Assembly: GCA_017552965.1 (NCBI GenBank)
Contig: JAFZNQ010000009.1
Span: forward strand, 220,564 to 284,563
Reading direction: 5' to 3'
From: Abditibacteriota bacterium
GTDB lineage: Bacteria > Armatimonadota > UBA5829
Length of the DNA: 64,000 bases
Part shown: positions 1 to 64,000 of the stretch, piece by piece
How the letters are laid out: each line of letters opens with the position of its first letter
How positions within the stretch are numbered: the stretch's first letter is position 1
Notes under the pieces: model-generated
What the model was told of the DNA's origin: nothing
Databases searched by the model: none
Seen by the model: the letters and a program-made list of their open reading frames with translations, nothing else
Translations under genes and position numbers: made by a program

Positions 1-372
1 CGGATATTTGGCGCACAGCTTCCTGCCGAATCTCTTTTGTTTTTCGGCGTCGTCAAGGACCTGGGGCGAGGCGGTGATAAAGGCTATGTCCTGTATGCCC
101 TCCGCTTCCAGCCGGGACACTATGAGAGGCGCTATGATCCTTACGGGAGTCTGAGGGTTGTCGTCGGCGACTATCACGGCCCTTCGCTTGCCCCTGGCCA
201 GCCGGGCAAGACCCGGAGAAGCCACGGGCGCCTCTATAGCCTCCACGGCAGCGTCCCGGATGTCCTCATATTCTATGGGCTCGCGGTTGTTCTTGCTGTA
301 GATGCTGATAAGGTTGCGGTCCGGCACTTCTGCCGGAGCAAAGGTTTCTCCGTATGGAAACTTGACGATCAT
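1..372 (-). CDS. LarA-family protein (lactate racemase-like N-terminal domain, DUF2088); partial, continues beyond the window start
   Basis: Minus-strand ATG at 370-372 preceded by GGAG. The translation MIVKFPYGETFAPAEVPDRNLISIY...RRAVIVADDNPQTPVRIIAPLIVSRLEAEGIQDIAFITA resembles the LarA N-terminus (V-DxTRPTP-like, IALGTH-like). No six-frame track entry because it runs off the window. Confidence 0.5.
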   Translation of the reverse strand, partial: MIVKFPYGETFAPAEVPDRNLISIYSKNNREPIEYEDIRDAAVEAIEAPVASPGLARLARGKRRAVIVADDNPQTPVRIIAPLIVSRLEAEGIQDIAFITASPQVLDDAEKQKRFGRKLCAKYP

Positions 373-406
373 GAGACTACTCCATGCCGGGCAGACGCCC
401 CTGACA

Positions 407-431
407 CAAAAAAACGGCCGAAGCCGTTTTT
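407..431 (-). terminator. Rho-independent terminator downstream of the HMGL-family gene
   Basis: Hairpin acggccgaagccgt flanked by an A7 run and a T run. On the minus strand this reads as stem-loop followed by TTTTTTT directly after the stop at 430-432. Confidence 0.6.
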
Positions 432-2244
432 AATCGTTGATAAGAGGCATCCTTGCCAGCGCCTCAAACTGGATATCTATACCCACCACGCCGATGAAAT
501 CATCGTCATCGTTGTATATGGGAGCAGACACGGTGATACACATCTCTCCCGTGTAGCGGGAGGTATAAAAATCGGTGATATATATCCCCTTGTTCTTCTT
601 GGCCTCCACGAACCACTCCCTTTCGCTGAAGTTCTCGCTGCCGGTGGCGGAGACGTATTTTTCGTTCAGCTGACTGGGGTTGATGTTTTGGGTGATGCGT
701 ATGCCCTTGCTGTCCGTCACGTAGGCAAACTGTATGAAGTCGTGCTTTCTGACTATATTCGACAGCTTGGCCTCTATGCCGGACACGTTCATCTTCTGGG
801 TGCAGGGGTCTTCCACTATCTCTTCTATGATCTTCTCGGTCAGGTCCAGAGCTCTGTTCTTGATGATATCAAAGTCGCTCTTGAAATAGTCGGGCAGATA
901 TATCCGGGCCTGAGCCAGCATCTCCGTATCCGATATGCTGGTCACCCTGCCGGCCTTGTACTGCTCGTGGACCCATTCGTTGATCTTGTAGAGACCCGGA
1001 TGCTTTTTGTCTATGGCGTATTCGCTCTTCAGGCCCAGGAAGGCGTTGACCCAGTGGGCTATGCCGGCCAGTCCGGACTTGTCCGTGACGTTCACTCTGG
1101 CAGGCCTGTTCAGTATCTTGGCAGTATCGAAGATGTTGTATATCTCTTCGTTCTTCAGGATGCCGTCGGCGTGGACGCCGGCGCTGGTCACGTTGAAGTT
1201 GGAGCCCACGAAGGGATAGTTGTCCGGTATGGTGAGGCCCAGCTCCTCGGTGTAGTATTTGGCCACCTCGGTGATCATACGGGTATTGATGCCGCAGTCG
1301 GAGCCCTTCAGGGAGATGTAGTCAAAGATGGCCCCCTCCAGCGAAGGATTGCCGGTCCTCTCTCCGAAGCCGAAGAGAGACGCGTTGACGGCGGCTGCTC
1401 CGTAGAGCCAGGCGGTGGTGCCGTTGACGCCCACCTTGTGAAAATCGTTGTGTCCGTGCCATTCCAGCCACTTGCCGGGGACTCCGCACTCGTTCTTGAG
1501 AGTGTAGATCATCTTGGGCACCGACCTGGGGAGGGCAGCCTCGGCCCAGGGCACGCCGTAGCCCATGGTGTCACACAGGCGGATCTTCACTTCCCTGCCG
1601 GCTTCCTTTGCCACCTTCATCAGCTCGGTGACGTAGGGGATCACAAAGCCCTCAAAGTCGGCTCTGGTGATGTCCTCCAGATGGCACCGCACCGCGTCCA
1701 GACCGAAGTCAAAGGCGTCCCTGACGAGAGAGATATACTGCTCCTTCACCTGCGCCCGGTCCTTTTTCAGCTTCAGATAGATGTGATAGTCCGAGCAGGA
1801 GGTGAGAATGCCCGTTTCCTTCAGGCCCATCTGCTTTACTATCTCAAAATCCTTCTTGGTGGCCCTGATCCAGCCGGTGACCACCGGGAACTTGTGTCCC
1901 AGCTCCAGACACTTGTTGACGGCGTCCTTGTCCTTGTCGGAATACAGGAAAAACTCCGAAAATCTGATGATGCCGTTGGGGCCGCCTATCTGGCTGAGAA
2001 AGTCGTACAGCTTGACTATCTCGCCGGCGGTATAGGGAGGCCTGGCCTGCTGTCCGTCCCGGAAAGTGGTATCTGTGATATAATAATCCTCCACAGGGTC
2101 CATAGGCACGCTCATGCCGTCAAAGACTATGGCCGGGACCTCCGTATAAGGGAATTGCTCCCTCAGCAGGTTGGGCTCCCGGGGGTTGACGAGCTCGCTA
2201 TGGTTTGCAAAGGTCTGAAGTCCGTTCGCTTTTTTGATTATCAT
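430..2244 (-). CDS. HMGL-like family synthase (2-isopropylmalate/homocitrate/citramalate/Re-citrate synthase relatives) with a C-terminal Cache/PAS-like domain
   Basis: ORF 430..2271; I prefer the ATG at 2242-2244 (MIIKKANG...), which has a strong RBS AAGAGGAGGacaag. The N-terminal TIM-barrel shows DRE-aldolase/HMGL motifs ITDTTFRDGQQ ... HGHNDFHKVGVNGTTAWLYGA. The C-terminal ~160 aa (DFIQFAYVTDSKGIRI ... KGIYITDFYTSRYTGEMCITVSAPIYNDDDDFIGVVGIDIQFEAL) look like a Cache/PAS ligand-binding fold. Confidence 0.75.
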   Translation of the reverse strand: MIIKKANGLQTFANHSELVNPREPNLLREQFPYTEVPAIVFDGMSVPMDPVEDYYITDTTFRDGQQARPPYTAGEIVKLYDFLSQIGGPNGIIRFSEFFLYSDKDKDAVNKCLELGHKFPVVTGWIRATKKDFEIVKQMGLKETGILTSCSDYHIYLKLKKDRAQVKEQYISLVRDAFDFGLDAVRCHLEDITRADFEGFVIPYVTELMKVAKEAGREVKIRLCDTMGYGVPWAEAALPRSVPKMIYTLKNECGVPGKWLEWHGHNDFHKVGVNGTTAWLYGAAAVNASLFGFGERTGNPSLEGAIFDYISLKGSDCGINTRMITEVAKYYTEELGLTIPDNYPFVGSNFNVTSAGVHADGILKNEEIYNIFDTAKILNRPARVNVTDKSGLAGIAHWVNAFLGLKSEYAIDKKHPGLYKINEWVHEQYKAGRVTSISDTEMLAQARIYLPDYFKSDFDIIKNRALDLTEKIIEEIVEDPCTQKMNVSGIEAKLSNIVRKHDFIQFAYVTDSKGIRITQNINPSQLNEKYVSATGSENFSEREWFVEAKKNKGIYITDFYTSRYTGEMCITVSAPIYNDDDDFIGVVGIDIQFEALARMPLIND

Positions 2245-2284
2245 CTTGTCCTCCTCTTGCGGGGGCGTCACAGACGCACCCTCT

Positions 2285-2300
2285 CTATTATATCACATAC
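2285..2300 (-). promoter_or_regulatory. Candidate extended -10 promoter (TGtgaTATAAT on the minus strand) for the HMGL-family gene
   Basis: Top-strand attatatcaca at 2287-2297 is the reverse complement of TGTGATATAAT, about 45 nt upstream of the start. A small GC hairpin (gcccctccggggc, 2301-2315) lies between the mutL stop and this element. Confidence 0.35.
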
Positions 2301-2317
2301 AGCCCCTCCGGGGCAAC

Positions 2318-4168
2318 TCAGATCCTCTGAAAGGCCTTGTCCAGATCGTAGTCCGTGATGGACATGAGGATAGGCCTGCCGTGGGGACAGGTGTTGGGTA
2401 TGCGGCACTTCACCAGCTCGTCCACCAGAGTCTGCATCTCTTCCTGCGACAGCTTGTCGCCGGCCTTGATGGCCATGCGGCAGCTGGCGTAAATGAGCAC
2501 CCTCTCCGGCTTGATGACCAGCTTTTTGTCCCCCTGCTCCTCGGACATATCGCTTATGATCTCCTGCAGCACGCTCTTCGCGTTCTTTTCGGTGAGACAG
2601 GCGGGATAGCCGCGCATGATGAAGCTGCCGGCTCCAAAGTCCTCCAGCACGTAGCCGGCTCTGGACAGCTCCTCCATCCGGGCGTTCACTATGGCGGCGT
2701 CCTTCATGGAGCAGCTGATGGTCTCCGGCATGAGCATCAGCTGGGACCCGGTGTTCTCGGCGGAGCGCTCTTCAAAGCTCTCGTAGAGTATGCGCTCGTG
2801 GGCCACGTGCTGATCTATGACTATGATGCCCTTGTCGGAGGAGCATATGATATAGGTGTTCCTGTATTGTCCTATGACCTTCAGCTCGCCGGGGATGGGA
2901 GCCGGCGCCGGCTGCTCGGGCAGGCTGCCCCATGCAAAGGGGTCCCCTTCCTCCTTCCGGTCCGCCAGGTCTATCCTGAAGGTATCGGTCCCGCCGCTCA
3001 TGGTCTTGGGCAGCTCCACCGGGGTCCGGCGGTATTCCCCCGCGGCCCGGCTCCTCTCCTGTCCTCCGGACTGCCCTGCGGACTGTCCCTGCTTCTCCGG
3101 CTCGGCGCCTGTCTGCAGGGCGCCCCGCTCGGCGGGTCTCAGGGAGCCGAGACTGCCGGAGACAGCCTTGGTCACTCCCTTGTGTATCAGCCCGGATATC
3201 TGGCTTTCGTTGCTGAAGTTCACCTCGCTCTTGGCGGGATGCACGTTCACGTCCACCAGCCCCGGCGGCAGCGTCACGAATATGACGGCGGCCGGATATT
3301 TGCCGGGAGCAAGAGTCTTGTAGGGCAGCTCTGCCATATACAGCATCTTTCTGTTTTTGACGCAGCGGCCGTTGACGTACATATATTCGTCTCTTCTGGA
3401 GCCCCGGCAGCCCTGGGCGGTGGACACGTAGCCGGACACGGTGGAGACTCCGTCCGTCTCGGAAAAATACACCATATCCCTGGCAGTATCCGCCCCCAGC
3501 ACGGAGGTGATGGCGTTCAGCAGATTGCCTCCCGGAGCCGACAGCAGCAGCCTTCGCGGGGTGTATTCGCCCCTGTCCCTGCGTATGAGGTTCACCAGCT
3601 CAAAACGCCTGCCGGGCTCTCCTATGGCCAGCTGGCTGATGACGCCCAGTATGCCATTCTGCTCCGAAGACGCGGTCTTCATGAACTTGCGTCTGGCGGG
3701 CACGTTGTAAAACAGGTCCCTCACGGTGATGCGGGTCCCCCGGGAAAAAGCGATACGCTCCACGCTCTCCGGCTCCCCGCCGCTGACGGTGATGCGCACC
3801 CCGTTGCCCTCCGGATTGTCGCAGGTCTCTATGACCATCCTGCTGACGGAGGCTATGCTGGGCACCGCTTCCCCCCTGAAGCCCAGAGTGGTGATGTTTG
3901 ACAGGTCGTCGGCAGAGCGTATCTTGCTGGTGGCGTGTCTGGAGAGGCACATCACCGCGTCGGTCTCGGACATGCCGCAGCCGTTGTCCGTGACCCTGAT
4001 ATAGGTCTGGCCGCCGTTTTCGATCTCTATCTTGATGGCGTCGGCTCCGGCGTCGATGGAATTCTCACAGAGCTCCTTGACCACGGAGAGAGGCCGCTCC
4101 ACCACCTCGCCGGCAGCTATCTGGCTGGCGGTGATGTCGTCCAGTATGTTGATCTTAGCGTCGCTCAT
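2318..4168 (-). CDS. mutL: DNA mismatch repair protein MutL
   Basis: N-terminal GHKL ATPase motifs (ELCENSIDAGA, TDNGCGM). The C-terminal endonuclease motif DQHVAHERILYE is typical of MutH-less bacteria. RBS GAAGAGG before the ATG at 4166-4168. Confidence 0.95.
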   Translation of the reverse strand: MSDAKINILDDITASQIAAGEVVERPLSVVKELCENSIDAGADAIKIEIENGGQTYIRVTDNGCGMSETDAVMCLSRHATSKIRSADDLSNITTLGFRGEAVPSIASVSRMVIETCDNPEGNGVRITVSGGEPESVERIAFSRGTRITVRDLFYNVPARRKFMKTASSEQNGILGVISQLAIGEPGRRFELVNLIRRDRGEYTPRRLLLSAPGGNLLNAITSVLGADTARDMVYFSETDGVSTVSGYVSTAQGCRGSRRDEYMYVNGRCVKNRKMLYMAELPYKTLAPGKYPAAVIFVTLPPGLVDVNVHPAKSEVNFSNESQISGLIHKGVTKAVSGSLGSLRPAERGALQTGAEPEKQGQSAGQSGGQERSRAAGEYRRTPVELPKTMSGGTDTFRIDLADRKEEGDPFAWGSLPEQPAPAPIPGELKVIGQYRNTYIICSSDKGIIVIDQHVAHERILYESFEERSAENTGSQLMLMPETISCSMKDAAIVNARMEELSRAGYVLEDFGAGSFIMRGYPACLTEKNAKSVLQEIISDMSEEQGDKKLVIKPERVLIYASCRMAIKAGDKLSQEEMQTLVDELVKCRIPNTCPHGRPILMSITDYDLDKAFQRI

Positions 4169-6740
4169 TGTCCAGCCTCTTCTTCCAGGTGTATATCAGA
4201 TTGAGAGCCTCTATGGGAGACAGGGAGTCCGGATTGACGGCCCTGATCTCCTCGGTGACGGGATCCGGAGCGATGTCAAACAGCTTCAGCTGTATGTTCT
4301 CCGCAGCCGGGCCGATGGCCTTTTTGTCCGAGTCCTCGGCTTCCAGCCGGGCCAGTATGTCTCTGGCTCTCCCTATGACCGATGCGGGCAGGCCCGCCAG
4401 CCGGGCCACCTCCAGACCGTAGGATCTGTCAGTGCCGCCCTTCATGATCTTTCTGAGCCATATCACCCGGTCCTTTTCTTCCCGGACGGCCACTCTGTAA
4501 TTGACCACTCCCTCCATATGCTGCTCCAGCTGGTTGAGCATATGGTAGTGGGTGGCAAAGAGGGCCTTGCAGCCGATCCTTTCCAGCTCCTCCAGCGACG
4601 CCCAGGCAATGGCCAGACCGTCGTGGGTGGAGGTGCCCCTGCCTATCTCGTCCAGTATCACCAGACTGTCGGAGGTGGCGTTGTTGATGATGTTCGCCGT
4701 CTCGTTCATCTCCACCATAAAGGTGCTCTGGCCCGTGGCCAGCTCGTCATGGGCCCCTATGCGGGTAAATATGCGGTCCACCACCCCTATATGGGCTTCC
4801 TCCGCCGGCACGTAGCAGCCTATCTGGGCCAGCAGCACTATAAGGGCCGTCTGGCGCATGTAGGTGGACTTGCCGGCCATATTGGGACCGGTGATCACCC
4901 ATATCCTGCTGTCGGAGCCGTTGAGATGGGTGTCATTGGCCACAAAGGCTTCGGTACAGGTCTCTATGACAGGATGTCTGCCGCCCCTGATATCGATGCA
5001 GCCGCTGTCATTGACCTCCGGCTTCACATAATCGCTTTCGCCGGCCAGATAGGCAAAGGAGGACAGCACGTCCAGCCTGGCTATGCCGGAGGCGGCGGCC
5101 CCGATGCGGCGGGTCTCGTCACCCAGCTTGTCCAGCAGCCGGTCCCAGAGCTCCTTTTCCAGCTCCAGGGCCTTTTCGTCGGCTCCCAGCAGCTTTTCCT
5201 CTATGGCCTTCAGCTCCTCTGTGATGTATCTTTCGCAGTTCACCAGAGTCTGCTTGCGTATATACCGTTCGGGCACTGAGTCCTGCTCCTTGCGGCTGAC
5301 CTCGATGTAATAGCCGAAGACGCTGTTATAGCCCACCTTGAGGGTCTTGCAGCCGGTCTGCTCCCTCTCCTCGGCTTCCAGCTGCAGTATCCAGCTCTGC
5401 CCCTGGCTTTTGGCGTTGCGCAGGGAATCCAGCTCCGGGTCGTAGCCGTCCCGGATGACGCCGCCGTCCCGTATGGAGGCGGAATGGTTTTCCATGACTG
5501 CGCTTTCGATGAGACCGGCGGTATCCTCAAAGCCCTCAAAGCCGGCGGCCAGCTCCCCGGGTCTGTCCTTCAGCAGCTCCGACAGGCGGGGCAGCTCCCG
5601 CAGGCTGGCGGCAAGTCCCAGCAGGTCCTTGGGGGAAGCCATCTTGGACACTATGCGGGACTGTATCCTCTCTATATCCATGATCTGCCCCAGGGACCTG
5701 CGGGTATCCTCCAGCAGCAGGCGGTCGGAGGCAAACACCTCCACCTTGTCCAGGCGGTCGTTGATATCCCGGCAGGACACCAGAGGCGCCTCTATCCAGC
5801 TGCGCAGCAGCCGGGCTCCCATGGCAGTCCTGGTCCTGTTCACCGTGGCCATGAGGGTCAGGCTTTTGTCCCCGGGCCCTGAGGGCTGGGTCAGCTCCAG
5901 ATTCTGGCGTGTGGAAGCGTCCATCAGCATAAAGCCCCGGGGGTCATAGTTGGATATGGAGATGATGTTTTTCAGGATGTCGGGGCTGTTCTTGCGTATG
6001 TAGCTGAGTATCAGAGCCCCGGCCCACAGCCCTGCGTCATAGTCGTCCAGACCAAAGCCTCTCAGGGAGTCCGTGCGAAAATAGGACGACAGAGCCTCCC
6101 GGGGGGTCTCACCGGGCATAAGCCCTGCGTCTGTGAGCTCGTAGCGGGAGTTGGTGCAGCAAAGGAGCAGATTCTCAAAGTCTCTCCCGGACCGGTCGCT
6201 CACCAGTATCTCGGTGGGCGACAGCCGGGCCAGCTCGTCGGCGATGGTCTGCCTGGCCTCGCTCATGGGGAACTCGCACACGGCAAACTCTCCGGTGCTC
6301 ACGTCCGCAAAGGCCATGCCCACCGACCTGTCCTCGCCGGCCAGGGCCACTATGAAGTTGTTGGCGTCTCCCTGCAGCATGCCTTCTTCGATGACGGTAC
6401 CGGGAGTCACCACTCTGGTCACCCCTCTTTTGACCAGCTTTTTGGCCTTTTTGGGGTCCTCCAGCTGGTCGCAGACCGCCACCTTGTAGCCCTTGGCCAC
6501 CAGCCGGGCGATGTATTTGTCTCTGGCGTGGAAGGGAAAGCCGCACATGGGCATGTCGGCGGCATAACCAGCCGAGCGCTTCGTGAGAGTGATCTCCAGC
6601 TCTTTGGAGGCGATCTTCGCATCCTCGCCGAACATCTCGTAAAAATCGCCCATTCTGTAAAACAGTATGATGTCCGGATACAGAGCCTTGACCCGGAGAT
6701 ACTGCTCTTCCATAGGGGTAGTCTTTTTGTCTGCTTTCAT
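4155..6740 (-). CDS. mutS: DNA mismatch repair protein MutS
   Basis: N-terminal mismatch-binding motif TPMEEQYLRVK...GDFYEMFGEDA; Walker A GPNMAGKSTYMRQ; 861 aa. Overlaps the mutL start by 14 nt, suggesting co-transcription. Confidence 0.95.
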   Translation of the reverse strand: MKADKKTTPMEEQYLRVKALYPDIILFYRMGDFYEMFGEDAKIASKELEITLTKRSAGYAADMPMCGFPFHARDKYIARLVAKGYKVAVCDQLEDPKKAKKLVKRGVTRVVTPGTVIEEGMLQGDANNFIVALAGEDRSVGMAFADVSTGEFAVCEFPMSEARQTIADELARLSPTEILVSDRSGRDFENLLLCCTNSRYELTDAGLMPGETPREALSSYFRTDSLRGFGLDDYDAGLWAGALILSYIRKNSPDILKNIISISNYDPRGFMLMDASTRQNLELTQPSGPGDKSLTLMATVNRTRTAMGARLLRSWIEAPLVSCRDINDRLDKVEVFASDRLLLEDTRRSLGQIMDIERIQSRIVSKMASPKDLLGLAASLRELPRLSELLKDRPGELAAGFEGFEDTAGLIESAVMENHSASIRDGGVIRDGYDPELDSLRNAKSQGQSWILQLEAEEREQTGCKTLKVGYNSVFGYYIEVSRKEQDSVPERYIRKQTLVNCERYITEELKAIEEKLLGADEKALELEKELWDRLLDKLGDETRRIGAAASGIARLDVLSSFAYLAGESDYVKPEVNDSGCIDIRGGRHPVIETCTEAFVANDTHLNGSDSRIWVITGPNMAGKSTYMRQTALIVLLAQIGCYVPAEEAHIGVVDRIFTRIGAHDELATGQSTFMVEMNETANIINNATSDSLVILDEIGRGTSTHDGLAIAWASLEELERIGCKALFATHYHMLNQLEQHMEGVVNYRVAVREEKDRVIWLRKIMKGGTDRSYGLEVARLAGLPASVIGRARDILARLEAEDSDKKAIGPAAENIQLKLFDIAPDPVTEEIRAVNPDSLSPIEALNLIYTWKKRLDNERR

Positions 6741-6757
6741 ATCGTTTGAGGGCCTTG

Positions 6758-8077
6758 TCAGGGGAGCCTGCCCGTAAAGCCGTAGAGTCCGGCCTCGGTC
6801 ACCACGGCTTCGGTCACAGAGCCAGTGGCGGGCTGAGCTCCCTCAAAATTAAAGGTCTTTCCCTGCTCCGTGAGACCTGTCCTCTGACCGGGCCGGGAAG
6901 CGTTGCCGTGGACCAGCACCCGCTCCGTCCTGCCGATGCGGGACCTGTTGATATCCACGGTGATGGCGTTCTGCAGGGCTATGAGACGCTCCAGTCTCCT
7001 GTTTTTATCCTTCATGGGCATCTGCCCCTCCATGGAGGCAGCGGGAGTACCGGGGATGGGATTGTAGCTGAACATAAAGGCAGCGTCAAACCTGATCTCC
7101 TCCACCAGCGCGAGGGTATGCTCAAACTGCTCCTCCGTCTCCCCCGGAAAGCCGGCTATGAGATCCGTGGTGACGGCCACGTCCTCCACGGCGCTCCTGA
7201 GGGCGGCTATGAGCTCTCTGATCCTGCGGGAGTCATACTTTCTGTTCATGTTCCGGAGCACCGTATCGTCTCCGCTCTGTATGGCCAGATGTATGTGCTT
7301 TTCCACCTTGGGCAGCCCCGCCATAGCGTCTATGAGAGCAGGGGTCAGATCCTTGGGGTGAGAAGTGGTAAAGCGTATCCTTTCTATGCCGTCTATATCG
7401 TTCACCAGCTCCAGCAGCCGGGGAAAGGTGACTCCGCCGGAGTAGGAGTTCACGTTCTGTCCCAGCAAGGTCACCTCTTTGGTGCCGCCCCGGGCCAGAC
7501 GCTCTATCTCCTCCGTGATGTCGGCATAGTCCCTGCTCCTCTCTCTTCCTCTGGTGTAAGGCACTATGCAGTAGGAGCAAAAGTTGTTGCAGCCGAACAT
7601 GATGGGCACGTATTCCCTCAGAGAGGGCTTTAGCCGCGGGGTCCTTTCGGGCACGGGCAGAGGCTCCCCCTGCTCCTTGTCCGGAAGCTCGAGGTCATAG
7701 AAAAACCCGTTGGGAGCGGCCTGAGCCCGGGCTATGAGGCCGGGTATGGCGGAGAGCCTGTGGGTGCCGCACACAAAGTTCAGCCAGGGCCTGCCCCGTC
7801 TCAGAGCCTTGCCCTGCCTCTGGGCCATGCAGCCGTAAACGCCTATGATCAGGCCGGGGTTGGCCTCCTGCTTGATGATGGCCAGCTCTCCCAGCTTGGA
7901 CAGCACCTTGTTCTCGGGCTTCTGACGCACCGAACAGGTCACCAGCACCGCCGCCGCGGCCTCCTCGGGATTCCGGGTCTCCTCGTAGCCGGCCTTCCTG
8001 AGATAGTCGCCTATCTGGGCCGCGTCCTCCTCGTTCATCTGGCAGCCCCAGACGTAGAGTATATACTTCGGAGCCAT
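6758..8077 (-). CDS. miaB: tRNA-2-methylthio-N6-dimethylallyladenosine synthase MiaB (radical SAM methylthiotransferase)
   Basis: N-terminal MTTase motif VWGCQMNEED; radical SAM CNNFCSYCIVPYTRG; C-terminal TRAM region. 439 aa. Confidence 0.9.
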   Translation of the reverse strand: MAPKYILYVWGCQMNEEDAAQIGDYLRKAGYEETRNPEEAAAAVLVTCSVRQKPENKVLSKLGELAIIKQEANPGLIIGVYGCMAQRQGKALRRGRPWLNFVCGTHRLSAIPGLIARAQAAPNGFFYDLELPDKEQGEPLPVPERTPRLKPSLREYVPIMFGCNNFCSYCIVPYTRGRERSRDYADITEEIERLARGGTKEVTLLGQNVNSYSGGVTFPRLLELVNDIDGIERIRFTTSHPKDLTPALIDAMAGLPKVEKHIHLAIQSGDDTVLRNMNRKYDSRRIRELIAALRSAVEDVAVTTDLIAGFPGETEEQFEHTLALVEEIRFDAAFMFSYNPIPGTPAASMEGQMPMKDKNRRLERLIALQNAITVDINRSRIGRTERVLVHGNASRPGQRTGLTEQGKTFNFEGAQPATGSVTEAVVTEAGLYGFTGRLP

Positions 8078-8083
8078 GCCCTG

Positions 8084-9598
8084 CTATACGCCCGACTTGA
8101 TCCTGCTCTCCGCCTGATCCGTAAAGTCCTGGGCGGCAGACAGGGATTCGTCGTCCCGGCTCTCATAAAAGTCGCCGTAGCCGGAGGCGGCGGAGTTCAG
8201 CAGATTGCCCACCAGCTTCAGATTGCCGAAATTGGTGTTCGGGTCCATCTGCGCCAGCTGGCTGATCACCAGGAGCAGGCTGTCTATCTTGTTCTTGTAT
8301 TGCTTTATCTTGTCGTTGACCGAGCTCTTGCCGGGCTCCGTCTTGGCCACCGTGTAGCCAAAGCTCTTGATCTCGCCGGTGTATTTGGACAGGGCCGTGG
8401 ACAGCAGCGCGTGCATGGTGGCGGAGCGTTTGGTGATGGCGTAGTATTCGCCGGTGGCGCCTCTGGCGTTCATGGTCTTCAGTACGGAGGCCGCCTCCAT
8501 GTAGCGCTGGGAGTTGGTGTAGAGATACACCAGCCTCTCGTAGGGGCGCCAGTCGGAGGGATAGGACAGGACGACGGCATTGTATTTTTTGATAGCTTCG
8601 TCCGTGTTGCCCTGCAGCCACAGCTTGTCCGCCTCGGAGATGAGGGCGGACACCTGAGAGGACCGGGCGGGCGCTGGAGAAGGAGTCCTGACCGTGACGG
8701 AGTCGTCGCCTTTGTCGGGCTCGTCGGTGATATCAAAGCGCACCCTGCTCTCGTATTTGGTCTTCAGCTCGCCTATATCGATGCCTCTGTAGCCCATATT
8801 GATGGCGGCATAATAGCACTCCAGGGCATCCTTGAACATCTGCTTTTCATAGTATATCTCCGCCAGCTTCAGCCTCAGCTCCGGATCGTTGGGGTCCATG
8901 TCTATCATCCTGCGGACGATCCTGTAGGCTTCCGAGTAGTTTTTGTCCTTCATGGCGGCGGCGTTCAGCTTCGAGAGAGCCTTGGAGTCCAGCTCCGACA
9001 GGTCGGAGGAATTGTCGGGAGCCTTGGTCTCCCTGCCGGACTCGTCGGTCATGACCGTTTCGGCCTGGCCGGAATACACGGCGTTCACTCCGAGGGCTTC
9101 GGATATCACCTTGCTCATAATGCCGCTGCAGGCCGTGTGCAGGGAGTTGGACACGGGAGTGTCGTCCCCTTCGGCGATGGCGCAGGAAGCCTCGGAGGAA
9201 TACACCGAATCGTCCTTCAGGCTGCACAGACTGAAGCTGATATATAGCTTGCCGTCCTTTCGGGAGACCTCGGATATGCCCGCATAGTCGTATTTCAGCT
9301 CCTTGGCCACCCTGATCCTGGAGGTGACGGGAGCGTTGGAGCTCACGTCGTCGGCGGTGATCCGGCCTCTGTTCAGGGCGAGCACCACCACGGGATGCTC
9401 CGGATTGAAGATGAGAGACGAGAACAGATTGCTCTTATCCGCATAAAAGCGCAGGGTCTTGGCCACGAGCCGGGAGTCGCTCTCCTTGGCTCCGCTGGAG
9501 AGATCCGCGTTGTACAAAAGCAGAGCGGGAAGAGAGTCCTGGGCGTATACGCAGCCCGCCAGCAAGAGAGCGGCGGCTATAAACAACAGCTTTTTCAT
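8084..9598 (-). CDS. TPR-repeat lipoprotein, function unknown
   Basis: Signal peptide with lipobox (MKKLLFIAAALLLAGC). Several TPR-like helical repeats (AEIYYEKQMFKDALECYYAAINMGY, AIKKYNAVVLSYPSDWRPYERLVYLY). Confidence 0.65.
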   Translation of the reverse strand: MKKLLFIAAALLLAGCVYAQDSLPALLLYNADLSSGAKESDSRLVAKTLRFYADKSNLFSSLIFNPEHPVVVLALNRGRITADDVSSNAPVTSRIRVAKELKYDYAGISEVSRKDGKLYISFSLCSLKDDSVYSSEASCAIAEGDDTPVSNSLHTACSGIMSKVISEALGVNAVYSGQAETVMTDESGRETKAPDNSSDLSELDSKALSKLNAAAMKDKNYSEAYRIVRRMIDMDPNDPELRLKLAEIYYEKQMFKDALECYYAAINMGYRGIDIGELKTKYESRVRFDITDEPDKGDDSVTVRTPSPAPARSSQVSALISEADKLWLQGNTDEAIKKYNAVVLSYPSDWRPYERLVYLYTNSQRYMEAASVLKTMNARGATGEYYAITKRSATMHALLSTALSKYTGEIKSFGYTVAKTEPGKSSVNDKIKQYKNKIDSLLLVISQLAQMDPNTNFGNLKLVGNLLNSAASGYGDFYESRDDESLSAAQDFTDQAESRIKSGV

Positions 9599-9603
9599 AG
9601 GCT

Positions 9604-10815
9604 CTAATATCCCAATAGTGTATTGATAGTATCTATGTTTGATTTGCAGAACTCGGGCTTGTTGCCCTTGGCCCTTTCTTCCTGATATATTTCCTTGGCA
9701 GCGAGAGCGTTCTTGCGCATCTCTTCATAATTGCCCAAGTCTCCGGCCTTGATGGCGGACTTCAGCAGATTGTTGGCAGCCTTCAGCCTGGCAGAGGAGT
9801 CGTTCTTCGGCTTGTCCTCATCCTTGTCCCTGTCCGCGGGCTTGTCCCGCTCCACCTTCAGAGGGTTCACTCCCTCGCCGGAGCCGTCTTCGCCCTGAGC
9901 GGGCCTCAGCTCAAAATCGGTGTAGGGCACCTTGGAGTCGGACTTGGGCTGCTCTCTCCGGGAAGCGTACCAGTCGGACTTGGTGTCTCTCTCGTCCTGC
10001 TCCTTCCGGGGCTGAGAGCCTCCGGTCTTGATGTGGCTGCCCTTGTCCACCAGAGTATTGGGGTCCCTGACCACCCGCCGGTTGGCGTTGGCCTCCTGGC
10101 GCTGGGCCTCCAGCTGAGCCTTGTATTCGGGAGACTCGTAGGTGTAGGTCATCATGGGCCCCGTGTAGGGCTGGACCGGAGCCGGAGCGGGGGCAGAGGG
10201 CGCCGCAGCCTGAGGGGTCTCGGGGGCAAACTGCTTTATCTCCTCCCGAGCCCTGGCCTCCGCCATCCTTTTGGCCTCTTCGCGGCTGTGGTGGACCGAG
10301 ACGGCGTAGGATATGACTCCCGCTGACACGAACACGCAGCAGGCCGCCGCTATGCACATGACCCTAAAGCGCTTTTGGTCCTTGTTCTCCCTGTACCAGA
10401 GAGCCGCCTTTTCCGACCAGCTGCCGAAGGCCTTTTTTATGTCTTCAAGGGGCGTCGGGGAGCCGGCGCGTTTTTTCGAGCCGTAGAGCTTTTGCTTCAG
10501 CCTTTCGGCCTTGACCTGCTCCGCCACGCTGTCGTGGGAGACCCGTATGATCTTCAGATAGTTTTCCAGAGCCCTGGAGAGATACTCTCTCTCCCCCTCC
10601 GTGTCTCCGGCCTCCCGGTTGGCGTCGGCCAGCTTTTCGTACACGAGAGCCAGCACCGACAGCGCGTTCACGTTCTCGGGACTGGTCTCCAGTATGCTCT
10701 CGGCCAGAGTGGCGCAGTCGGCGTATTCGCCTTCGTTGTACTGATCCCACAGCAGGTCCAGCAGCTGCTTTTCTTCGCCCGGATCCGAATACTTATAAGT
10801 GTCAGTCATGGTCAT
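9604..10815 (-). CDS. TPR-repeat membrane protein with Pro/Ala-rich low-complexity region, function unknown
   Basis: N-terminal TPR-like helices, a single TM helix ([23 protein letters not shown]), a Pro/Ala/Gln-rich segment and a C-terminal TPR-like helix. The start overlaps the ruvB stop by ~14 nt. Confidence 0.6.
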
Positions 10816-11869
10816 CCTCCTTCTCCGTGAAGGACAAAAGCCCTTTTTCTCTGAGATCTACACCCAGATGGTCGTAGGCCAGCCGGGTGGCCACCCGGCC
10901 TTTGGGAGTGCGGCTGATAAAGCCCTTCTGGATGAGATAGGGCTCATGGGCGTCCTCGATGGTATCCTTTTCCTCGCCTATGGCGGCAGACAGGGTGTCC
11001 ATGCCCACGGGGCCGCCGTTAAACTTGTTGATGATAATGTCCAGGATGCGCCTGTCGGCGGCGTCCAGACCTTCTTCGTCTATCTCCAGTCTCCTGAGCC
11101 CTTCTCTGGCGCACTCCAGATCGATGGTGCCGTCCCCCATGACCTGAGCAAAGTCTCTCACCCTCTTCAGGGTGCGTATGGCTATCCTGGGTGTGCCCCG
11201 GCTCCTGGAGGCTATCTCCATGGAGCCGTCCTTGGTGATTTGGGTATCCAGCAGGCGGGCTGTCCTGTCCACTATGTGGCTGAGAGCATCCACGTCATAG
11301 AGATCGAAGTTGTGCACTATGCCGAATCTGCTCCTGAGAGGAGCCGTGATCAGCCCCGCCCGGGTGGTGGCGCCCACCAGGGTAAAGCGCTCCAGAGACA
11401 CGTTGACCGTGTAGGCTCCGGCGCCCTTGCCCACCACGATGTCCAGCTTGTAGTCCTCCATGGCGGGATACAGTATCTCCTCCACTGCCCTGTTCAGCCT
11501 GTGGATCTCGTCTATGAACAGCACCGAGTTCTTTTCCAGATTGCTGAGTATGGCCGCCAGGTCCGCCGGCTTTTCTATGGCAGGCCCGGAGGTGGAGACG
11601 ATATTCACGTCCATTTCGTTGGCGATGATATAAGCCAGAGTGGTCTTGCCCAGCCCCGGAGGTCCGTAGAGAAGCACGTGGTCCAGGGCCTCTCCTCTCT
11701 GTTTGGCAGCCTGTATGTATATATTCAGGTTGCTGACTATCTTGTCTCTGCCTATGAGCTCCGAAAAGCTGCGGGGACGGAGGGAAGATTCCTGCTCGCT
11801 GTCCTCGGGACGCCTTTCCGGCGCCACGAACCTGGGAGCCTCCGCTTCGTCATGGTGTTTGATAGACAT
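10802..11869 (-). CDS. ruvB: Holliday junction branch migration ATPase RuvB
   Basis: AAA+ Walker [21 protein letters not shown], Walker [10 protein letters not shown], sensor motifs; 355 aa. Confidence 0.95.
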
Positions 11870-11882
11870 ATCCTGTGTAGCC

Positions 11883-12479
11883 CTATTTAGTCGATTTGCC
11901 TTTGCCCAGCTGCTTGAGGGCCTTGCTGATCAGGCCGGACAGGTCGTCCGCTCCTTCCGCAGCCATGATGTCATTCACGGCCTTCCCGGCGTTGCTTCTG
12001 GTAAAGCCCAGGCCCGTGAGGGCCTCCACCGCTCTGGCTATGAGCTGGGTATCCTTGTCGCCGGAGCCGGCGCCCGCCGGGGCGTCGCCCAGCTTGTCCT
12101 TCAGATCCAGTATGATCTGCTCCGTGATCTTTCTGCCTACGCCGGGTATGCGGGCCAGGGCTGCATTGTCCCCGGTGAGGACGGCGTTCACTATTTCGGC
12201 GCTGGTCATGACGGACAGGGCGCCCAAAGCTGTCCTGGCGCCTACCTTGTTCACAGACATGAGCTGCTCGAATATGGACTGGTCCTCCTCTGTGTCAAAG
12301 CCGAAAAGGGTGATGGCGTCCTCTCTCACCACCGTAGTGACAAAGAGCTCCGTCTCTCCCTCCGCTCTGGCCAGCAGGGGGGCCGGGCAGCAGACGCTGT
12401 AGCCTACTCCTCCCACGTCCAGGATCAGACTGTCCTGCCTGACAAGCAGCACCTTTCCTCTGAGATAACCTATCATCAC
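11883..12479 (-). CDS. ruvA: Holliday junction DNA-binding protein RuvA
   Basis: MIGYLRGKV...GVGYSV N-terminal OB domain; HhH motifs [16 protein letters not shown]; 198 aa. Immediately upstream of ruvB. Confidence 0.9.
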
Positions 12480-12502
12480 AGCGCCTCCTTCGTATCAGCC
12501 GA

Positions 12503-13372
12503 TCAATAGATCACCTTGTTCAGCGGGAATTCCACTATGCCTTCGGCTCCCGCCCTCTTTACCTGAGGGATCACGTTCCTCAGGGCCTTGTTGTCCACCA
12601 CTATTTCCAGAGCCACCCAGTTCTTGTCTGTGAGCTCATTGATGGTGGGAGTATTCAGGGCCGGCAGCAGGGAGAGCACCGCGTCCAGCTTTTCTCTGGG
12701 CACGTTCATCTTCAGGCCCGAGAGGGTCTCCGCCGTCAGGGCAGCCTGCAGCATGGTGGCTATGTTTTCTATCTTTTCTCTCTTGGCAGGGTCCGCCCAG
12801 GCCTCCTTGTTGCAGATAAGGCGGGTGGTGGATACCAGTATCTCGTCCAGTATGGCCAGACCGTGGGCCTTCAGGGTGGAGCCCGTCTCTGTGCCCTCCA
12901 CAATGGCGTCCACCAGCTCGGGCACCTTTACCTCGGTGGCTCCCCAGGAAAACTCCACCTTCACGTTGACCTTCCGGTCGGCAAAGTATTTTTTGGTCAC
13001 GTTGACCAGCTCCGTGGCCACGGTCTTGCCCTCCAGGTCCTCCGCGCATTTGATGTCCGAATCCCTGGGAGCAGCCAGCACCCATCTGTAGGGCTTGGAG
13101 GTGGCCTTGGAATATATCAGCTCGCAGACCTCCACCACGTCGGCGGAGCACTCGCACACGTTGTCATACCCGGTGATGCCAAAGTCCACGGCTCCCATCT
13201 CCACGTATCTGGGGATCTCCTGCGCCCGCAGCAGTATGGCGTCCAGCTCGGGATCGTCCACGGCGGGGGTATAGGAACGGCTGCGCACGGAAAAGCTCCA
13301 GCCGGCTTTTTCAAAAAGGTTGAAGGTCGCTTCCTGCAGCGAACCTTTGGGCAAAGCTATCTTGACCAACAT
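12503..13372 (-). CDS. hisG: ATP phosphoribosyltransferase HisG, long form with C-terminal regulatory domain
   Basis: The tracked ORF 12503..13900 has a spurious N-terminal extension. The true start is the ATG at 13370-13372 (MLVKIALPKGSLQE...) with RBS AGGAGTGAAT. Contains the HisG_C regulatory domain; about 290 aa. Confidence 0.88.
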   Translation of the reverse strand: MLVKIALPKGSLQEATFNLFEKAGWSFSVRSRSYTPAVDDPELDAILLRAQEIPRYVEMGAVDFGITGYDNVCECSADVVEVCELIYSKATSKPYRWVLAAPRDSDIKCAEDLEGKTVATELVNVTKKYFADRKVNVKVEFSWGATEVKVPELVDAIVEGTETGSTLKAHGLAILDEILVSTTRLICNKEAWADPAKREKIENIATMLQAALTAETLSGLKMNVPREKLDAVLSLLPALNTPTINELTDKNWVALEIVVDNKALRNVIPQVKRAGAEGIVEFPLNKVIY

Positions 13373-13374
13373 AT

Positions 13375-15405
13375 TCACTCCTGTTTGTTGTCTGCCAGAG
13401 CCAGATATGGCTTCAGCAGAATATAATCCAATTTGTCCGGAGACACGTTTTGCTGTACCGAAAGGGCGGCGGCGGCTCCCGCAGCCTGACCCGTGGCTAT
13501 GACGCAGGGCATGATCCTGGCGGCTCCCAGGCCTTCGTGAGTGGCGGATATGATCCTGCCGCAGCACAGCAGGCCGGGTATGCTCTTCACCGTGAGACAT
13601 CTGTAGGGAATCTCGTACCAGTCTCCCGGCGGCGGAGCGGCGGACTTTTTGCCCGACTCTTTGAGGGTGTAGCCCTCGCCGGAGGCGGAATGCACGTCCA
13701 CGGGATAGGCCAGCCGGCACACTCTGTCCCTGTGCTTCATGGAGCTGAGCACGTCCCTGTCCGAAAAGACGTAGTCCCCCACCACTCTGCGGCTTTCCCT
13801 GACGCCCAGTATTTTGGCCCGCTTCAGGAGATAGGCCTTTTCGAAGCCGGGCACTCTGTCCCGGACGAACCTCAGCACCTCCCGGAGCTGCTTTTGACAC
13901 TCTCCGGTCCCCCGGGCTATGTCCCCGGGCGAGAGAGGGTCAGCGAGGGCGGCGTGGGTCTGATTGAACACCACGGCGTCATAGCGGGGGCTCTGAGTCT
14001 TGCGATAGATGTAAAATATCATGTCGCCTGGAAAGTCCGAGCCCTCTTCTTTGGCCTTGCCCACCAGTGAAAAATAGCCGGCGGGGCTGTAGTTGGAGAG
14101 GGCGGTCTCAATGACGTCCGTCCCGGGCTCCAGCTTAGGAAAGAGAAACTCCTCCGGGCGCTCCGCCACGTATGCAAGAGCCCGCCTGACGTCCACGCCT
14201 CCCACGTCAAACATGAGAGTGGCGGCCTGGACCTGTCCCTTGCTGTCACCCGTGCGGGTCTCTGCGCCGAGACAGGCGGCGACTTGCGCGTCTCCCGTGG
14301 CGTCGATGAGACGGCGGCACTCCAGAAATCTGCCTTCCAGAGCCACCGCAAAGGCGCCGTTCTGGCGTCTCACGGCGGACACGAAGCCGCAGCGGGGCAA
14401 AAAGGTCACCCCCGCTTCCCGGAGCATATCCAGCAGCGCTTCTCTCATGGCAGAGGAGTCAAAGCAGTTCTTCCTGAGAGCTCCCCGGTCCGCGAGACGC
14501 TGTCTCAATTCGTCAAACAGGCCTCCCACCAGGGGCTTGCCGTCGGAAGTGCAGTGGGTCATGAAGGGATTCACCAGACCATAGACTGCCATGCCTCCGG
14601 GTCCCGGCAGCCTGTCGCAGAGGAGCACCGAGGCCCCTGCCCGCGCGGCAGATACTGCCGCGCAGACTCCGGCCAGCCCGGCGCCTGCAACGCACACGTC
14701 ATACACGGCGGCAAATTCCTCCCTGAGTATGCCCAGCGCCCGGGCGGCGGCATCTTTTTCCGCCGCTTTTTTGGAGGCGCCTGTTCCTCTGGCGAGCGTT
14801 CTCCCACTGAATAATACGCAATTTGTAAAGGTTTTGTTGTGGGGAGGCCCGGTCTCTTCCACCGTCTCGTAGGTGGGAGCCGAGTGGAACTTGTCCTGCA
14901 GCAGAGTCTGCAGGGCCGACTTGGTGTCCACGTCCTCTATGGCTTCCAGAGCAGACTCGATGCTCTCCGAGAGCTGCCCTCGCACAAAGGCTTCGCAGAC
15001 CTCCCGGCCGCATGAGAGATATATGGCGGCTGTCAGGGCCTCAAAGGTGTCGCACAGCACCGAGGGCCGCATGACCAGCCCGGTCTTCTTTTCGTTTTCG
15101 GACACCTGTATGTATTCGTAGAGCTTCAGCCGGCGGGCAGCCTCGGCAAGACTGGGCTCGCCGATGACCACGGCCTTCATCCTGCTCAGGTCTCCCTCGC
15201 GGCAATCGGGGTATTTGTCAAAAAGGATCCGGGCGACTATCTCGCCCACTATGCTGTCCCCCAGGAACTCGAGCCTTTCGTTGTACTCGGCGTCAAGGCC
15301 GTCCTGCCGGACCGACTTGTGCACGAAGCACTGGTCCAGATAGGCGGACGGGACGAGAGGGACCCCGGCCCTTTCGGACAATTCCCCGATCTGTTTGTCG
15401 TCCAT
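13375..15405 (-). CDS. rnc: Ribonuclease III (RNase III catalytic domain plus dsRBD) fused in frame to an FAD-dependent oxidoreductase domain
   Basis: Residues 1-~228: RNase III signature NERLEFLGDS, catalytic ...DTFEALTAAIYL, and a dsRBD (PHNKTFTNCVLFSGRTLARGTGASKKAAEKDAAARAL). Residues ~232-676: Rossmann FAD-binding motif YDVCVAGAGLAGVCAAVSAARAG and an FAD_oxidored-like body. No stop codon and no internal Met/RBS at the junction (ILREEFAAVYDVCV). Its start overlaps the stop of the upstream aminotransferase gene (TGATG). Confidence 0.8.
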   Translation of the reverse strand: MDDKQIGELSERAGVPLVPSAYLDQCFVHKSVRQDGLDAEYNERLEFLGDSIVGEIVARILFDKYPDCREGDLSRMKAVVIGEPSLAEAARRLKLYEYIQVSENEKKTGLVMRPSVLCDTFEALTAAIYLSCGREVCEAFVRGQLSESIESALEAIEDVDTKSALQTLLQDKFHSAPTYETVEETGPPHNKTFTNCVLFSGRTLARGTGASKKAAEKDAAARALGILREEFAAVYDVCVAGAGLAGVCAAVSAARAGASVLLCDRLPGPGGMAVYGLVNPFMTHCTSDGKPLVGGLFDELRQRLADRGALRKNCFDSSAMREALLDMLREAGVTFLPRCGFVSAVRRQNGAFAVALEGRFLECRRLIDATGDAQVAACLGAETRTGDSKGQVQAATLMFDVGGVDVRRALAYVAERPEEFLFPKLEPGTDVIETALSNYSPAGYFSLVGKAKEEGSDFPGDMIFYIYRKTQSPRYDAVVFNQTHAALADPLSPGDIARGTGECQKQLREVLRFVRDRVPGFEKAYLLKRAKILGVRESRRVVGDYVFSDRDVLSSMKHRDRVCRLAYPVDVHSASGEGYTLKESGKKSAAPPPGDWYEIPYRCLTVKSIPGLLCCGRIISATHEGLGAARIMPCVIATGQAAGAAAALSVQQNVSPDKLDYILLKPYLALADNKQE

Positions 15406-16604
15406 CAGCGCAGCTTGCTCACCGCTTCGGCTATCCTGGACACGCCTTCCTTAATGGCGTCCATGCCGGTGGCGTAGGACAGACGTATGTTGTTGGGAGC
15501 GCCGAAGCCGCTGCCTGCCACGCAGGCCACCAGAGCGTGCTCCAGCAGATAGGCGCACAGGTCGTCGGAGGAACCGATGGTCCATTTGTCATAGGCCTTG
15601 CCGAAGAGGGCCGACACGTTGGGCAGCACGTAAAAGGCTCCGTCGGGCTCCAGGCAGGTGACGCCTTCGATGTCGTTCAGCATGCGGCAGATCACGCCCC
15701 GCCTCTCCTCGAAGGCCTTTCTCATGTCCTCCAGAAAGCTCTGGTCCGCCGCCAGGGCGGCTTCGCCAGCAGCCTGGACAAAGGAGGTGGCGTTGGAGGT
15801 GGAGTGGCCCTGTATCTTGCTCATGGCGCTGATGATATCGGCTTCGGCAGCCGCGTAGCCCAGACGCCAGCCCGTCATGGAATAGGCCTTGGAATGGCCG
15901 TTGACGGTGATGGTCAGCTCCCTGATGCGGGGGTTGAGGGAGGCTATGGACACGTGCTTTGCTCCGCCGTATATGATCTTTTCGTATATCTCGTCGGACA
16001 GCACCATCACTCCGGCGTCGGCGCAGACGTCCGCTATCTCGGCTATGGTCTCCGGGGGATACACGGCTCCCGTGGGATTGGAGGGAGTATTCAGGACCAG
16101 CATTTTGGTCCTGGGGGTGATGGCAGCCCTGACCTGCTCTCCGGTGACGCAAAAGCCGGTGGACTCGTCTGCGGAGATATAGACGGGCGCGCCGCCGGCC
16201 ATCTTCACTATCTCGGGATATGACACCCAGTAGGGCGCGGGGATGATCACCTCGTCGCCGGGGTCCACCGTGGCCATGATGGCGTTGTAAAGGGAGTGCT
16301 TGGCGCCGCAGGAGACCAGTATGTTCTCGGGGCCGTATTCCAGTTCGTTGTCTCTCTTCAGCTTGTTGATGATGGCCTTTTTGAGGCCGGGAGTCCCGCC
16401 TACGGGAGTGTACTTGGTAAAGCCGGCTTCGATGGACTTGAAGCAGGCTTCTTTGATGAATTCGGGGGTGTCGAAGTCGGGCTCGCCCGCTCCGAAGGAT
16501 ATGACGTCGATCCCGTCGGCCTTCATCTGCTTTGCCTTGGCCGAGATGGCCAGCGTAGGCGAAGGAGCGATGCCGAGGGCTCTCCTGGAAATAGATCCGG
16601 ACAT
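15405..16604 (-). CDS. Aspartate aminotransferase (class I PLP-dependent aminotransferase)
   Basis: 399 aa; fold-type I aminotransferase motifs (GEPDFDTP, ...SKAYSMTGWRLGYAA with the Schiff-base Lys); RBS AAGAGG. Confidence 0.85.
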   Translation of the reverse strand: MSGSISRRALGIAPSPTLAISAKAKQMKADGIDVISFGAGEPDFDTPEFIKEACFKSIEAGFTKYTPVGGTPGLKKAIINKLKRDNELEYGPENILVSCGAKHSLYNAIMATVDPGDEVIIPAPYWVSYPEIVKMAGGAPVYISADESTGFCVTGEQVRAAITPRTKMLVLNTPSNPTGAVYPPETIAEIADVCADAGVMVLSDEIYEKIIYGGAKHVSIASLNPRIRELTITVNGHSKAYSMTGWRLGYAAAEADIISAMSKIQGHSTSNATSFVQAAGEAALAADQSFLEDMRKAFEERRGVICRMLNDIEGVTCLEPDGAFYVLPNVSALFGKAYDKWTIGSSDDLCAYLLEHALVACVAGSGFGAPNNIRLSYATGMDAIKEGVSRIAEAVSKLR

Positions 16605-16617
16605 TGTTTACCTCTTT

Positions 16618-16650
16618 CAGATCATCGGGACTTGTCCCGATATATCGGGT
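16618..16650. promoter_or_regulatory. Overlapping palindromes (ATCGGGAC-TT-GTCCCGAT-ATATCGGG) just upstream of the aminotransferase RBS; candidate operator or leader hairpins
   Basis: CGGGACTTGTCCCG and CCCGATATATCGGG are perfect inverted repeats sharing a central half-site, ~15 nt upstream of the aspartate aminotransferase RBS on the minus strand. Confidence 0.3.
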
Positions 16651-16699
16651 GTATATCTATTATAATTATATCACAATATTCTCCGCAAGACAAATACGA

Positions 16700-16735
16700 C
16701 GAAAGCCCGCCGGAGGCAGGCTTTCGTGATGCCGC
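16700..16735 (-). terminator. Candidate terminator hairpin after the pectate-lyase-fold gene
   Basis: gaaagcccgccggaggcaggctttc forms a GC-rich stem just downstream of the stop at 16742 (minus strand). The following T-tract is weak (GTATTTGTCTT). Confidence 0.35.
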
Positions 16736-16741
16736 AAAGGG

Positions 16742-18544
16742 CTAACGGGCGGGCAGCTCGGCGGGAAATGCGGCGTCCTCGTATTCGCCGGAGCCCAGGA
16801 CGAAGACCGGAGCCTTTTTGTCGGATATGAGAGTGAAGCTCTTCAGAGCCCCGCTGAGAGTCCGGCCGTCGCGATTGTCGTCATAGACCTCCGCCGGCAC
16901 CCAGCTCTTGATCCTGAATTCCACGTCCAGAGTGTTTTCCCTGCCGCTCTTCAGATCGCCCCTGACTTTGAAGGGGCCGGTCTTGTCCAGCGAGCAGACC
17001 TTCTTGCCGTTGACCCAGATGCCGTTGCCGGGGTCCTCGGCAAATTCGGGTATATACATCCATGCCTCGAAGGAGTATTTGGTGTTGGGCCTGACGGGCA
17101 GGTGCAGCACCGGCTCCTCCCCCATCCAGGAGGCCAGCACGTCCTCCCCGAAGCGGTTGATCATATTCTCATTGCCGTATATATCCCCGAAGTAGCTCAC
17201 CACTCTGGGGCTGGCCACGTCGAATTTCAGGTTCCGGACCCCCTCGGGCAGAGCGGGAGGCTCGGCAGAGGGCAGATTGTCCCTGATCGCAGCGGCGGAG
17301 CCTATCATGTTGGACACCCGGAAGACCCGCTGGCTCACGTTGTCGGAGACCACGCAGGACAGGGCGTTTTTGCCTATAACTACCACGGGCATTTCCTTGT
17401 TGGTGCGGAAGGTGTTGCCGCGGATGAGGGCCGTGCCCTCGGCGATATCTATGCAGGGGCTTTGTTTATTCATGGTGTCCCATATGGCGAAGTGGCAGTC
17501 GGACACGGACACGATGCCCCGGGGAGCGTGCATCTCTATGGCCTTGTCCACCCCTCCCCAGAAGCCGCAGTTGACCAGAGTCACCTTGTCGGTCACGTCC
17601 TTGTTGATGAGGACTGCGTGATGGTCCTCCCCCTGGGTGGGCACTATCTGGGCGTTGGTGATCTGCAGGCCCGCGGGTCTGGTGGCGTTGACCAGTATGC
17701 AGGTGGAGCAGGCGTCGGCGCCTATGCCGATATAGTTGCCGCAGCCGCCGCCGTAGCCGTAGTCGGAGAACTTGTATCCCACTCCGTAGCCGTAGCAAAA
17801 GGTGTTGAGGCAGCTCTGCCAGTCGGTCTTGGCGAACTCGAAGGCCACGCCGTTTTCGCGGATCCACTCACAGTAGGGGTCGTCGCCCCTGTAGTCGCCG
17901 AAGGGCCAGAAATGGATGTTTTCCACCCGGCTGACGTCGTAGCATCTGTCGATAAAGAGGCCTCTTTTCTGGGGATATCCGCTGACGTTGCTCACGTACA
18001 CTCTGCCCACCCTGTCAAAATGCAGGGCCTCGTAGGGATTGACGAACAGGCAGTCTATGACGTTGTGGTCGTCGCCCTCGGTGCCCGCCACGCAGGGAGG
18101 ATAAGGGATGGGAGGCACGGGGGTCCTGGTCACCTCGGGATATCTGACCATGAAGCCCTTCAGGGTGACGTTGTGGCCCTTCATGGTGATAAAGGCGGGG
18201 TCCTCGGGCTTGTTGCGGCCTGCGTAGGCCAGCAGCACCGTACCGTAGCCCTGCTTGTCCAGCGAGGAAGGACGGGTGTCCGTAGGGATGGCTTCATAGG
18301 TCCCTATGAGCCCCACCCCGGAATACAGGGTGATATTGCCCTTGATCACGTAGTCTCCGGTGGGCACCTTTATATTGCCGCCGCCCACGGCCCTGACGGC
18401 CTCCACAGCCTTCTCGAAGGCTTCGGTGCAGTCGGTCTTGCCGTCGCCCACGGCGCCGAACTCGGTGACGTCAAAGTCCCGGGCGCGGACGGCGCCAGCC
18501 AGCAGCAGCACCAGCAAAAACAATAGAGCGAGATACTTCATCAT
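16742..18544 (-). CDS. Secreted right-handed beta-helix protein of the pectate lyase superfamily (GH28-like / Pectate_lyase_3 N-terminal motif)
   Basis: Signal peptide (MMKYLALLFLLVLLLAGAVRA). N-terminal DFDVTEFGAVGDGKTDCTEAFEKAVEAV...GGNIKVPTGDYVI is characteristic of beta-helix polysaccharide depolymerases. 600 aa. Confidence 0.65.
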   Translation of the reverse strand: MMKYLALLFLLVLLLAGAVRARDFDVTEFGAVGDGKTDCTEAFEKAVEAVRAVGGGNIKVPTGDYVIKGNITLYSGVGLIGTYEAIPTDTRPSSLDKQGYGTVLLAYAGRNKPEDPAFITMKGHNVTLKGFMVRYPEVTRTPVPPIPYPPCVAGTEGDDHNVIDCLFVNPYEALHFDRVGRVYVSNVSGYPQKRGLFIDRCYDVSRVENIHFWPFGDYRGDDPYCEWIRENGVAFEFAKTDWQSCLNTFCYGYGVGYKFSDYGYGGGCGNYIGIGADACSTCILVNATRPAGLQITNAQIVPTQGEDHHAVLINKDVTDKVTLVNCGFWGGVDKAIEMHAPRGIVSVSDCHFAIWDTMNKQSPCIDIAEGTALIRGNTFRTNKEMPVVVIGKNALSCVVSDNVSQRVFRVSNMIGSAAAIRDNLPSAEPPALPEGVRNLKFDVASPRVVSYFGDIYGNENMINRFGEDVLASWMGEEPVLHLPVRPNTKYSFEAWMYIPEFAEDPGNGIWVNGKKVCSLDKTGPFKVRGDLKSGRENTLDVEFRIKSWVPAEVYDDNRDGRTLSGALKSFTLISDKKAPVFVLGSGEYEDAAFPAELPAR

Positions 18545-18570
18545 GGGGTCTCCTTTTTCAAATCAATTGC

Positions 18571-18599
18571 ATTATATCACAAGCCCGGCCCCTTATCAA
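18571..18599 (-). promoter_or_regulatory. Sigma-70-like promoter for the pectate-lyase-fold gene (TTGATA-17-TATAAT on the minus strand)
   Basis: Top-strand tatcaa (18594-18599) and attata (18571-18576) are the reverse complements of TTGATA and TATAAT with a 17 nt spacer and TG-extended -10. Followed by RBS AAAAGGAGA before the ATG. Confidence 0.5.
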
Positions 18600-18630
18600 G
18601 ATGAATAAAAGGGCCTCAATTCAAAAAAAG

Positions 18631-18661
18631 TTGTAAGTTTTGCCCGAGGTGTGTTATAATA
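18631..18661 (+). promoter_or_regulatory. Sigma-70-like promoter for the degT-glgC-hisA operon (TTGTAA-17-TGtTATAAT)
   Basis: ttgtaa at 18631-18636; extended -10 tgttataat at 18652-18660; RBS AAGGAG 10 nt before the ATG at 18698. Divergent from the promoter above. Confidence 0.55.
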
Positions 18662-18697
18662 TTATATGATAAGTATAAGATACACCAAGGAGCATCC

Positions 18698-19810
18698 ATG
18701 ATACCTTTAGCCAACCCCAAGAAGCAGGTCGAATCCCAAAAAAGAGATCTGCTGGAAGCCATCAGCCAGGTCTTTGACAAATGTCAGTTCATAGTAGGCG
18801 ACAACGTAAAGGAGGCGGAAGCCAATTACGCCGCCAAGTGCGGAGCGTCCTACGGCATAGGAGTGAACTCCGGGACTGACGCGCTGGTGCTGGCCCTGGC
18901 TGCCTGCGGCGTGGGCAAGGATGACGAGGTCATCACGGTGCCATATACCTTCGTGGCCACCACCGAAGCCATTCTCATCAGAGGAGCAAGGCCTGTATTC
19001 GTGGACATTGAGCCCGGCACCTTCAATATAGACGTATCTCAGATCGAAGCAAAGATCACTCCCAGGACCAAAGCCATACTGCCGGTGTATCTCTATGGCC
19101 AGACCTGCGACACAGAGGCCATAGCGGACATAGCCCGCCGGCACGGTCTGAAGGTCATAGCCGATGCTGCTCAGGCCATCGGAGCCAAGAGGAACGGCGC
19201 TCCCATCGGCCGGCTGGCCGACGCCACCTGCATCAGCTTTTTCCCCACCAAGAATCTGGGGGCCTGCGGCGACGCCGGCATGATCGTCACCGACTGTCCC
19301 GAGACTGCCGAGACTGCCAGGAGCCTGCGTTTTCACGGCATGAAGCCCGGCACCTATTATTACGAACGGGTAGGCTACAACAGCCGTCTGGACGAGCTGC
19401 AGGCCGCCGTGCTGAACGTCAAGCTGCCCAGGCTGGACGAATGGAACGAAAAGCGCAGGGCCCACGCCCGCTGCTATCTGGAAGCCTTCTCAGGCACCTG
19501 TCTGCAGCTTCCTCTGGAGCAGCCCGGCAACTATCACATATACCATCAGTTCACCATTCGCTATCCCCAGCGGGACCGGCTGCGGGAGATGCTGGCCGAG
19601 CGCGGGATAGGCAGCGCGGTGTATTATCCCTTCCCTCTCCACCTGCAGCCCTGCTACGGCTTCCTGGGCTACAGGGAGGGCGACCTGCCGGTCACCGAGG
19701 CTGCGTGCAAAGAGGTCCTGTCCCTGCCGGTGTATCCCGAGCTTACAGACGAAGAGATCAGCGCAGTGGCCACCGGCGTCAGGGAATGCCTGAGCATACT
19801 GGAAAGCTAA
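18698..19810 (+). CDS. DegT/DnrJ/EryC1/StrS-family PLP-dependent sugar aminotransferase
   Basis: 370 aa; N-terminal pattern typical of sugar-nucleotide aminotransferases (IPLANPKKQ...EAEANYAAKCGASYGIGVNSGTDALVLAL; Lys motif region FFPTKNLGACGDAGMIVT). Confidence 0.85.
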   Translation: MIPLANPKKQVESQKRDLLEAISQVFDKCQFIVGDNVKEAEANYAAKCGASYGIGVNSGTDALVLALAACGVGKDDEVITVPYTFVATTEAILIRGARPVFVDIEPGTFNIDVSQIEAKITPRTKAILPVYLYGQTCDTEAIADIARRHGLKVIADAAQAIGAKRNGAPIGRLADATCISFFPTKNLGACGDAGMIVTDCPETAETARSLRFHGMKPGTYYYERVGYNSRLDELQAAVLNVKLPRLDEWNEKRRAHARCYLEAFSGTCLQLPLEQPGNYHIYHQFTIRYPQRDRLREMLAERGIGSAVYYPFPLHLQPCYGFLGYREGDLPVTEAACKEVLSLPVYPELTDEEISAVATGVRECLSILES

Positions 19811-19833
19811 TACACATACCAAGGAGACACACT

Positions 19834-21111
19834 ATGACCCCCGACATGCGAAACGTATCAGCCATAGTATTGGGCGGCGGAAAAGGCACCCGGCTCTTTC
19901 CTCTTACCAAAGAGCGTTCAAAGCCTGCAGTTCCGCTGGCGGGGCAATTCCGCCTCATAGACATACCTCTCAGCAACTGCATCAACAGCCACATCAACAA
20001 GATATACGTGGTGACCCAGTTCATGAGCCACTCCCTCAACAGGCACGTGCACAGCTCGTTCAAGTTCGACATATTCAACAAGGGCATGATCGACATTCTG
20101 GCAGCCAGCCAGAATATGAACAACACGGGCTGGTTTCAGGGGACGGCGGACGCCGTCAGACAGAACATGCAGACCGTGTTTGAGAACAACGAGGACGGCA
20201 GGGCTCTCATACTCTCCGGCGACCAGATATACAAGATGGACTTCCGCCGGCTGGTAGCTGACCATGAGGCAAAACAGAGCGACGTGACCATCGCCGTCAC
20301 AGTCAAGCCTGCCTCCGAGGCCTATCATTTCGGCTGCATGAAGGTGGACAAGGATTTCCGCATCACCAAGTTCGTGGAGAAGCCTTCCACCGATGAGCAG
20401 CTCTCCGAGCTCATCATCAAGGGCAGCAAGCTGAAGGACCTGGGCGTCACCGACGACGGGGACTACGTGCTGATCAGCATGGGCATATATCTGTTTGAGA
20501 CCCCCAGACTGGTGGAGAGCCTCAACAACGACATGCAGGACTTCGGCAAGAACATCATCCCCTGGGCCATCAACAACTTCAACGTGTTCGCCTATCCCTT
20601 CACGGGCTACTGGGAGGACATCGGGACCATCTCCGCCTTCTTCAACGCCAACATCAATCTGACGGACACGGTGCCCAAGTTCAACTTCTACGATGCTGAC
20701 AAGCCCATATACACGGCCTGCAACTATCTGCCCTCCAGCAAGATCAACGGCCACTCGTCCTTTATGCAGACCATCATATCCGACGGGACCATCATAGAAA
20801 ATTCCACCGTCACCAAATCCATCATCGGCATCAGGTCGGTGATACGGGAGGGCTGCATCCTCAACAAGGTGGTGATGATGGGTCAGGACGACTATGCTCC
20901 CGACGACAAGTATCCCATCCCCAGAGGCATAGGCAAGTATTGCCGGATCACCCGGGCCATCATAGACAAGAACGCCTGCATAGGCGACAACGTGATCATA
21001 GAGGACCAGACCGGCAAGCCCAACTGCGACGGTGAGTTTTACTACGTGAGAGACGGCATAGTCATCATACCGAAGCATGCCATAGTTCCCTCCGGCACCA
21101 TTATCAAATAA
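19834..21111 (+). CDS. glgC: Glucose-1-phosphate adenylyltransferase family (GlgC-like NDP-sugar pyrophosphorylase)
   Basis: The tracked ORF 19441..21111 has a spurious 5' extension overlapping degT. The true start is the ATG at 19834 with RBS AAGGAGA. Canonical motifs are GGGKGTRLFPLTKERSKPAVPLAGQFRLIDIPLSNCINSHINKIYVVTQF and a C-terminal left-handed beta-helix. No glgA/B/D nearby. Confidence 0.8.
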   Translation: MTPDMRNVSAIVLGGGKGTRLFPLTKERSKPAVPLAGQFRLIDIPLSNCINSHINKIYVVTQFMSHSLNRHVHSSFKFDIFNKGMIDILAASQNMNNTGWFQGTADAVRQNMQTVFENNEDGRALILSGDQIYKMDFRRLVADHEAKQSDVTIAVTVKPASEAYHFGCMKVDKDFRITKFVEKPSTDEQLSELIIKGSKLKDLGVTDDGDYVLISMGIYLFETPRLVESLNNDMQDFGKNIIPWAINNFNVFAYPFTGYWEDIGTISAFFNANINLTDTVPKFNFYDADKPIYTACNYLPSSKINGHSSFMQTIISDGTIIENSTVTKSIIGIRSVIREGCILNKVVMMGQDDYAPDDKYPIPRGIGKYCRITRAIIDKNACIGDNVIIEDQTGKPNCDGEFYYVRDGIVIIPKHAIVPSGTIIK

Positions 21112-21123
21112 AAGGAGCATATC

Positions 21124-21834
21124 GTGGAGCTTATCCCGGCCATAGACCTGATAGACGGACAGTGCGTCCGCCTGATCAAGGGCGATTTTTCCCAAAAGAC
21201 CGTATATTCCGACGATCCCGCCCGGGTGGCAGCCAAATGGGCGAAGCACGCCCGTGTCATCCATCTGGTGGATCTGGAAGGCTCGAGACAGGGGCATCCC
21301 ATAGAGCTCTCCACCCTGTCCTCCATCCGGGAGTCCGTATCCTGCCTGCTGGAATACGGCGGCGGAGTGCGCTCCGAGGAGGACATCAGGGCCATCCTGG
21401 ACCACGGAGCCGACAGGGTCATTCTGGGCACCACGGCGGCGGCAGACGAAGCCTTTACCCGGGACATGCTCTCCAAATACGGGGACAGGCTGGTCATAGG
21501 CATTGACGCCCGGGACGGCCGGGTAGCCATCCACGGCTGGGAAAAGACCACCGAATACGCTCCCGAAGAGTTCGCTCTGAAGATGCAGTCCATGGGAGCG
21601 GCCCGCATCATATACACCGACATCTCCAGAGACGGGATGATGAAGGGGGCCAACGTCCCCGCCATGAAGGAAATGGCAGAGCTTTTGTCCATACCCGTCA
21701 TAGCTTCGGGAGGCGTCAGCAGCTACGAGGACGTCAGGAGCCTGTCGGCCCTGGGTCTGCTGGAAGGCGCCATCATAGGCAAGGCTCTTTATACGGGAGC
21801 CATAGATCTCGAGGAGGCCAGCAAATGGAAATAA
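21124..21834 (+). CDS. hisA: HisA: 1-(5-phosphoribosyl)-5-[(5-phosphoribosylamino)methylideneamino]imidazole-4-carboxamide isomerase
   Basis: GTG start with RBS AAGGAG 6 nt upstream. MELIPAIDLIDGQCVRL...VDLEGSRQG...IASGGVSSYEDV (beta-alpha)8 HisA motifs; 236 aa. Confidence 0.8.
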   Translation: MELIPAIDLIDGQCVRLIKGDFSQKTVYSDDPARVAAKWAKHARVIHLVDLEGSRQGHPIELSTLSSIRESVSCLLEYGGGVRSEEDIRAILDHGADRVILGTTAAADEAFTRDMLSKYGDRLVIGIDARDGRVAIHGWEKTTEYAPEEFALKMQSMGAARIIYTDISRDGMMKGANVPAMKEMAELLSIPVIASGGVSSYEDVRSLSALGLLEGAIIGKALYTGAIDLEEASKWK

Positions 21835-22550
21835 TCCCCGGCATGGACATCATCAACGGCCAGGTGGTTTGCGCCGAAAACATCGACTGGGCAGGCAACG
21901 GCCCCATCGACCACGACCCCGTGAACGTGGCCCGTTATTGGAAGAGCCAGGGAGCCCGGCACCTCTATATCTCCGATCTGGAGGGAGCCCGCTACGGCAA
22001 GCCCATGCATCTGGACATAGTGGCCAACATCATCAAAAACGTCAACATCAAGGTGTATCTGGGAGGCGGCATCCGCAATGCCGACGCTGCGGCCCGGGCC
22101 TTTGACGCAGGCATAGAAAAGGCGGTCATCGGCACCTACGCCGCTCTGGAAAACGACTTTGCCAAATACATGTTCGACACCTACAAGGGCCGCATCATAG
22201 TATCTCTGGCCAACATGAACGGCTACGTGTCCATCCACGACTGGACCGCCAGGACCGAGGAGACCGTGTACGAGTTCGCCGGCCGCATGGAAAAGATGGG
22301 CGCCGGCACCATAGTGTACAACGACGTGAACAGAAAGGGAGCTCACGGAGGCATCAATCTCCACACCATACAGAGGATGCTCTCCTCCACCGCCCTGCCC
22401 ATCATCATAGGCTGCGGCATATCGGACATAGACGACATCAGAGAGCTGAAGAAGTTCGGCGACAGGATATCCGGAGCCGTCATGGTCTCGGCCCTCTACA
22501 AAAATCTCATATCCTACAAGGATGCGGCCGCCGCTGCAAAAGAAGTCTGA
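21825..22550 (+). CDS. Second HisA/HisF-fold paralog (HisA-like)
   Basis: MEIIPGMDIINGQVV...ISDLEGARYGKP...IIGCGISDIDDI; 241 aa; RBS GAGGAGG; overlaps the preceding hisA by 10 nt. More HisA-like than HisF-like (no HisF-type VKGV-like N-terminal motif). Confidence 0.7.
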   Translation: MEIIPGMDIINGQVVCAENIDWAGNGPIDHDPVNVARYWKSQGARHLYISDLEGARYGKPMHLDIVANIIKNVNIKVYLGGGIRNADAAARAFDAGIEKAVIGTYAALENDFAKYMFDTYKGRIIVSLANMNGYVSIHDWTARTEETVYEFAGRMEKMGAGTIVYNDVNRKGAHGGINLHTIQRMLSSTALPIIIGCGISDIDDIRELKKFGDRISGAVMVSALYKNLISYKDAAAAAKEV

Positions 22551-22569
22551 AAAAAAGGGCTGCGGCTCT

Positions 22570-22598
22570 TTACAAACCCTCAAAAAAAGAGTATAATA
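22570..22598 (+). promoter_or_regulatory. Candidate promoter for tRNA-Leu (TTACAA-17-TATAAT)
   Basis: ttacaa at 22570-22575 and tataat at 22593-22598, 10 nt before the tRNA 5' end. Confidence 0.4.
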
Positions 22599-22607
22599 TA
22601 TTTGTAC

Positions 22608-22690
22608 GCCGAAGTGGTGGAATGGCAGACACGCATGGTTCAGGACCATGTGCCCGCAAGGGCATAGGAGTTCGACTCTCCTCTTCGGCA
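22608..22690 (+). tRNA. tRNA-Leu (anticodon CAG), long variable arm
   Basis: Cloverleaf folded by hand: acceptor GCCGAAG/CTTCGGC, anticodon stem CATGG/CCATG with loop TTCAGGA, long variable arm, T-arm AGGAGTTCGACTCTCCT. 83 nt, no encoded CCA. Confidence 0.85.
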
Positions 22691-22692
22691 TA

Positions 22693-22726
22693 AAAAGGAC
22701 CTCTCTCGAGGTCCTTTTCTTTTTCA
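22693..22726. terminator. Bidirectional rho-independent terminator (after tRNA-Leu on plus; after the DUF6273-like gene on minus)
   Basis: aggacctc-tctc-gaggtcct hairpin with a T run on the top strand (ttttctttttc) and an A run preceding it, which gives a T run on the minus strand. Confidence 0.75.
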
Positions 22727-22735
22727 CCGGTCTTT

Positions 22736-23305
22736 TTATTCGGGGGCGATCCTCATGGCGGGCCGCACTCCGCCGGAGGCGGTGCACACTATGCCGTCCA
22801 CGCTGATGCTGCCCAGGTCTCTCACTCTGCATATACAGTCCCCGATCCTGGCGTTGGTCCTGAGCCACCACCAGCTGCAGCCGTCTATGCCTGCCCAGGC
22901 TCCGTGCTGCTCTCCGTAGGAGGTGGGCCTGGCGCGCCTGGCTTCGTCGTCCCGGAAGCACCTGACCGCCTCGTCGTAGGACAGGAGGAATATCCGGTCC
23001 TCCGTGGGCTCGTCGGCGCCGGTCCTGTAGTGAAAGTTGGGCTTGTTGTCTGCGGGGGTGAGGAGTATCCTCTGCCTTTCCTCCGCCGAAAAGGCGGTCT
23101 CCACAAACTCTTCGTTGAGCCAGCGTCTCAGCTCCGAGGAGCGCCAGGTGATGGTGGTGTCCTCCCCGTGAAAGGGGGCGCCGGCTATGACGGCGCAGGT
23201 CACCACCAGAAGCCCCAGGGCGTCCTGCTCCAGGACCTGCCATCCGATAGGCTCCGGCCGGCTGTCTTTTTGGGGGAAATGCCCCATAGTGATCATATCT
23301 TTCAT
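22736..23305 (-). CDS. DUF6273-like domain protein, function unknown
   Basis: 189 aa; motifs I associate with the DUF6273 family (PIGWQVLEQD...LLVV..., ...RRWLNEEFVETAFSAEERQRIL, CSWWWLRT, VRPAMRI). No clear signal peptide. Confidence 0.5.
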   Translation of the reverse strand: MKDMITMGHFPQKDSRPEPIGWQVLEQDALGLLVVTCAVIAGAPFHGEDTTITWRSSELRRWLNEEFVETAFSAEERQRILLTPADNKPNFHYRTGADEPTEDRIFLLSYDEAVRCFRDDEARRARPTSYGEQHGAWAGIDGCSWWWLRTNARIGDCICRVRDLGSISVDGIVCTASGGVRPAMRIAPE

Positions 23306-23310
23306 CGCTC

Positions 23311-23345
23311 ACAAAAAAAGCAAAGACAGGAGCCTTTGCTTTTAT
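23311..23345 (-). terminator. Rho-independent terminator after the acyl-CoA dehydrogenase gene
   Basis: aaagcaaag-acaggagc-ctttgcttt hairpin. On the minus strand it is followed by TTTTTTTGTG. Confidence 0.7.
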
Positions 23346-23358
23346 TTTCCTCGCAGGT

Positions 23359-24528
23359 CTATTTGTTCTTTCTGGCGGATTCCTGTACCAGGCCTCTGCC
23401 TATCTCGTCTCTCTGTATCTGGTTGGTGCCCTCATAGATCTGGGTGATCTTGGCGTCTCTCATCATCTTTTCCACCGGATATTCCTTCATGTAGCCGTAG
23501 CCTCCCAGCACCTGCACGGCGTCGGTGGTCACGCTCATGGCCATATCCGAAGCGAAGCACTTGGCCATGGCGGAATAGGTGGTGGTCTTGTCGCCGGGGC
23601 AGGCGTCCAGATAGCGGGCCACCGAGTAGACCAGGGCTCTGGAGGCCTCTACCCGCATGCCCATATCGGCCAGCAGAAAACGCAGGCCCTGATTGTTGTG
23701 GATAGGCGCGCCGAACTGTATCCTTTCGGTGGAATACTTGACGGCGTAGTCCAGAGCTCCCGCGGCGATGCCCACAGCCTGGGCTGCCACGCCGGGGCGG
23801 GACCTGTCAAAGGTCTTCATGGCGGTGATAAAGCCGGTGCCCTTGCGGCCCAGCATCTGGGACTTGTGGATCCGGCAGTCCTGAAACACCAGCTCTCTGG
23901 TGGCGGAGGCCCGGATACCCAGCTTGTTCTCCTTTTTGCCGAAAGTAAAACCGGGAGTCCCCTTTTCGATGATAAAGCAGCTGATGCCTCTGGCCCCTCT
24001 GGAGGGGTCGGTGACGGCGAATACGGAATAGATGTCCGCCTCGCCGGCGTTGGTGATCCACTGCTTGGTGCCGTTGAGGATATAGTAGTCCCCGTCCTCC
24101 ACGGCCTTGGTCTGCATGCCGGCCACGTCGGAGCCCGCGTTGGCTTCCGTCAGTCCAAAGGCGGCCAGATGCTCGCCGGAGGCTATCATAGGCAGGTATT
24201 TTGCTTTTTGTTCTTCGTTTCCGGAAATGAGAATGGGAAACGTGCCCAGACCCGTGGCGGCAAAGGCGAGGGAAATGGCGCCGTCCACCTTGGAAAGCTC
24301 TTCCGTAGCCACCACCATATTCATAATAGGGGCGTCTTCCGCCATACCTTCGTATTCATTGGGAATAAGTATCCTGAAGATATCGGCCTGAGCCATCTTT
24401 TTGACTATGGGCCAGGCAAATTCGTTCTTTTCATCATATTCGGCAGAATAGGGCTTGATCTCGGTCTCGGCAAATTCCTTGCACACCGCCTTCAGCTCCT
24501 GCTGATATTCCGTCAGTAAATAATCCAT
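23359..24528 (-). CDS. Acyl-CoA dehydrogenase (short/butyryl-chain type)
   Basis: 389 aa; ACAD N/M/C domains with catalytic-base region ...YEGTNQIQRDEIGRGL at the C-terminus; RBS GGAGGAT. Confidence 0.9.
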   Translation of the reverse strand: MDYLLTEYQQELKAVCKEFAETEIKPYSAEYDEKNEFAWPIVKKMAQADIFRILIPNEYEGMAEDAPIMNMVVATEELSKVDGAISLAFAATGLGTFPILISGNEEQKAKYLPMIASGEHLAAFGLTEANAGSDVAGMQTKAVEDGDYYILNGTKQWITNAGEADIYSVFAVTDPSRGARGISCFIIEKGTPGFTFGKKENKLGIRASATRELVFQDCRIHKSQMLGRKGTGFITAMKTFDRSRPGVAAQAVGIAAGALDYAVKYSTERIQFGAPIHNNQGLRFLLADMGMRVEASRALVYSVARYLDACPGDKTTTYSAMAKCFASDMAMSVTTDAVQVLGGYGYMKEYPVEKMMRDAKITQIYEGTNQIQRDEIGRGLVQESARKNK

Positions 24529-24538
24529 CAGATCCTCC

Positions 24539-24575
24539 GATACACTATCGCATTTTAATGATGATACACTATATT
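24539..24575. promoter_or_regulatory. Direct repeats GATACACTAT x2 flanking the -10 region of the acyl-CoA dehydrogenase promoter; candidate regulator binding site
   Basis: gatacactat at 24539-24548 and 24566-24575; on the minus strand ATAGTGTATC ... TATAAT ... ATAGTGTATC, then GGAGGAT RBS and ATG. Confidence 0.25.
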
Positions 24576-24606
24576 ATAGCACATTGGGCCGCAGCCCTTC
24601 AAGTCG

Positions 24607-26937
24607 TCAGAATTTGACTATGCAGAAGCTGTCGAACACGGGCTTTGCGGAGGGCCCCCGTTCGGTGACTATCTCCCGGGCCCCCGACAGGCCTTCCAGA
24701 GTGTTCTCCTCTCCGGACATATTCAGGGCGTATATGAGCAGCCGGCCCTCCTTGTCCCGGAGCCGCATCACCCGGCCTGTCCGGGAGAGCCTTATCCTGT
24801 CGGGCTGCAGCCCGTCCAGGACCCGGAGGCCTCTGTGGACTGCCCGGGCAGCCTCCTCCGACAGAGCGCCTATCTGCAGCATGGGAGGGGTATCCCCCGC
24901 CCTCTTGCGCCTTTCGGCTCCCCGGGCAAACTCCAGACCGTAGTCCTCCGTCTTCACCATATTCGGCGACGAGAGGGCCGCAGGACGGCGCACGCCGTAT
25001 TTGTCATAGAGGCCGGCTCCCTTTACGCACACCAGGAGCCCCTCGTATCTGCTCAATACGTCAAAGGCCTCGTCCGGGATACGGGGCGCCTGAGGCAGTA
25101 TCAGGGCGTCATAGTCTCCGAGGCTGACGCAGTCCAGCTCTCCAAAGGTCAATATGTCCGTCTCTATCTGCCTGTCTTCCAGCAGCTTGTACCAGCCCAT
25201 AAAGCTTTTGGGGTCCGCCGACGCGTCGTCCTCCAGCCCGGGGAAAGGAGTCACGTATGGGTCCAGTATGGCCACCCTGGCCTCCGGCTTGAAGCCCTTT
25301 ACCGCCTCCAGAGCGATCCGGGTCTCCTCCAGCAGGGACCTGATCTCCTCGGGAGTGTAGTAGGGTCTGTAGGCGTTCTCGTCGTAGCCCTCGTAGTTGC
25401 AAAACATGATATGATCGGCTCCGTGCATCACGGAGGTGTGGAGCATCTGCTTCACCTTGTCCATGGCGACCAGTCCGCCGCCGTTGAAGTCTATCAGGTC
25501 TATGTTGCACAGAGGCTTGCGGTATTTGCGGGCCAGGTCCATGCCGCAGGCTATCCTGTAGGGGTCGCCCTCGGCTCCCGGCAGCTGCATCCCCAGTATA
25601 TCCAGGCTCTCGCCGGCGCGGAACACCTTGTCCGGCAAAAAGCCGGCGTTGGTGTTGTAGTCCCACTCGCCGAAGTAGGCAAAGGTCAGGGTCTGAAAGG
25701 ACATGAGGAACCGGCTGCGGTCATACTTTTTCACCATAGCGGCCAGAGAGTTCAGATATTCCGCGGACAGCTCTTGCCAGAACTCCTGAAAATCGCAGGC
25801 CCGGACGGGACTGACCTCCTCCGCCTCCATGGGGTCGGTGCCTATGATCCAGGCGCTGCCCGAGCGCTCGCCCCGGGCGTCCGGAGTCTTGGTCCTGGGG
25901 TCAAAGACCATCATGTCGTCGGGCATGGTGATCTCCCCTTCGTCTCCCGTGATCCTGATATGGTCAAAGCGCGCTTCTCCGGAGCCCACCAGCAGCATAT
26001 AGATGCTGAAGCCCACGGCGTTGTCGGGCCTGCGGGACCTGACCGTGACCAGGGTCCTGCCGTTCTGCTCCGTGAAATGGGCGCTCTCCGTTGAGGCTAT
26101 AGGCACCAGGGAACCCTCCCTGAACCAGGCTATGGTGAGAAAGCTCCCGGAGCCGTTCACGTCCCTGTTGGTGATCTCCGCAGAGAATTCCAGCTGTTCT
26201 CCGGAATATTCGTAGGGCCGGGCGTTGTACCAGGCTATGTTGCGGGCTTCCCTTACGGGGGCATAGACCACTCCGGCCTTGTCCCCGCCGGCCACGTCCA
26301 GAGGGGGCGCCTGAGCCTCCTCTATGCTGCCGTAGTCAGTCCCCCAGGCGGCGTTGAGAGCCGCGGCGGACCCGTATTTCTTCTTCAGCCATTCCCGGAA
26401 ACGGGCCAGGTCCGCAGCGCCGTAGCGGGTGGCCATATTGTGCCACCATTCCACCCCGGCCTCGTAGCCTATGACCGTGTGCTGAGGGTCTTTTTCCGCC
26501 AGATATTCTGTCAGGGCCCTGACCAGCCTCTCCTGAGCCTCCCTGCAAATGGGCGAGCTGGGCGAAGGCAGGGTGTCCTGCCCCGGCTGCCCGAAGCAGC
26601 CGGCGGTGGTCTCTCCCGCGGCCCTGACCTTGTCGTAGAGCCAGCCGGGCTTGCACACCGGATTGAACTCGATGATGAGTATCAGCCTGAAGCCCCAGCT
26701 GCGGGCCAGAGCCAGCTGCCGGTCCAGACAGCCAAAGTCATACTCTCCTTCTCTGGGCTCCACCACCGCCCAGGGGATACGGCTGTTCATGACGGTAGCC
26801 CCCAGCCCTTCCAGGTCGGCGGTGTAGGTGTCCTCGAAGGGATAATGCCAGATAAAGCCCACGCAGCTCTCCCGGGCAAGACAGACCGCGGGCAGGAGAA
26901 GGGTCAGAAAAAAGCAAAGGATGAATATTTTGTTCAT
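24607..26937 (-). CDS. Secreted glycoside hydrolase, GH42-like (beta-galactosidase-like TIM barrel) with extra inserted/C-terminal domains
   Basis: The tracked ORF 24607..27210 has a spurious N-extension; the true start is the ATG at 26935-26937 (MNKIFILCFFLTLLLPAVCLA signal peptide). IPWAVVEPREGEYDF resembles the GH42 N-terminal motif. 777 aa. Confidence 0.55.
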   Translation of the reverse strand: MNKIFILCFFLTLLLPAVCLARESCVGFIWHYPFEDTYTADLEGLGATVMNSRIPWAVVEPREGEYDFGCLDRQLALARSWGFRLILIIEFNPVCKPGWLYDKVRAAGETTAGCFGQPGQDTLPSPSSPICREAQERLVRALTEYLAEKDPQHTVIGYEAGVEWWHNMATRYGAADLARFREWLKKKYGSAAALNAAWGTDYGSIEEAQAPPLDVAGGDKAGVVYAPVREARNIAWYNARPYEYSGEQLEFSAEITNRDVNGSGSFLTIAWFREGSLVPIASTESAHFTEQNGRTLVTVRSRRPDNAVGFSIYMLLVGSGEARFDHIRITGDEGEITMPDDMMVFDPRTKTPDARGERSGSAWIIGTDPMEAEEVSPVRACDFQEFWQELSAEYLNSLAAMVKKYDRSRFLMSFQTLTFAYFGEWDYNTNAGFLPDKVFRAGESLDILGMQLPGAEGDPYRIACGMDLARKYRKPLCNIDLIDFNGGGLVAMDKVKQMLHTSVMHGADHIMFCNYEGYDENAYRPYYTPEEIRSLLEETRIALEAVKGFKPEARVAILDPYVTPFPGLEDDASADPKSFMGWYKLLEDRQIETDILTFGELDCVSLGDYDALILPQAPRIPDEAFDVLSRYEGLLVCVKGAGLYDKYGVRRPAALSSPNMVKTEDYGLEFARGAERRKRAGDTPPMLQIGALSEEAARAVHRGLRVLDGLQPDRIRLSRTGRVMRLRDKEGRLLIYALNMSGEENTLEGLSGAREIVTERGPSAKPVFDSFCIVKF

Positions 26938-26947
26938 GAGAGATACC

Positions 26948-26978
26948 AAAAAAAACGGGGCGGAAGCATCCGCCCCGC
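26948..26978 (-). terminator. Rho-independent terminator after the repeat-protein gene
   Basis: cggggcgga-agca-tccgccccg hairpin (9 bp stem) preceded on the top strand by an A8 run, which is a T8 run downstream on the minus strand. Confidence 0.75.
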
Positions 26979-26984
26979 CGGGTG

Positions 26985-28904
26985 TTATTCGTAACAAAGG
27001 GTGATTGCCCTGCTGGGCACGTCGGCAAGCTCCTGATCGGCGTATGCCACAGTGACGAAGTATTTGAGAGAGCCGGTGGCAAACACTCCGGTGAGAGGCA
27101 CGGGACCAAAGGTAAAGCCTCCGTCGGCCCTCACGGTCACCACCTCGCTCTTCAGGACTCCGGAGATGTTGAGTATGCCGGTCTTGTTGTTGGAATACAT
27201 GACGGTGCATATCAGCATCCTGCCGGGCAGAGCCTTGCCGGTCACGGTGATATCCTTTACCCCCGCATTGTTGGCCGGGGACAGGATGTATATATCTCTG
27301 TCGTCCACGGCGGGAGCGGGAGCCTGAGAGTCGGCAGCGGCTCCGTCAATGAGCCCCGCGGTCACGGCGTCGGTCTCATCCTTGGGAGCGTCCACGGCAG
27401 GCGCCTCGGTGGCGGGAGCAGCGGGTGTCTCGGCCGCGGGAGCAGCGGGGGTCTCGGCTGCAGGTGCAGCGGGTGTCTCGGCTGCGGGAGCAGCGGGAGC
27501 CTCGGCCGCGGGAGCAGCGGGAGTCTCGGCCGCGGGAGCAGCGGGCGTCTCGGCCGCGGGAGCAGCGGGAGTCTCGGCTGCGGGAGCGGCGGGAGCCTCG
27601 GCTGCGGGAGCAGCAGGCGTCTCGGTTGCGGGAGCAGCAGGCGTCTCGGCTGCGGGAGCGGCGGGAGTCTCGGCTGCGGGAGCAGCGGGAGTCTCGGCCG
27701 CGGGAGCGGCGGAAGTCTCGGCCGCAGGAGCGGCGGGCGTCTCGGCCGCGGGAGCGGCAGGCGTCTCGGCCGCGGGAGCAGCGGGAGCCACGGGCGACAG
27801 TCTGGTGACCTTGCCTATCTTGCTCACCACGGCGTCCTTGCCGTTGACCGTCATCACGTATCCCGTATCGGAGGATATGTTGACGCCCCGACTGGACATA
27901 TAGACCATGAGCTTTGCCTTATTGAGGGCCTTGGCAGGCACCTTCATAAAGCCCACGTAGCTGCCCTCCGACTCTTCTCTGAGCACGGTCTTGGTGCCGT
28001 CCACGTATCTCAGGTCGCAGGACACTCCCACGTGAGAGGTGCCCTTCACGTTCACCAGTATCAGGTCGCCGGTCTTCAGGGCGTCGGGAGAGCTGACCAG
28101 CACGTCGTCTATGCTGAGCTCCACAGGAGCAGTGTCCGGAGTCACCGCAGGCTGAGCAGGCTCTGTCTTGGCAGGCTCGGTCTTGGCAGGCTCGGTCTTG
28201 GCGGGCTCCGCAGGCTTCACGGGCTCCGTCTTGGCAGGCTCGGTCTTGTCGGGCTCCGCAGGCTTCACGGGCTCCGTCTTGGCGGGCTCTGTCTTGACAG
28301 GCTCCGCAGGCTTCACAGGCTCCGTCTTGGCGGGCTCGGTCTTGGCAGGCTCGGTCTTGACAGGCTCCGCAGGCTTCACGGGCTTCACGTCCTCAAAGCC
28401 CACCACGATCAGGGTCCATATATTCTTGTTGTCCGGATTGATCCTGGCGTAGAAGCTGTTGCCCACCTTCAGCTTGTCCACGGACACCAGCACGGAGGAG
28501 GACTCCAGGTATATGGAGCACTTGTCCGCCACCACGTATTCGGGAGTGGCTTCGCCGTCGTCCACCGTCAGGGTGCTGCCGTTGATGCCCACTATGGTGC
28601 CGGATATCATGTCAAAGGATGCGGCCGCCTTGGTGATGATGTTGTTGTCATTCACCTCGCAGGACACGGAGTCGCCGGGAGAATAGTCCAGAAGGCCCAC
28701 CTCAAAGGGCTTGGTGTTCACCAGTCCTCTGGTCAGCCTGCTGGAGGCGTCCACCCGGACGGTCACGTCGCCGTCGGCTGTGGCTATGGTGATATTCTTG
28801 GAGCCGTTGTCCACGCTCCCGACCATACCGCTGACGGTCCTGGCGGAGACGCCGGTAGCCACTGCCAGCAAAAATATGCATACGCAGATCAAATATTTAT
28901 TCAT
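26985..28904 (-). CDS. Secreted cell-surface protein with two tandem low-complexity repeat arrays (PAEPVKTEPAKTE x~7 and PAAPAAET x~20)
   Basis: Signal peptide MNKYLICVCIFLLAVATGVSA; beta-rich domains separated by Pro/Ala/Glu/Thr repeat linkers; 639 aa. Confidence 0.75.
   Translation of the reverse strand: MNKYLICVCIFLLAVATGVSARTVSGMVGSVDNGSKNITIATADGDVTVRVDASSRLTRGLVNTKPFEVGLLDYSPGDSVSCEVNDNNIITKAAASFDMISGTIVGINGSTLTVDDGEATPEYVVADKCSIYLESSSVLVSVDKLKVGNSFYARINPDNKNIWTLIVVGFEDVKPVKPAEPVKTEPAKTEPAKTEPVKPAEPVKTEPAKTEPVKPAEPDKTEPAKTEPVKPAEPAKTEPAKTEPAKTEPAQPAVTPDTAPVELSIDDVLVSSPDALKTGDLILVNVKGTSHVGVSCDLRYVDGTKTVLREESEGSYVGFMKVPAKALNKAKLMVYMSSRGVNISSDTGYVMTVNGKDAVVSKIGKVTRLSPVAPAAPAAETPAAPAAETPAAPAAETSAAPAAETPAAPAAETPAAPAAETPAAPATETPAAPAAEAPAAPAAETPAAPAAETPAAPAAETPAAPAAEAPAAPAAETPAAPAAETPAAPAAETPAAPATEAPAVDAPKDETDAVTAGLIDGAAADSQAPAPAVDDRDIYILSPANNAGVKDITVTGKALPGRMLICTVMYSNNKTGILNISGVLKSEVVTVRADGGFTFGPVPLTGVFATGSLKYFVTVAYADQELADVPSRAITLCYE
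27400..27790. repeat. Coding tandem repeat, 24 bp unit (gcgggagcagcgggNgtctcggcY) x ~16, encoding PAAPAAET
   Basis: Near-identical 24 bp units in frame within the surface-protein gene; third-position variation only. Confidence 0.85.
28147..28390. repeat. Coding tandem repeat (~39 bp unit; ggctccgtcttggcaggctcggtcttg...) encoding PAEPVKTEPAKTE
   Basis: Repeated ggctcggtcttggcaggc / ggctccgcaggcttcac blocks within the same gene. Confidence 0.7.
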
Positions 28905-29024
28905 AAGCAGCCTGCCATCATAATGTATTTATGGAAATCGTTCCTATTTTAATGGTATAATATAAACGGAATAATTTCAAGGGGCGGACGGATTTTTTTG
29001 CCCGTCTTTCAAGGATAAACCGAT

Positions 29025-31493
29025 ATGAGACTCTGTAAATTCTATATATTTTCCCTGATACTTCTTCTTGCGGGGGCTGCCGCCTTTTCCCAGGGGAAGG
29101 TGACCACCAACGCCATCTATCAGGATTCCTCCGGCACCAAATACGAGTGGAAGATCATGGATTCGGGCAACATCATCTGGGACGGCATCTCCTACACCCC
29201 CTGCGGCGTCAGGGTGATCTTTGACAGCCTCTCTTCTCCCGACACCCACGCCCTCTCGGCCCGGGACAAGTCGGTGATAGGCGAGCTGGCTGCCTCCAAC
29301 GTGGACTCTGTGATCATCTCCAACGGCTATCAGCTCACCAATTCCGATCCCGCCGTGCTCCAGCAGATCATGGACCTGCTGGACGAAAACGGCATCAGAT
29401 ACGGCATAGAGCTGGGTGAGGAGACCGGCGATCCCCTTGCGGGCTACCCGGTGGACCCTGCCCGCTGGAGGATAGACGGCCCCTACCCCGACAAGGTCAT
29501 CACCGGCATGTGGAAAGACGTGGACTCCGGCCTCTACGTGGTGGTCAGCAAGTCCGACAGCTCCGTCATCGAGTCCGGCAGTCTGGAGGTCAACGCCAAC
29601 GGGCAGGCCACGGTAAATCTGGAGCGCTCTCTGGGCCCGGACACGGCCCTGCTGGTATATCCCCACCAGACCCGTTTCGGCAGCTTTGACATATGGGAAG
29701 GCTATGACGCCCTGAGAGACGTGATAGTCAAATACTTCTCTCAGGTCAGGCCCGGAGAAGGTCTGAGATTCTTTTACAATCCGGTGAACGCCTACAAACT
29801 GGCCTTTGCCGCCGGCGACGGCAGCTTCGTGCCGGTGAGCTCCAAGTTCTCTCTGGAATTCGAAGGCTATCTCACCAAGAAGCATTTTCACAACGGCATG
29901 CTCTCCCACAAATGGGGCATCAGCCCCAATCTGCCGGAGATATCCGACTATCTCAGCCTGCTGCCCCTCTGGGCCCAGCTGCGCAACTCCTCCAGAGGTC
30001 TGGGCCAGATGTACGACCTGTCCGGCCGCAAGTTCCTCAGGGCCAACACCAACGGCTCCTACTGGCAGGACCTGACGGACTTCAGGACGGACTCGGTCCG
30101 GGAATACATGTCCTCCGCAGGTGACGTGCTGAGGAAGAACGTGGCCAACGTGCCCATCATATACTCCGCCTGCAGGGACCGGGTCAATCAGACCTATTTT
30201 ATCAATGCGTCCTCCTCCAGCCCCGACGGCTTTGCCTACGTCTGCGACGGCGAGGACCGGGAGCTGGGCTACGACATATCCCTGCTCTACAATCTGAGCA
30301 ACACCTATCCCAAGACCACCTGGATCGCGGCGGTGAACCCCGCCATGAGCGTCGACAGCCTCATAGATCTGGGTTACAAGGGCTTCTTTTTTGACTACAA
30401 TGACGGCGCCGGCATCGCCAAAGCCAACGAGTTCAGGGGCAAGTGCCACAACATACAGGCCTACAGGCCCAACGTCATAGAGTATCCCACCTCTTCGGAG
30501 ATAGGCATCACCCCTCAGCTGCTGGACGAGCAGGGGCACACCTACTGGCTCCCCTCTCCCAAGGGCGCAGACGTCATGCGCTTCGGCGAGGACGTATTTG
30601 GCTACAACATAGTGGGCACCGGCGACTACGTCATATGGGCCCGGGAGGACAACACCCAGATCACCTTCCCCGGCATCAAGAACACGGCTCCCAAGGCCGT
30701 CTTTCCCGCCGACGTGGAGATAAAGAAGGCCAAGGCTGCCTCGTCCAGGTCCAACCCTCTGTACACCATGACCATCGGCACCCGTCCCACCGTGCTGCGC
30801 AACATCAGCTTTTCCCTGTTTTTCCCCAGGGAGACGGCCGAGGCGGAGATAGCCAAGATGGAAAGGCTGGTCAAGTCCACTCCCATAGACGATGACACGG
30901 AGAAAAAGCTCATGGACCTGAGCATCAAGAACATCAAGGAAGTGCTGAAAAACGGCGCCTTCGGCACCGCCTTCAGCATGGCCCGGGAGATCATAGGCCA
31001 GACCAGCCGTCTCAGCGACGCCAGCCTGTGGATCGAGTCCAGCACCCTGACCCGCACTGCCTTCACCGGCTTCAGGGCCCGCAAGGGCGCCACCGACGGC
31101 ACCGTGCTGCTGCTGGACGAGCAGGAGCGGGCTCCCCTGACGGACTACTACGCCTCCATGACCATCAACGTGCAGAACAACAAGTCCTACGAGCTCTGGA
31201 TAGCCATGTCCCGGAGCGCCGACTCTTCTCCCTGCGAGATATCCAACAGCGGCAGCCCCTGGATGGCGCCGGACACCTCCACGGAGAGGCCTTACGGCGA
31301 CGGCCTGGCCTGGTACAAGGTGGGCACCGCCAGCCTGTACGAGGGGCCCCAGACCATAGACGTAAAGGTCACCGGTCCCAATCAGGCCGGCAGATATTAT
31401 CTGGCCATCGACGCCATCCTGCTGGTGGCGGAGGACGAAGACTTTGTCCCGCAGGCCGACAGCAAGCCCGCCTTTGTGAACATTCTGAGGTAG
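29025..31493 (+). CDS. Large secreted protein of unknown function (822 aa)
   Basis: Signal peptide [24 protein letters not shown], no recognisable catalytic motif. TGgTATAAT extended -10 at ~28953-28961 and RBS AAGGA upstream; only 4 nt separate its stop from uvrA. Confidence 0.65.
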
Positions 31494-31497
31494 CGGG

Positions 31498-34326
31498 ATG
31501 CCCAATGACAAGATCATCATCCGCGGCGCCAGGCAGAACAATCTGAAAAACATTTCTCTGGAGATACCGCGGGACAGATTCGTGGTAGTCACAGGACTTT
31601 CCGGCTCCGGAAAGTCCTCTATTGCCTTTGACACCCTCTACGCCGAGGGCCAGCGCAAATACGTGGAATCCCTGTCCTCCTACGCCCGCATGTTTCTGGG
31701 CCAGATGGACAAGCCGGACGTGGACGACATATCCGGCCTGTCTCCCGCCGTGTCCATAGACCAAAAATCCACCTCCCGCAATCCCCGCTCCACCGTGGGC
31801 ACCGTCACGGAGATCTACGACTACATGAGGCTCCTGTGGGCCAGGGCCGGCAAGCCCCACTGCCCCAAATGCGGAGCCGCCGTGTCCTGCCAGTCCATAG
31901 ACCAGATGGTGGACACGGTGCTGTCCTATCCGGAGGGCACCAGACTGCAGATACTGAGCCCCCTGGTCCGGGGCAAAAAGGGCAGATACCTGAAGCAGCT
32001 GGAGGACCTGAAGGCTCAGGGCTTTATCAGGGTGCGCATAGACGGCTCCCTCTATGACCTCACGGAAAGCACGGACATCATCCCCGATGCGGACAAGAAC
32101 AAGAAGCACGACATAGACATCATCATAGACAGGCTGGTCATCAGGCCCGGCATCGAAAAAAGGGTCAGCGAGTCCATGGAGACCGCCCTGAAAAAGGGCG
32201 AAGGTCTGGCTGCTCTGGACGTCATAGGCTCCGGCGAGGTGCTCATGAGTGAGAACTTTGCCTGCACCGAGTGCGGCTACACCCTCACGGAGATAGCCCC
32301 CCGCAGCTTTTCCTTCAACACTCCCTACGGGGCCTGCCCGGAATGCCACGGCCTGGGCTATCACAAGGAGCTGGACCCCGCTCTCCTGATACCCAACAAA
32401 AAGCTGTCCATCAACGGCGGCGCCATAGCCAATTTTCCCGGTCTGAACGGCGACTGGGTCCGGTCGCTGCTCAACGCCTTTGCCGACAAGACCGGCGCCG
32501 ACCTGGACGCTCCCGTAAAGGACTTTACCCGGGAGCAGATGGACGGCCTGCTCTACGGCTTCAGGGAGCCCATTCCCATCAACTACTATTCCAAGTCCCG
32601 CAGGCACGCCTACCGCTACAACTACAAATGGTCCGGCCTCATGGGCCTTCTGAAAAAGCGCTACGACACCTCCACCGCCGAGGACACCAGAGAGCTGGTG
32701 GAGCAGTATATGGCGGACGTGCCCTGCAGCCTGTGCCACGGACAGAGACTGAAGCCGGATTCGCTGGCGGTGACCGTGGGGGACAAAAACATCATAGAGG
32801 TCACGGACATGTCCATAGACCGGGCTCTGGAGTGGTTTGGCTCCCTCTCCCTCTCCGAAAGAGACATGATCATAGCCCGGCAGATACTCCGGGAGATCAC
32901 GGCCCGGCTCAGATTCCTGCAGGACGTGGGGCTGGGCTATCTGACCCTTTCCCGTTCGGCAGCGGGCCTCTCCGGCGGCGAAGCCCAGCGCATCCGTCTG
33001 GCCACCCAGATAGGCAGCGGCCTTATGGGAGTCCTCTACGTGCTGGACGAGCCCTCCATAGGCCTCCATCAGAGGGACAACCGCAAGCTCATCAGCGCCC
33101 TCAAAAAGCTGAGGGACCTGGGCAACACCATCATAGTGGTGGAGCACGACAGAGAGACCATGGAATCGGCGGACTATCTCATAGACATAGGGCCCGGAGC
33201 CGGCGAACACGGCGGACGGGTGATATACGCGGGGCTGCCGGGAGACATCCGGGACTGCGGGGAGTCCCTCACGGGCAAATATCTCTCCGATGAGCTGACC
33301 ATACCCGTCCCCACCGGCAGGAGAGAGGGCAACGGGCTGCAGCTGGAGCTAAGGGGAGCCTCCGCCAACAACCTGAAGCATATAGACGTGGACATACCTC
33401 TGGGCAAGATGGTGTGCATCACCGGGGTCTCCGGCTCCGGCAAGAGCTCACTGGTGCAGGACACCCTGTTCCCCCGGCTGCAGAGCGAGGTCAACGGAGC
33501 CGCCAGAGCCTGGGGCAAGCACGACTCTCTGGCCGGCATGGAGCACATAGACAAGGTCATCAACATAGACCAGAGCCCCATAGGCAGGACACCCCGCTCC
33601 AACACGGCCACCTACACGGGTCTCTTTGACATGATCAGGGCCCTCTTCAGCGAGACCCAGGACGCCAAAGTCAGGGGCTACTCCCCGGGCCGGTTCAGCT
33701 TCAACATCAAGGGAGGCCGCTGCGAGGCCTGTTCAGGCGACGGCATCACCCGCATAGAGATGCATTTTCTGCCGGACGTCTTCGTGCCCTGCGAGGTGTG
33801 CAAGGGCAAGCGCTACAACCGGGAGACCCTGAAGGTGCGCTACAAGGGCAAAAACATAGCCGACGTGCTGGACATGACCGTGAGCCAGGCTCTGGAGTTC
33901 TTTGACGCGGTCCCCAGGATCAAACGCAAGCTGCAGACCATAGCCGACGTGGGTCTGGACTACATCCGTCTGGGGCAGCCCGCCACCACCCTTTCGGGAG
34001 GCGAGGCCCAGAGGATGAAGCTGGCCAGCGAGCTGAGCCGCAGGAGCACCGGCAAGACTCTGTATATACTGGACGAGCCCACCACCGGCCTCCATTTCCA
34101 CGACGTGAAAAAGCTCATCGAGGTCCTGAACGCTCTGGTGGACAACGGCAACAGCATGATCATCATAGAGCACAATCTGGACGTGATCAAGTCTGCGGAC
34201 TACATCATAGACATGGGGCCCGAAGGAGGCGACGCCGGAGGCAGGGTCATATGCGCCGGCACCCCGGAGGAGGTGGCCGCAGCGGAAGACAGCTACACCG
34301 GCCGGTTCCTCAGGGAAATACTCTGA
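31498..34326 (+). CDS. uvrA: Excinuclease ABC subunit A (UvrA)
   Basis: 942 aa; two ABC ATPase modules (GLSGSGKSS..., GVSGSGKSS...), zinc-finger cysteines (CPKCGA, CTECG, CEAC...CEVC). Confidence 0.95.
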
Positions 34327-34327
34327 C

Positions 34328-34366
34328 AAAAAAGTCCCCCCTCCCTTGCAGGAGGGGGGCTCTTGT
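34328..34366. terminator. Bidirectional terminator between convergent uvrA and argD
   Basis: cccccctcc-cttgca-ggagggggg perfect 9 bp GC stem flanked by A-rich (left) and T-rich (right) sequence. Confidence 0.75.
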
Positions 34367-34373
34367 TGCTGCT

Positions 34374-35573
34374 CTATTTGCCCGCGGCGGCCGCTATGGC
34401 GCGGCCTATCTTGTCCGCCGCTTCGTCGGCCTGCTCGGCTGTGAGGATGAGAGGAGGCACCAGCCTGATGATGCTGTCGCCTATGGCGTTCAGTATGACG
34501 CCGCAGCCAAAGCCTTCGGTCACTGTCTTTTTGGCCACCGGCTCCGACAGCACCAGACCTATCATGAGGCCTTTGCCCCTCACCAGGTCTATGCCTTGCG
34601 TCTGACTCAGCTTTTCCATGAGCCGGGCGCCTACTGCGGCGGCGTTGTCTCCCAGCCTGTCCCGCTCATATCTGCCGATGACGGCCAGAGCGGCGGCGCA
34701 GGCCAGAGGGTTGCCGCCGAAGGTGGATGCATGATCCCCGGGCGCAAAGACGTCGGCGTATTTTTCACCGGCGATACAGGCGCCTATGGGGAAGCCGCCG
34801 CCCAGCATCTTGGCCAGGGTGACTATATCCGGCTTGACGCCGTAGTGCTCGAAGGCAAAGGTCCGGCCCGTGCGGCCCATACCCGTCTGCACCTCGTCCA
34901 GTATCATGGCCGCATCGTATTTGTCGCACAGGCGGCGGACCGCTTCCAGAAACTCTCCGGTGGCGGGACGGACGCCGCTCTCGCCCTGTATGGGCTCCAG
35001 AATGACGGCGCAGGTGCGCTCCGACATGGCGGCCTCCAGTGCGGCGGCGTCGTTGTATTCGATATAGTCAAAATCCGGCACCAGCGGAGTAAAGCTCTTC
35101 TGATACTTGGTCTGGCCCGTAGCGGTGATGGCCCCCAGAGTCCTGCCGTGAAAAGAGTTCAGGGCTGCTATGATCTGGGTCTTGTCCCCGGGCCGGCCGT
35201 CTCTCTTGGCGGCCTTTCTCGCCAGCTTCAGGGCGGCCTCGTTGGCCTCTGCCCCGGAGTTGCAGAAGAAGGCTCTCTTCATGCCCGCTGCCCGGGCCAG
35301 CCATTCGGCCAGCCTGCCCTGCGGCTCCGTGTAAAACAGATTGCTGGTGTGCATCAGGGTCGCCGCCTGCCGCGCTATGGCCTCCGACAGCTCCCTGTCG
35401 CCGTAGCCCAGCATATTGACGGCTATGCCGGCCACCATATCCAGATAGCAGCGTCCTTCCGTGTCATAGACGTACACCCCGCTGCCCTTTTCCAGCACCA
35501 TGGGAAAACGGCCGTAGGTATGCATGACCCAGGTGTCGTCCCTCTCTATTATGGTTCTTGTGATGTCTTTCAT
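34374..35573 (-). CDS. argD: Acetylornithine aminotransferase (class III aminotransferase)
   Basis: 399 aa; class-III AT motifs (FCNSGAEANEAALKLARK, ILDEVQTGMGRTGR with PLP Lys); adjacent to argB. Confidence 0.85.
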   Translation of the reverse strand: MKDITRTIIERDDTWVMHTYGRFPMVLEKGSGVYVYDTEGRCYLDMVAGIAVNMLGYGDRELSEAIARQAATLMHTSNLFYTEPQGRLAEWLARAAGMKRAFFCNSGAEANEAALKLARKAAKRDGRPGDKTQIIAALNSFHGRTLGAITATGQTKYQKSFTPLVPDFDYIEYNDAAALEAAMSERTCAVILEPIQGESGVRPATGEFLEAVRRLCDKYDAAMILDEVQTGMGRTGRTFAFEHYGVKPDIVTLAKMLGGGFPIGACIAGEKYADVFAPGDHASTFGGNPLACAAALAVIGRYERDRLGDNAAAVGARLMEKLSQTQGIDLVRGKGLMIGLVLSEPVAKKTVTEGFGCGVILNAIGDSIIRLVPPLILTAEQADEAADKIGRAIAAAAGK

Positions 35574-35574
35574 G

Positions 35575-36438
35575 CTATTCTTCCGATCCTTCTATCATGG
35601 TCCCTATGCCGCTGTCCGTGAGGACCTCCATCAGTATGGAGTGAGGTCTGGTGCCGTTGATGATGTGAGTGCCCGACACTCCCGCTTCCAGCGCGATGAT
35701 GCAGGCCTCCACCTTGGGTATCATGCCCTTGGACACCAGTCCCGCCTCTATCAGGTCGCCGGCCTCCCGGGCTGTCAGACGGCTGATAAAGGTGGCGGGG
35801 TCCTTGATATCCTTGTATATGCCGTCCACGTCTGTCATCATGATCAGCTTTTCAGCCCTGACCGCAGCCGCCACTTCGCCGGCTATATGGTCGGCGTTGA
35901 TGTTGTAGGCTTCGCCCTCGTCCCCCATGCCTATGGAGGATATGACCGGGATGTAGCCGTGGTCCAGCAGGTCGTAGAGCACCTTCGGATTGATCTCATC
36001 CACCCTGCCTACCCGGCCCAGCTTGGAGTTGAGCTGGGAAGCGCTTATCAGGTTGCCGTCCTTGCCGCTGAGGCCCACCGCATTGCCTCCCATGGAGTTG
36101 AGCAGGCCTACGATGCTCTTGTTGGTCTTGCCGGCCAGGACCATTTCCACTATTTCCATTGTGCCGTTGTCGGTGACTCTCTTGCCGTCCACGAATTCGG
36201 GCACCAGCCCCACCATGTCCATCATCCTGTTGATGTCCGGCCCTCCGCCGTGGACGAGAATGGGCCTCATGCCCACGTAGCTCATCAGCAGTATATCCTG
36301 GATGACCGAAGCCTTGATCTCTTCGCTGGTCATGGCGTGGCCGCCGTATTTGATGACGATGGTCTTGCCGTAATATCTCTGAATGTAGGGCAGCACCTCT
36401 ACCAGCAGCTGCGCCTGCTCTTCTATGTTGTGTGTCAT
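35575..36438 (-). CDS. argB: Acetylglutamate kinase
   Basis: 287 aa; AAK family motifs (VIKYGGHAM, ...ILVHGGGP...). Its stop is 1 nt from the argD start. Confidence 0.9.
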   Translation of the reverse strand: MTHNIEEQAQLLVEVLPYIQRYYGKTIVIKYGGHAMTSEEIKASVIQDILLMSYVGMRPILVHGGGPDINRMMDMVGLVPEFVDGKRVTDNGTMEIVEMVLAGKTNKSIVGLLNSMGGNAVGLSGKDGNLISASQLNSKLGRVGRVDEINPKVLYDLLDHGYIPVISSIGMGDEGEAYNINADHIAGEVAAAVRAEKLIMMTDVDGIYKDIKDPATFISRLTAREAGDLIEAGLVSKGMIPKVEACIIALEAGVSGTHIINGTRPHSILMEVLTDSGIGTMIEGSEE

Positions 36439-36509
36439 ACGTGATCCGTTCTTTATAAATTCTATAATATATTATACTCTCTTCGGGCCCAAATGGCAAA
36501 CGCCGGGCC

Positions 36510-38291
36510 TCAGTCGCCGAAGAAGCCGTTGCCAAAGCGCTCCAGCACGTGGAAGGAGCCGTAGGTCACGGACCAGCACAGGTTCTCCGTGTCGCCGCCT
36601 GCGTATCTGTTGCGGGTCATATTGATGCGCCATCTCTCTCCCGGCGCCGGCGTCCCTACGGCCATCTCGCCGAAGGGTATCCTGATCTCGCAGGTCCAGC
36701 CATCGGCTGTCTTGCGCACTGCAGACTGCCACTCCTTGTTCCAGGAAGCGTTGTATATCTGCTGGTCAAAATGGGTGTTCAGGGTGTTGACGGAAAAGTG
36801 ATTGTATTTGACGCCCCGGGGGTCCATGTTGAGGAACACCTCCACCGAGTCGTCGTTGAAGGTGTAGCCGTCTCTTTCCGCAGCGTCTGCCTTCAGGGTG
36901 TCCATGGAGGGCTCGGCGCAGTCAAAGGCAAAGACCACCGCCTCGTCGTCATAGCAGGCCTTCACGGTGGTGCGCACCGTGGCCGGCCGGCCCGTATTGT
37001 CCCTGCTGATCTCTGCCGCGGGATAGTCCCCCCACTCCTCCAGACTGCCGTCTATGACCACGGGAGAGGTCATCCTCTTCACCGTGTAGTCGGGGACCGG
37101 GAGCAGCTCCCGGGGCAGGCTGATGGCAGGGGCTGTGTCCCGGACAAAGCCGTGGCTCAGAGTGTAGTCGTGTATCCTCTCCGACTGAGAGGAAGACCCT
37201 CTGAAGGGCAGCAGGGCCTTGTCCTTCCACACGGAGCCCGAGAGCAGGTCCCCCAGAGAGGCGGTATAGTACTGGCTGGCAAAGAGAGCCTGCCCCAGAT
37301 AGGCGGTGCCCCTGGCCAGAGCTATCTGATCTATGTTCTTTTCCTCCCGGGCAGTAAAGTTCAGGCTGCCTATGCCCACGCAGGGGAACACCTTCCCCTC
37401 CAGCCGGGCCAGCTGCCGGGCCATGAGCTCTCCGAAGCGCTCGTCCGAGGAGGTGTAGGTCATGGGCACCAGCATATCCACCCAACTGTTGTCGGCCCAG
37501 TGCCCCCAGTTCTGACAATACATATATCTGGCCTCGTCGGGGTCCGCCGCCACGGCGGCAGACACTATCAGCTCCGGCTTGATCCTCTTGAGCCTCAGGG
37601 AGGTCTCCTGCACAAAGGTGTCCAGCATCATGGCTCTCAGGTCGATCCAGGAGAGATAGTCCCGGGACAGAAAGGCTATGTCGTGAGGGTCCGCGCCGTA
37701 GAGCCGGGCGTAGGCTGCGCAGGCCGCCTTGTTGTAGCCCCACAGGGCGGGCTGCTGGATCTCGTAGCGTATATAGTCCAGATGAAAGCCGTCTATGTCG
37801 TAGCGGGAGGCTATCTCCTCAAAGAGGCTCAGCATGAACTCTCTGGCCTCTCCTATGAAGGGGGATATCCACAAGCCTCCGTTGACGGAGAGGGTGTCGC
37901 CGTTCTTGCTGCAGTCTGTCCAGTCGGGATTGTTGGTGATGATGGCTCCCTGATCCTTGGTGTAGCCGGCCCTGAAGCACCACACCCAGGGATGGACCTC
38001 CATCCCCAGCCTGTGGGCCTCTCTGATGAGGGTCTGCAGCACGTCGTCCCTGTCCACGAATCTGGGGTCTCTCTGGAGTATGCGGCTGGGATACACCGCA
38101 TAGCCTCTGCATATCATCTCGGGAAAGAGCAGGTTGAAGCCGGCTCTGTGATATTCCCTCACCATGTCCACGGCTTCCCGGTCCGTAAGAGGGACCTTGT
38201 CCGAGTTGATCCAGATGCCCCGTATCTCTGAGTCGGCCATACAGGCCGACAGAGTCAGGAGAGCCAGGAGCAGGGTATATAGTGCTTTCAT
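36510..38291 (-). CDS. Lipoprotein glycoside hydrolase-like family 10 (GHL10/DUF187) domain protein with C-terminal CBM9-like carbohydrate-binding domain
   Basis: I prefer the ATG at 38289-38291 (MKALYTLLLALLTLSAC lipobox). EIRGIWINS... TIM-barrel GHL10 motifs. The C-terminal ~190 aa are CBM9-like (DGSLEEWGDYPA...VFAFD...WTCEIRIPF). Confidence 0.6.
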   Translation of the reverse strand: MKALYTLLLALLTLSACMADSEIRGIWINSDKVPLTDREAVDMVREYHRAGFNLLFPEMICRGYAVYPSRILQRDPRFVDRDDVLQTLIREAHRLGMEVHPWVWCFRAGYTKDQGAIITNNPDWTDCSKNGDTLSVNGGLWISPFIGEAREFMLSLFEEIASRYDIDGFHLDYIRYEIQQPALWGYNKAACAAYARLYGADPHDIAFLSRDYLSWIDLRAMMLDTFVQETSLRLKRIKPELIVSAAVAADPDEARYMYCQNWGHWADNSWVDMLVPMTYTSSDERFGELMARQLARLEGKVFPCVGIGSLNFTAREEKNIDQIALARGTAYLGQALFASQYYTASLGDLLSGSVWKDKALLPFRGSSSQSERIHDYTLSHGFVRDTAPAISLPRELLPVPDYTVKRMTSPVVIDGSLEEWGDYPAAEISRDNTGRPATVRTTVKACYDDEAVVFAFDCAEPSMDTLKADAAERDGYTFNDDSVEVFLNMDPRGVKYNHFSVNTLNTHFDQQIYNASWNKEWQSAVRKTADGWTCEIRIPFGEMAVGTPAPGERWRINMTRNRYAGGDTENLCWSVTYGSFHVLERFGNGFFGD

Positions 38292-38301
38292 AGTGCAGTC
38301 C

Positions 38302-39627
38302 TTATTTGATAAAGTAGGGGTTGTTGATATTGCGCTGGATGATGTCATCCACTCTCTTGGCTATTCTGTCGCAGGCCTCGTCCATGGACTGGCGCCCCAG
38401 CCACACGTTGCCTATCTCATAATTGGATATCTGATGAAAGTCCGTGGAGCTGATGTAGGGCGATATCTCCAGGGGCCTGGCTTCCTTCAGGTCGTCCAGC
38501 ACGTTCTGATTCTCCGTTTCCTTGGGATAGTCGGGATTGAAGAGAAAGTTCTTGATGATGGGCTCCGTGTTGATGGAGGGCACCCCGTCTCCGTAGTCGG
38601 AGACCAGATTCTGATTGGCCTCCCCGAGGAGATGCACCAGAAAACGCACCGCCTCCGCCTTGTGTTTGCTGCCCTTGGGTATGCAGTAGCTCTTGGAAAG
38701 GAGTATATTGTTGGGACAGGGGCTCTTGGGCAGCCGGGCTATGCCGAACTCCAGGTCCGGGAAGTATTCCCGGAAATAGGTCACGTAGTCCCTGCCTCCT
38801 ATGAACATGGCTATCTTGTTCTTGCCGAAGAGCATCCTGTCACCTCCTTCCCCGCCAAAGGCGTCCAGATTCATGATCTCGGAGGGCGAAGGCACCACCT
38901 TGTCCTTCATGCGCAGGGCTTCCCACTCCCTCATGCCCTTTTTGGCCTCGGGGCTGTTGATGAGACAGTGTTTGCCGTCCTGGGAATACAGATGGCCTCC
39001 GTACATCCACACGAAGAAATGACAGTCCTCAAACACCATGAGCCCCTTTTGCACCGACAGCTTTCTGTTGCCAAAGTCCTTGTAGAGGGTGAGGGCCCTG
39101 GCCGCCTTTTTCAGGTCCTCCCAGGTCCAGGTGGAGTCGGGATAGGCCATGCCCGCCCGGTCAAACAGGGTCTTGTTGTAAAATAGGCTCAGGGTGGACT
39201 GGTTCTCCGTGATGCCCACCAGCTTGCCGTCCACGAACAGATAATCCATCAGGGACGGGAAAAAGTCGTCTATGGGAATGTTGTATTGTTTGATGTAGGG
39301 GGTCAGGTCTTCCAGCTGGCCGTATCTGTAAAAGGTGCGAAAGGCCTCCACGTCATAGGCGGTGAAGATGTCCGGGCACACGTTGCCCGCCAGCTGGGTG
39401 AGTATCCTCTGCATGCCGGCGTCCACGTCGTTGATGACCCTAATATCGGGATTGAGGGACTCAAAATATTTGATGGTCTGGGCCCTGATGGGAGTGGCGC
39501 CCACCACCCAGCGGATGGTGGTGACGCCGGGACGCTCCGGATGCAGGGTGAGCCCCAGATAAATGCCGCAGGCGATGACTGCCAGAGCGAACAGGATCAC
39601 TCCGACAAGGGATAGATATTGTCTCAT
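38302..39627 (-). CDS. ABC-transporter extracellular solute-binding lipoprotein (family 1, sugar-type); no cognate permease genes adjacent
   Basis: I prefer the start at 39625-39627 (MRQYLSLVGVILFALAVIACG; lipobox VIAC). SBP_bac_1-like length and composition; 441 aa. Neighbours are not ABC permeases. Confidence 0.7.
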   Translation of the reverse strand: MRQYLSLVGVILFALAVIACGIYLGLTLHPERPGVTTIRWVVGATPIRAQTIKYFESLNPDIRVINDVDAGMQRILTQLAGNVCPDIFTAYDVEAFRTFYRYGQLEDLTPYIKQYNIPIDDFFPSLMDYLFVDGKLVGITENQSTLSLFYNKTLFDRAGMAYPDSTWTWEDLKKAARALTLYKDFGNRKLSVQKGLMVFEDCHFFVWMYGGHLYSQDGKHCLINSPEAKKGMREWEALRMKDKVVPSPSEIMNLDAFGGEGGDRMLFGKNKIAMFIGGRDYVTYFREYFPDLEFGIARLPKSPCPNNILLSKSYCIPKGSKHKAEAVRFLVHLLGEANQNLVSDYGDGVPSINTEPIIKNFLFNPDYPKETENQNVLDDLKEARPLEISPYISSTDFHQISNYEIGNVWLGRQSMDEACDRIAKRVDDIIQRNINNPYFIK

Positions 39628-39687
39628 ACTCGTCACTATGCACCTCGGACAAACATATACCCCGCCGGAGCGGGGCATAGCGTTTAT

Positions 39688-40920
39688 TTAAGCAAATCTG
39701 ATGTATTCGGCGTGGGCCGCTATCTCGGACAGGTCCTTGCCCGCTTTCAGCATGCCGTAAAATTCTTCCACCAGAGAGATGACCCGGTCAACGTGGGGCA
39801 GGTCCGTCTCCTCGGTGATGCCGCAGAACTCCCGCAGGGATTCTCTGACTCCGTGCTCGGCGCAGTAGGAGGACACCTTGACGGCGGCCTCGTCGTCGGG
39901 CTGGGCAAAGAGCAGTCCGGCGGCTATGCCTATGCACACGTAGACAGGCAGGATGCCGTTAGCAAGGCAGCTCTTCACGGTGCCTATGAGCCTGTCGTTG
40001 TTGGACAGCTTGCGGACGGGGTCCTTGCCCACTCTGGCCACCGTGTCGCCCAGTCTGTGATTGGCAAAGCGGAACAAGAGCTCGTCGGCGTGGCTCGTGA
40101 GCTCGTCATAGGGGTAGTCGTACTGCTTGCACAGGGCGGCCACGGACTCGCCGAGGGCGTATTTGCATATGAGCTTGATGCCTGTGTCGGCCATAGACTC
40201 ATAGGTGTAGGTGTAGCCCTTCAGAAAGCCCAGATAGGAGCAGACTGCGTGGGACATATTGTGTATGAACAGCTTGCGCTTGATAAAGAACTCAAAGGGA
40301 GCAAAGGGCTTCAGGTTGACTATGGCCGGTATCTCGCCCTTGAAGGCGTTCTTGTCCACGGGCAGCTCGCAGTAGGGCTCCACGAACACCACCAGAGGGT
40401 TCTTGGCCTTGGCCTCCGCGGGCACCATGGGCACCATTCTGCCTATGGAAGCCTCCACCAGACCTACTGTCTCCAGAAATCTGGCGTATTCTTCCTCGCT
40501 AAGCTCCTTCTTCATCAGGTCTCTGATAAAGCTGTCGGCTTCCAGCAGGTTTTCGGCGATGATGATGTTGAGGGGCTTGTCATTGCCTATCTCCCAGCGC
40601 TTTCTCAGGCCGGCGGCCACGGGCTTGATGATGTAGGGCAATACCCGGACGCCCACGGAGGTGGACATGAGATCGGCAGTGGCTATCTCATCGGCCACGG
40701 CTTCGATCACCTTGCCGTCCACGGCTCTGGCGCCTGTGATGGTGATCAGCTTTTCTTCCTTGTCGCTGACGATATTGATGGGGTAGCTCCTGTCCTTGTT
40801 GAACTGCTCGATAACGGCGTCCACCACGTCCACAAAGACCAGCTCATAACCCGACTGATGGAACAGCTGTCCCATGAAGCCGCGTCCTATGTTTCCCGCT
40901 CCGTAAAGTACTGCTTTCAT
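39688..40920 (-). CDS. Mannitol-1-phosphate 5-dehydrogenase family protein (mannitol dehydrogenase N/C domains)
   Basis: MKAVLYGAGNIGRGFMG Rossmann N-terminus diagnostic of the MtlD family; 410 aa; RBS AGGAG. Confidence 0.7.
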   Translation of the reverse strand: MKAVLYGAGNIGRGFMGQLFHQSGYELVFVDVVDAVIEQFNKDRSYPINIVSDKEEKLITITGARAVDGKVIEAVADEIATADLMSTSVGVRVLPYIIKPVAAGLRKRWEIGNDKPLNIIIAENLLEADSFIRDLMKKELSEEEYARFLETVGLVEASIGRMVPMVPAEAKAKNPLVVFVEPYCELPVDKNAFKGEIPAIVNLKPFAPFEFFIKRKLFIHNMSHAVCSYLGFLKGYTYTYESMADTGIKLICKYALGESVAALCKQYDYPYDELTSHADELLFRFANHRLGDTVARVGKDPVRKLSNNDRLIGTVKSCLANGILPVYVCIGIAAGLLFAQPDDEAAVKVSSYCAEHGVRESLREFCGITEETDLPHVDRVISLVEEFYGMLKAGKDLSEIAAHAEYIRFA

Positions 40921-40953
40921 ATTATAACTCCTGATCGGGCCCGAAGGCCTTGT

Positions 40954-42198
40954 TTATGACTCGTTTTTCGCCAGTGCGGCGTAATGGGCTATCCTGTCCT
41001 CCAGGTCCGGCAGCCGCTCCCGGGTCCCGGGGGCGGTGATGGCCAGGGACAGGTCCCGGGTGGCCGCTTCCTCGTGGCCTATGAGGGCCCAGGTAGCGGT
41101 GATAAGGTTGGCAAACTCGGGGTTTTCCAGAGCCTTGCAGACAAAGCTCTGCCTGGACGAATTGATGTCCTCTCCGGATATCTGCATGAGACCGCGCAGG
41201 TCGCAGAGAGCCTTCACTCTCCTCAGCTGCTCCGGAGTGTTCCGGGAAGGCATGTAGGTCACTGCGTCAAAGCCCAGGTCCGAGAGGGTGTCAAAGAGCA
41301 GCTCCAGATAGCTGTCCTCGAAGGTCTGGGCCTTCTTGTCGCCGGTGACGCTCTCCCCCACGTCTCCCAGATAGGCGTAGGCGGATATGGCTCCTATGGA
41401 CCGGGCAAAGTCTATGAGCTCCCTCACGGGAGGGCATTCCTCCCCCGCGGGGATGAAAAACCGGTCCATCAGGGAGGACTTGAACACTCCCAGCAGGTCA
41501 TACTGCCCGTGTGGGTTGACGGGGTCCCCGAGCCTCTGTCTCTGAGTGGGCGAAAGGGCTATCCCCAGCCCCTGCTCCACGTAGTCCGTCAGGTCCCTGC
41601 CCAGAGGGTGCGCCGCCATGATCTTGCCCGCAAATGCAAAGAGGAGATGCCTCTCGGTCACCGTGCCTCCCTCCTCATAGCGGGAAATGGGCAGCACGTC
41701 CCGGTCAAAGTCCAGCTCTGCGCCCTCTGCCACCTCCGACAGCCGGGCCGTCATGAGCCGGTCTCTCTCGAGACGCAGCTTCCTGTAGGGCGCCAGATAC
41801 CGGTCGCAGGCGTCTATCTGCGTGTGGGGGATGCCGTGGAGGGCCATGTAGGCCATGGTAGGCTGGTCCGGGTTGTTGATCCTTTTCCCTTCCAGAGGAG
41901 TGCCGGCAAAGGAAGCCCGCACCTCAAAGCCTATGGTGGTCCGGATGCCGACTATCCTGCCCGCCTCGATAAACTGCCGGGTCCCTGCCACCGAATCATG
42001 GTCCATGATGCCGCAGGTGGACAGGCCTGCCTGCTTGGACAGCAGTACGGCCTTGGCCGGCGTATAGGGCGAGAAGGAATACACCGTGTGGATGTGGTTG
42101 TTCACATACACGGGGGATGCGGGAGGAAACTCCGTGGCGGCCACCGCCGCCCTGAGGGCCTCCGGATCTTCAAGGGAATCGTGGATCGAGGGATTCAT
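40954..42198 (-). CDS. PHP-domain metal-dependent phosphoesterase
   Basis: NHIHTVYSFSPYTP...GIMDHDSVAG His/Asp motifs of the polymerase-and-histidinol-phosphatase fold; 414 aa. Confidence 0.6.
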   Translation of the reverse strand: MNPSIHDSLEDPEALRAAVAATEFPPASPVYVNNHIHTVYSFSPYTPAKAVLLSKQAGLSTCGIMDHDSVAGTRQFIEAGRIVGIRTTIGFEVRASFAGTPLEGKRINNPDQPTMAYMALHGIPHTQIDACDRYLAPYRKLRLERDRLMTARLSEVAEGAELDFDRDVLPISRYEEGGTVTERHLLFAFAGKIMAAHPLGRDLTDYVEQGLGIALSPTQRQRLGDPVNPHGQYDLLGVFKSSLMDRFFIPAGEECPPVRELIDFARSIGAISAYAYLGDVGESVTGDKKAQTFEDSYLELLFDTLSDLGFDAVTYMPSRNTPEQLRRVKALCDLRGLMQISGEDINSSRQSFVCKALENPEFANLITATWALIGHEEAATRDLSLAITAPGTRERLPDLEDRIAHYAALAKNES

Positions 42199-42249
42199 TC
42201 ACACCTCCGGAAAATGGGATCCGAGTTTACAGACCGCCCCGTCGGGGCG

Positions 42250-43377
42250 TCATTTTTGCTTGTCTTCATACAGCTCCGAGTCCGCCAGATTGATCAGGTC
42301 GGGCACCGAGTCGGCCTTGCTGCCGGTGACGCTGCCCATGGAGGCGCTGATGGTATAGCCCTTGTGCTTGGTGATATCCAGTATCTGCAGCCGCCGGACC
42401 ACGTCGCTCTTGATCTCGTCCAGCTCCTTTTTGATATCGCCGGTCCAGCTGTCCTTGACTATGACGAATTCGTCGCCGCCGTATCTGTAGGGTCTGGCGT
42501 TCTTGCCTCTGCACACCCGCTTCAGGACTCCGGCAAACAGCTGCAGGGCCACGTCGCCCTCATGATGGCCGTAGGTGTCGTTGATGGACTTGAAGCCGTC
42601 CAGGTCCAGCATGATGATGCCCCACTTCTTGTCCTCGGAGGCCTTGCGCTCCATATCCCTGAAGAGCTGGCGCCTGTTGTAGAGGTCCGTGAGCTCGTCC
42701 CGGGAGATATAGGCGGTGATGTTCTGGAAATAGCAGAGTATCATGCCCAGGGTGAGACCTATGGGCAGGAAGGCGGAGGCGGGCCACAGCACGTCCAGCA
42801 GTCCGAATACCACCAGGAGCAGGCAGAACTTGAGTATGTTGGCGTGGTCCTCTCTCTCGGAGTAGTGCTGCTTGTCAAAGTAGGCGATGCCGGAGTGGAC
42901 TATCAGTATGAGACAGGGCAGCCCCAGAGGGACGTACCACAGGTTGTACAAGGGGGTCCTGGTATAGAAGTCGGACCAGAAGAGGGACAGCCTGACCGGG
43001 GTAAGGATGCACAGGACCAGAAAGATGAGATGCAGCAGCCAGGACAGCCTGACCATCATGGGAGCCTTGTCCTTGAAGGTAAAGAGGGCCCCGCCGAAAA
43101 ACAGGCACACAGTGACGTAGAGAGAGGTCTTGAGAGCCAGATCGCAGACGTAATGCCACACCGGGGGCAGAGCGTCGCCCAGCCCGAACCACAGCAGCGA
43201 ATCCAGGGTGTAGATCATGATGAGCACTGCCCCGGATATCATAAATCTTTTGTGCCGGCTCACCTGATCGGATACGCCCCCCATCTTAGCGTAGTGGGCG
43301 TACAGGAAAAAGACTATCACCAGACTCAGGAACAAGAGCTCCAGATATGGCACCAGCGGCATTTCAAAAGGGATCAT
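42250..43377 (-). CDS. Membrane-anchored diguanylate cyclase (6-7 TM helices plus GGDEF)
   Basis: N-terminal polytopic membrane domain; C-terminal GGDEF with RYGGDEF active-site motif and RxxD-like I-site region; 375 aa. Confidence 0.85.
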   Translation of the reverse strand: MIPFEMPLVPYLELLFLSLVIVFFLYAHYAKMGGVSDQVSRHKRFMISGAVLIMIYTLDSLLWFGLGDALPPVWHYVCDLALKTSLYVTVCLFFGGALFTFKDKAPMMVRLSWLLHLIFLVLCILTPVRLSLFWSDFYTRTPLYNLWYVPLGLPCLILIVHSGIAYFDKQHYSEREDHANILKFCLLLVVFGLLDVLWPASAFLPIGLTLGMILCYFQNITAYISRDELTDLYNRRQLFRDMERKASEDKKWGIIMLDLDGFKSINDTYGHHEGDVALQLFAGVLKRVCRGKNARPYRYGGDEFVIVKDSWTGDIKKELDEIKSDVVRRLQILDITKHKGYTISASMGSVTGSKADSVPDLINLADSELYEDKQK

Positions 43378-43479
43378 ACGGCCTGTCCTATATATTCTCC
43401 TTTATTTGCCGGCGCTGCCCGGAGGCAGCCGGCTCAGACTTACACATACTTATTATAGCATTTTTTCATCAAATACACA

Positions 43480-43507
43480 ACAAAAAGCCCTCTCGCGAGG
43501 GCTTTTC
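43480..43507. terminator. Terminator hairpin after tRNA-Ser (minus strand)
   Basis: aaaagccctc-tcgc-gagggctttt; on the minus strand the stem-loop is followed by TTTTTGTTGTGTATTT. Confidence 0.65.
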
Positions 43508-43509
43508 GA

Positions 43510-43597
43510 CGGAGTAGGTGGGATTCGAACCCACGAGCGAGGAATCCCGCTACGGCATTTCCAGTGCCGCTCCTTAGGCCAGCTCGGACACCACTCC
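43510..43597 (-). tRNA. tRNA-Ser (anticodon GGA)
   Basis: Reverse complement GGAGTGGTGTCCGAGCTGGCCTAAGGAGCGGCACTGGAAATGCCGTAGCGGGATTCCTCGCTCGTGGGTTCGAATCCCACCTACTCCG. Anticodon stem CGGCA/TGCCG, loop CTGGAAA; long variable arm; 88 nt. Confidence 0.85.
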
Positions 43598-43732
43598 ATA
43601 CTGCCGCCGGGGCCCTGCTGGGCCGCCGGCTTGGTTCTTATGCAATTCAATGATACCAAATATGCCCCTCGTTTGTCAAGCAGACACCGCCCCGGGAGGC
43701 AAATTTGCAAAAAAAACTCTTCAGGGGCCTGC

Positions 43733-43761
43733 TTGTGGTTTTTGCGGGGGTGTGCTATAAT
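43733..43761 (+). promoter_or_regulatory. Sigma-70-like promoter (TTGTGG-17-TATAAT) for the secreted phosphodiesterase gene
   Basis: ttgtgg at 43733-43738; tataat at 43756-43761 with TG at -14/-15. Confidence 0.5.
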
Positions 43762-43788
43762 AAAGGCGCGGAATACAAGAGGTATTTG

Positions 43789-45387
43789 ATGAAAACCAAG
43801 CTGTTTATTTTTCTCGTCTGCGCCGTCCTTGCCGCGGCAGCGGCCTCCTGGGGAGCCGACCGCTACGTGTACAAGCACGTGGTCATCGTGGGCATAGACG
43901 GAGCCGGCAGCTTCACGCTGCAGACCCCCACTCCGAATATGGACCGGATATTCCGGCAGGGCGCATACACCACCCGCTGCCGGGCGTCCATCCCCACCAT
44001 CAGCGCCCAGAACTGGGGCTCCATGCTCCTGGGCGTCACACCGCAGACCCACGGTCTCACCAACGAGATCATCAGCGCCCGGACCTATGAGAACCGGGAG
44101 CATCCCACCATCTTCCGGATGGTGCGGGAGGCCATGCCCTCCGCCCGTCTGGGGTCCTTTTGCAACTGGAACCCCATCAACTACGGCATAGTGGAGCAGG
44201 ATCAGGGCGTGACCTTTGCCACCGCGGACGACGCGGCTCTCACGGTCAGGATCACCGACTACATCCTGGAGCAAAAGCCCGAGCTGCTGTTTGTGCAGTT
44301 TGACAACGTGGACCACGCGGGCCACACCTGGGGCTACGGCTCGGAAAAATATCTCCGGACCCTTACTCAGACGGACGTCTTCGTAGGCATCATCCATGAC
44401 GCCCTCAGGGGCGCCGGCATTCTGGAGGACACCCTCTTCATAGTCCTTGCCGACCACGGAGGCATCGGCACCGGCCACGGCGGCGTCACGGACGAAGAAA
44501 AATACGTGTTTTTCGGAGCGGCGGGCCGGACCGTATGCAGCAACAGCCGGCTGGACCTCTGCAGCAGGGACCTGGCCGCCATAGTCTGCCGGGCTCTGGG
44601 CGTCAGACCCCATCCCGTGTGGGATTCCTACGTGCCCAAAAAGCTGTTCCGGGACTATCCGTCTCCCCCGCAGAGGCCCCGGGCGCCGGCTCTCCGGCCC
44701 CGCAGCAGCGCCCCTACCCCCTCCGGCAGCCGGGCTCTGGACAAATATGCGGACACGGCGGCCCTCCGGTGCGCTCTCATGTTTGACAGCAGCCTCGGCT
44801 CCGCCTTCGGCCCGCTTCAGCCCGAAGTCCTCGGCAAGGCAGCCTATACGGAGGGCTGGTACGGACAGGCCTGCCGCCTGGACGAAAATAGCAGTCTCTC
44901 CTTTCCGGGCCTTTCCTTCGGCAGGGACAGCTTTGCCATATGTCTCTGGATGAAGACGGACCCGGGCCTGGAGGGAGACCCGGCGGTCTTTGGCAACAAG
45001 GACTGGGCCTCGGGCTACAACAGGGGCTTTGTGTATTGTTACAGAGGCGCCTTCAAGTTCAACGCCGGCGACGGAGACCGGGTCAGGTCCGACTTCGATT
45101 ATTACGCCCCGGAGGCCCCCGAGGAGGGCTGGTCCCACGTGATACTGTCGGTGAACAGAGAGACCGGCAAAGTGGACTACTACTGCAATTTCGAGCTGCA
45201 GTCCTCTGACGCTCTCGCAGAGGACCTCATGCAGACATCCTTTGACTCGGGCCTGCCCTTCAGGCTGGGCTCCGACGGCACCGACAGCCCCCAATACAAG
45301 ATGCGGGGCTCCTTTGACGACCTGCTCATATTTGACAGGGCCCTCACCCCCTCAGAGGTCGGCAGGCTGAAGGACTACTACATGTGA
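43789..45387 (+). CDS. Secreted alkaline-phosphatase-superfamily phosphodiesterase/nucleotide pyrophosphatase (type I phosphodiesterase-like) with C-terminal LamG/concanavalin-like domain
   Basis: I prefer the start at 43789 (MKTKLFIFLVCAVLAAAAASWGA signal peptide) over the tracked 43705. Metal-ligand motifs GIDGAG...T(P/T)..., DHGG, FDNVDHAGH; the C-terminal ~200 aa have a LamG-like signature ending ...GSFDDLLIFDRALTPSEV. Confidence 0.65.
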   Translation: MKTKLFIFLVCAVLAAAAASWGADRYVYKHVVIVGIDGAGSFTLQTPTPNMDRIFRQGAYTTRCRASIPTISAQNWGSMLLGVTPQTHGLTNEIISARTYENREHPTIFRMVREAMPSARLGSFCNWNPINYGIVEQDQGVTFATADDAALTVRITDYILEQKPELLFVQFDNVDHAGHTWGYGSEKYLRTLTQTDVFVGIIHDALRGAGILEDTLFIVLADHGGIGTGHGGVTDEEKYVFFGAAGRTVCSNSRLDLCSRDLAAIVCRALGVRPHPVWDSYVPKKLFRDYPSPPQRPRAPALRPRSSAPTPSGSRALDKYADTAALRCALMFDSSLGSAFGPLQPEVLGKAAYTEGWYGQACRLDENSSLSFPGLSFGRDSFAICLWMKTDPGLEGDPAVFGNKDWASGYNRGFVYCYRGAFKFNAGDGDRVRSDFDYYAPEAPEEGWSHVILSVNRETGKVDYYCNFELQSSDALAEDLMQTSFDSGLPFRLGSDGTDSPQYKMRGSFDDLLIFDRALTPSEVGRLKDYYM

Positions 45388-45390
45388 CCC

Positions 45391-45420
45391 AGGGCCTCCG
45401 GGCCCTTTTTTCCTTTTTTC
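45391..45420 (+). terminator. Rho-independent terminator after the phosphodiesterase gene
   Basis: gggcc-tccg-ggccc hairpin followed by ttttttccttttttc. Confidence 0.65.
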
Positions 45421-45542
45421 TCCCCGGTCCATAGACAGGACCGTCATATTTGTGTTATAATATTTATAAATAGATATTTATGGCCTGCCCCCGAGGGACC
45501 CGGGCCGACACCACACGCGAGAGGCATTGACACGACAATATC

Positions 45543-48512
45543 ATGAAAAACAAAGCGCTCGTATACCTTATTATCGGCGGCGTCATCCTGGCCGCCATCA
45601 TAGTCTTCGGCTCCCTCTGGATGAGGTCTGCCGCCGGCAAGGACACCAGGTCCGTCATCAGGAGCCTGAACTCCATGTATCTGGAGGAGCTGGCAGTCCG
45701 CCGCGAGCAGGTAGTGGAGAAAAACCTCAACGAGAACGTAAAGCTCATAGACATAGCCGTAGGCCTTATGACCGCCGAGGACCTCAGGGACACCGGGCAC
45801 CTCATGGCTTATCAGTCCCGTATGAAAAAGCTCTTCAAGCTGGAGCGCTTTGCCTTCGTCAACACCTCGGGCCACATCTATACCTCCACCGGCGTCAAGT
45901 ACGACATAGACGAGTATCCCTTTGACTACAAGACCATCAAAGGACCTCAGGTGGCCGTGAAAAACGTGGCGACCACTCACAAGACGGTGGTCATAGCCAA
46001 GCCGGTGGACAAGGAGATAGCCGTCAGCGGCGACCGGCTCACAGTCTGCTTTATGGAGCAGGACATGAGCGTGCTGCTGGAGGGCGCCTCCATGGACACC
46101 CATGACACCGAGTCCACCTTCTGCAACATCTACACCCGGGAAGGCATCCCCCTCAGCGAGCTGGTGCTGGGCGGCAAGGCCTCCGAGACCAATCTGCTGA
46201 ACGCTCTGGCCAACGCAGACTTTGAACAGGGCTATTCCTACGAGCAGACCGTCCAGGATTTTCAGGGCGGCAAAAAGGGCATGATAGCCTTTTCCTACAA
46301 GGGCACCCGTGAGATGCTGGCCTTTGTGCCCGTCAAGGGCACCGACTGGCAGCTCACCTATCTGGTGCGCGAGAGCGTGGTCAGCTCCCGTATCGGCTCC
46401 GTGTTCAACACGGTGATAGCCAGGAGCCTGGTCCAGTCCGTGGCCTCCGCGGTATTGCTGCTCATACTCTTTGGCATCATCATCACCCAGATGGGCAGAA
46501 ACGTGCGCCTGACCATGGAAAAGGCGTCTGCCGACCTGATCATGGCCCTCTCGCGGAACTACAAGTCCGTGTTCTACGTGGATCTGGACAATGACACCGC
46601 CGCCTGCTACAGGGAGGACTCGGTCCTCACCGACACTCCCCGTCTGAACCAGGTGGTCTCCTACAGACACGCCGTCACCACCTACTCCGCCAGACACGTG
46701 GCGCCGGAGGACAGGGACAAATTCAACGAGTTCGTGGAGCCGGACGCGGTGCGGACCAACGTGGCCAACAACAATCTGTCTCTCCGCTATCTGGAAATGA
46801 CTCCCTCCGGCGAAAGATACACCATGCTGAAGATAGCAGGCGTATCCCACGGCCCCGGCAGCTCCGGCATAGTGTGCATGGGCTTTTCGGACGTGGACGA
46901 AGAGACCCGCCAGTCTCTCCTGCAGCAGCAGGCGCTGCAGACCGCCCTTGACACGGCGGAGGAGGCCAGCAAGGCCAAGACCACCTTCCTCTCCAGCATG
47001 AGCCATGAGATCCGCACCCCCATGAATGCCATCATCGGCCTGGACAGCCTGGCTCTCAGAAACAAGGACCTGCCGGAGGAGACCAGAGATTACCTGACCA
47101 AGATAGGCAGCAGCGCCAAGCATCTGCTGGGCCTCATCAACGACATACTGGACATGAGCCGCATAGAGTCCGGCAGGCTCACCCTGCGCAGCGAGGAGTT
47201 TTCCTTCAGGGACACCCTGGAGCAGATCAACACCATGGTCATGTCTCAGTGCTCGGACAAGGGACTGGAATACACCTGTCAGATGCTGGGAGGCGTCAGC
47301 GACTACTACATCGGCGACAACATGAAGCTGAAGCAGGTGCTGATCAACATACTCTCCAACGCCGTCAAGTTCACCGATGCCCCCGGCAGCATCCGCTTTA
47401 CCGTGGAGCGCCGTGAGACCAACCAGAACCACAGCGTCCTGGTCTTCACCATCAAGGACACGGGCGCCGGCATGGACCAGGATTTCGTGGACCATGAGCT
47501 CTTCAAGCCCTTTACCCAGGCTGAGGCCGGCAAAAACAGCAAATACGGCTCCACCGGTCTGGGCATGGCCATCACCCAAACCATCGTGACTCTCATGAAC
47601 GGCGAGATCCATGTGGATTCCAAGAAGGGCGTGGGCACCACCTTCACCGTGACCATCACCCTGAAAAACGCCGACAGCAATCACGTGGTCTCGGGCTATC
47701 TGGACCTGGCCGATATGAGAGTGCTGATAGTGGACGACGAAGAGGTATCCGCCGAGCACGCCCGCATGGTACTGGAGGAAGTGAGCATCAAAGCAGACGT
47801 GAGCTACAACGGCCCTGACGCCCTGCGCATGGTAGAGGTGGCCCACACCAAGCAGCAGCCCTACAATCTGGTGCTGCTGGACTGGAAGATGCCCGAGATG
47901 GACGGCCTGCAGGTAGCGGAGCAGATCAGGTCCCGCTACGACAGCGAGACCACGGTCATCATCCTCACCTCCTACAACTGGGAGGAGATCTATGACCAGG
48001 CTCTCCACGTAGGCGTGGACAGCTTTTTGGCCAAGCCTCTCTTTGCCTCCAATATCATCAGCGAATTTGAGACCATAGCCCGCAAGAACAATATGCAGCT
48101 CCGCAGGGAGAGGCCCAAGGCCGAACTGAAGGGCAGGCACATCCTGCTGGCAGAGGACATCCTCATCAACGCCGAGATCATGACAGAGCTGCTGGAGATC
48201 AGAGAGGTCCAGGTGGACCACGCCGAGAACGGCGAGGAAGCCCTGGCCCTGTTTGAAAACCATCCCTCCGGCTATTACAGCGCCATTCTCATGGACATAC
48301 AGATGCCCAGGATGGACGGTCTGGAGGCTGCCAGAGCCATCAGAGCCTCCCTGCATGAGGATGCCAGGAGCATACCCATCATCGCCCTTACGGCCAACGC
48401 CTTTGACGAGGACGTGCAAAAGAGCCTGCAGGCAGGTATGAACGCCCACCTGAGCAAGCCGGTGGAGCCGGAGACTCTCTTTGAGACTCTGGAGACCCTG
48501 ATCGTCGATTAG
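45543..48512 (+). CDS. Hybrid sensor histidine kinase: periplasmic Cache-like sensor between two TM helices, cytoplasmic PAS-like region, HisKA, HATPase_c and two receiver domains
   Basis: TM1 at residues 7-27 and TM2 ~290-312 bracket a ~260 aa extracytoplasmic domain. H-box FLSSMSHEIRTPMNAI; N/G boxes (NILSNAVKFT, DTGAGM, GSTGLGMAI). REC1 (VLLDWKMPEMDG) and REC2 (ILMDIQMPRMDG); no HPt. Candidate promoter TAGACA-18-TGtTATAAT at 45432-45461. Confidence 0.88.
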   Translation: MKNKALVYLIIGGVILAAIIVFGSLWMRSAAGKDTRSVIRSLNSMYLEELAVRREQVVEKNLNENVKLIDIAVGLMTAEDLRDTGHLMAYQSRMKKLFKLERFAFVNTSGHIYTSTGVKYDIDEYPFDYKTIKGPQVAVKNVATTHKTVVIAKPVDKEIAVSGDRLTVCFMEQDMSVLLEGASMDTHDTESTFCNIYTREGIPLSELVLGGKASETNLLNALANADFEQGYSYEQTVQDFQGGKKGMIAFSYKGTREMLAFVPVKGTDWQLTYLVRESVVSSRIGSVFNTVIARSLVQSVASAVLLLILFGIIITQMGRNVRLTMEKASADLIMALSRNYKSVFYVDLDNDTAACYREDSVLTDTPRLNQVVSYRHAVTTYSARHVAPEDRDKFNEFVEPDAVRTNVANNNLSLRYLEMTPSGERYTMLKIAGVSHGPGSSGIVCMGFSDVDEETRQSLLQQQALQTALDTAEEASKAKTTFLSSMSHEIRTPMNAIIGLDSLALRNKDLPEETRDYLTKIGSSAKHLLGLINDILDMSRIESGRLTLRSEEFSFRDTLEQINTMVMSQCSDKGLEYTCQMLGGVSDYYIGDNMKLKQVLINILSNAVKFTDAPGSIRFTVERRETNQNHSVLVFTIKDTGAGMDQDFVDHELFKPFTQAEAGKNSKYGSTGLGMAITQTIVTLMNGEIHVDSKKGVGTTFTVTITLKNADSNHVVSGYLDLADMRVLIVDDEEVSAEHARMVLEEVSIKADVSYNGPDALRMVEVAHTKQQPYNLVLLDWKMPEMDGLQVAEQIRSRYDSETTVIILTSYNWEEIYDQALHVGVDSFLAKPLFASNIISEFETIARKNNMQLRRERPKAELKGRHILLAEDILINAEIMTELLEIREVQVDHAENGEEALALFENHPSGYYSAILMDIQMPRMDGLEAARAIRASLHEDARSIPIIALTANAFDEDVQKSLQAGMNAHLSKPVEPETLFETLETLIVD

Positions 48513-48544
48513 ACCGGGGAAAGGATATCAAGCTGCAGATATAC

Positions 48545-51376
48545 ATGAGCCAAGAACACACACCGCAAGAGTATCACAGATACCTGTCACCCGTTGACGT
48601 CTGGGCGCTGGCCTTCGGCTGTATGGTGGGCTGGGGAGCCTTTGTCATGCCCGGCAACACCTTTCTTCCCGCCGCAGGGCCCGCAGGGACCATTTTGTCC
48701 CTGCTGCTGGGCGCCGCCATCATGATGGTCATAGCTCTCAATATGACCTATCTCATGAGGCGTTATCCCTCCACGGGAGGCATATACGCCTACACCAAGA
48801 ACCTGCTTGGCAGGGACCACGCCTTTATCAGCTCCTGGTTCCTCACGGTGTCCTATATCACCATACTGTTTCTCAACGGCACCGCTCTGTTTCTCATATT
48901 GAGGACCATATTCGGCCCCTCGTTCCATGCCGGCGCCCACTACCACATAGCCGGCACGGACATTTACGTCAAGGAGGTGCTCACCTCGGTGCTGGCTCTG
49001 GCGGGAGTGGGCTCTATATTCATCTTTTCCAAGCCCTTCCTCCAGAAGCTGCACACGGTGCTGGCCATCTGCCTTTTTGCAGGCTTAGGGGCCCTCACGG
49101 TCATATGCCTCTCCCGGGGGGCAGTCACGCCGGACACTCTCTTTTCCTACGGGACCCTGGGCATCCACAAGGGCAATGCCATACTGGGCCTGATGGTCCT
49201 GGCTCCCTGGGCCTTCGTGGGCTTTGAGATCATCTCCTTTGACACGGCCCACTACAGCTTTAGCATCACCCGGAGCAACGCCGTGATCATCACAGCCATA
49301 GCGGCTGCGGCTCTGGCCTACATTGCCTGCGCCGTCATTTCCGTATCGGTGGTCCCGGACGGCTGCGCTTCCTGGCAGGAATACATCTCCGGCCTGGGCA
49401 GCAGGACGGGCGTGGAGTCGGTGCCCACCTTTTATGCGGCAAAGGCCGCGCTGGGCGACTGGGGGCTGGCTCTCGCCGGCTTTACGGCCCTGTGCGCCAT
49501 CCTCACGGGCCTCATAGCCTCCTACCGGGGCAGCATGCGTCTCCTGTCCACCATGGCCGAGGACCAGATACTGGGCCACATATTCAACGACTCGGACGCC
49601 TGCATACTGTTTGTCATGGCCCTGTCCATCATATTGTCCTTCCTGGGGCGCAACACTCTCATCAGGTACGTGGACCTCACCTCCTTCGGAGCCATAGTCG
49701 CCTACGGCTACACCTGTCTCACGGCGATGCTGTCCGCCAGGGCCGACGGCAGGTCCGCATTCGCGCTCCTGGGATGGGTCGGCGTGGCGGTATCCGTCAT
49801 ACTGGGACTGGTGCAGCTGGTACCGGGCATCCTGCCTGCGGCTCTGGACCCCATGTGCAAGGAGTCCTTTCTGCTCCTGTCCCTTTGGTGTCTTCTGGGC
49901 TTCGCCTTTTACTGGCGCACCATCAACCGCAACACTCTGTCCGAATACAGAAACCTGTCCTATTCCGGCATCATACTGTTTGCCATACTGATGTATTCTG
50001 CCATCATATGGATGTCCAAGACCCTGTATCTCAACGGGGATCCCCGGCATATGCACGCTCTGATCCGCATATGCACCGTCACGGTGGTGGGCATCATCAC
50101 GGCAGGCTCCCTGCTCATGTTTATCATACTGTCCTTCGTCAGAAAAAAGCAGATGGAGCTGGAGCACGAAAAGTTCAAGGCGGAGAACGCCCGCGAAAAA
50201 GCCCTGGAGGGCAGCAAGGCCAAGAGCCGCTTTTTGTTCAACATGTCCCATGACATACGCACTCCCATGAACGCCATACTGGGCTACACTGCCCTGGCCC
50301 GGAAGCAGGACTCTGCGGAGGTCATGAAGGGCTATCTGCAAAAGATAGACAAATCCGGCCGTCACCTGCTGGACCTCATCAACGACGTGCTGGAGATGAG
50401 CCGCATAGAAAACGACAAAAAGGAGCAGCAGCCGGAGCCCGTGGATATAGCGGAGCTCTTTGACGACCTGCGGGACCTCTTTGCCGAGCAGATGACCGAC
50501 AAGGGACTGGCCTTCACCGTGGACAACTCGCGCATCAGAAACCGTTTTATCCGCTGCGACAAGATATGCCTCAACAGAGTGCTCATCAATCTGCTGGACA
50601 ACTCCTACAAGTTCACCCCGGCCGGCACCGTGTCCGTCAGGGTCGAACAGACAGAGGACGCCCCCGCCGGCTCCGCTGCCTTTACCATCACTATCAGCGA
50701 CACGGGCATAGGCATGTCCGAGGAGTTCGCCGCCAATATGTTCAGCTCCTTTGAAAGGGAGCGCACCTCCACCGTCAGCGGCATCCAGGGCACGGGACTG
50801 GGACTCTCCATCACCAAGAGCCTGGTGGAGCTCATGGGAGGCACCATTACCCCGGTCACCACCGCCGGCAAAGGCACCACCTTTGTCATTGACGGACTCG
50901 TCTTTCCTGTCCTGCCTGCCGATGAAGCGTCCGCTCTGGCCGGTGAAGAGGCGGACACTGCCAATGCGGACTTTTCCGGCAAGAGGCTGCTGCTGGTGGA
51001 GGACAACATCATCAACATGGAGATAGCCGAGGAGATACTGGGCGAGATGGGCTTTGACATCACCACTGCCGACAACGGACAGGCGGCCATCGACACCCTC
51101 ACCTCTCCCGCCACGGGCCCCATAGATCTGATCCTGATGGACATACAGATGCCTGTGATGAACGGCTACGAAGCGGCGAGAGCCATCCGCTCCCTGGAGG
51201 ACCCCGGCCTCTCGCGCATCCCCATCATAGCCATGACAGCCAACGCTTTTCAGGAAGATATACGGAACGCTATGGAGGCGGGCATGCAGGGGCATATAGC
51301 CAAGCCCATCGACGTGAAGGATATGACCCGGACCATCGCCAAAGTCCTGAAAGAGGGACCGGTGGCCGGCGCATAG
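48545..51376 (+). CDS. APC-superfamily amino-acid/polyamine permease domain fused to a histidine kinase (HisKA + HATPase_c) and a receiver domain
   Basis: Residues 1-~520: 12-14 hydrophobic helices with APC motifs (DVWALAFGCMVGWGAFVMPGN, GGIYAYTK, AFVGFEII). Then H-box FLFNMSHDIRTPMNAILGY, N-box LINLLDNSYKFT, G-boxes DTGIGM / GTGLGLSI, and REC with LILMDIQMPVMNG. 943 aa as one uninterrupted ORF starting 32 nt after the previous kinase. Confidence 0.85.
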   Translation: MSQEHTPQEYHRYLSPVDVWALAFGCMVGWGAFVMPGNTFLPAAGPAGTILSLLLGAAIMMVIALNMTYLMRRYPSTGGIYAYTKNLLGRDHAFISSWFLTVSYITILFLNGTALFLILRTIFGPSFHAGAHYHIAGTDIYVKEVLTSVLALAGVGSIFIFSKPFLQKLHTVLAICLFAGLGALTVICLSRGAVTPDTLFSYGTLGIHKGNAILGLMVLAPWAFVGFEIISFDTAHYSFSITRSNAVIITAIAAAALAYIACAVISVSVVPDGCASWQEYISGLGSRTGVESVPTFYAAKAALGDWGLALAGFTALCAILTGLIASYRGSMRLLSTMAEDQILGHIFNDSDACILFVMALSIILSFLGRNTLIRYVDLTSFGAIVAYGYTCLTAMLSARADGRSAFALLGWVGVAVSVILGLVQLVPGILPAALDPMCKESFLLLSLWCLLGFAFYWRTINRNTLSEYRNLSYSGIILFAILMYSAIIWMSKTLYLNGDPRHMHALIRICTVTVVGIITAGSLLMFIILSFVRKKQMELEHEKFKAENAREKALEGSKAKSRFLFNMSHDIRTPMNAILGYTALARKQDSAEVMKGYLQKIDKSGRHLLDLINDVLEMSRIENDKKEQQPEPVDIAELFDDLRDLFAEQMTDKGLAFTVDNSRIRNRFIRCDKICLNRVLINLLDNSYKFTPAGTVSVRVEQTEDAPAGSAAFTITISDTGIGMSEEFAANMFSSFERERTSTVSGIQGTGLGLSITKSLVELMGGTITPVTTAGKGTTFVIDGLVFPVLPADEASALAGEEADTANADFSGKRLLLVEDNIINMEIAEEILGEMGFDITTADNGQAAIDTLTSPATGPIDLILMDIQMPVMNGYEAARAIRSLEDPGLSRIPIIAMTANAFQEDIRNAMEAGMQGHIAKPIDVKDMTRTIAKVLKEGPVAGA

Positions 51377-51448
51377 AATTTTGCCCCAACACAACGGGAA
51401 ACAGAGACGGAGCGTCGATGCTGCCGTATTTTACAAGGAAAAAATATC

Positions 51449-52369
51449 ATGAGACATGTATTACAAGCCCTGCTGGCAGTCGGCCTTCTGGCCCTGGCCG
51501 CAGGAGCGTTCTGCAACACCGTGAAGGTCGCTGTCCCCGCAGATCCGGAAGCATTCGCCCGGACGACGGTCGGCGCTCCCGAATACTGTGAGGAATACGT
51601 CACGGACACAGATATCTATACCTATCTGATCAGGGAATACGCCGACGTGACGATCGTCGAAAAAAAGGTGAAGATGAGAATGTTCACAGAGGACGTGAGA
51701 AAGGTCAACACCGTGTCCAGTGACAAGCAGTTCCTCACAGGCAGCGCCGACAAAACAAAGTGGGTGTCCCTCGAGACTCCCGGCGCCGGAGTATGCCGGG
51801 ACAGGATCTACAGCGTGACCAAAGACGGGGACACCGTCTCGGTCCTGGCCCTGCTGACCGCCTGGGGCAGCTCGCCTCTGCTGCGCGACGAAAACATAGC
51901 GCTGGACGAGATACAGAGCGGCAAAGCGGATGGAAGGACCGTGATACTGAGGACCATCCTGACCGCCCCCTTCTTTCAGTCCGACAACACAGGCAAGGTG
52001 ACGCAGGTGCCCGACTCCGCCGAGATGATCGCTCCCGACGTGGTCCGTCTGTCCTATGCCGACGGAGCCGTGGAGCACTGGATGCTGAAGCCGGACAGGG
52101 TGTTTGTCGCCAACAACAGACAGGGCGACCGGGACCCCGACAGGATGCTGCTGTGGACCAACGGCGTGGGCAAGGGCACTCAGCGCTCCCTCAACCATCC
52201 GGCCGAGTCCTGCCGCTTTGACCCCGACGTCTCCCGCGAGCCCTCATACGACAAGCCACAGGGCTCCCCCGCTCCGGACAAAAAGGCCCGGGCGGATGCG
52301 CCGGGCATATGGTCGGCCCTGGTGGCGCATATCAACGCCTTTTTTGCCCATATCTTCCGGGCAGCCTGA
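51449..52369 (+). CDS. Secreted protein of unknown function (306 aa)
   Basis: Signal peptide MRHVLQALLAVGLLALAAGAFC; no recognisable domain; followed by a strong terminator. Confidence 0.55.
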   Translation: MRHVLQALLAVGLLALAAGAFCNTVKVAVPADPEAFARTTVGAPEYCEEYVTDTDIYTYLIREYADVTIVEKKVKMRMFTEDVRKVNTVSSDKQFLTGSADKTKWVSLETPGAGVCRDRIYSVTKDGDTVSVLALLTAWGSSPLLRDENIALDEIQSGKADGRTVILRTILTAPFFQSDNTGKVTQVPDSAEMIAPDVVRLSYADGAVEHWMLKPDRVFVANNRQGDRDPDRMLLWTNGVGKGTQRSLNHPAESCRFDPDVSREPSYDKPQGSPAPDKKARADAPGIWSALVAHINAFFAHIFRAA

Positions 52370-52386
52370 GGCCCCATAAATACCGG

Positions 52387-52420
52387 CTCCCCGCGGCTGC
52401 GCCGCGGGGAGCGTGTTTTT
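52387..52420. terminator. Bidirectional rho-independent terminator between convergent genes
   Basis: ctccccgcgg-ctgc-gccgcggggag perfect 10 bp stem followed by gtgttttt. Confidence 0.8.
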
Positions 52421-52426
52421 ACCGAG

Positions 52427-53347
52427 TCAGGGCATACACAGCATGAGAGTGGAGATGACGCCGCACACGATGCCCACCCACTGAAGGGGCTGCAGCTTCT
52501 CTCTGAAGAGTATCATACAGAAGATGATGGCGAGTATGAGGCCGACCCCGTTGACCACGGGGAAGAATACCGCCGCCTCCATGACTCCCGACAGGAACAG
52601 GTTGATGATGTTGTTGAGGGCGATACACAGGGCGCTGACTGCAAAGAGGCCGAACACGAAGCCCTTGGTTTTCCTGGCCGCGGGCATCAGCCCCGCCTTG
52701 ACCTCGCCTGATTTGCTCACCAGGAAGAATATCTGGGAGAACACCCAGCTGAACACAAAGGCCACCACCAGAAAGGCCAGCAGCTCGTGCTTGTGAGGCG
52801 AATTCTGGTGTATCTTCTGCAGCACGCCTATGAGTCCCGTGGTCACGGCTCCCGTCAGGGCCAGCAGGAACCACACCAGATTGCCCTTCTTGCCGTCCTC
52901 ATCCTTCTTCACCGACAACGCAAAGCACACCAGCATAAAGGCCATGCCTATGATCTTGACGGTAGTAAGGGTCTCACCGAAGAAGAAATACCCAGACAGG
53001 GCGCTGATCATGGTGCCCGCAGAAGTCAACACCGTGGTATAGGAAAAAGGCCCTATGACCAGGGCCCTGGTCACCGACACGTTCTGTATCATGGTCACAA
53101 AGCCGAATACCACCGACATGAGGATGGTGTAGGCCGACCATTCCAGCCGGAAGCCGCTGAAGGCGAAGATGAACACTGCGCTGAGGCCCGCGGTGGCTGC
53201 GCTGTAGAGATACAGCTCGCTGGAGCGGGTGCTGATGACAGACTTGCTGTAATAGTTTTTGAGAAGCCCCACCACAAGGCAGACTATCAGACTGAATATG
53301 AGCAGCCCTGTCTGGGGAAAAGCGTTGAGATCCATATATTCACACAA
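52427..53347 (-). CDS. EamA/DMT-family transporter (10 TM helices)
   Basis: Two EamA-like halves with characteristic hydrophobic periodicity; 306 aa. The start is uncertain (ATG at 53347 or 53335). Confidence 0.7.
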   Translation of the reverse strand: MCEYMDLNAFPQTGLLIFSLIVCLVVGLLKNYYSKSVISTRSSELYLYSAATAGLSAVFIFAFSGFRLEWSAYTILMSVVFGFVTMIQNVSVTRALVIGPFSYTTVLTSAGTMISALSGYFFFGETLTTVKIIGMAFMLVCFALSVKKDEDGKKGNLVWFLLALTGAVTTGLIGVLQKIHQNSPHKHELLAFLVVAFVFSWVFSQIFFLVSKSGEVKAGLMPAARKTKGFVFGLFAVSALCIALNNIINLFLSGVMEAAVFFPVVNGVGLILAIIFCMILFREKLQPLQWVGIVCGVISTLMLCMP

Positions 53348-53352
53348 ATTAA

Positions 53353-53379
53353 AAGGACTGCAAGAGTATTACAGTCCTT
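53353..53379 (-). terminator. Rho-independent terminator after ackA
   Basis: aaggactg-caagagtatta-cagtcctt hairpin. On the minus strand it is followed by TTTTAATTTGTG. Confidence 0.6.
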
Positions 53380-53395
53380 GTCGTCGATACCTGAG

Positions 53396-54628
53396 CTATT
53401 TGGCTCCTGCCACCACTTCCACTGATTCCATGGCTATCATCAGCTCTTCGTTGGTGGGGATGCGCAGGATGCTGCCGTTTTTCTTCACGGACAGGTCCAC
53501 GTTGCCGTAGAAGACGTCCTTGGTGGGGTCCAGCTCGTAGGACAGCTGATGGTTCAGCTCCAGGTCCAGCTCTATGCCCAGGAACTCCAGGTCGGAGCAT
53601 ATCTGCTTGCGCTGGGGCTCGCTGTTCTCACCCACGCCGCCGGTAAACACTATGGCGTCCAGGCCGTTCATGGCGGCCGCATAGGAGCCTATGTATTTCT
53701 TGACTCTGTAGGCGAACATCCTGAAGGCCAGCATAGCCCTGGGGTCCGTCTCCTTGTTGTCTATGATGTCTCTCATGTCGGAGGAGCGCCCGGAGATGCC
53801 CAGGAGACCGCTTTCCTTGTTCATCAGAGTGTCCACTTCCTTGGGGCTCTTGCCCAGTGTCTCCTCTATGAAGGTGACCACAGAGGGGTCCAGGTCACCC
53901 GTGCGGGAGCCCATGACGCAGCCCGCCACGGGGGTGAAGCCCATGGTGGTGTCTATGACCTTGCCGCCCTTGACGGCAGCCATGGAGCAGCCGTTGCCCA
54001 GATGGCAGGTGACTATCTTGCTGTCCTCGGGTCTGACGCCCTTTTCCTTCAGCATTTCCATAGCCTGCTTTGCCACGAATTTGTGGCTGGTGCCGTGGAA
54101 GCCGTAGCGTCTGATGCCGTATTCCTTGTAGAGCTCGTAGGGCAGAGCGTACATATAGGCGTAGTCGGGCATGGTCTGATGGTAGGCAGTGTCAAACACA
54201 GCCACCTGAGGCACGCCCTTCATCACGGCCAGACAGGCCTCGATGCCCATGGCGTTGGCGGGATTGTGCAGAGGAGCCAGAGCGCTCAGCTCCTTGATAT
54301 CCTGCAGCACGCTGTCTGTGACCAGCACGGGCTCGGAATACTTTTCGCCGCCGTGGACCACTCTGTGGCCCGCTATGTCTATCTCGGATATGTCGCCGAT
54401 GACGCCCCTGTCGGGATCCGTGAGGAGCGAAAAGACCTTGTCCAGAGCCACCTTGTGGTCCGACAGATAGCCTTCGAATTTTTCTTTTTTGTCGGAGGTG
54501 TACGTGAGGGAGCTGCCGTCGATGCCTATGCGGTCGCAGAGCCCCTTGGCCATCACCTTGCCCGTGTCGGTGTCTATGAGCTGAAACTTCAGCGAAGACG
54601 AGCCGGAATTGAGTACCAGTACCTTCAT
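53396..54628 (-). CDS. ackA: Acetate kinase
   Basis: MKVLVLNSGSSSLKFQL N-terminal signature; 410 aa; directly downstream of pta. Confidence 0.95.
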   Translation of the reverse strand: MKVLVLNSGSSSLKFQLIDTDTGKVMAKGLCDRIGIDGSSLTYTSDKKEKFEGYLSDHKVALDKVFSLLTDPDRGVIGDISEIDIAGHRVVHGGEKYSEPVLVTDSVLQDIKELSALAPLHNPANAMGIEACLAVMKGVPQVAVFDTAYHQTMPDYAYMYALPYELYKEYGIRRYGFHGTSHKFVAKQAMEMLKEKGVRPEDSKIVTCHLGNGCSMAAVKGGKVIDTTMGFTPVAGCVMGSRTGDLDPSVVTFIEETLGKSPKEVDTLMNKESGLLGISGRSSDMRDIIDNKETDPRAMLAFRMFAYRVKKYIGSYAAAMNGLDAIVFTGGVGENSEPQRKQICSDLEFLGIELDLELNHQLSYELDPTKDVFYGNVDLSVKKNGSILRIPTNEELMIAMESVEVVAGAK

Positions 54629-54637
54629 CTTACCTTC

Positions 54638-55642
54638 CTATTTTGAATATATTGCCTGGCAGGCCGTAATGGCAGCCACGTTCATGATGTCGGAAGCCTT
54701 GCAGCCCCGGGACAGATCGTTGACGGGCTTGCGGAGACCCTGCAGCACAGGACCGTAGGCCTCGGCCTTGGCCAGCCTTTCGGTGAGCTTGTAGGCTATA
54801 TTGCCGCAGTTCAGGTCGGGGAAGATGAGTATGTTGGCCTTGCCCGCCACGGGGCTGCCGGGAGCCTTGGACTTGCCGATGGCTTCGATGATGGCAGCGT
54901 CGGCCTGGAGCTCTCCGTCCAGCATGAGGCCGGGCTCTCTCTCCTTGGCTATCTCGGTGGCGCGGATCACCTTGTCTATGATCTCATGCTTGGCGGAGCC
55001 CTTGGTGGACAGGCTCAGCATAGCCACCCGGGGCTCTATGCCGCACAGGTTCTGCATGGTCTTGGCAGACTGGATGGCTATCTCTGCCAGCTCTTCGTCG
55101 GTGGGATCGATGACCAGACCCGAGTCGGCGTAGATGAACACACCGTCTTCGCCGTAGGGGCAATCGGGCACTATCATCAGGAAAAATGCGGACACGGTCT
55201 TGCAGCCGGGAGCCGCCTTGATGATCTGCAGAGCAGGACGTATGGTATCGGAGGTGGAGTGTGTAGCGCCGGACACCTGTCCGTCGGCATCGCCTTCGTT
55301 GACCATCATACAGCCGAAGTGCAGAGGATCCTTGATGACCTCCACGGCCTTCTCTTCGGTCATGCCCTTCTTCATGCGCAGCTCGTAAAAACGATGAGCA
55401 TAGCGGTCAAAGTCGGGGCTGGACGCAGGATCGACTATCCTGCAGCCTGAAATGTCGGCGCCGCACTTCTTGACGGCTTCTTCGATTTTTTCGATAGGAT
55501 TGATCAGAACTACCTTGGCAATCCCTTCCTTGACGATCATTTCAGCAGCCTGGATAGTCCTCACATCTTCTGCTTCGGGAAGACATATGGTGAGCTGTGC
55601 TTCCTTGGCTTTCTTGTAGATGCTTTCCATTACGTTTGGCAT
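54638..55642 (-). CDS. pta: Phosphate acetyltransferase
   Basis: 334 aa; PTA_PTB fold motifs (...ICLPEAEDVRTIQAA..., C-terminal ...NVAAITACQA); RBS AAGGAG. Confidence 0.9.
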   Translation of the reverse strand: MPNVMESIYKKAKEAQLTICLPEAEDVRTIQAAEMIVKEGIAKVVLINPIEKIEEAVKKCGADISGCRIVDPASSPDFDRYAHRFYELRMKKGMTEEKAVEVIKDPLHFGCMMVNEGDADGQVSGATHSTSDTIRPALQIIKAAPGCKTVSAFFLMIVPDCPYGEDGVFIYADSGLVIDPTDEELAEIAIQSAKTMQNLCGIEPRVAMLSLSTKGSAKHEIIDKVIRATEIAKEREPGLMLDGELQADAAIIEAIGKSKAPGSPVAGKANILIFPDLNCGNIAYKLTERLAKAEAYGPVLQGLRKPVNDLSRGCKASDIMNVAAITACQAIYSK

Positions 55643-55687
55643 TATAGATACACTCCTTAGTTTGTATTCGCTTTTCTCAGGTGACGA

Positions 55688-56362
55688 TCAGTCCTCTTCC
55701 TCGTCATAATCGTCTTCGTCATCGGCAGCTTCATCCTCCGCCTCATACTGAGCCTGCTCTCCTCCGGAGATCTCGGGAAAGCTGTTGCCTGAGGAGCCGT
55801 CGGGATAAGAGGCCTCTATCTCGCCTCTGCTCTCGATGGTCCCCTGGATGTTGTCGATGGTGGTGTTGATGCTGGCCAGATAGTTCTCTATCAGCTCTCT
55901 CAGGCTCCCCAGCACGTCCAGAGAGTAGTTGTTCAGCTCGGTCTGGGCGTCGGATATATTCACGTTGGCCTGATTGATCAGAGTGGCGGCTTCAAAGCGG
56001 GCTCTCTCGGTGATGGAGTCCTCGCTCACCAGGTTGTCGGCCCGCATCTGGGCGTCCTGCAGTATGTTGTTCTTTTCCCTCTCGGCCTGGCTGACTATTG
56101 CTTCAGCCTGATTCTCTGCCTGAGCAATAGTGATCTCGCTTTGCTTGATGATGCTCTTGGCCTGCTCCAGCTCCCCGGGCAGGTTGGCGCTGATCTTCTG
56201 TATCTGCGCCTTGACTTCGTCGCATTTTACGACACAATACCCCACCAGCGAGGGGCCGTTGAACAGGTTCTCCAGCTTTGCCAGCTCACTTCTGGCGTCG
56301 CTCTTGCCGGAGGAGGCTCCGGAAACCTTCTTGACTTTGATATCGTTGTAATTTTTGCTCAT
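55688..56362 (-). CDS. Coiled-coil protein with extremely acidic C-terminal tail, function unknown
   Basis: 224 aa; heptad-rich central region (QAENQAEAIVSQAEREKNNILQDAQMRADNL) ending in EAEDEAADDEDDYDEEED; located between coaD and pta. Confidence 0.55.
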   Translation of the reverse strand: MSKNYNDIKVKKVSGASSGKSDARSELAKLENLFNGPSLVGYCVVKCDEVKAQIQKISANLPGELEQAKSIIKQSEITIAQAENQAEAIVSQAEREKNNILQDAQMRADNLVSEDSITERARFEAATLINQANVNISDAQTELNNYSLDVLGSLRELIENYLASINTTIDNIQGTIESRGEIEASYPDGSSGNSFPEISGGEQAQYEAEDEAADDEDDYDEEED

Positions 56363-56372
56363 GGCGTTATCC

Positions 56373-56855
56373 CTACCGTTTGGAATTGATTTTTTCTTTT
56401 AATGGCTCGACGACACAGGGGGGAACAAGGGCGTCCAGAGGCGAATCAAAGCCGGCCAGCTCCTTGACCATGGAAGAGCTCAGAAACAAGTGCTCGGACC
56501 TGGTCATCATAAAAAAGGTCTCCACGTCCTCCGCCAGTCTCTTGTTCATGAGGGCCATCTGCAGCTCGTATTCAAAATCGCTGATGACCCTGAGCCCCTT
56601 GATGGCGACCTTCACACCGTGAGCCCTCATATAATCCACCAAAAGGCCCGTAAAATAATCCACGCGCACGTTGGGGAGATGCTCTGTGGCCTCCCTGATC
56701 AGCGCCTGCTTTTCTTCGATGGAAAACATGGACCTTTTTGAAGGATTCACCGCGCACAATATGATCACTTCGTCAAAGATGCGCGCAGCCCTCTCGATGA
56801 TATCGAGATGACCACAGGTTATGGGATCGAAGCTCCCGGGATATACAGCAACCAT
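56373..56855 (-). CDS. coaD: Phosphopantetheine adenylyltransferase
   Basis: AVYPGSFDPITCGHLDIIERA nucleotidyltransferase (T/H)xGH motif; 160 aa. Confidence 0.9.
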   Translation of the reverse strand: MVAVYPGSFDPITCGHLDIIERAARIFDEVIILCAVNPSKRSMFSIEEKQALIREATEHLPNVRVDYFTGLLVDYMRAHGVKVAIKGLRVISDFEYELQMALMNKRLAEDVETFFMMTRSEHLFLSSSMVKELAGFDSPLDALVPPCVVEPLKEKINSKR

Positions 56856-56926
56856 TTTATACCCTGATGATTATTCATATACATAATTAATTATACTCTT
56901 ATTTCGGGTATATGTAAAGACGCAGC

Positions 56927-58375
56927 CTAAGGGCCGTCGGTTTTTTCGGGGCGGGAAAAACGGCTGTTGTAGACCTCGGTCAGGGCCAGATACATCTCGA
57001 TGGAATGGCTCTGTATGACCTTGGGCGAGGCGGCTCCGTCGTGGATGAACGCCCAGATGATACCGTCAAAATCCTTGGGCACCCTGACGGCGTCCTTCAG
57101 GTTGCCCTCCACCATGGCCTTGCCCATGGCCACGCAGAACTCGTAGGTGGTCATGGGAGTCACCTTTTTGATGATGCCCTTTTTTGAGTACACTATCTGA
57201 TAAAAGGCCACGGGATTGGGGGCCAGACGGGTCAGGTCACCGATGATCTTGTTTTTTTCGGCCGCGGAAAAGCCCACGCATTTTACTCCGTCGGCTACCC
57301 GGGTGAAGACCTCCTTCAGCCGGGCCTTTTCGTCGGTGGAAAAGGAGCCGGAGTCTATGACGGCGCCGTCCACTCCGAAGTCCCACATGGGGATGCCCGG
57401 CACCAGGTCGCCTTCATACATAAAGCTGAAGCGGCCCGGCTTGTCTCTCATGGGATGTCTGGTGTAGTTGGGACAGGCGTACACGTAGCAAAACACCTTC
57501 TCAAAGCCCAGCTTGTCTATGCCCAGACTCATGATCTGAGCCACGGCCGCGCCTCTGGAATGGCCCGTCAGCATTATCACGCTGCCGGCGGGCAGAGGAT
57601 GCTCCGAGAGATAGCGCTTCACTATGGCGCCTCCGTCCGCCGCAGCGGCGGTAAAGCCCTTGTGGGCCCCGGTGTCGCCTATGTCAAAGTTGGAAAACCA
57701 TTCTCCGGCCACGGTCCCCCGGACCACGCACATCAGCAGCTCCCGCTCTTTGGAGCCGTCGTATATCTTCCTGTGGGCCAGATATATCCCGGCCCTGTCG
57801 CTGCGCTCGGTGTGCTCGGCGCCGTAATAATTGTATTTTTCCACGTCCCGGAAGCCCATGGACTCCAATAGTCCTCCCAGGGCCTCCGTGTCCTGCTTGC
57901 CGCCCCGCAGATAGCCGGCGCCGCAGAGCATGATGCCCAGCCGGCCCAGAGCGGGCTCGTAGTCCTCCGGCCTGCCTCCGAACATCTCGCCTCCGAAGGC
58001 AGCGTCTGCCGTGTATTCGGAGGACACGGAGCGGGACCCGTTGAGCCAGCCCGTATGCAGCAGCCGGACGCTGACGGGCGCGGGAGGGCTGATGAGCCGA
58101 TCCGGACGGGATGCTCCGGTGCTGATGACCCTGAGACGCAGGGTCTCGCCGGGGACTATCTTTTCCCAGCTGATGACAGCCTCGCCGTCCCGGGAATAGG
58201 CCGACGCCACAAAGCCCTCGTTTTCCTCTACGGCGTCATCCCAGAGGGACACCTTGAAGGTCTCGCCCGGGTCTCTGACCACTATGCCCCGCTCCCTGTC
58301 ATAGGTCACGGTCTCTGCCGCCATCAGGCTGCAGGCCGCTGCAATAAGGGCAAATACACACAGGATCTTTTTCAT
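56927..58375 (-). CDS. Secreted class-3 lipase-like alpha/beta hydrolase
   Basis: Signal peptide MKKILCVFALIAAACSLMA; nucleophile elbow LTGHSRGAAVAQI (GHSxG); 482 aa. Confidence 0.65.
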   Translation of the reverse strand: MKKILCVFALIAAACSLMAAETVTYDRERGIVVRDPGETFKVSLWDDAVEENEGFVASAYSRDGEAVISWEKIVPGETLRLRVISTGASRPDRLISPPAPVSVRLLHTGWLNGSRSVSSEYTADAAFGGEMFGGRPEDYEPALGRLGIMLCGAGYLRGGKQDTEALGGLLESMGFRDVEKYNYYGAEHTERSDRAGIYLAHRKIYDGSKERELLMCVVRGTVAGEWFSNFDIGDTGAHKGFTAAAADGGAIVKRYLSEHPLPAGSVIMLTGHSRGAAVAQIMSLGIDKLGFEKVFCYVYACPNYTRHPMRDKPGRFSFMYEGDLVPGIPMWDFGVDGAVIDSGSFSTDEKARLKEVFTRVADGVKCVGFSAAEKNKIIGDLTRLAPNPVAFYQIVYSKKGIIKKVTPMTTYEFCVAMGKAMVEGNLKDAVRVPKDFDGIIWAFIHDGAASPKVIQSHSIEMYLALTEVYNSRFSRPEKTDGP

Positions 58376-58384
58376 GCTGACTCC

Positions 58385-58420
58385 AAAAAGGGAGTCCCGC
58401 CCCTGCGGGCGGGATACTCC
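58385..58420 (-). terminator. Rho-independent terminator after carB
   Basis: ggagtcccgccc-ctgc-gggcgggatactcc hairpin. On the minus strand it is followed by CTTTTTGG. Confidence 0.75.
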
Positions 58421-58432
58421 AGGTCTATAGCG

Positions 58433-61400
58433 TCACAGTCCCAGATATTTCTGGATGCTGCGCACTGTGGTTTGCTGATGTCTGGCTGTCTCCAGACCTA
58501 TAAGGGTGGCTCTGGCTGCGGCCACCGTGGTGATGATGGGGATGCCCCTGGCTATGGCGCTGGCCCTTATCTGCACCTCGTCGCTCTTGGGCTTGCGGCC
58601 CGAAGGAGTGTTGATGATCAGATCCACCTGATTGTTGATGATCAGGTCGGTGGGGTCGGGGCGCCCGTTGCCTATCTTGCTCACGGTCTTGATGCCGTCG
58701 ATACCGGCAGCGGCGAGCTCTCTCGCTGTCCCCTTGGTGGCGTAGATGGTGAAGCCCAGGCTCTGGAGCTTCGAAGCGATATACTCGGCGTGCTTCTGGT
58801 CCTTGTGGGCCAGAGACAGGAAGGCAGTCCCCTTTTCGGGTATGCGGTTGCCGGCGGCTATCTGAGCCTTCAGATAGGCCACGCCGAAGTTCTGGTCTAT
58901 GCCCATGACCTCGCCGGTGGACTTCATCTCCGGGCCCAGCATGCAGTCCACTCCGGAGAACTTCACGAAGGGGAACACAGCTTCCTTGATGCACACGTGC
59001 TCGGGAGTCACCTCGGAGGTGATGCCCTGCTCCTTGAGGCTGACCCCCAGCATGATCCGGGTGGCTACCTTGGCCCACTGGACGCCGGTGGCCTTGGATA
59101 CGAAGGGCACTGTCCTCGAAGCTCTGGGGTTGACCTCCAGTATGTAGATGTCGTCGCCCTTGACGGCAAACTGTATGTTCATCAGACCCCGCACGTTCAG
59201 CTCTTCGGCCAGCAGGTGGGTCTGCCTCTTGATCTCATCCACTATATATCTCTTCAGGGTCCAGGCCGGTATGGAGCAGGCCGAGTCGCCGGAGTGGACG
59301 CCTGCATATTCGATGTGCTCCATGACTCCGCACACGAGAGTGGTCTCGCCGTCGGAGATGGCGTCCACGTCGATCTCGATGGCGTCATCCAGGAACTTGT
59401 CTATGAGCACCGGCTTTTCGGGGCTGGCCACCACTGCGCTCTTCATGTAGTTGGTCAGGGTCTCGTCGTCATAGACTATCTCCATGGCCCTGCCGCCCAG
59501 CACGTAGGAGGGGCGCACCAGCACGGGATAGCCCACCTTGTGAGCGGCCTCGATGGCCTCCTCTATGTTGACGGCTATGCCGTTCTCGGTCTGCCTAAGA
59601 CCCAGCTTCCGGAGCATCTCGGCAAAGAGCTCCCTGTCCTCTGCCCGGTCTATGGACTCGGGGCTGGTGCCCAGTATCCTGACGCCGGCCTTCTTCAGGG
59701 CCAGAGACAGATTCAGAGGAGTCTGTCCGCCCAGCTGGACTATGACGCCCGCGGGCTTTTCTATCTCCACTATATTCAGCACGTCTTCCCGGGTGAGAGG
59801 CTCAAAGTACAGCTTGTCCGAGGTGTCGAAGTCCGTGGACACGGTCTCGGGGTTGCAGTTGATGATGATGCTCTCGTAGCCCTGCTCCTTGAGGGCGTAG
59901 GAGGCGTGGACGCAGCAATAGTCAAATTCTATGCCCTGTCCGATCCTGTTGGGGCCGCCGCCCAGAATGATGACCTTTTTCTTGTTGTCCGTGGGATAGG
60001 CCTGATCCAGGGTCTCATAGGTAGAATAATAGTAGGGCTTCTCGGCCTCTATCTCGCCGGAGCAGGTGTCCACCTGATAATAGGTAGCGGAGGCTCCCTT
60101 TTTCTCTCTCAGATCCCGGATGGTCATCTCGTCCGTCTTCAGCAGGAAGGCCAGCTGTATGTCGGAGTAGCCCCATTCCTTGGCCGTCTTGATGAGGTCA
60201 AAGGGGACAGAGTCCACCGAGTATTTCAGGAGCTCGGTCTCCAGGTCCACCAGCTGGCGCACGTTTTCGATGAACCAGTGGTCTATCTTGCTCAGGTCGT
60301 ATATCTCCTGAGTGGAGAAGCCGTTTTCGATGGCGTGCTTCAGATAGAAGATGCGGTCGGCGTTGGGCTGGCCCAGCTTTTGCTTGATCACGTCTCTGGG
60401 AGCGCCACTGCGGGGCAGCAGGTCCTTGCCGTCGGCTCCCAGACCGTAGCGGCCCGTCTCCAGGGAGCGGATGCCCTTCTGCAGAGCCTCCTTGAAGTTG
60501 CGGCCTATGGCCATGGACTCGCCCACGGCCTTCATCTGAGTATTCAGAGTGGGGTCGGCGCCGGCAAATTTTTCGAAGGCAAAGCGGCACACCTTCATGA
60601 CTATGTAGTCGATGGAGGGCTCGAAGTCGCTCATGGTCTTGCCGGTGATGTCGTTGCGTATCTCGTCAAAGGTGAGCCCCACTGCCAGCTTGGCAGCCAC
60701 ACGGGCTATGGGGAAGCCGGTAGCCTTACTGGCCAGAGCGGAGGATCTGGACACCCTGGGGTTGATCTCGATGATGACCATCTCCCCGTTGTCCGGATTC
60801 AGACCAAACTGCACGTTGGTGCCGCCGCCCCGCACGTCGATGGCGCGGATGATCTTCCGAGCCACGTCCGCCAGACGGTTGATCTCCTCGGTGGAGGTGC
60901 TCATGGCGGGAGCCACCACGATGGAGTCGCCTGTGTGGACGCCCATGGGGTCTATGTTTTCCATGCTGGTGATGACGATGACGTTGTCCTCGCAGTCCCG
61001 CATGACTTCAAACTCTATCTCCTTCCAGCCCAGCACGGACTCTTCCACCAGAGTCTGATGCACGGGAGAGGTGGCCAGAGCCTTGGGGAGCATCTTCTGA
61101 TACTCTTCCATATTGTAGGCGGTGGCGCCGCCGGCGCCGCCCATGGTAAAGGCAGGTCTCAGAATGGCGGGGAAGCCTATTTCCCTGATGATCTCCATGC
61201 CCTCTTCCACCGACTCGGCTATGCCGCTGCGGGGAGTCCGGACGCCTATGGATTCCATGGTCTCCTTGAAGAGCTTGCGGTCCTCTGCCTTGGCTATGGC
61301 TTTTTCGTCACAGCCCAGCAGCTCCACGCCGTATTTGTCCAGAATGCCCTCGCGCTTCAAAAAGGTGCCCATGTTGAGGCCCATCTGGCCGCCCAGAGTG

Positions 61401-61663
61401 GGCAGCAGGGCGTCGGGGCGTTCCTGTGCTATGATGGCTTCCAGGGATTCGATGGTCAGAGGCTCTATGTAGGTGGCGTCTGCCATCTGGGGGTCGGTCA
61501 TGATAGTCGCGGGATTGGAGTTCACCAGGACTATCTCATAGCCCTCTTCCTTCAGAGCCTTGCAGGCCTGAGAGCCGGAGTAGTCAAACTCGCAGGCCTG
61601 GCCTATGACGATGGGTCCGGAGCCGATAATGAGTATTTTTTTGATATCTGTTCTTTTTGGCAT
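58433..61663 (-). CDS. carB: Carbamoyl-phosphate synthase large subunit
   Basis: 1076 aa; duplicated ATP-grasp modules and a C-terminal MGS-like domain; N-terminal [21 protein letters not shown]. Confidence 0.95.
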
Positions 61664-61664
61664 T

Positions 61665-62636
61665 TTATTCCTCCCGTGTTTTGATAGCGCTCACCAGATC
61701 CTGGGGCTTGTAGCAGAAGCCCATGACCATACCGTCCTCGCTGACGAAGGCCTCGGGGCTCTTGTCATGGAGGTTGGCTGCGGTGATCCGTATCCCTTTT
61801 TGCTCTTCCACCACGTAGCAGTGGTTCTGACTGGTGATCAGATTCTTGCGGGATGTACCCGGCTTCACAGGGATATTGGTCCCGTGATGCCCCAGTCCCA
61901 GAGACTTGATGCGGTAGCCTGCCGCCGCCGCGGCCAGGGCTGCGCCGTCTCCGAAGCCCACTACGGGCTTGCCGCCGGCAGCCCCTCTGATGGACTCCAG
62001 CACTTCGTCGCTGTCCGCCAGAAAAGCGGGAGCGTTGGATACTATGAGGACGTCAAAGGGCTTGCCTTCGCCGGCCACGGCTATGCCGCTGTCGGCGAGC
62101 ATGGAAAAGAAGGACTTGCCGGCCCCCAGATCCAGCACCGCTGCGGTCATGGCGGGAGATTTGACCTTCAGGGGCTTCATCACGGGAGTGTAGTCCACCT
62201 CGAAGGCCTTCAGCCGCTTTTTCAGCTCGGCCGCGGTGAGCTTTTTCTCCGACAGCACCGCCATCTGCTCGCCCTTTTCCCGCAGATGGACCAAGATGGC
62301 TCTGGTGTCAAAGCCTTCGCCAAAGGCCACGTCTGCCTTATCCACAAAGTCCAGCAGGGTCTCCTTGGCCCGGAAGTTGCTCATGGTGCGGCTGTACTCC
62401 TTGCAGATGATGCCTGCGGGACACACCACGTCGGACTCATTGTCCTCTCTGTTGATGCCCGTGGCGCCTATGATGGGAAAGGTGAACAGCATGATCTTTC
62501 CCGTGTTGGCAGGGTTCGTGATGACCTCTTCGTAGCCGAAGCCGCCGGTGTATATGCTCAAAAAGCCCGCGGTCTCCTGTACGCTGCCCAGACATTTGCC
62601 TTCAAATACGGCGCCGTCTTTGAGTGTTAAAAACAT
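61665..62636 (-). CDS. carA: Carbamoyl-phosphate synthase small-subunit homolog with a degenerate (predicted inactive) glutamine amidotransferase domain
   Basis: 323 aa. The CarA N-domain is conserved ([26 protein letters not shown]). In the GATase domain the Cys elbow GxCxGHQ reads [16 protein letters not shown] (Cys to Gly229; His-Gln to Ala-Ala), and the His/Glu of FxxxGHPE read GFCYKPQ (His to Lys310, Glu to Gln312). Its stop abuts the carB start. Confidence 0.8.
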
Positions 62637-62685
62637 ATGTGCCTCCTATCAAAAAAAAAGAACAAAGCCTATATCAGTGCTTCGT

Positions 62686-63177
62686 TCATTTTGCCTTGAA
62701 TAACATATACTTCCTGGCGTAGAAGTTCCAGAAAAAGACAATGACAGTGACAACTATTTTGGAAAACCATACGTTGGCCTCATTGGGCACAAATGATTTG
62801 ACGGTTTTGTCTGCGAGCTGTATGATCATATCTCTCACCGGACTGGTGTCCACCATTACATATAGCAGATAGGCGTGCAGCACGAGACCAATGACGCCTA
62901 TGAGCAGAAAAAGTGTGAACTCAAGACGCCTGTCGGTCACGGACCTCTGTGTAAAGATCCACTTTACCGACAACACGTATGACAGCACGACGCCTGCCAG
63001 AAAGCCTATAGATGATGCGGGGATATAGCCATAATGAAAGGTAAATATACCGAGAAACACTGCTGTCACCGCAAAATCCACCGCTGTATTCAGCAGACCT
63101 GCCACAGCAAACCTGACCAGCTGGCCAAAGCTGCTGTCGGTCGGCTCCAGTAATCCGGCCATAGAAATACCTCTCAA
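62686..63177 (-). CDS. GtrA-family membrane protein (polysaccharide synthesis/flippase-associated)
   Basis: VRFAVAGLLNTAVDFAVTAVF N-terminal GtrA motif; four TM helices; ~160 aa. Confidence 0.7.
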   Translation of the reverse strand: MRGISMAGLLEPTDSSFGQLVRFAVAGLLNTAVDFAVTAVFLGIFTFHYGYIPASSIGFLAGVVLSYVLSVKWIFTQRSVTDRRLEFTLFLLIGVIGLVLHAYLLYVMVDTSPVRDMIIQLADKTVKSFVPNEANVWFSKIVVTVIVFFWNFYARKYMLFKAK

Positions 63178-63243
63178 AAATATTCCCTTATAATATTATA
63201 ATACTCGGACACCGCCTTGTCAATATCATTTGGGAAAAAAATG

Positions 63244-63789
63244 TCAGTTGTATTTGTTCATCACATAGACAGGCCCTTCGGCTATCAGGTCCTCCAGGGC
63301 GTCGGCTGCGGCGCCGAAGGCCTCCTTCATCACCTCCTTCTCGGCGGCGGTGAATTTTTGCAGCACGTGGACCGCGGCGGAGCCTCCCCGGCCTATGCCC
63401 ACCCGCAGGCGGCAAAAGTCGGAGGTGCCCAGGTATTCTATGATGGACAGCATGCCTCTGTGACCTCCCGCAGACCCCCGCTCTCTGAAACGGAGAGTCC
63501 CTGCAGGCAGATCCATGTCGTCATACACCACCACCAGGTCGGCAGGCTCTGCGCCAAAACGCCTCATCACCGGCCTGACAGCCTGACCCGAGTTGTTCAT
63601 ATAGGTCATAGGCTTCACCAGGACCAGCTTTTCGCCCCGCAGGTTGGTCTCGGACACCAGAGCGTTGCCGGCAGTCCTGAAACGGGCGGAGAGCCTGCCG
63701 GCCAGAGTATTGACCACCTCAAAGCCCACGTTGTGGCGGGTCCTGGCGTATTCCATGCCCGGATTGCCCAGGCCTGCTATTATTATCAT
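63244..63789 (-). CDS. pth: Peptidyl-tRNA hydrolase
   Basis: MIIIAGLGNPG...TRHNVGF motif. I prefer the ATG at 63787-63789 (RBS GAGAGAGGG) over the tracked 63801. Confidence 0.9.
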   Translation of the reverse strand: MIIIAGLGNPGMEYARTRHNVGFEVVNTLAGRLSARFRTAGNALVSETNLRGEKLVLVKPMTYMNNSGQAVRPVMRRFGAEPADLVVVYDDMDLPAGTLRFRERGSAGGHRGMLSIIEYLGTSDFCRLRVGIGRGGSAAVHVLQKFTAAEKEVMKEAFGAAADALEDLIAEGPVYVMNKYN

Positions 63790-63837
63790 GCCCTCTCTCA
63801 AAAAAGGCGTCCCGAAGGACGCCGCTCGATCGTGTGT

Positions 63838-64000
63838 TATTTGTGATTTCTCAGGAAGCGCGCCGCCATGGCTATATCGTCGGCAGGATTCTCCCCTACT
63901 TCTCTCTCTATGACAAAGGTGCCGTCAAAGCCCACCTTCTTCAGAGCGGCCAGGTATTCGTCCCAGCGCACGTCGCCCTGTCCCAGAGGCACTTCCTTGT
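63838..64000 (-). CDS. Sugar phosphate isomerase/epimerase (xylose-isomerase-like TIM barrel) C-terminal fragment; gene continues beyond the window end
   Basis: Reverse-strand translation ends ...AMAARFLRNHK* (stop at 63838-63840). Upstream residues ...GQGDVRWDEYLAALKKVGFDGTFVIEREVGENPADD match the C-terminal strands of AP-endonuclease-2/xylose-isomerase-like TIM barrels. Confidence 0.45.

Follow-up and report, generated by a model that had tools for sequence, protein, structure and literature searches.

Two adjacent hybrid sensor kinases, one with an APC-type permease domain, as a probable kinase-only version of a conserved multi-kinase phosphorelay

Introduction

Which pathway is served by two adjacent hybrid sensor kinases when no HPt protein and no response regulator is encoded beside them? 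The question is raised by a gene pair, named HK1 and HK2 here, in a 64,000-nucleotide stretch of DNA (the window) from a MAG labelled Abditibacteriota. A first-pass annotation of the window described the pair as an unusual orphan node in a converging phosphorelay whose output is encoded elsewhere. Comparison with related loci backed the converging relay with a distant output, but not the notion of an unusual orphan, as the pair recurs in many ruminant-gut genomes, most of them with an HPt gene and a regulator gene alongside as its probable partners.

The HK1-HK2 gene pair and its surroundings

Both kinases are encoded on the + strand, HK1 at 45543..48512 (989 aa; ORF list, Pfam, TM scan and models) and HK2 at 48545..51376 (943 aa), with a spacer of 32 nt (48513..48544, + strand) between them. 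The coordinates, strand and spacing given in the first-pass annotation were borne out by the ORF list and by an independent public gene call that yields the same two products, and the codon-position GC of both genes agrees with that of the rest of the window. Antisense ORFs at 45444-48449 (-) and 49085-51394 (-) were rejected as genes because they have no Pfam match and the wrong codon-position GC (GC3 of 0.55 versus 0.79-0.83).

The spacer is without a terminator-like site, and some 80 nt ahead of the start codon of HK1 there is a promoter-like site of the sigma-70 type (TAGACA-18-TATAAT plus an upstream TG; 45432..45461, + strand). This site, with 11 of 12 positions, is the best of four in 6.5 kb, when 2.3 are expected from shuffles. 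Judging from these signals, HK1 and HK2 are likely co-transcribed, as had been claimed. A terminator-like hairpin followed by a T-run (45391..45406, + strand; 6-bp stem with five G-C pairs, TTTTTCCTTT tail) may end the upstream phosphodiesterase/LamG gene and so set the kinase operon apart. The flanking genes proved to be as previously described: a Phosphodiest and Laminin_G_3 gene (43705-45387; Pfam) and tRNA-Ser(GGA) (43508-43598) upstream, and, 72 nt downstream of HK2, a gene for a secreted-type protein of 306 aa with a signal-like N-terminal segment (51449..52369, + strand). This last gene may be co-transcribed with the kinases; it is not conserved beside APC kinases elsewhere. More widely, the pair is surrounded by housekeeping and sugar genes that are unrelated to it and do not stay near it in other genomes.

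The absence of HPt and response regulator genes, first claimed for about 10 kb on either side, holds for the entire 64 kb. Pfam scans of the large ORFs of the window showed no Hpt domain and no further receiver, while HMM scans of the full 64 kb in six frames showed no EAL domain, receivers only in HK1 and HK2, one GGDEF domain and no match to the HPt family (best E 0.87). No such gene is thus located in the same operon, the window reaching 45 kb beyond HK1 on the upstream side and 12.6 kb beyond HK2 on the downstream side. The sole other c-di-GMP gene in the window (42250..43377, - strand), 2.2 kb upstream of the pair, encodes a multi-TM GGDEF protein of 375 aa with an intact GGDEF motif and no receiver; a functional tie between this protein and the kinases is possible.

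Domain organisation of HK1 and HK2

The layout of HK1 is TM1, dCache ectodomain, TM2, PAS, HisKA/HATPase_c, receiver 1 and receiver 2, and the earlier reading of a Cache-like domain, a PAS-like region and two tandem receivers was upheld by Pfam, AlphaFold and Foldseek together. The TM scan placed helices at residues 5-23 and 296-314, bracketing an ectodomain of about 270 aa (residues 24-295; 45612..46427, + strand). Pfam dCache_1 (PF02743) reached only 18.8-22.2 bits, below the cut-off of 45, with sub-threshold matches in 8 of 16 orthologues (best E 2.3e-5), and the ectodomain profile gave no match against PDB sequences. The AlphaFold model of residues 1-330 (pLDDT 81.5) consists of a helix (2-74), two beta-rich modules and a second helix (277-329), and when this model was compared with the PDB by Foldseek, the top 50 matches were all dCache ligand-binding domains (E 7e-10 to 7e-8), the best being Mlp37 (5ave, E 6.9e-10). 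By its modelled fold, though not by Pfam gathering score, the HK1 ectodomain is a double-Cache domain.

The cytoplasmic region that follows (residues ~328-462; 46524..46928, + strand) was given a PAS fold by AlphaFold and Foldseek. It has no Pfam match of its own, but PAS_3 was matched by 4 of 12 family members (best E 8.7e-5). The model of residues 323-468 had a pLDDT of 81.9 and nearly all of its 50 best Foldseek matches were PAS or LOV domains, led by 3mr0 (E 1e-4, TM-score about 0.5), so that the assignment of these residues to a PAS domain has moderate support from the models. The kinase core (HisKA 478-544, HATPase_c 591-708 by Pfam; 46974..47666, + strand) carries phospho-His488. Pfam also recognised two Response_reg domains: receiver 1 (residues ~725-850; 47715..48092, + strand), which has the full set of DD, Asp780, Thr and Lys, and receiver 2 (residues 867-983; 48141..48491, + strand; Pfam and homologue conservation), with Asp918. 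Receiver 2 is 41% identical to the HK2 receiver and is a relay-type receiver as in TorS/ArcB/LuxQ-like hybrid kinases.

Pfam likewise bore out HK2 as a fusion of an APC domain, a kinase core and a receiver, with AA_permease_2 at residues 14-431 (43.8 bits, cut-off 27), HisKA, HATPase_c and one Response_reg. The membrane domain (residues ~14-532; 48584..50140, + strand) has 13-14 hydrophobic segments by TM scan and Pfam. Neither a STAC nor an SSF (SLC5) domain was found in HK2 by Pfam, which matched AA_permease_2 and AA_permease instead, and the best PDB match of the domain profile was CAT1/SLC7A1 (9uat, E 1.3e-12), CAT4 and GkApcT being matched as well. From its sequence, we assign the HK2 membrane domain to the APC superfamily, SLC7 type. 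Its G29-W30-G31 motif in TM1 and F224-V-G226-F227-E228 motif in TM6 are kept in 119-120 of 120 homologues (F or Y at position 224); over the family the mean column identity of the domain is 72%, with invariant polar residues within TM segments. The last TM helix is followed after about 37 residues by phospho-His569 of the kinase core (HisKA 559-623, HATPase_c 672-782; 50219..50890, + strand; Pfam), and the receiver, with Asp866, covers residues 816-931 (50990..51337, + strand; Pfam).

In the HK1 core, the His of the H box, the Asn of the N box and the Asp and Gly of the G1 and G2 boxes are invariant in 118 homologues. For HK1 and HK2 together, the phospho-His, the N, G1 and G2 residues and the phospho-Asp, Thr and Lys of the receivers are kept in 117-120 of 118-120 homologues each. 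The acidic pair, phospho-Asp, Thr and Lys are present in all three receivers. HK1 and HK2 are thus, by their catalytic and phospho-acceptor residues, intact hybrid kinases. The unorthodox (tripartite) class of ArcB, BarA, TorS and EvgS was rejected for both, as they are without a Pfam Hpt domain and end in a receiver. Their NCBIfam equivalog scores were well under cut-off, 356 and 300 bits for TorS versus 676.5, and the LuxQ model, among the best partial matches to both cores, gave 321 and 258 bits versus a cut-off of 1200.

Conserved neighbours of APC kinases

We compared the pair with 208 species genomes, almost all of ruminant-gut Clostridia, that have a relative of HK2 (an APC kinase), and fetched 80 loci. 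The public NCBI family name of these relatives is 'amino acid permease', and some are labelled 'response regulator'. An HK1 orthologue was found in 20 of the 80 loci, its dCache domain being 44-51% identical. In 14 loci it immediately precedes the APC kinase gene on the same strand, the gap being -3 to 48 nt, while other orthologues are downstream or divergently placed. Two contexts seen independently agree with this: locus L003 has a full-length orthologue in divergent position (50% identity), and in L001, where the gap is 32 nt, the HK1 relative is 53% identical from the PAS domain to the C-terminus. Co-conservation of the pair thus extends to related genomes, and more widely when any dual-receiver hybrid kinase is counted, since such a kinase directly adjoins the APC kinase in 38 of the 80 loci. 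We found 57 dual-receiver hybrid kinases within 7 kb of an APC kinase and one in 220 kb of distal flank (binomial P about 1e-42 for the adjacency when a 2% chance is assumed). Two receivers are the rule, not an exception, for this class of partner kinase and are present in nearly all of them, while the APC kinase has one. PAS domains of the HK1 type are also found, often as tandem copies, in the partner kinases and regulators that the related loci encode.

A receiver-first regulator is present in 33 of the 80 loci, and all ten that were scanned consist of Response_reg, GGDEF and EAL domains. The first GGDEF motif is degenerate in 33 of 33, while EAL(V/I)R is kept in 33 of 33 and DDFG(T/S)G in 30 of 33. 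Phosphodiesterase activity on c-di-GMP is therefore predicted for these regulators, from an intact EAL domain combined with a degenerate GGDEF domain. A family of 112-aa HPt proteins was found in 25 of the 80 loci; the Pfam Hpt cut-off was passed by all seven members scanned, and the motif HALKGSAGNLS is present in four of the 25, with a close variant in two others. The gene order of L007 is regulator, HPt, kinase, HK1 and APC kinase, and that of L037, from Ruminococcus flavefaciens ATCC 19208, is regulator, HPt and APC kinase. The kinase-only form also occurs in L026 and L040, i.e., in at least two other species, and 8 of 49 well-flanked related loci have no partner gene near the APC kinase. 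Adjacency of partners to the APC kinase is thus common, not obligatory.

The window proteins share only about 55% identity with all relatives. Among the 120 relatives listed, most pairwise identities over the APC domain fall between 62% and 84% (5th-95th percentile). Because of this low identity of the window proteins, and because the MAG carries an Abditibacteriota label whereas most relatives with a name belong to the Clostridia (Bacillota), the function of the window pair could have diverged from that of its relatives. The APC-kinase family is large, with at least 1355 clusters at 90% identity and 415 representatives at E 1e-30 or better. Among the best 150 representatives of the APC clade, about 65 are kinase-core fusions and about 20 are GGDEF or GGDEF-EAL fusions, and stand-alone proteins of 470-490 aa also exist in the clade of HK2. 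We found no published description of this APC-domain signalling clade in the literature.

Discussion

We consider it fairly probable that the HK1-HK2 pair is a kinase-only version of a conserved multi-kinase His-Asp-His-Asp phosphorelay that converges on an HPt protein and a c-di-GMP phosphodiesterase. Past the identification of domains, the support for such a relay comes from gene neighbourhood in other genomes. Since the clusters of relatives hold an HPt gene and a receiver-GGDEF-EAL regulator, the output of the system can be predicted to be c-di-GMP hydrolysis and not a DNA-binding regulator. In the proposed relay, HK1 would read an extracellular ligand through its double-Cache domain and HK2 a signal of its own through its APC domain; each kinase would autophosphorylate on its own signal and then load the relay-type receiver that it carries (in HK1, receiver 2), and the receivers of both would pass phosphate to a shared HPt protein, from there to the receiver of the EAL regulator, altering c-di-GMP hydrolysis. 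HK2 would report the occupancy or conformational cycling of its permease domain, probably by an amino-acid-like solute, the signal passing from the last TM helix directly into the kinase helix. Receiver 1 of HK1 could be an extra input site, a phosphate sink or a docking site. The HPt and regulator genes of the source genome would be located outside the 64-kb window, or may be absent from that genome.

The two receivers of HK1, and of nearly all partner kinases, could be read differently, as the mark of an antagonistic pair in which one kinase modulates the other, as in RetS-GacS of Pseudomonas, and the output is the ratio of the two signals. RetS has the same kinase-receiver-receiver layout as HK1, co-assembly would be favoured by the tight coupling in one operon, where the gaps are -3 to 48 nt, and the intact phospho-acceptors of both HK1 receivers mean that receiver 1 could well accept phosphate as a second site; the kinases might then form hetero-oligomers, or the extra receiver of HK1 might drain phosphate from the HK2/HPt branch. 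We nevertheless find antagonism unlikely, as the fully intact HK1 core bears no mark of a dedicated inhibitor and the APC kinase seems able to work alone, given the many loci (L037, L042, L053, L082 and L084) that pair it with a regulator and an HPt gene without a second kinase.

The 64 kb without a partner gene, the outlying identity of the proteins, the phylum label of the MAG and the unrelated, unconserved flanking genes all suit a stranded remnant, i.e., a pair that entered this lineage, or was left behind in it, without its HPt and regulator and that has either lost its function in the original pathway or been rewired through cross-talk with unrelated HPt or regulator proteins. Against such decay are the full-length ORFs, the intact catalytic residues and conserved TM polar residues, the codon-position GC and the strong promoter-like site, and the kinase-only arrangement shared by L026 and L040 fits distant partners better; this makes a remnant quite improbable. 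HK2 might instead be chiefly a working amino-acid permease, with a kinase and receiver that regulate transport or only report flux. Its NCBI family name, its above-threshold AA_permease_2 match, profile matches to real transporters (CAT1, CAT4 and GkApcT), the kept substrate-site motifs in TM1 and TM6 and the stand-alone clade members are in keeping with transport, as is the transport of histidine by CbrA, a known transporter-kinase fusion (PMC13022988). However, outputs of several kinds (kinase, GGDEF and GGDEF-EAL) are found fused to members of this APC clade, which is the behaviour of a sensor module, and the gene is located in signalling clusters and not among catabolic or transport genes. 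A role chiefly in transport is thus quite improbable, although transport and sensing are compatible and this explanation therefore overlaps with the relay that we favour.

Among known systems, CbrA, CrbS and RpuS (SLC5-STAC kinases of Pseudomonas, Vibrio and Sinorhizobium) resemble HK2 in having a LeuT-fold transporter domain fused to a kinase core; the family is described in PMC9100948, and CbrA, which binds as well as transports its substrate histidine, has been termed a rare 'transceptor' (PMC13022988). The membrane domain of HK2 is of the APC/SLC7 type (best PDB match CAT1) and not SLC5, and the short link from TM helix to phospho-His holds no STAC or PAS domain. HK2 is also a hybrid kinase with a receiver and a predicted HPt relay, while CbrA-type proteins are classical kinases that act on an NtrC-type regulator, and its family is found in Gram-positive ruminant-gut anaerobes, unlike CbrA, CrbS and RpuS. 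The HK2 type is thus a new variant among transporter-fused sensor kinases such as CbrA.

In the LuxN/LuxPQ/CqsS-LuxU-LuxO relay of Vibrio harveyi, hybrid kinases without an HPt domain of their own converge on a stand-alone HPt protein and one regulator. The likeness to the proposed relay is in the use of several hybrid kinases with different sensors, one small HPt protein and one regulator; here, however, the output, as judged from relatives, would be a receiver-GGDEF-EAL enzyme where the Vibrio relay has a sigma-54 activator, the kinase genes stand together in one operon and the sensors are dCache/PAS and APC domains. Orphan hybrid kinases with a separate HPt protein are likewise found in the HptB/Gac networks of Pseudomonas (PA1611, ErcS' and SagS to HptB; GacS/RetS/LadS) (PMC5812489, PMC8543379). 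Those networks differ in their 7TMR-DISMED2 sensors (RetS, LadS) and in their outputs, an anti-sigma antagonist and Rsm sRNAs, and their kinases are scattered over the genome, none being of the transporter type.

Control by a hybrid kinase of a regulator with c-di-GMP domains is known from VieS-VieA of Vibrio cholerae, where VieA is a receiver-EAL phosphodiesterase, and from CfcA-CfcR of Pseudomonas putida. CfcR is a receiver-GGDEF-EAL protein dependent on the hybrid kinase CfcA (PMC6849547). It acts as a cyclase, while phosphodiesterase activity is predicted for the regulators of our related loci; the sensors of CfcA and VieS also differ from those of HK1 and HK2, and the window itself is without a regulator. 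Yeast Ssy1, the SPS sensor, is a member of the APC/amino-acid-permease family turned receptor for external amino acids (PMC12958826), but it is eukaryotic and non-transporting and signals through a protease complex, not through a fused kinase, so that its likeness to HK2 is conceptual only.

Prokaryotic transceptors are few according to a 2024 survey (PMC11109136). We tentatively suggest, as a possibility well short of probable, that the APC domain of HK2 represents an undescribed class of bacterial sensor, a prokaryotic transceptor derived from SLC7-like permeases, in which a solute that is amino-acid-like and possibly cationic would, on being bound or translocated, act directly through the last TM helix on a kinase or a diguanylate-cyclase/phosphodiesterase output. 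Alongside a dCache kinase and an HPt protein dedicated to the system, it might set c-di-GMP, hence surface attachment, by nutrient supply in ruminant-gut anaerobes. Transporter-fused sensor kinases, which are held to be rare, may be common if an APC/SLC7-type sensor occurs throughout so large a family. The neighbourhoods yield a wiring diagram in which a single HPt protein, and after it an EAL phosphodiesterase, would receive the signals of two or three hybrid kinases, a wiring that would connect the sensing of nutrients with c-di-GMP in rumen bacteria that degrade fibre. Set against it, the window pair changes from an apparent orphan to a recognisable partial copy and predicts the form of its missing partners. 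Cultured strains that carry the system are R. flavefaciens ATCC 19208 and Eubacterium xylanophilum.

Organization of the HK1 and HK2 genes

HK1 (45543-48512, + strand, 989 aa), a hybrid kinase with two receivers, is followed after an intergenic gap of 32 nt by HK2 (48545-51376, + strand, 943 aa), an APC-permease-type hybrid kinase with one receiver, and the public gene call for the same contig gives the identical two products. The G+C content of the window is about 59%, and the GC3 of HK1 and HK2 is 0.83 and 0.79, respectively, the genuine genes of the window having a GC3 of about 0.8. Two antisense ORFs on the - strand (45444-48449 and 49085-51394) were rejected as genes because their GC3 pattern was wrong (0.55) and they had no Pfam matches.

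A terminator-like hairpin (45391-45406) closes the gene upstream of HK1, and a promoter-like site (TAGACA-18-TATAAT with a TG upstream, 45432-45461) matches at 11 of 12 positions. Since this site precedes the pair and no terminator-like site was found in the spacer, the operon-like spacing of HK1 and HK2 makes their co-transcription likely. What the first-pass annotation had observed of the pair, namely the ORFs, the 32-nt gap, the promoter-like site, the architectures and the local absence of partners, was confirmed.

Architecture of HK1

Pfam placed the HisKA domain of HK1 at residues 478-544, HATPase_c at 591-708 and the receivers at about 725-850 and 867-983. The ectodomain, of about 270 aa, lies between hydrophobic helices 5-23 and 296-314. 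Matches of dCache_1 to this ectodomain were below the Pfam cut-off (18.8-22.2 bits versus 45), as were those found in 8 of 16 HK1 orthologues, and a profile of the ectodomain retrieved nothing useful from PDB sequences. An AlphaFold model of residues 1-330 made from 16 sequences (pLDDT 81.5) showed a long helix that forms a stalk and a stack of two alpha/beta modules, and all of its best 50 PDB matches were double-Cache ligand-binding domains (E down to 6.9e-10), including Mlp37, Mlp24, Tlp3, PctA, and mmHK1S-Z2. An informal look for the amino-acid-binding dCache signature found no Arg or Trp that is invariant across the membrane-distal modules of the HK1 orthologues. The model of residues 323-468 (pLDDT 81.9) gave PAS/LOV domains for nearly all of its best 50 PDB matches (top match 3mr0, E 1e-4). 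PF23198, precomputed in some HK1 orthologues, was rejected as the PAS-like region; it is actually a weak PDE8A_N/receiver-like match on receiver 1.

Comparison of 118 homologues showed that His488, the N, G1 and G2 boxes, and the DD/D/T/K residues of both HK1 receivers are invariant or nearly so, the phospho-acceptors being Asp780 and Asp918. The second receiver of HK1 is 41% identical to that of HK2. An internal HPt, as in an unorthodox kinase, was rejected for both proteins, which have no Hpt domain and do not reach any curated NCBIfam equivalog cut-off; their cores resemble TorS, BarA, ArcB, and LuxQ generically only.

Architecture of HK2 and its APC-type domain

In HK2, residues 14-431 match AA_permease_2 (43.8 bits; cut-off 27) and are followed by HisKA, HATPase_c and a single receiver. 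Searched as one sequence against PDB sequences, its membrane domain gave zero matches; a profile of 10 members of the HK2 family matched the 14-TM cationic amino-acid transporter CAT1/SLC7A1 (9uat, E 1.3e-12), CAT4 and GkApcT. The alignment pairs the G-W-G of TM1 of the HK2 family with the GxG motif of the transporters and AFVGFE of TM6 with AFVGFD of CAT1. These motif residues are kept in 119-120 of 120 homologues, except that position 224 is F or Y, and the same holds for polar residues in or beside the TM segments (R90-D91-H92, E339-D340, N370, and D377), while R369 is kept in 117 of 120; the mean column identity of the APC domain is 72%. A hydropathy scan gave 13-14 segments, the last of which ends near residue 532, and the phospho-His is residue 569; therefore the kinase helix follows after about 37 residues, with no sensor or STAC domain between.

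An exhaustive search of 1.84 billion representatives with the APC profile returned 415 with an E of 1e-30 or better, and the best 150 of these were classified with our own HMMs. About 65 were APC kinases, mostly with a receiver, about 20 were APC-GGDEF or APC-GGDEF-EAL proteins, and 61 were APC only (many of them fragments, some full-length at about 470-490 aa). An APC-GGDEF-receiver-GGDEF-EAL fusion of about 1450 aa adjoins the APC kinase in four related loci (L035:5508-9905, L052:5363-9772, L056:2385-6740 on the - strand, and L061:3351-6825 on the - strand), the L061 copy being broken up into three ORFs, in which no receiver was detected. Because it is fused to kinase, GGDEF and GGDEF-EAL outputs, the APC domain behaves like a sensor module that can be reused with different outputs and is akin to genuine permeases.

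Conservation of the pair in related genomes

Homologues of HK2 fell into at least 1355 clusters. Of the 120 homologues listed, most are full-length proteins (about 900-970 aa), with 52-55% identity. A source name is missing from the majority of the listed clusters; those that have one come from Oscillospiraceae, Lachnospiraceae, Mogibacterium, and other Clostridia and go under 'amino acid permease' or 'signal transduction histidine kinase/CheY-like chemotaxis protein'. Homologues of HK1 are publicly named 'response regulator'. When one genome per species was scanned, 208 genomes proved to have relatives of the APC domain, the closest being 57% identical. The best 80 of these loci, designated by L numbers, are almost all from ruminant-gut MAGs, with Ruminococcus flavefaciens ATCC 19208 and Lachnospiraceae bacterium FE2018 in addition. 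They were annotated with home-made HMMs made both from the window's own domains and from Pfam-verified domains, Pfam cross-checks being made on samples only. Some frameshifted genes, such as those in L014 and L055, came out in pieces in the ORF-based calling.

A full HK1 orthologue, its dCache part 44-51% identical, was present in 20 of the 80 loci: directly upstream of the APC kinase on the same strand with a gap of -3 to 48 nt in 14, downstream on the same strand in 3, and divergent in 2. Whatever its sensor type, a dual-receiver hybrid kinase lay right beside the APC kinase in 38 loci (P ~1e-42 at a generous assumed chance of 2%) and occurred anywhere within the locus in 47; 57 such kinases lie at 7 kb or less versus 1 in 220 kb of flank more than 7 kb away. 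The two kinase types thus co-occur in related genomes, as the first-pass annotation would lead one to expect. Three contexts seen independently, those of L001, L003 and L005, agree: the upstream kinase of L001, after a 32-nt gap, is 53% identical to HK1 from PAS to end, with PAS sensors replacing dCache, and L003 has a divergent full-length HK1 orthologue (50% identity). L005 has no partner. L026 and L040 have the window's exact form, HK1 and an APC kinase with nothing else within 8-10 kb.

The source MAG, in which both proteins have exact matches on a 368-kb contig, is labelled Abditibacteriota by NCBI, and relatives of both kinases (about 55% identity) are almost only from ruminant-gut Clostridia, HK1 and HK2 being outliers to an otherwise tighter Clostridia family. 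The pattern points to a horizontal transfer long ago, or else to a lineage that is mislabelled or divergent.

HPt and EAL regulator in related loci

Of the 80 loci, 33 encode a receiver-first protein, about 565, 740 or 1065 aa long, and all 10 that were scanned contain Response_reg, GGDEF and EAL. The first GGDEF motif is degenerate in all 33, while EAL(V/I)R is kept in all and DDFG(T/S)G in 30, which predicts that these regulators are phosphodiesterases. A family of proteins of about 112 aa occurs in 25 loci; HALKGSAGNLS is found in 4 of its 25 members and a close variant in 2, and 7 of 7 scanned exceed the Pfam Hpt cut-off (28-39 bits versus 24.6). Typical gene orders are regulator-HPt-APC kinase in L037, L042, L053, L082, and L084, regulator-HPt-PAS kinase-APC kinase in L054, L069, and L072, and regulator-HPt-kinase-HK1-APC kinase in L007. 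For 49 loci the flanks reach 4 kb or more to either side; a dual-receiver kinase is present in 29 of these, a regulator or HPt in 29, and none of the three in 8.

In one relative from the Oscillospiraceae (L003:11589-19690; also L004), a transglutaminase-like gene, pilus or secretion genes of the T2SSF/T2SSE type and a GGDEF gene lie between regulator and HPt, a hint that a pilus or an adhesion system may be under the control of the relay.

Proposed phosphorelay and alternatives

Scans of every large ORF of the 64-kb window found no Pfam Hpt and no extra receivers. Six-frame HMM scans of all 64 kb confined receivers to HK1 and HK2 and detected no EAL domain, and for HPt the family profile gave a best E of 0.87 with no HPt motif. 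The first-pass annotation's statement that neither HPt nor response regulator lies within about 10 kb of the pair therefore holds, and extends beyond 10 kb. Its interpretation is supported in part. Its reading of an 'unusual' node does not stand, as the pair recurs among its relatives, where it is by sequence comparison ordinary; the missing partners can be named as the candidate HPt family and receiver-GGDEF-EAL regulator.

With intact catalytic residues and a neighbourhood that, in relatives, is conserved with an HPt and an EAL regulator, HK1 and HK2 are probably, in our estimate, the kinase-only version of a multi-kinase phosphorelay. Each kinase would phosphorylate its own relay receiver, both would feed one shared HPt, and this HPt would control a c-di-GMP phosphodiesterase, the HPt and regulator of the source genome being encoded elsewhere than in the window. 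The permease domain of HK2 would report ligand occupancy or cycling through the last TM helix. An antagonistic pair of the RetS/GacS kind is an unlikely arrangement. Beside the empty surroundings of the pair on the one hand and its recurrence in L026 and L040 on the other, a stranded remnant that has no partners is doubtful, a shade less credible than antagonism. HK2, with its conserved transporter motifs and its attached kinase, might be mainly a transporter; we hold this the least probable of the three, and it overlaps the favoured phosphorelay.

Relation to known systems

The closest wiring analogue of the kinase/HPt cluster is the Lux phosphorelay together with the HptB/Gac networks of Pseudomonas, and VieS-VieA is among the closest output analogues. 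The HptB and Gac networks have been described (PMC5812489, PMC8543379), and the output analogues also include CfcA-CfcR (PMC6849547). Among known fusions of a transporter with a kinase, those nearest to HK2 are the SLC5/STAC kinases CbrA, CrbS, and RpuS (PMC13022988, PMC9100948), which are defined by an SLC5 and a STAC domain; HK2 has neither and is like them in concept but not a member. Yeast Ssy1, an APC permease turned receptor, is a conceptual parallel (PMC12958826). No description of an APC or amino-acid-permease domain fused to a histidine kinase or diguanylate cyclase was found in the literature, an absence of evidence from incomplete coverage. The novelty lies in the sensor class of APC type and in the conserved cluster of multiple kinases, HPt and EAL, both of which appear uncharacterised.

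Other genes of the window

The only GGDEF domain, in the window's only c-di-GMP enzyme gene, is that of a multi-TM protein (42250-43377, - strand, 375 aa) whose gene has tRNA-Ser on one side and a PHP-like gene on the other. The protein starts with about six TM segments, keeps the GGDEF motif intact and lacks a receiver; it matches in the 80 related loci only via the generic GGDEF domain. The flanking genes were rejected as conserved partners, the phosphodiesterase/LamG, 306-aa, EamA and PHP proteins being unmatched in these loci. The 306-aa protein (51449-52369, + strand), absent near APC kinases there, begins 72 nt 3' of HK2 in the same orientation, without an intervening terminator-like site, and has an N-terminal signal-like hydrophobic segment and no Pfam/NCBIfam matches.

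By Pfam, the large ORFs of the window are housekeeping and sugar-metabolism genes, among them mutS, mutL, ruvAB, uvrA, his genes, ackA-pta, coaD, carAB, and genes for a GHL10 hydrolase, a mannitol dehydrogenase and a solute-binding protein. Two ORFs with coding-type GC3 (29025-31493, + strand, 822 aa, 0.83; 26985-28904, - strand, 639 aa, 0.75) had no Pfam/NCBIfam match. A 613-aa ORF (430-2271, - strand) has an isopropylmalate/citramalate-synthase-like catalytic domain at residues 64-383 (PDB 6e1j, E 1e-22) and a C-terminal Cache-like module at 475-605 (Pfam dCache_1, 68 bits versus a cut-off of 45) that weakly matches the ligand-binding domains of Tlp3 and Mlp24, an odd combination of a Cache-type small-molecule-binding module with a cytosolic enzyme.

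Follow-up and report, generated by a model that had tools for sequence, protein, structure and literature searches.

The permease-kinase gene at positions 48545 to 51376 (plus strand) of the window, a stretch of 64,000 nucleotides from an Abditibacteriota bacterium, encodes a protein of 943 amino acids in which an APC-family permease domain is followed by a DHp domain, a catalytic ATPase domain, and a receiver. Among the "transceptors" in which a transporter is fused to a kinase, a class already known from CbrA/CrbS and Ks-Amt5, this protein is a new form. On balance, we favor the interpretation that it acts as a hybrid sensor kinase of the transceptor type, in which the APC-family permease would provide the input and a multistep relay would lead to an EAL phosphodiesterase. 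The first-pass annotation of this DNA had called an APC-fold permease wired to a kinase an architecture that is not known to be characterized, and the full-text literature that we searched, with subscription journals mostly outside its scope, contained no published description of the family. Permease-type sensor domains are also unmentioned in two censuses of c-di-GMP and HD-GYP domains.

Integrity and distribution of the fusion

Retranslation yielded the uninterrupted reading frame that had been reported, with an ATG start, 943 codons, and no internal stop. All five motifs quoted in the first-pass annotation were recovered where they should lie in the protein, namely, WALAFGCMVGWGAFVMPGN at residues 20 to 38, GGIYAYTK at 78 to 85, AFVGFEII at 223 to 230, FLFNMSHDIRTPMNAILGY at 563 to 581, which includes the phospho-acceptor His569 (nucleotides 50249 to 50251), and LILMDIQMPVMNG at 862 to 874, which includes the phospho-acceptor Asp866 (nucleotides 51140 to 51142). 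The Pfam families AA_permease_2, HisKA, HATPase_c, and Response_reg were all matched in the order claimed. The identical protein is found at NCBI under the accession number MBR4748355.1 with the label "amino acid permease [Abditibacteriota bacterium]." Far from being uniformly annotated or characterized as a known sensor family, its homologues carry only this first label or the generic "histidine kinase/CheY-like." There is an annotation problem, since proteins of the permease-kinase family are currently called simply "amino acid permease."

The source contig is a metagenome assembly, and a permease gene and a kinase gene could have been fused artificially through chimeric assembly, a frameshift, or the loss of a stop codon. 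We found nothing further in favor of such an artifact and consider its probability negligible. (i) Three contigs that were read independently encode the identical protein. (ii) The same architecture is shared by more than 120 protein clusters of 925 to 945 amino acids and by 70 species-level loci. (iii) The junction is colinear in an alignment with 29 homologues, continuous and conserved, with R533, K535, E540, and E542 invariant across the fusion point. (iv) The 14-transmembrane (TM) topology correctly leaves the kinase in the cytoplasm. Conservation of the fusion across hundreds of independent assemblies likewise speaks against a frameshift or misassembly at the junction.

A database search for the same domain order revealed that it is conserved and widespread, neither a singleton nor a rarity. 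Relatives were present in at least 576 species-level genomes and formed 289 clusters at 50% identity (E ≤ 1e-30). The best 80 loci came nearly all from ruminant-gut metagenome-assembled genomes of six or more phyla, and a cultured strain, Ruminococcaceae bacterium FB2012, bears the complete cassette (locus L078). Recent horizontal transfer into the Abditibacteriota genome was considered and rejected for want of compositional support, since the GC content (0.589) and GC3 (0.79) of the gene are the same as those of neighboring housekeeping genes.

From the permease fold to the kinase core

The LeuT-fold core of the permease domain, comprising TM1 to TM12, extends over positions 48584 to 49927 on the plus strand (residues 14 to 461) and is of the APC family (SLC7/CAT-like) according to Pfam, a PDB profile search, and Foldseek. 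(i) AA_permease_2 covered residues 14 to 431 and model positions 1 to 411 of 427, with 43.8 bits compared to a gathering cutoff of 27; AA_permease was also matched by Pfam, and SSF was not. (ii) The best match of the family profile in the PDB was CAT1/SLC7A1 (E 4e-12), and further matches included GkApcT (E 2e-5), plant CAT4, xCT, and LATs; CAT1 and GkApcT were reached by this profile only, and a PDB search with the single permease-domain sequence returned nothing at E ≤ 1. (iii) The top Foldseek matches of the AF2 model in the PDB were GkApcT (6f34, E 1e-10), AdiC, ApcT, and BasC, with target-normalized TM-scores of 0.73 to 0.80 (0.75 to 0.80 for GkApcT, AdiC, and BasC), and KimA and NKCC1 were among the matches. 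The APC fold that had been proposed for the N-terminal domain is thereby borne out. The label "APC superfamily" fared less well, since it does not separate the protein from CbrA, whose transporter family, SLC5/SSS, is itself part of that superfamily (PMC7918813). The new element is the APC family proper (SLC7-like; TC 2.A.3), not the APC superfamily at large.

In APC-family transporters, the G-x-G motif of TM1 and the (F/Y)-x-G-F-(D/E) motif of TM6 bind the carboxylate and amino groups of the substrate. The AF2 models, of moderate confidence (pLDDT of 70 to 76; 76 for the full-length model), show helix breaks at residues 28 to 30 in TM1 and 219 to 224 in TM6; in these break regions the N-terminal-only model has a pLDDT below 50 at residues 34 to 43 and 220 to 239, as does the full-length model at residues 230 to 235. 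The clade signature lies at these breaks, with G29-W30-G31 in TM1 and P221-W-A-F-V-G-F-E228 in TM6. In the profile search, GCMVGWGAFV was aligned to GSTLGAGVYV of CAT1 and AFVGFE to AFVGFD. The central residue of the G-x-G motif is, clade-wide, a Trp (W30) and not Ser, Thr, or Ala.

The 12-helix core is extended by a TM13-TM14 hairpin (49961 to 50137, plus strand; residues 473 to 531), which was identified from the AF2 models and the topology. Both models contain a helix at residues 473 to 496 and another from residue 500 onward, and more distant relatives have an insert of 60 to 70 amino acids between TM13 and TM14. The topology prediction gave 14 TMs with both ends inside (14 Lys plus Arg residues inside versus 3 outside), and, as modeled, the hairpin puts the C terminus in the cytoplasm and would thus connect the core to the output domain as an adapter. 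The signaling helix and DHp/HisKA domain follow at 50138 to 50413 (plus strand; residues 532 to 623), as delimited by AF2 and by Pfam, in which HisKA matched residues 559 to 623 with 65 bits. The full-length AF2 model, a monomer as are all models used here, while histidine kinases function as dimers, has a single unbroken helix from residue 500 to 587 that comprises TM14, the linker, and His569, and then a helix from 591 to 622. Between the last TM and the His there are 29 amino acids in 109 of the 115 close homologues and 27 to 29 in 32 of 49 distant ones. Neither Pfam nor the full-length model revealed a HAMP, PAS, or STAC domain between TM14 and DHp.

The catalytic domain HATPase_c (50558 to 50890, plus strand; residues 672 to 782; 86 bits in Pfam) has its N box at N682/N686, the G1 box D719-x-G721-x-G723, and the G2 box G749-T-G-L-G753, and the receiver (50990 to 51337, plus strand; residues 816 to 931; Response_reg, 85 bits in Pfam) has E819/D820, the phospho-acceptor D866, T898, and K920. 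In 30 aligned sequences, H569 and the named residues of the three ATPase boxes and of the receiver occur without exception. The H box, ATPase boxes, and phospho-Asp named in the first-pass annotation were thus recovered with a complete set of catalytic residues, and the protein is a hybrid histidine kinase of the HisKA class whose predicted catalytic residues are intact.

Permease clade, output domains, and the putative phosphorelay in relatives

The permease clade was surveyed in its best 150 representatives (clusters at 50% identity), among which there were about 47 with the architecture APC-HK-REC, 16 with APC-HK, and about 20 with APC-GGDEF. Other fusions were APC-HD-GYP (3), APC-PP2C/SpoIIE (2), APC-His_kinase (PF06580; LytS type), and APC-GGDEF-EAL, and one relative (P0169) carries an ATP-grasp tail, which is nonsignaling. 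The output types were interleaved among the nearest neighbors of the permease core. A permease clade that sits on several output domains behaves, as far as sequences can tell, as sensory input modules usually do. The proposal that the permease is the sensor input, made previously from the single protein, is strengthened because the same clade is joined to at least six other outputs. We lean toward the more general view that SLC7/APC-family permease domains are a widespread, previously undescribed class of bacterial sensory input modules, which would report the occupancy or flux of amino-acid-like nutrients through TM13-TM14 to histidine kinases, diguanylate cyclases, HD-GYP/EAL phosphodiesterases, and PP2C phosphatases and which in rumen bacteria would tie nutrient sensing to c-di-GMP turnover by an Hpt relay.

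The same fusions bear on the reverse direction of control, in which the kinase and receiver would form a regulatory tail that tunes the permease to the state of the phosphorelay, comparable to the action of c-di-AMP on KimA. APC-fold transporters with cytoplasmic regulatory domains do exist, as illustrated by KimA and NKCC1 among the Foldseek matches, and the ATP-grasp tail of P0169 would fit such an arrangement. We nevertheless regard this as highly improbable: the domains found fused to the permease (HisKA kinase, GGDEF, HD-GYP, and PP2C) are typical of transmitters or outputs, the Hpt and REC-EAL genes linked to relatives (see below) lie downstream of the kinase in relay logic, and the rigid TM14-DHp helix of the model has the geometry of a sensor kinase.

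Another question is whether the permease domain still translocates its substrate or is a pure receptor that, like yeast Ssy1, binds an external ligand and signals after net transport has been lost. In GkApcT, Lys191 of TM5 couples protons, and ApcT also has a proton-coupling Lys; in an HMM alignment that is weak at this point, K191 aligns with a hydrophobic position of the permease domain and is apparently unconserved. In NCBIfam, every transporter subfamily match was far below its cutoff (TIGR00909, the best, reached 50 bits compared to 557). Together with the bulky and unusual W30 conserved throughout the clade and the reuse of the module with many signaling outputs, these data favor a pure receptor. 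On the other hand, genuinely free-standing permeases of about 505 amino acids, such as WP_297671161.1, share the signature, G-W-G included, and CbrA, the closest characterized analogue, both transports and signals (PMC7918813); moreover, loss of transport is not demonstrable by sequence alone. Fused and free members do not differ in how well they conserve the signature residues, which lie at the two helix breaks (TM1 and TM6) and in TM3, TM8, and TM10, so that the binding machinery is apparently retained. Free members were counted as an upper bound because some "free" entries are fragments of fused proteins; P0177, for example, clusters with a 744-amino-acid member. A pure receptor is, in our estimation, rather unlikely; within the transceptor reading, the evidence tips slightly toward a domain that continues to transport, as CbrA does.

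Upstream of the permease-kinase gene and separated from it by 32 nucleotides, a second hybrid histidine kinase of 989 amino acids is encoded at 45543 to 48512 (plus strand). It has an N-terminal extracytoplasmic, Cache-like sensor (dCache_1 in Pfam, a weak match with E 2e-4), HisKA at residues 478 to 544, HATPase_c at 591 to 708, and two Response_reg domains. A sigma-70-like promoter (TAGACA, an 18-nucleotide spacer, and TG-TATAAT; 11 of 12 consensus positions, extended -10) is located at 45432 to 45461 on the plus strand, just after a terminator-like hairpin at 45391 to 45406. Because of this promoter site and the short intergenic gap, the two kinase genes probably form an operon served by this promoter. 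As to the sequence downstream, the 306-amino-acid ORF at 51449 to 52369 was rejected as a conserved partner, since it matched nothing in Pfam and none of 80 related loci had a homologue.

Of 52 related loci, 24 encode, within 400 bp of the permease-kinase, a kinase whose N-terminal sensor is homologous to that of the partner; in 22 of these 24 it lies upstream on the same strand. A REC-GGDEF-EAL gene was present in 22 of the 52 loci, and a stand-alone Hpt protein of 113 amino acids was found in 31 related loci. In the 28 linked REC-GGDEF-EAL regulators, the GG[DE]EF motif was never present (0/28), with the EAL motifs intact in 25 to 27. The related loci, with their second hybrid kinase, Hpt, and REC-(degenerate GGDEF)-EAL regulator, point to a phosphorelay that would control c-di-GMP breakdown. 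Neither an Hpt homologue nor an EAL domain was found in the 64-kb window, and its only receivers are those of the two kinases; the output of the window protein through Hpt and EAL is suggested by relatives that are 45 to 55% identical.

The partner, a hybrid kinase equipped with an extracytoplasmic sensor, is frequent and conserved, which would also agree with a different division of labor, in which the signal enters through the Cache-type partner or a cytoplasmic cue, the permease domain is an anchor or scaffold, and the permease-kinase serves as a phosphate sink, phosphatase, or relay branch. CbrA without its transporter domain still signals when overexpressed (PMC7918813). Several findings make this reading improbable. 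The partner kinase is not nearby in about half of the loci (the same holds for the EAL regulator), the linker length is fixed, and the cytoplasmic part lacks a PAS or GAF domain through which another signal could enter. Furthermore, about 150 of 540 permease-domain positions, including the substrate-site motifs of TM1 and TM6, are invariant in homologues that are about 53 to 55% identical to the window protein and have a mean column identity of 73% among themselves; judged from these alignments, the constraint on the permease domain is far beyond the needs of an anchor.

In the transceptor reading that we favor, the canonical TM1/TM6 site of the permease domain would bind a solute resembling an amino acid. 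The first-pass annotation proposed an amino acid, a polyamine, or an ethanolamine-like compound, all of them candidates for which the one hint is similarity, weak and below threshold, to permeases of the CAT, ABT, and BcaP subfamilies. Either the occupied state of the site or the conformational changes that the ligand drives would be relayed via the TM13-TM14 hairpin, and movement of TM14 would alter autophosphorylation at His569 because TM14 and DHp helix 1 are one helix. The phosphoryl group would pass from His569 to Asp866 of the protein's own receiver and, by analogy with related loci, from there to a stand-alone Hpt and on to the REC-(degenerate GGDEF)-EAL regulator, which would be a phosphorylation-controlled c-di-GMP phosphodiesterase. 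The presumably cotranscribed Cache-type kinase probably feeds the same relay. We infer the permease to be the signal input and its ligand to be amino acid like, and likewise the direction and sign of control.

Comparison with known sensory systems

Like the permease-kinase, CbrA, CrbS/MxtR, and RpuS (from Pseudomonas, Vibrio, and Sinorhizobium) have an N-terminal LeuT-fold transporter fused to HisKA/HATPase_c, and CrbS/MxtR is likewise a hybrid kinase with the receiver at the C terminus. The transporter domain of CbrA binds and transports histidine (PMC7918813; PMC13022988; PMC9100948). There are four differences. (i) The transporter belongs to the SSS/SLC5 family with 13 TMs in the CbrA type and to the APC family proper with 12+2 TMs in the permease-kinase. 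(ii) STAC and PAS domains stand between transporter and kinase in the CbrA type, whereas TM14 of the permease-kinase runs directly into DHp through a 29-residue linker. (iii) The hosts are Proteobacteria for the CbrA type but mainly rumen Bacillota and other gut phyla for the permease-kinase. (iv) The outputs are the transcription factors CbrB and CrbR in the former, in contrast to the linked Hpt and REC-EAL phosphodiesterase of permease-kinase relatives. With its LeuT-fold domain ahead of the kinase core, the permease-kinase is predicted to work like the CbrA/CrbS type without belonging to that family.

The signaling role of the CbrA transporter is unsettled because STAC and PAS separate it from the kinase (PMC7918813, PMC13022988). 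In the model of the permease-kinase, the last membrane helix is the phospho-acceptor helix of the kinase, a mechanistically minimal arrangement, so that the readout of a transporter cycle as a signal becomes directly testable. If the proposal is true, the fixed linker and the lack of intervening domains would make this the simplest natural system in which the conformational cycle of a LeuT fold is turned into a kinase signal, and the SLC7-like fold is well studied, with many solved structures and known pharmacology. The family further suggests that, in the fiber-degrading communities of the rumen, nutrients may govern c-di-GMP and thereby attachment or biofilm behavior.

Bacterial transporter-kinase fusions have so far been described as rare oddities, as exemplified by CbrA/CrbS and Ks-Amt5. 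In Ks-Amt5 of Kuenenia stuttgartiensis, too, a membrane domain of a transporter family is followed directly by a histidine kinase at the C terminus, with phosphorylation that depends on the substrate concentration (PMC10433425). It has the trimeric channel fold of Amt/Mep/Rh proteins, in contrast to the LeuT fold of the permease-kinase, and is a single case in the literature consulted, whereas the permease module is reused with many outputs.

As for the relay, the loci of relatives resemble the SagS/HptB system of Pseudomonas aeruginosa and CfcA-CfcR of Pseudomonas putida, which reportedly also feed more than one hybrid kinase through a stand-alone Hpt into a single relay with a receiver-GGDEF/EAL regulator. 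The sensors described there are periplasmic (HmsP-like, CHASE3, or GAF), whereas that of the permease-kinase is transporter derived, and the regulators linked to permease-kinases differ from those systems in having a degenerate GGDEF in 28 of 28 cases.

APC-family amino acid permeases are the sensing elements of the LysP-CadC pathway of Escherichia coli and of yeast Ssy1 and Gap1 signaling. In these pathways, the permease acts in trans on a signaling protein that is a polypeptide of its own, whereas the permease-kinase is one chain. The Gap1 sensor is cited in PMC11109136. One free-standing clade member, whose gene in Desulfovibrio is flanked by genes for a Cache-type chemoreceptor and a GGDEF protein and thus links the clade to signaling even without fusion, resembles this arrangement in trans more closely than it does the fusion.

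The permease-kinase gene and its N-terminal domain

The permease-kinase is encoded on the forward strand of the window at 48545 to 51376, in a single ORF of 943 amino acids with an ATG start. It is uninterrupted, as the first-pass annotation had claimed, and the five motifs quoted there were all found in the translation where it had placed them. The proposed order of permease, HisKA, HATPase_c, and receiver was reproduced by four Pfam domains, namely, AA_permease_2 (amino acids 14 to 431; 43.8 bits against a cut-off of 27, with nearly full model coverage), HisKA (559 to 623; 65.1 bits), HATPase_c (672 to 782; 86 bits), and Response_reg (816 to 931; 85.4 bits). No HAMP, PAS, GAF, or STAC domain was detected by Pfam. 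The kinase residues (H569, N682/N686, D719-x-G-x-G723, and G749-T-G-L-G753) and the receiver residues (E819/D820, D866, T898, and K920) are complete and invariant in a 30-member alignment. NCBIfam matches were limited to generic hybrid-kinase models (TorS, LuxQ, BarA, and ArcB), all far under their cut-offs, and the protein therefore has no ortholog among the named kinases.

An assembly artifact as the source of the fusion was rejected for the following reasons. (i) An identical protein exists in NCBI under accession MBR4748355.1 ("amino acid permease [Abditibacteriota bacterium]"), and the sequence is present on three contigs. (ii) With the permease part alone (amino acids 1 to 540) as the query, 1,120 proteins were retrieved at an E value of ≤1e-3; among the 120 best matches, all except a few truncated entries have 905 to 945 amino acids, 50 to 55% identity, and the same four Pfam domains, so that the domain order sought in the databases proved to be widely conserved. 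(iii) Homologs align across the permease/kinase junction without gaps and with invariant residues. (iv) The GC content (0.589) and GC3 (0.79) equal the values for ackA and carB nearby. The reference for native composition was provided by two housekeeping operons of the window, both on the reverse strand: ackA-pta (53396 to 55642; acetate kinase and phosphotransacetylase) and carB-carA (58433 to 62636; carbamoyl-phosphate synthase). The permease-kinase is thus a real, intact, and conserved gene.

A PDB search with the single permease sequence gave no match. The family profile, in turn, retrieved CAT1/SLC7A1 at an E value of 4e-12, along with plant CAT4, the bacterial CAT homolog GkApcT, xCT, y+LAT2, and LAT1/2. 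An AlphaFold2 model of amino acids 1 to 545 (pLDDT 69.6, pTM 0.74) was closest in Foldseek to GkApcT, AdiC, ApcT, and BasC (E values of ~1e-10 to 1e-8; target-normalized TM-scores of 0.73 to 0.80), with LeuT and the cation-chloride cotransporters ranking lower. These profile and Foldseek matches bear out the claimed APC fold, place the domain in the APC family proper (SLC7-like), and rule out an SLC5/SSS identity. Since no curated NCBIfam transporter subfamily came near its cut-off, the domain forms a separate APC clade. Its signature comprises a G-W-G motif at the TM1 break, unusual in that the middle position is Ser, Thr, or Ala in other APC members (G-S/T/A-G), the motif P-W-A-F-x-G-F-E at the TM6 break, and conserved residues in TM3, TM8, and TM10.

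The predicted topology has 14 helices with the N terminus inside, placing the kinase in the cytoplasm (14 Lys and Arg residues inside and 3 outside). The modeled permease domain consists of 12 core helices followed by TM13 (473 to 496) and TM14, which starts at residue 500. The full-length model (pLDDT 76.1) shows a single unbroken helix from residue 500 to residue 587 that spans TM14, a charged linker, and helix 1 of the DHp domain with His569; DHp helix 2 covers residues 591 to 622. Counted from where the last hydrophobic segment ends, the phospho-His lies 29 residues away in 109 of 115 close homologs; among 49 distant representatives, 32 have a spacing of 27 to 29 residues. More distant relatives carry an extracytoplasmic insert of 60 to 70 residues between TM13 and TM14. 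We infer that the TM13-TM14 hairpin is an adapter through which motions of the transporter core reach the kinase.

Outputs fused to the permease clade

When 1.84 billion representatives (50%-identity clusters) were scanned exhaustively with HMMER, 1,665 matches were obtained at E values of ≤1e-3, 865 at ≤1e-10, and 289 at ≤1e-30. Domain typing assigned the best 150 representatives to APC-HK-REC (about 47), APC-HK (16), APC-GGDEF (about 20), and permease only (65, many of them fragments, as shown for one case). Long members left untyped were further scanned with Pfam, which revealed fusions to HD_5 (HD-GYP; three members), SpoIIE/PP2C (two members), His_kinase (PF06580) with HATPase_c, GGDEF with EAL, and a TupA-like ATP-grasp domain (one member each). 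The last of these, P0169 (790 amino acids), carries a domain that is not a signaling one and thereby departs from the pattern of a sensor module.

The signature is equally conserved in kinase-, GGDEF-, HD-GYP-, and PP2C-fused and in free-standing members. Nearest neighbors by permease core often differ in output, indicating repeated output swaps: a GGDEF-fused protein is the nearest neighbor of 9 of the 56 kinase-fused members and of each of the three HD-GYP-fused members. Judged from these sequences, the clade acts like an input module for sensing. A truly free-standing member is WP_297671161.1 (505 amino acids) from Desulfovibrio. Its gene (locus L088, 3673 to 9476) is flanked by those for a dCache chemoreceptor and a GGDEF protein of 614 amino acids, the latter 114 bp downstream on the same strand; this arrangement is a split counterpart of the APC-GGDEF fusions. 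In some genomes, a second clade member adjoins the permease-kinase: a free permease divided between two ORFs (L028, 10806 to 12670), an APC-GGDEF protein (L036, 4017 to 6347), and an APC-GGDEF-REC-GGDEF protein (L043, 3214 to 7590).

Gene neighborhood and predicted phosphorelay

The partner hybrid kinase (45543 to 48512, forward strand; 989 amino acids) lies 32 nt upstream of the permease-kinase and contains a weak dCache_1 match, HisKA, HATPase_c, and two receivers by Pfam; upstream of both genes is a strong promoter-like site. Two genes upstream, on the reverse strand, is a GGDEF protein of 375 amino acids (42250 to 43377), for which Pfam found no receiver domain and no match in the first 225 residues. 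Directly downstream of the permease-kinase is a 306-amino-acid ORF (51449 to 52369, forward strand) with a signal-peptide-like N terminus (MRHVLQALLAVGLLALAAGA), no Pfam family, and no homolog in 80 related loci. The remaining neighbors (a phosphodiesterase/lectin-fold protein, an EamA transporter, pta-ackA, and carAB) appear to have no connection with the pair. Four long antisense ORFs of 769 to 1,209 amino acids (45444 to 48449 and 49085 to 51394, reverse; 40984 to 43458 and 58055 to 61684, forward) look like shadow ORFs arising from a GC3 of ~0.8 and should not be called genes; Pfam gave no match for the two scanned. The 64-kb window holds no Hpt homolog, no EAL domain, and no receiver beyond the two kinases.

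Context was counted in 52 related loci with sufficient upstream sequence. An adjacent hybrid kinase with an N-terminal sensor homologous to that of the partner kinase was present in 24, in 22 of these upstream and on the same strand; some other hybrid kinase occurred in 32 loci and a REC-GGDEF-EAL protein of ~565 amino acids in 22. The two kinases appear to be operon partners that travel as a unit across phyla. Unsupervised clustering of the remaining flanking ORFs yielded a single large family, a 113-amino-acid protein in 31 loci, identified by Pfam as Hpt. Its gene usually has the REC-GGDEF-EAL gene on one side and the kinase genes on the other, as in L072, which encodes HK-REC-REC (816 to 3425), REC-GGDEF-EAL (3438 to 5141), Hpt (5138 to 5479), PAS-HK-REC-REC (5503 to 7968), APC-HK-REC (7971 to 10787), and HK-REC (10784 to 12670). 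The GG[DE]EF motif is absent from the first GGDEF domain of all 28 linked regulators examined, the EAL motifs (EALxR, DDFGxGYS, and EGVE) are intact in 25 to 27 of them, and a further, catalytic GGDEF domain is present in five. The recurrent output is therefore a predicted phosphorylation-controlled c-di-GMP phosphodiesterase. Extrapolated from these relatives, the permease-kinase of the window would likewise act through Hpt and EAL proteins.

The domain anatomy, fold, topology, rigid linker, modular reuse, and gene linkage are established here; the following mechanism is a proposal. A ligand, probably an amino-acid-like solute, would occupy the TM1/TM6 site, and the conformation thereby adopted would be relayed through TM13/TM14 to the DHp helix, whose state would set the balance between kinase and phosphatase activities. 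Phosphate would then move from His569 to Asp866, Hpt, and the REC-EAL regulator, with the Cache-type partner kinase converging on the same Hpt. We lean slightly toward a permease domain that still transports, because the signature is complete in both free and fused members and because CbrA transports (PMC7918813). We also considered that the domain senses without transport, that it is a membrane anchor only, and that the kinase/receiver part instead controls the permease.

Known transporter-kinases and distribution of the family

LysP-CadC and yeast Ssy1/Gap1 are cases of APC permeases serving as sensors in trans. Yeast Gap1 is cited in PMC11109136. Among characterized systems, the closest are CbrA, CrbS/MxtR, and RpuS, sensor kinases of the SLC5-STAC-PAS type (PMC7918813, PMC9100948, PMC13022988), and these are still termed "rare" transceptors in recent literature (PMC13022988). 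The permease-kinase fails two of the three defining SLC5/STAC features; it therefore works like that family without being a member of it. Ks-Amt5 is also a transporter-kinase fusion but differs in fold (PMC10433425). The first-pass title, which presented an APC-superfamily permease fused to a hybrid kinase, misstated the novelty, since SSS/SLC5 itself belongs to the APC superfamily (PMC7918813). What is new is the direct joining of a member of the APC family proper to a kinase. The architecture is already visible in databases and the transporter-kinase concept has precedent; the permease-kinase represents a large uncharacterized family within that class. In full-text literature and domain censuses, with partial coverage of the literature, we found no description of permease-type input domains, nor did the literature yield an earlier description of the family breadth, the modular outputs, the minimal coupling geometry, or the rumen c-di-GMP link.

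A survey in which each GTDB species was represented by a single genome found relatives in at least 576 genomes. The best 80 loci come almost entirely from ruminant gastrointestinal MAGs (goat, sheep, roe deer, yak, buffalo, and reindeer), with one cultured strain, Ruminococcaceae bacterium FB2012. Their labels comprise Bacillota (Lachnospiraceae, Oscillospiraceae, Ruminococcus, Anaerovoracaceae, Christensenellales, Erysipelotrichaceae, and Selenomonadales), Actinomycetota (Eggerthellaceae and Olsenella), Chloroflexi, Spirochaetales, Lentisphaeria/Victivallales, and Fibrobacter. Loci L007 to L086 were assigned to at least six phyla, some MAG labels possibly stemming from binning errors, and share only 45 to 55% identity with the permease-kinase of the window. 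The family appears tied to habitat, not lineage. In a Clostridia MAG (GCA_017464305.1; L001, 1 to 5615), the kinase pair abuts a block of relaxase, MobC/NikA-like, primase, and SNF2-helicase genes typical of a conjugative element, a linkage that may help explain the spread across phyla in the rumen.

Follow-up and report, generated by a model that had tools for sequence, protein, structure and literature searches.

On the minus strand of the window (the whole 64-kb stretch of DNA analysed here, from a rumen member of the Abditibacteriota) lies a gene, referred to below as carA*, that is predicted to encode a 323-aa pseudo-glutaminase small subunit of carbamoyl-phosphate synthase (CPS). The gene occupies positions 61665-62636, stop codon included, from its ATG (62634-62636) to its TAA (61665-61667), and a GGAGG ribosome-binding site is located 5 nt ahead of the start codon (62642-62646). 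All further features for which coordinates are given are on the same strand. A gene for a small membrane protein of the GtrA/DPMS family (62686-63177) is found 49 nt upstream of carA*, as is also the case at orthologous loci. Upstream of this gtrA-like gene, a Sigma-70-like promoter is predicted, by consensus scan only (TTGACA-17-TATAAT, 12/12; 63195-63223), and is likely to be the start of a transcription unit comprising the gtrA-like gene, carA*, and carB.

The carB gene (58433-61663) encodes a full-length, canonical large (synthetase) subunit of 1076 aa, which scores 1600.7 against the NF003671 equivalog model (cut-off 599) and possesses every Pfam domain: the two ATP-grasp halves, the oligomerisation domain, and the MGS-like allosteric domain. 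A preliminary description of this DNA had proposed that carA* is translationally coupled to carB, and this is borne out by the single nucleotide separating the carA* stop from the carB ATG and by a GGGAGG ribosome-binding site for carB within the last carA* codons (61670-61675). An intrinsic-terminator-like hairpin of 8 pairs, 7 of them G-C, followed by a T-run, is present approximately 20 nt past the carB stop (58395-58414). In 20 of 21 GTDB loci, carB is immediately downstream of the carA* homolog, the exception being a truncated, N-masked gene, and the pairing holds in all further related loci examined; CarA* is probably the partner of CarB. An Rfam search of positions 58000-64000 (E ≤ 1) revealed no relevant RNA leader or riboswitch. 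The window also contains argB and argD, which implies a need for carbamoyl phosphate, and no second carA or other GATase was detected among its 41 ORFs (Pfam) or in a further 8.6 kb of upstream flank.

The N-terminal, CarA-specific domain of the product (residues 1-130; 62247-62636) represents the CarB-binding part and is well conserved, as previously claimed: PF00988 matches residues 3-127 with model positions 1-125 of 126 (E = 1.6e-31), and, of 28 positions that are invariant in canonical CarA, the domain has kept 19. Behind it comes a degenerate class-I GATase-like domain (residues 161-323; 61668-62156) with a preserved fold. This second domain gives a partial PF00117 match (E = 3.4e-10) and has kept 14 of 38 such positions, namely GHHGxNxPV, QNH, and Asp291. 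CarA* is 59 residues shorter than E. coli CarA. The AF2 model (pLDDT 93, pTM 0.90) confidently shows a retained CarA fold; among PDB structures, Foldseek ranks E. coli CarA first (TMq 0.80), followed by human CPS1 with its inactive glutaminase moiety (0.76). Since its scores against both CarA models are below the cut-off (201 versus 221 for NF009475, and 179 versus 307 for TIGR01368), the protein is named 'hypothetical protein' by NCBI.

The fate of the catalytic residues is the same in HMMER alignments against E. coli CarA structures as in MAFFT alignments that combine E. coli CarA with over 250 homologs. In the former, PVFGICLGHQLLA pairs with a 13-residue segment. The nucleophile Cys269 of E. 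coli corresponds to Gly229 (GGA, 61950-61952), which the AF2 model places between a predicted strand (225-228) and a helix (230-238), while His272 and Gln273 correspond to Ala232 and Ala233; the nucleophile elbow C-L-G-H-Q is replaced by G229-D-G-A232-A233 (61938-61952). The remainder of the triad is replaced as well, His353 by Lys310 (61707-61709) and Glu355 by Gln312 (61701-61703), with K310-P-Q312 (61701-61709) standing in for H353-P-E355 next to the shortened C-terminus. These alignments confirm the triad replacement asserted in the preliminary description. Its account of a His-Gln 'oxyanion pair' changed to Ala-Ala is correct as regards the substitutions but not the label, as the oxyanion hole is formed by the backbone of Gly241 and Leu270, the substrate being bound by Gln273. 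Similarly, the statement that class-I GATases absolutely require the triad applies to Cys and His, but not to Glu355, which was reportedly found by Huang and Raushel in 1999 not to be strictly essential.

Four further losses had escaped that description. The glutamine contact Ser47 is Ala43 in CarA* (62508-62510), the oxyanion/glutamine-binding loop G241-P-G243-D-P is replaced by A202-P-A-F-L206 (62019-62033), Thr253 is present at the position of the tunnel residue Gly293 (61878-61880), and the loop with Pro358, Gly359, Pro360, and His361 is deleted. A triad located elsewhere in CarA* had also been envisaged; however, the clade of 12 members to which CarA* belongs shares no invariant Cys, and hence there is no relocated nucleophile. 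Nor was a conserved Cys/His/Glu set found in this clade, and relocated catalytic residues were rejected on these grounds. Some relatives possess a Cys at position 272 or 273, which is not conserved and is absent from CarA*. Judged by alignment, CarA* lacks what an active class-I glutamine amidotransferase would present: the nucleophile, the triad His and Glu, the oxyanion/substrate loop, and the glutamine contacts Ser47 and Gln273.

A sequencing error at codon 229, which the preliminary description had considered, is excluded by three observations: Gly229 is invariant in 12 of 12 clade members, the GGA codon is two base changes away from TGY (Cys), and the identical CarA* protein is encoded on four contigs from NCBI, ENA, and Logan assemblies. 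The GC3 of carA*, at 0.77, is similar to that of the adjacent genes. Across four orthologs, the dN/dS of carA* is 0.14-0.19 overall, with 0.04-0.18 for the N-domain and 0.14-0.25 for the GAT-like domain (NG86; dS 0.5 to about 1.8, the top values being near saturation), and that of carB is 0.045. Both CarA* domains are under purifying selection. In combination with the fold, the residue losses, and the pairing with carB, this supports the earlier suggestion of a pseudo-glutaminase retained as CarB's partner.

That suggestion concerned a single gene, and while it stands for CarA*, the idea of an isolated oddity does not. In 19 of 19 examined loci with a CarB at least 61% identical to that of the window, CarA is devoid of both Cys269 (replaced by Gly, Ser, Ala, or Gln) and Glu355. 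The Cys-less CarA loci come from Abditibacteriota, Armatimonadota, Margulisbacteria, Omnitrophota, NC10, and Aerophobetes; by sequence comparison, Cys-less CarA is a cross-phylum subfamily. Position 353 is occupied across this subfamily by Lys, Leu, Tyr, Phe, Asn, or Ile, with His353 kept only in two 'intermediate' loci among the 19, L028 and L030, whose CarA retains Ser47, GPGDP, His272, Gln273, and His353 (E. coli numbering), only the Cys and the Glu being missing. The Gly293 position carries Thr, Val, Cys, Leu, Phe, Ile, or Ala in 18 of the 19 loci, Gly being kept in L002. A neighbour-joining tree of 255 CarA sequences with Fitch parsimony gave at least 8 state changes; given the coarseness of the method and the bias of the sampling, this count cannot serve as a number of Cys losses and was rejected as such.

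The large subunits vary along with the small ones. Cys232, Ala251, and Ala314 constitute the published ammonia-tunnel gate of E. coli CarB, with which the CarB of the window is collinear over residues 1-340. Ala251 and Ala314 are kept, but the window CarB has Thr232 at the gate Cys232 position (60968-60970) and Ala265 at that of Arg265 (60869-60871). Among the 120 nearest CarBs, Thr replaces the gate Cys232 in 115 and Arg265 is kept in none, whereas the CarBs of other lineages retain Cys232 and Arg/Lys265. These two CarB changes could nevertheless be lineage markers unrelated to ammonia entry.

Setting the locus beside characterised systems, the E. coli enzyme shares with it the carA-carB gene order and the two-domain CarA fold, and differs by the residues listed above. 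Vertebrate CPS I likewise carries a dead but retained CarA-derived glutaminase-like moiety, and both it and CarA* have a larger residue at the position of E. coli Gly293. In human CPS1, Gln318 at this position blocks the ancestral tunnel, and a separate ammonia entry has been proposed; CPS I takes ammonia from solution by another route. The window CPS possesses two CPS I-like traits, the Cys-less glutaminase moiety and the altered Gly293 position. The two differ in other respects: in CPS I the triad His and Glu are kept, Cys is changed to Ser, and the gate Cys is kept, whereas the window CPS has lost all three triad residues along with the oxyanion loop and has Thr at the gate. Furthermore, CPS I is one fused polypeptide that requires N-acetylglutamate, whereas carA* and carB are two separate genes, and the window CPS would therefore be no more than a functional analogue, outside the CPS I family, its origin in a bacterial lineage being independent.

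The nearest bacterial parallel is CarB2 (BT3866) of Bacteroides thetaiotaomicron, which fitness data implicate genetically as an ammonium-dependent CPS, and whose authors underlined that every bacterial CPS characterised to date depends on glutamine. CarB2 is a CPS of a bacterial gut anaerobe proposed to use ammonium directly, as is the window CPS, but it is an orphan large subunit, whereas a conserved, degenerate small subunit is coupled to carB in the window. CarB2 is also backed by fitness data, whereas the window system is predicted from sequence. Retention of a dead subunit in the pyrimidine pathway has a precedent in the Pseudomonas PyrC', an inactive dihydroorotase that is obligatory for aspartate transcarbamoylase assembly. 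Since PyrC' has another fold and belongs to another complex, it is a precedent only for the logic of retention.

We consider it reasonably likely, from the residue losses and their conservation, that carA* and carB encode a two-subunit CPS that is unable to take its nitrogen from glutamine and uses free ammonia instead. The presence of conserved dead subunits across phyla suggests that the same probably applies to the subfamily as a whole. Relatives have been found in yak and goat rumen, and the rumen is an ammonia-rich habitat; in one Margulisbacteria member, amtB-glnK is located just upstream. CarB would follow the canonical course, from carboxyphosphate through carbamate to carbamoyl phosphate. 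CarA* is a predicted pseudoenzyme. Its fold, its N-domain for CarB binding, and the CarA-specific motifs GHHGxNxPV and QNH of the tunnel and interface have been preserved, while nucleophile, general base, oxyanion loop, and glutamine-binding residues have all disappeared. CarA* would be retained because it is part of the holoenzyme architecture, with a possible stabilising effect on CarB and a probable influence on the entry of ammonia.

A more specific proposal, to which we give slightly less than an even chance, is that the subfamily (Abditibacteriota/Armatimonadota, Margulisbacteria/Saganbacteria, Omnitrophota, NC10, and Aerophobetes) is natively ammonia-dependent, and that CarA* and CarB have co-evolved a re-routed entry in which the ancestral tunnel on the glutaminase side is shut at Gly293, the absence of the Pro358-His361 loop and of CarB Arg265 opens the wall, and Thr takes the place of the gate Cys232. 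The original route leading from the inactive glutaminase pocket may be closed, given that the Pro358-His361 loop is gone, the residue at CarB position 265 is small, Cys232 is Thr, and the residue at the Gly293 position is bulkier. Ammonia from outside would in that case come in by a new opening where the two subunits meet. A P360A/H361A/R265A mutant in which the tunnel is reportedly perforated forms, together with the alignment positions, the basis of this idea. Both the entry route and the role of ammonia as the physiological substrate are what we infer from sequence comparison. For ammonium, the Km of the E. coli CPS is very high, which speaks against this reading; a physiologically useful affinity on the part of CarA*-CarB is hypothetical. 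Isolated E. coli CarB forms carbamoyl phosphate from ammonia without CarA. This is a precedent for ammonia use, but the retention of CarA* is consequently explained only by the analogy with CPS I.

An unlikely reading is that the dead subunit serves as a regulatory sensor, whose remnant pocket binds glutamine or another metabolite of nitrogen status and tunes CarB allosterically, the nitrogen still coming from ammonia. The GAT-like domain is itself under purifying selection (dN/dS 0.14-0.25), and GHHGxNxPV, QNH, and the clade-specific His290-Asp291 are invariant; moreover, E. coli His312, which is retained as His272 in CarA*, affects glutamine binding. The state of L028 and L030 is that expected of a binder without hydrolysis, as in the E. 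coli C269S crystal form 1C30. However, most of the known glutamine contacts (Ser47, Gly241, Gly243, and Gln273) are gone in CarA*, the retained motifs are equally explicable as tunnel or interface elements, and binding by the pocket is putative only.

It is quite improbable that the CPS continues to run on glutamine-derived ammonia, supplied by a separate docking glutaminase or by a canonical CarA that is encoded elsewhere and competes with CarA*. B. thetaiotaomicron does possess a canonical CarAB in addition to its ammonium-type CarB2, and the genome of the window may likewise hold another, canonical carA/carB elsewhere, or a gene for carbamate kinase. In the operon of L033, the other amidotransferases retain their GATase domains, and glutamine use has therefore not been lost genome-wide. 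In three loci, a GMP synthase without a GATase is found beside carA*, which suggested a genome-wide loss of glutaminase domains; this idea was rejected in view of an Omnitrophota locus with full-length guaA and purF. Against an external glutaminase, the window and its additional upstream flank contain no candidate, CarA* retains the N-domain that takes up the CarA docking site, carA* is translationally coupled to carB, and Gly293 and Cys232, tunnel positions by which ammonia from a glutaminase site would have to pass, show replacements across the subfamily. We prefer ammonia dependence to a recruited glutaminase because the tunnel positions of CarB co-vary and nothing supports a docking glutaminase.

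A GAT-like domain that has acquired a new hydrolytic or transfer activity on different residues, drawing nitrogen from another amide donor, is very improbable: the clade-specific invariant His290, adjacent to the universally invariant Asp291, could form a new site with the conserved His251 and His272, but no Cys, Ser, or Thr nucleophile is conserved at or near the elbow across the clade, and the residues at 269, 353, and 355 vary between subfamily members, which indicates relaxed sites and not a new active site. Finally, despite the 'hypothetical protein' label and the scores under both CarA cut-offs, the notion that carA* is a decaying pseudogene or its substitutions assembly or sequencing artefacts is already refuted, the reading frame being intact with a ribosome-binding site, a codon-position GC as in its neighbours, low dN/dS, a confident AF2 model, conserved synteny in orthologous loci, and the same sequence in independent assemblies.

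CPS features in textbooks as an example of ammonia channelling, and its bacterial forms are described as glutamine-dependent without exception, the sole candidate to the contrary so far being the orphan Bacteroides CarB, put forward on genetic grounds. We found no prior description of a Cys-less bacterial CarA in the full-text literature that can be searched without subscription. The carA*-carB pair is more informative than an orphan CarB in that a dead subunit and an intact synthetase are conserved and co-evolve in many uncultured phyla. If it is indeed ammonia-dependent, as we favour, the pair would have arisen in bacteria as an independent equivalent of the vertebrate CPS I and would overturn the all-glutamine view of bacterial CPSs. 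It would also provide a nitrogen route into arginine and pyrimidine synthesis in ammonia-rich anaerobic habitats, as well as an independent natural experiment on the origin of CPS I-type enzymes and the retention of dead domains. CarB positions 232 and 265, CarA position 293, and the CarA 356-366 loop would then be pinpointed for ammonia entry.

Annotation is affected in addition. Of eight Cys-less CarA homologs from outside the Abditibacteriota clade that were scored, six pass the cut-off of the curated NCBI 'glutamine-hydrolyzing' model, and some database entries so named would be wrong if our reading is true, while the most degenerate members are left as 'hypothetical'; metabolic reconstructions of these phyla may consequently err in both directions.

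The window encodes, at 61665..62636 on the minus strand, a 323-residue homolog of CarA, the small subunit of carbamoyl-phosphate synthase (CPS). Its ATG is preceded at 5 nt by a GGAGG site, and its codon-position GC (0.58/0.42/0.77) resembles that of the neighbouring genes. Pfam analysis revealed a full-length CPSase small-chain domain (E=1.6e-31), in line with the well-conserved N-terminal domain of the preliminary description, and a class-I GATase domain that is matched in part (E=3.4e-10). Both NCBIfam CarA models are matched end to end at sub-cut-off scores (201 versus 221 and 179 versus 307), which is why the identical protein of an Abditibacteriota MAG bears the NCBI name 'hypothetical protein'.

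HMMER analysis against E. coli CarA structures aligned PVFGICLGHQLLA with a segment of 13 residues, and MAFFT alignments that include E. coli CarA plus over 250 homologs give the same pairing. Cys269 (E. coli numbering first, window residue second) is replaced by Gly229, His272 and Gln273 by Ala232 and Ala233, His353 by Lys310, and Glu355 by Gln312. The substitutions at the Cys, His, and Glu columns, first proposed from a hand alignment, are thereby confirmed, and the residue numbers and nucleotide coordinates assigned to them proved exact. Further losses, absent from that list, are Ser47 to Ala43, the G-P-G-D-P loop (now A-P-A-F-L), the tunnel residue Gly293 (Thr253), and the loop bearing Pro358-His361, which is deleted. 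Positions conserved to 90% or more among 48 canonical CarAs served for comparison with the degenerate clade of 12 members. Of these positions, 19 of 28 are preserved in the N-domain but only 14 of 38 in the GATase domain, where GHHGxNxPV, QNH, Asp334, and a few glycines are retained, while the catalytic, oxyanion, and glutamine-contact positions are all lost. To the extent that sequence alone permits the conclusion, this subunit cannot hydrolyse glutamine.

Gly229 is invariant in the 12 relatives (41-86% identical), its GGA codon cannot become a Cys codon by a single base change, and four contigs from NCBI, ENA, and Logan assemblies carry the identical protein. A sequencing error at codon 229, a possibility raised at the outset, is thus ruled out. 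The same applies to a nucleophile relocated elsewhere in the protein, as no Cys is invariant anywhere in the clade when the 12 relatives are aligned. Pairwise dN/dS among four orthologs is 0.14-0.19 overall (N-domain, 0.04-0.18; GAT-like domain, 0.14-0.25), compared to ~0.045 for the adjacent carB; the small subunit evolves several-fold faster than CarB, yet both of its domains are clearly constrained. Together with the Gly229, codon, and contig data, these values refute a pseudogene or artefact. In the AlphaFold2 model, which is confident (pLDDT 93, pTM 0.90), Gly229 sits at the elbow between strand and helix. Among PDB structures, E. coli CarA matches this model best (TMq 0.80), ahead of the inactive glutaminase part of human CPS1 (TMq 0.76).

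A single nucleotide separates the carA stop codon from the carB ATG, a GGGAGG lies within the 3' end of carA, and carB encodes a canonical protein of 1076 aa (1600 bits, all domains present), which upholds the previously noted coupling to a full-length carB. A perfect sigma-70-like promoter 5' of the gtrA-like gene upstream of carA and a strong terminator-like hairpin 3' of carB suggest that these three genes form a single transcription unit. The order pth, gtrA-like, carA, carB, lipase-like is conserved in orthologous contigs, and an Rfam scan of 58000-64000 (E<=1) gave no relevant element. The lipase-like gene (56927-58375, minus strand), directly downstream of carB, encodes a secreted-looking class-3 lipase-like protein of 482 aa; its position is kept in the orthologous Abditibacteriota contigs L022 and L024, but it lies beyond the hairpin. 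The window also contains argB and argD, implying that carbamoyl phosphate is needed, as well as acetate kinase and phosphotransacetylase genes. Relatives are known from MAGs of yak and goat rumen.

Fold, domain order, and gene context identify the window protein as a CarA homolog, but it lacks the catalytic features that define an active class-I amidotransferase and scores below the cut-offs of the curated CarA models. The most economical reading is that CarA-CarB would act as an ammonia-dependent CPS, the pseudo-subunit being kept, like the dead moiety of CPS I, for its place in the holoenzyme architecture. Such dependence is plausible because E. coli CarB alone makes carbamoyl phosphate from ammonia and because Bacteroides thetaiotaomicron CarB2, which is genetically required specifically at high ammonium, offers a precedent; the authors of the CarB2 study state that the bacterial CPSs characterised so far are all glutamine dependent. 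CarB2 lacks a small subunit altogether, whereas the window CarB is paired with one. As in CPS I, a dead glutaminase moiety is retained; however, the window protein is not a member of that family, its subunits being separate, its origin independent, and its active site more completely lost. No description of Cys-less bacterial CarA subunits was found in full-text searches of non-subscription literature.

The data are also compatible with the remnant pocket serving as a regulatory ligand sensor. This would fit the selection on the GAT-like domain and the existence of 'intermediate' relatives with all glutamine contacts but the nucleophile, although most of these contacts are gone from the window CarA. 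A new active site in the GAT-like domain seems unlikely, since the former catalytic positions vary freely between members. An ammonia supply to CarB from a glutaminase acting in trans, or from another canonical CarA, is improbable: nothing in the window or in 8.6 kb of additional upstream flank speaks for it, and the docking domain is already taken by the window CarA.

Ammonia dependence may also be considered from the side of the tunnel. The 120 nearest homologs of the window CarB listed are 62-100% identical to it, the named taxa being Abditibacteriota, Armatimonadota, Margulisbacteria, Saganbacteria, Omnitrophica, NC10, and Aerophobetes. Thr occupies the E. coli Cys232 position in 115 of them, and none keeps Arg265, which is replaced by Val, Glu, Ile, or Ala. 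Cys232, Ala251, and Ala314 form the triangular gate described in the literature for the ammonia tunnel of E. coli. In human CPS1 the Cys232-type gate is kept, the ancestral tunnel is blocked by Gln318 at the E. coli Gly293 position, and ammonia entry by another path has been proposed. In 18 of 19 subfamily loci (those with a CarB close in sequence to the window's), position 293 holds Thr, Val, Cys, Leu, Phe, Ile, or Ala; L002 alone has kept Gly. This subfamily has lost beta-Arg265, and its alpha-subunit loop with Pro360/His361 has been deleted or substituted. Kim and Raushel reportedly found in 2004 that the E. coli alphaP360A/alphaH361A/betaR265A triple mutant has a perforated tunnel wall and can no longer use glutamine, although it still uses ammonia. 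By analogy, the natural enzyme may, more tentatively, possess an open port where its subunits meet. The co-variation could also be a neutral lineage marker. The CarBs of the Firmicutes and Bacteroidota loci keep Cys232 and Arg/Lys265 irrespective of CarA state.

When 1.84 billion representatives were searched with a degenerate-clade profile, high scores (424-540 bits) were confined to three 50%-identity clusters, the next match scoring 255 bits; Cys269 is also absent, mostly replaced by Gly, in approximately two thirds of the next 147 representatives. A GTDB scan, skewed toward the Ser47-to-Ala motif, located Cys-less CarA adjoining carB in Armatimonadota, Omnitrophota, Christensenellales and other Clostridia, Streptococcus entericus, two lactobacilli, Muribaculaceae (Cys to Ser), and Syntrophomonadaceae. 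Every partner CarA that could be read beside a CarB close in sequence to the window's (19 loci, including one 8.2-Mb chromosome) is without Cys269 and Glu355, and also without His353 except in the 'intermediate' loci L028 and L030. Outside the Abditibacteriota clade, all eight Cys-less relatives tested exceed the NF009475 cut-off, and six also exceed that of TIGR01368 ('glutamine-hydrolyzing'); the phenomenon is probably hidden by annotation.

In L013 (Streptococcus entericus DSM 14446), L011, L012, L014, and L018 (Clostridia), and L017 (Muribaculaceae), the nucleophile is Gly, Ala, or Ser, and the adjoining CarBs keep Cys232 and Arg/Lys265. These look like separate glutaminase losses in gut-associated Firmicutes and Bacteroidota, one of them in a cultured strain. 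The cultured lactobacilli L019 (Lacticaseibacillus sharpeae) and L021 (Fructilactobacillus vespulae) carry Cys269 to Gly in a CarA (~10001-11070) still above the NCBI 'glutamine-hydrolyzing' cut-offs. The downstream gene encodes a CarB-like protein ~26% identical to the window's CarB with many conserved tunnel residues lost, and the pair may represent a different, possibly non-CPS, system. In the 'intermediate' loci L026 (1252-2187), L028 (1437-2372), and L030 (1819-2754), where Cys is replaced by Gly and most glutamine contacts are kept, a 311-aa GMP synthase lies directly 5' of carA, overlapping it by 4 nt in L028. It is without a GATase domain, comprising the ATP-pyrophosphatase and dimerisation parts only. 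On the Margulisbacteria contig L032 (1-2863), genes for an ammonium transporter, a P-II (glnK-like) protein, a PAS protein, and an ANTAR regulator precede Cys-less carA-carB, which hints at nitrogen-status control of this CPS type.

Elsewhere in the window, a bona fide hisA (21124-21834, plus strand; TIGR00007, 255 bits versus a cut-off of 229) overlaps by 10 nt a second HisA-like gene (21825-22550, plus strand). The latter is 33% identical to hisA, scores under the hisA cut-offs and far under that of hisF, and has HisA/PriA as best PDB matches. It occupies the usual hisF place, hisH was not found nearby, and its product could be a divergent cyclase subunit or, alternatively, a HisA paralog that serves a different role. 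An uninterrupted 676-aa ORF (13375-15405, minus strand) joins RNase III and dsRNA-binding domains (22-224) to an FAD-dependent oxidoreductase domain (236-664). The ORF may be an unusual fusion, or the longest-ORF rule may have run two genes together; its 3' portion also overlaps the long upstream extension of the hisG ORF (12503-13900). A 943-aa hybrid histidine kinase (48545-51376, plus strand), with an N-terminal amino-acid permease domain (14-431) followed by HisKA, HATPase_c, and receiver domains, adjoins a 989-aa hybrid kinase (45543-48512). Finally, a 613-aa ORF (430-2271, minus strand) shows an unusual pairing of an HMGL-like domain of the pyruvate carboxyltransferase type (64-337) and, C-terminal to it, a dCache_1 sensor domain (475-605).
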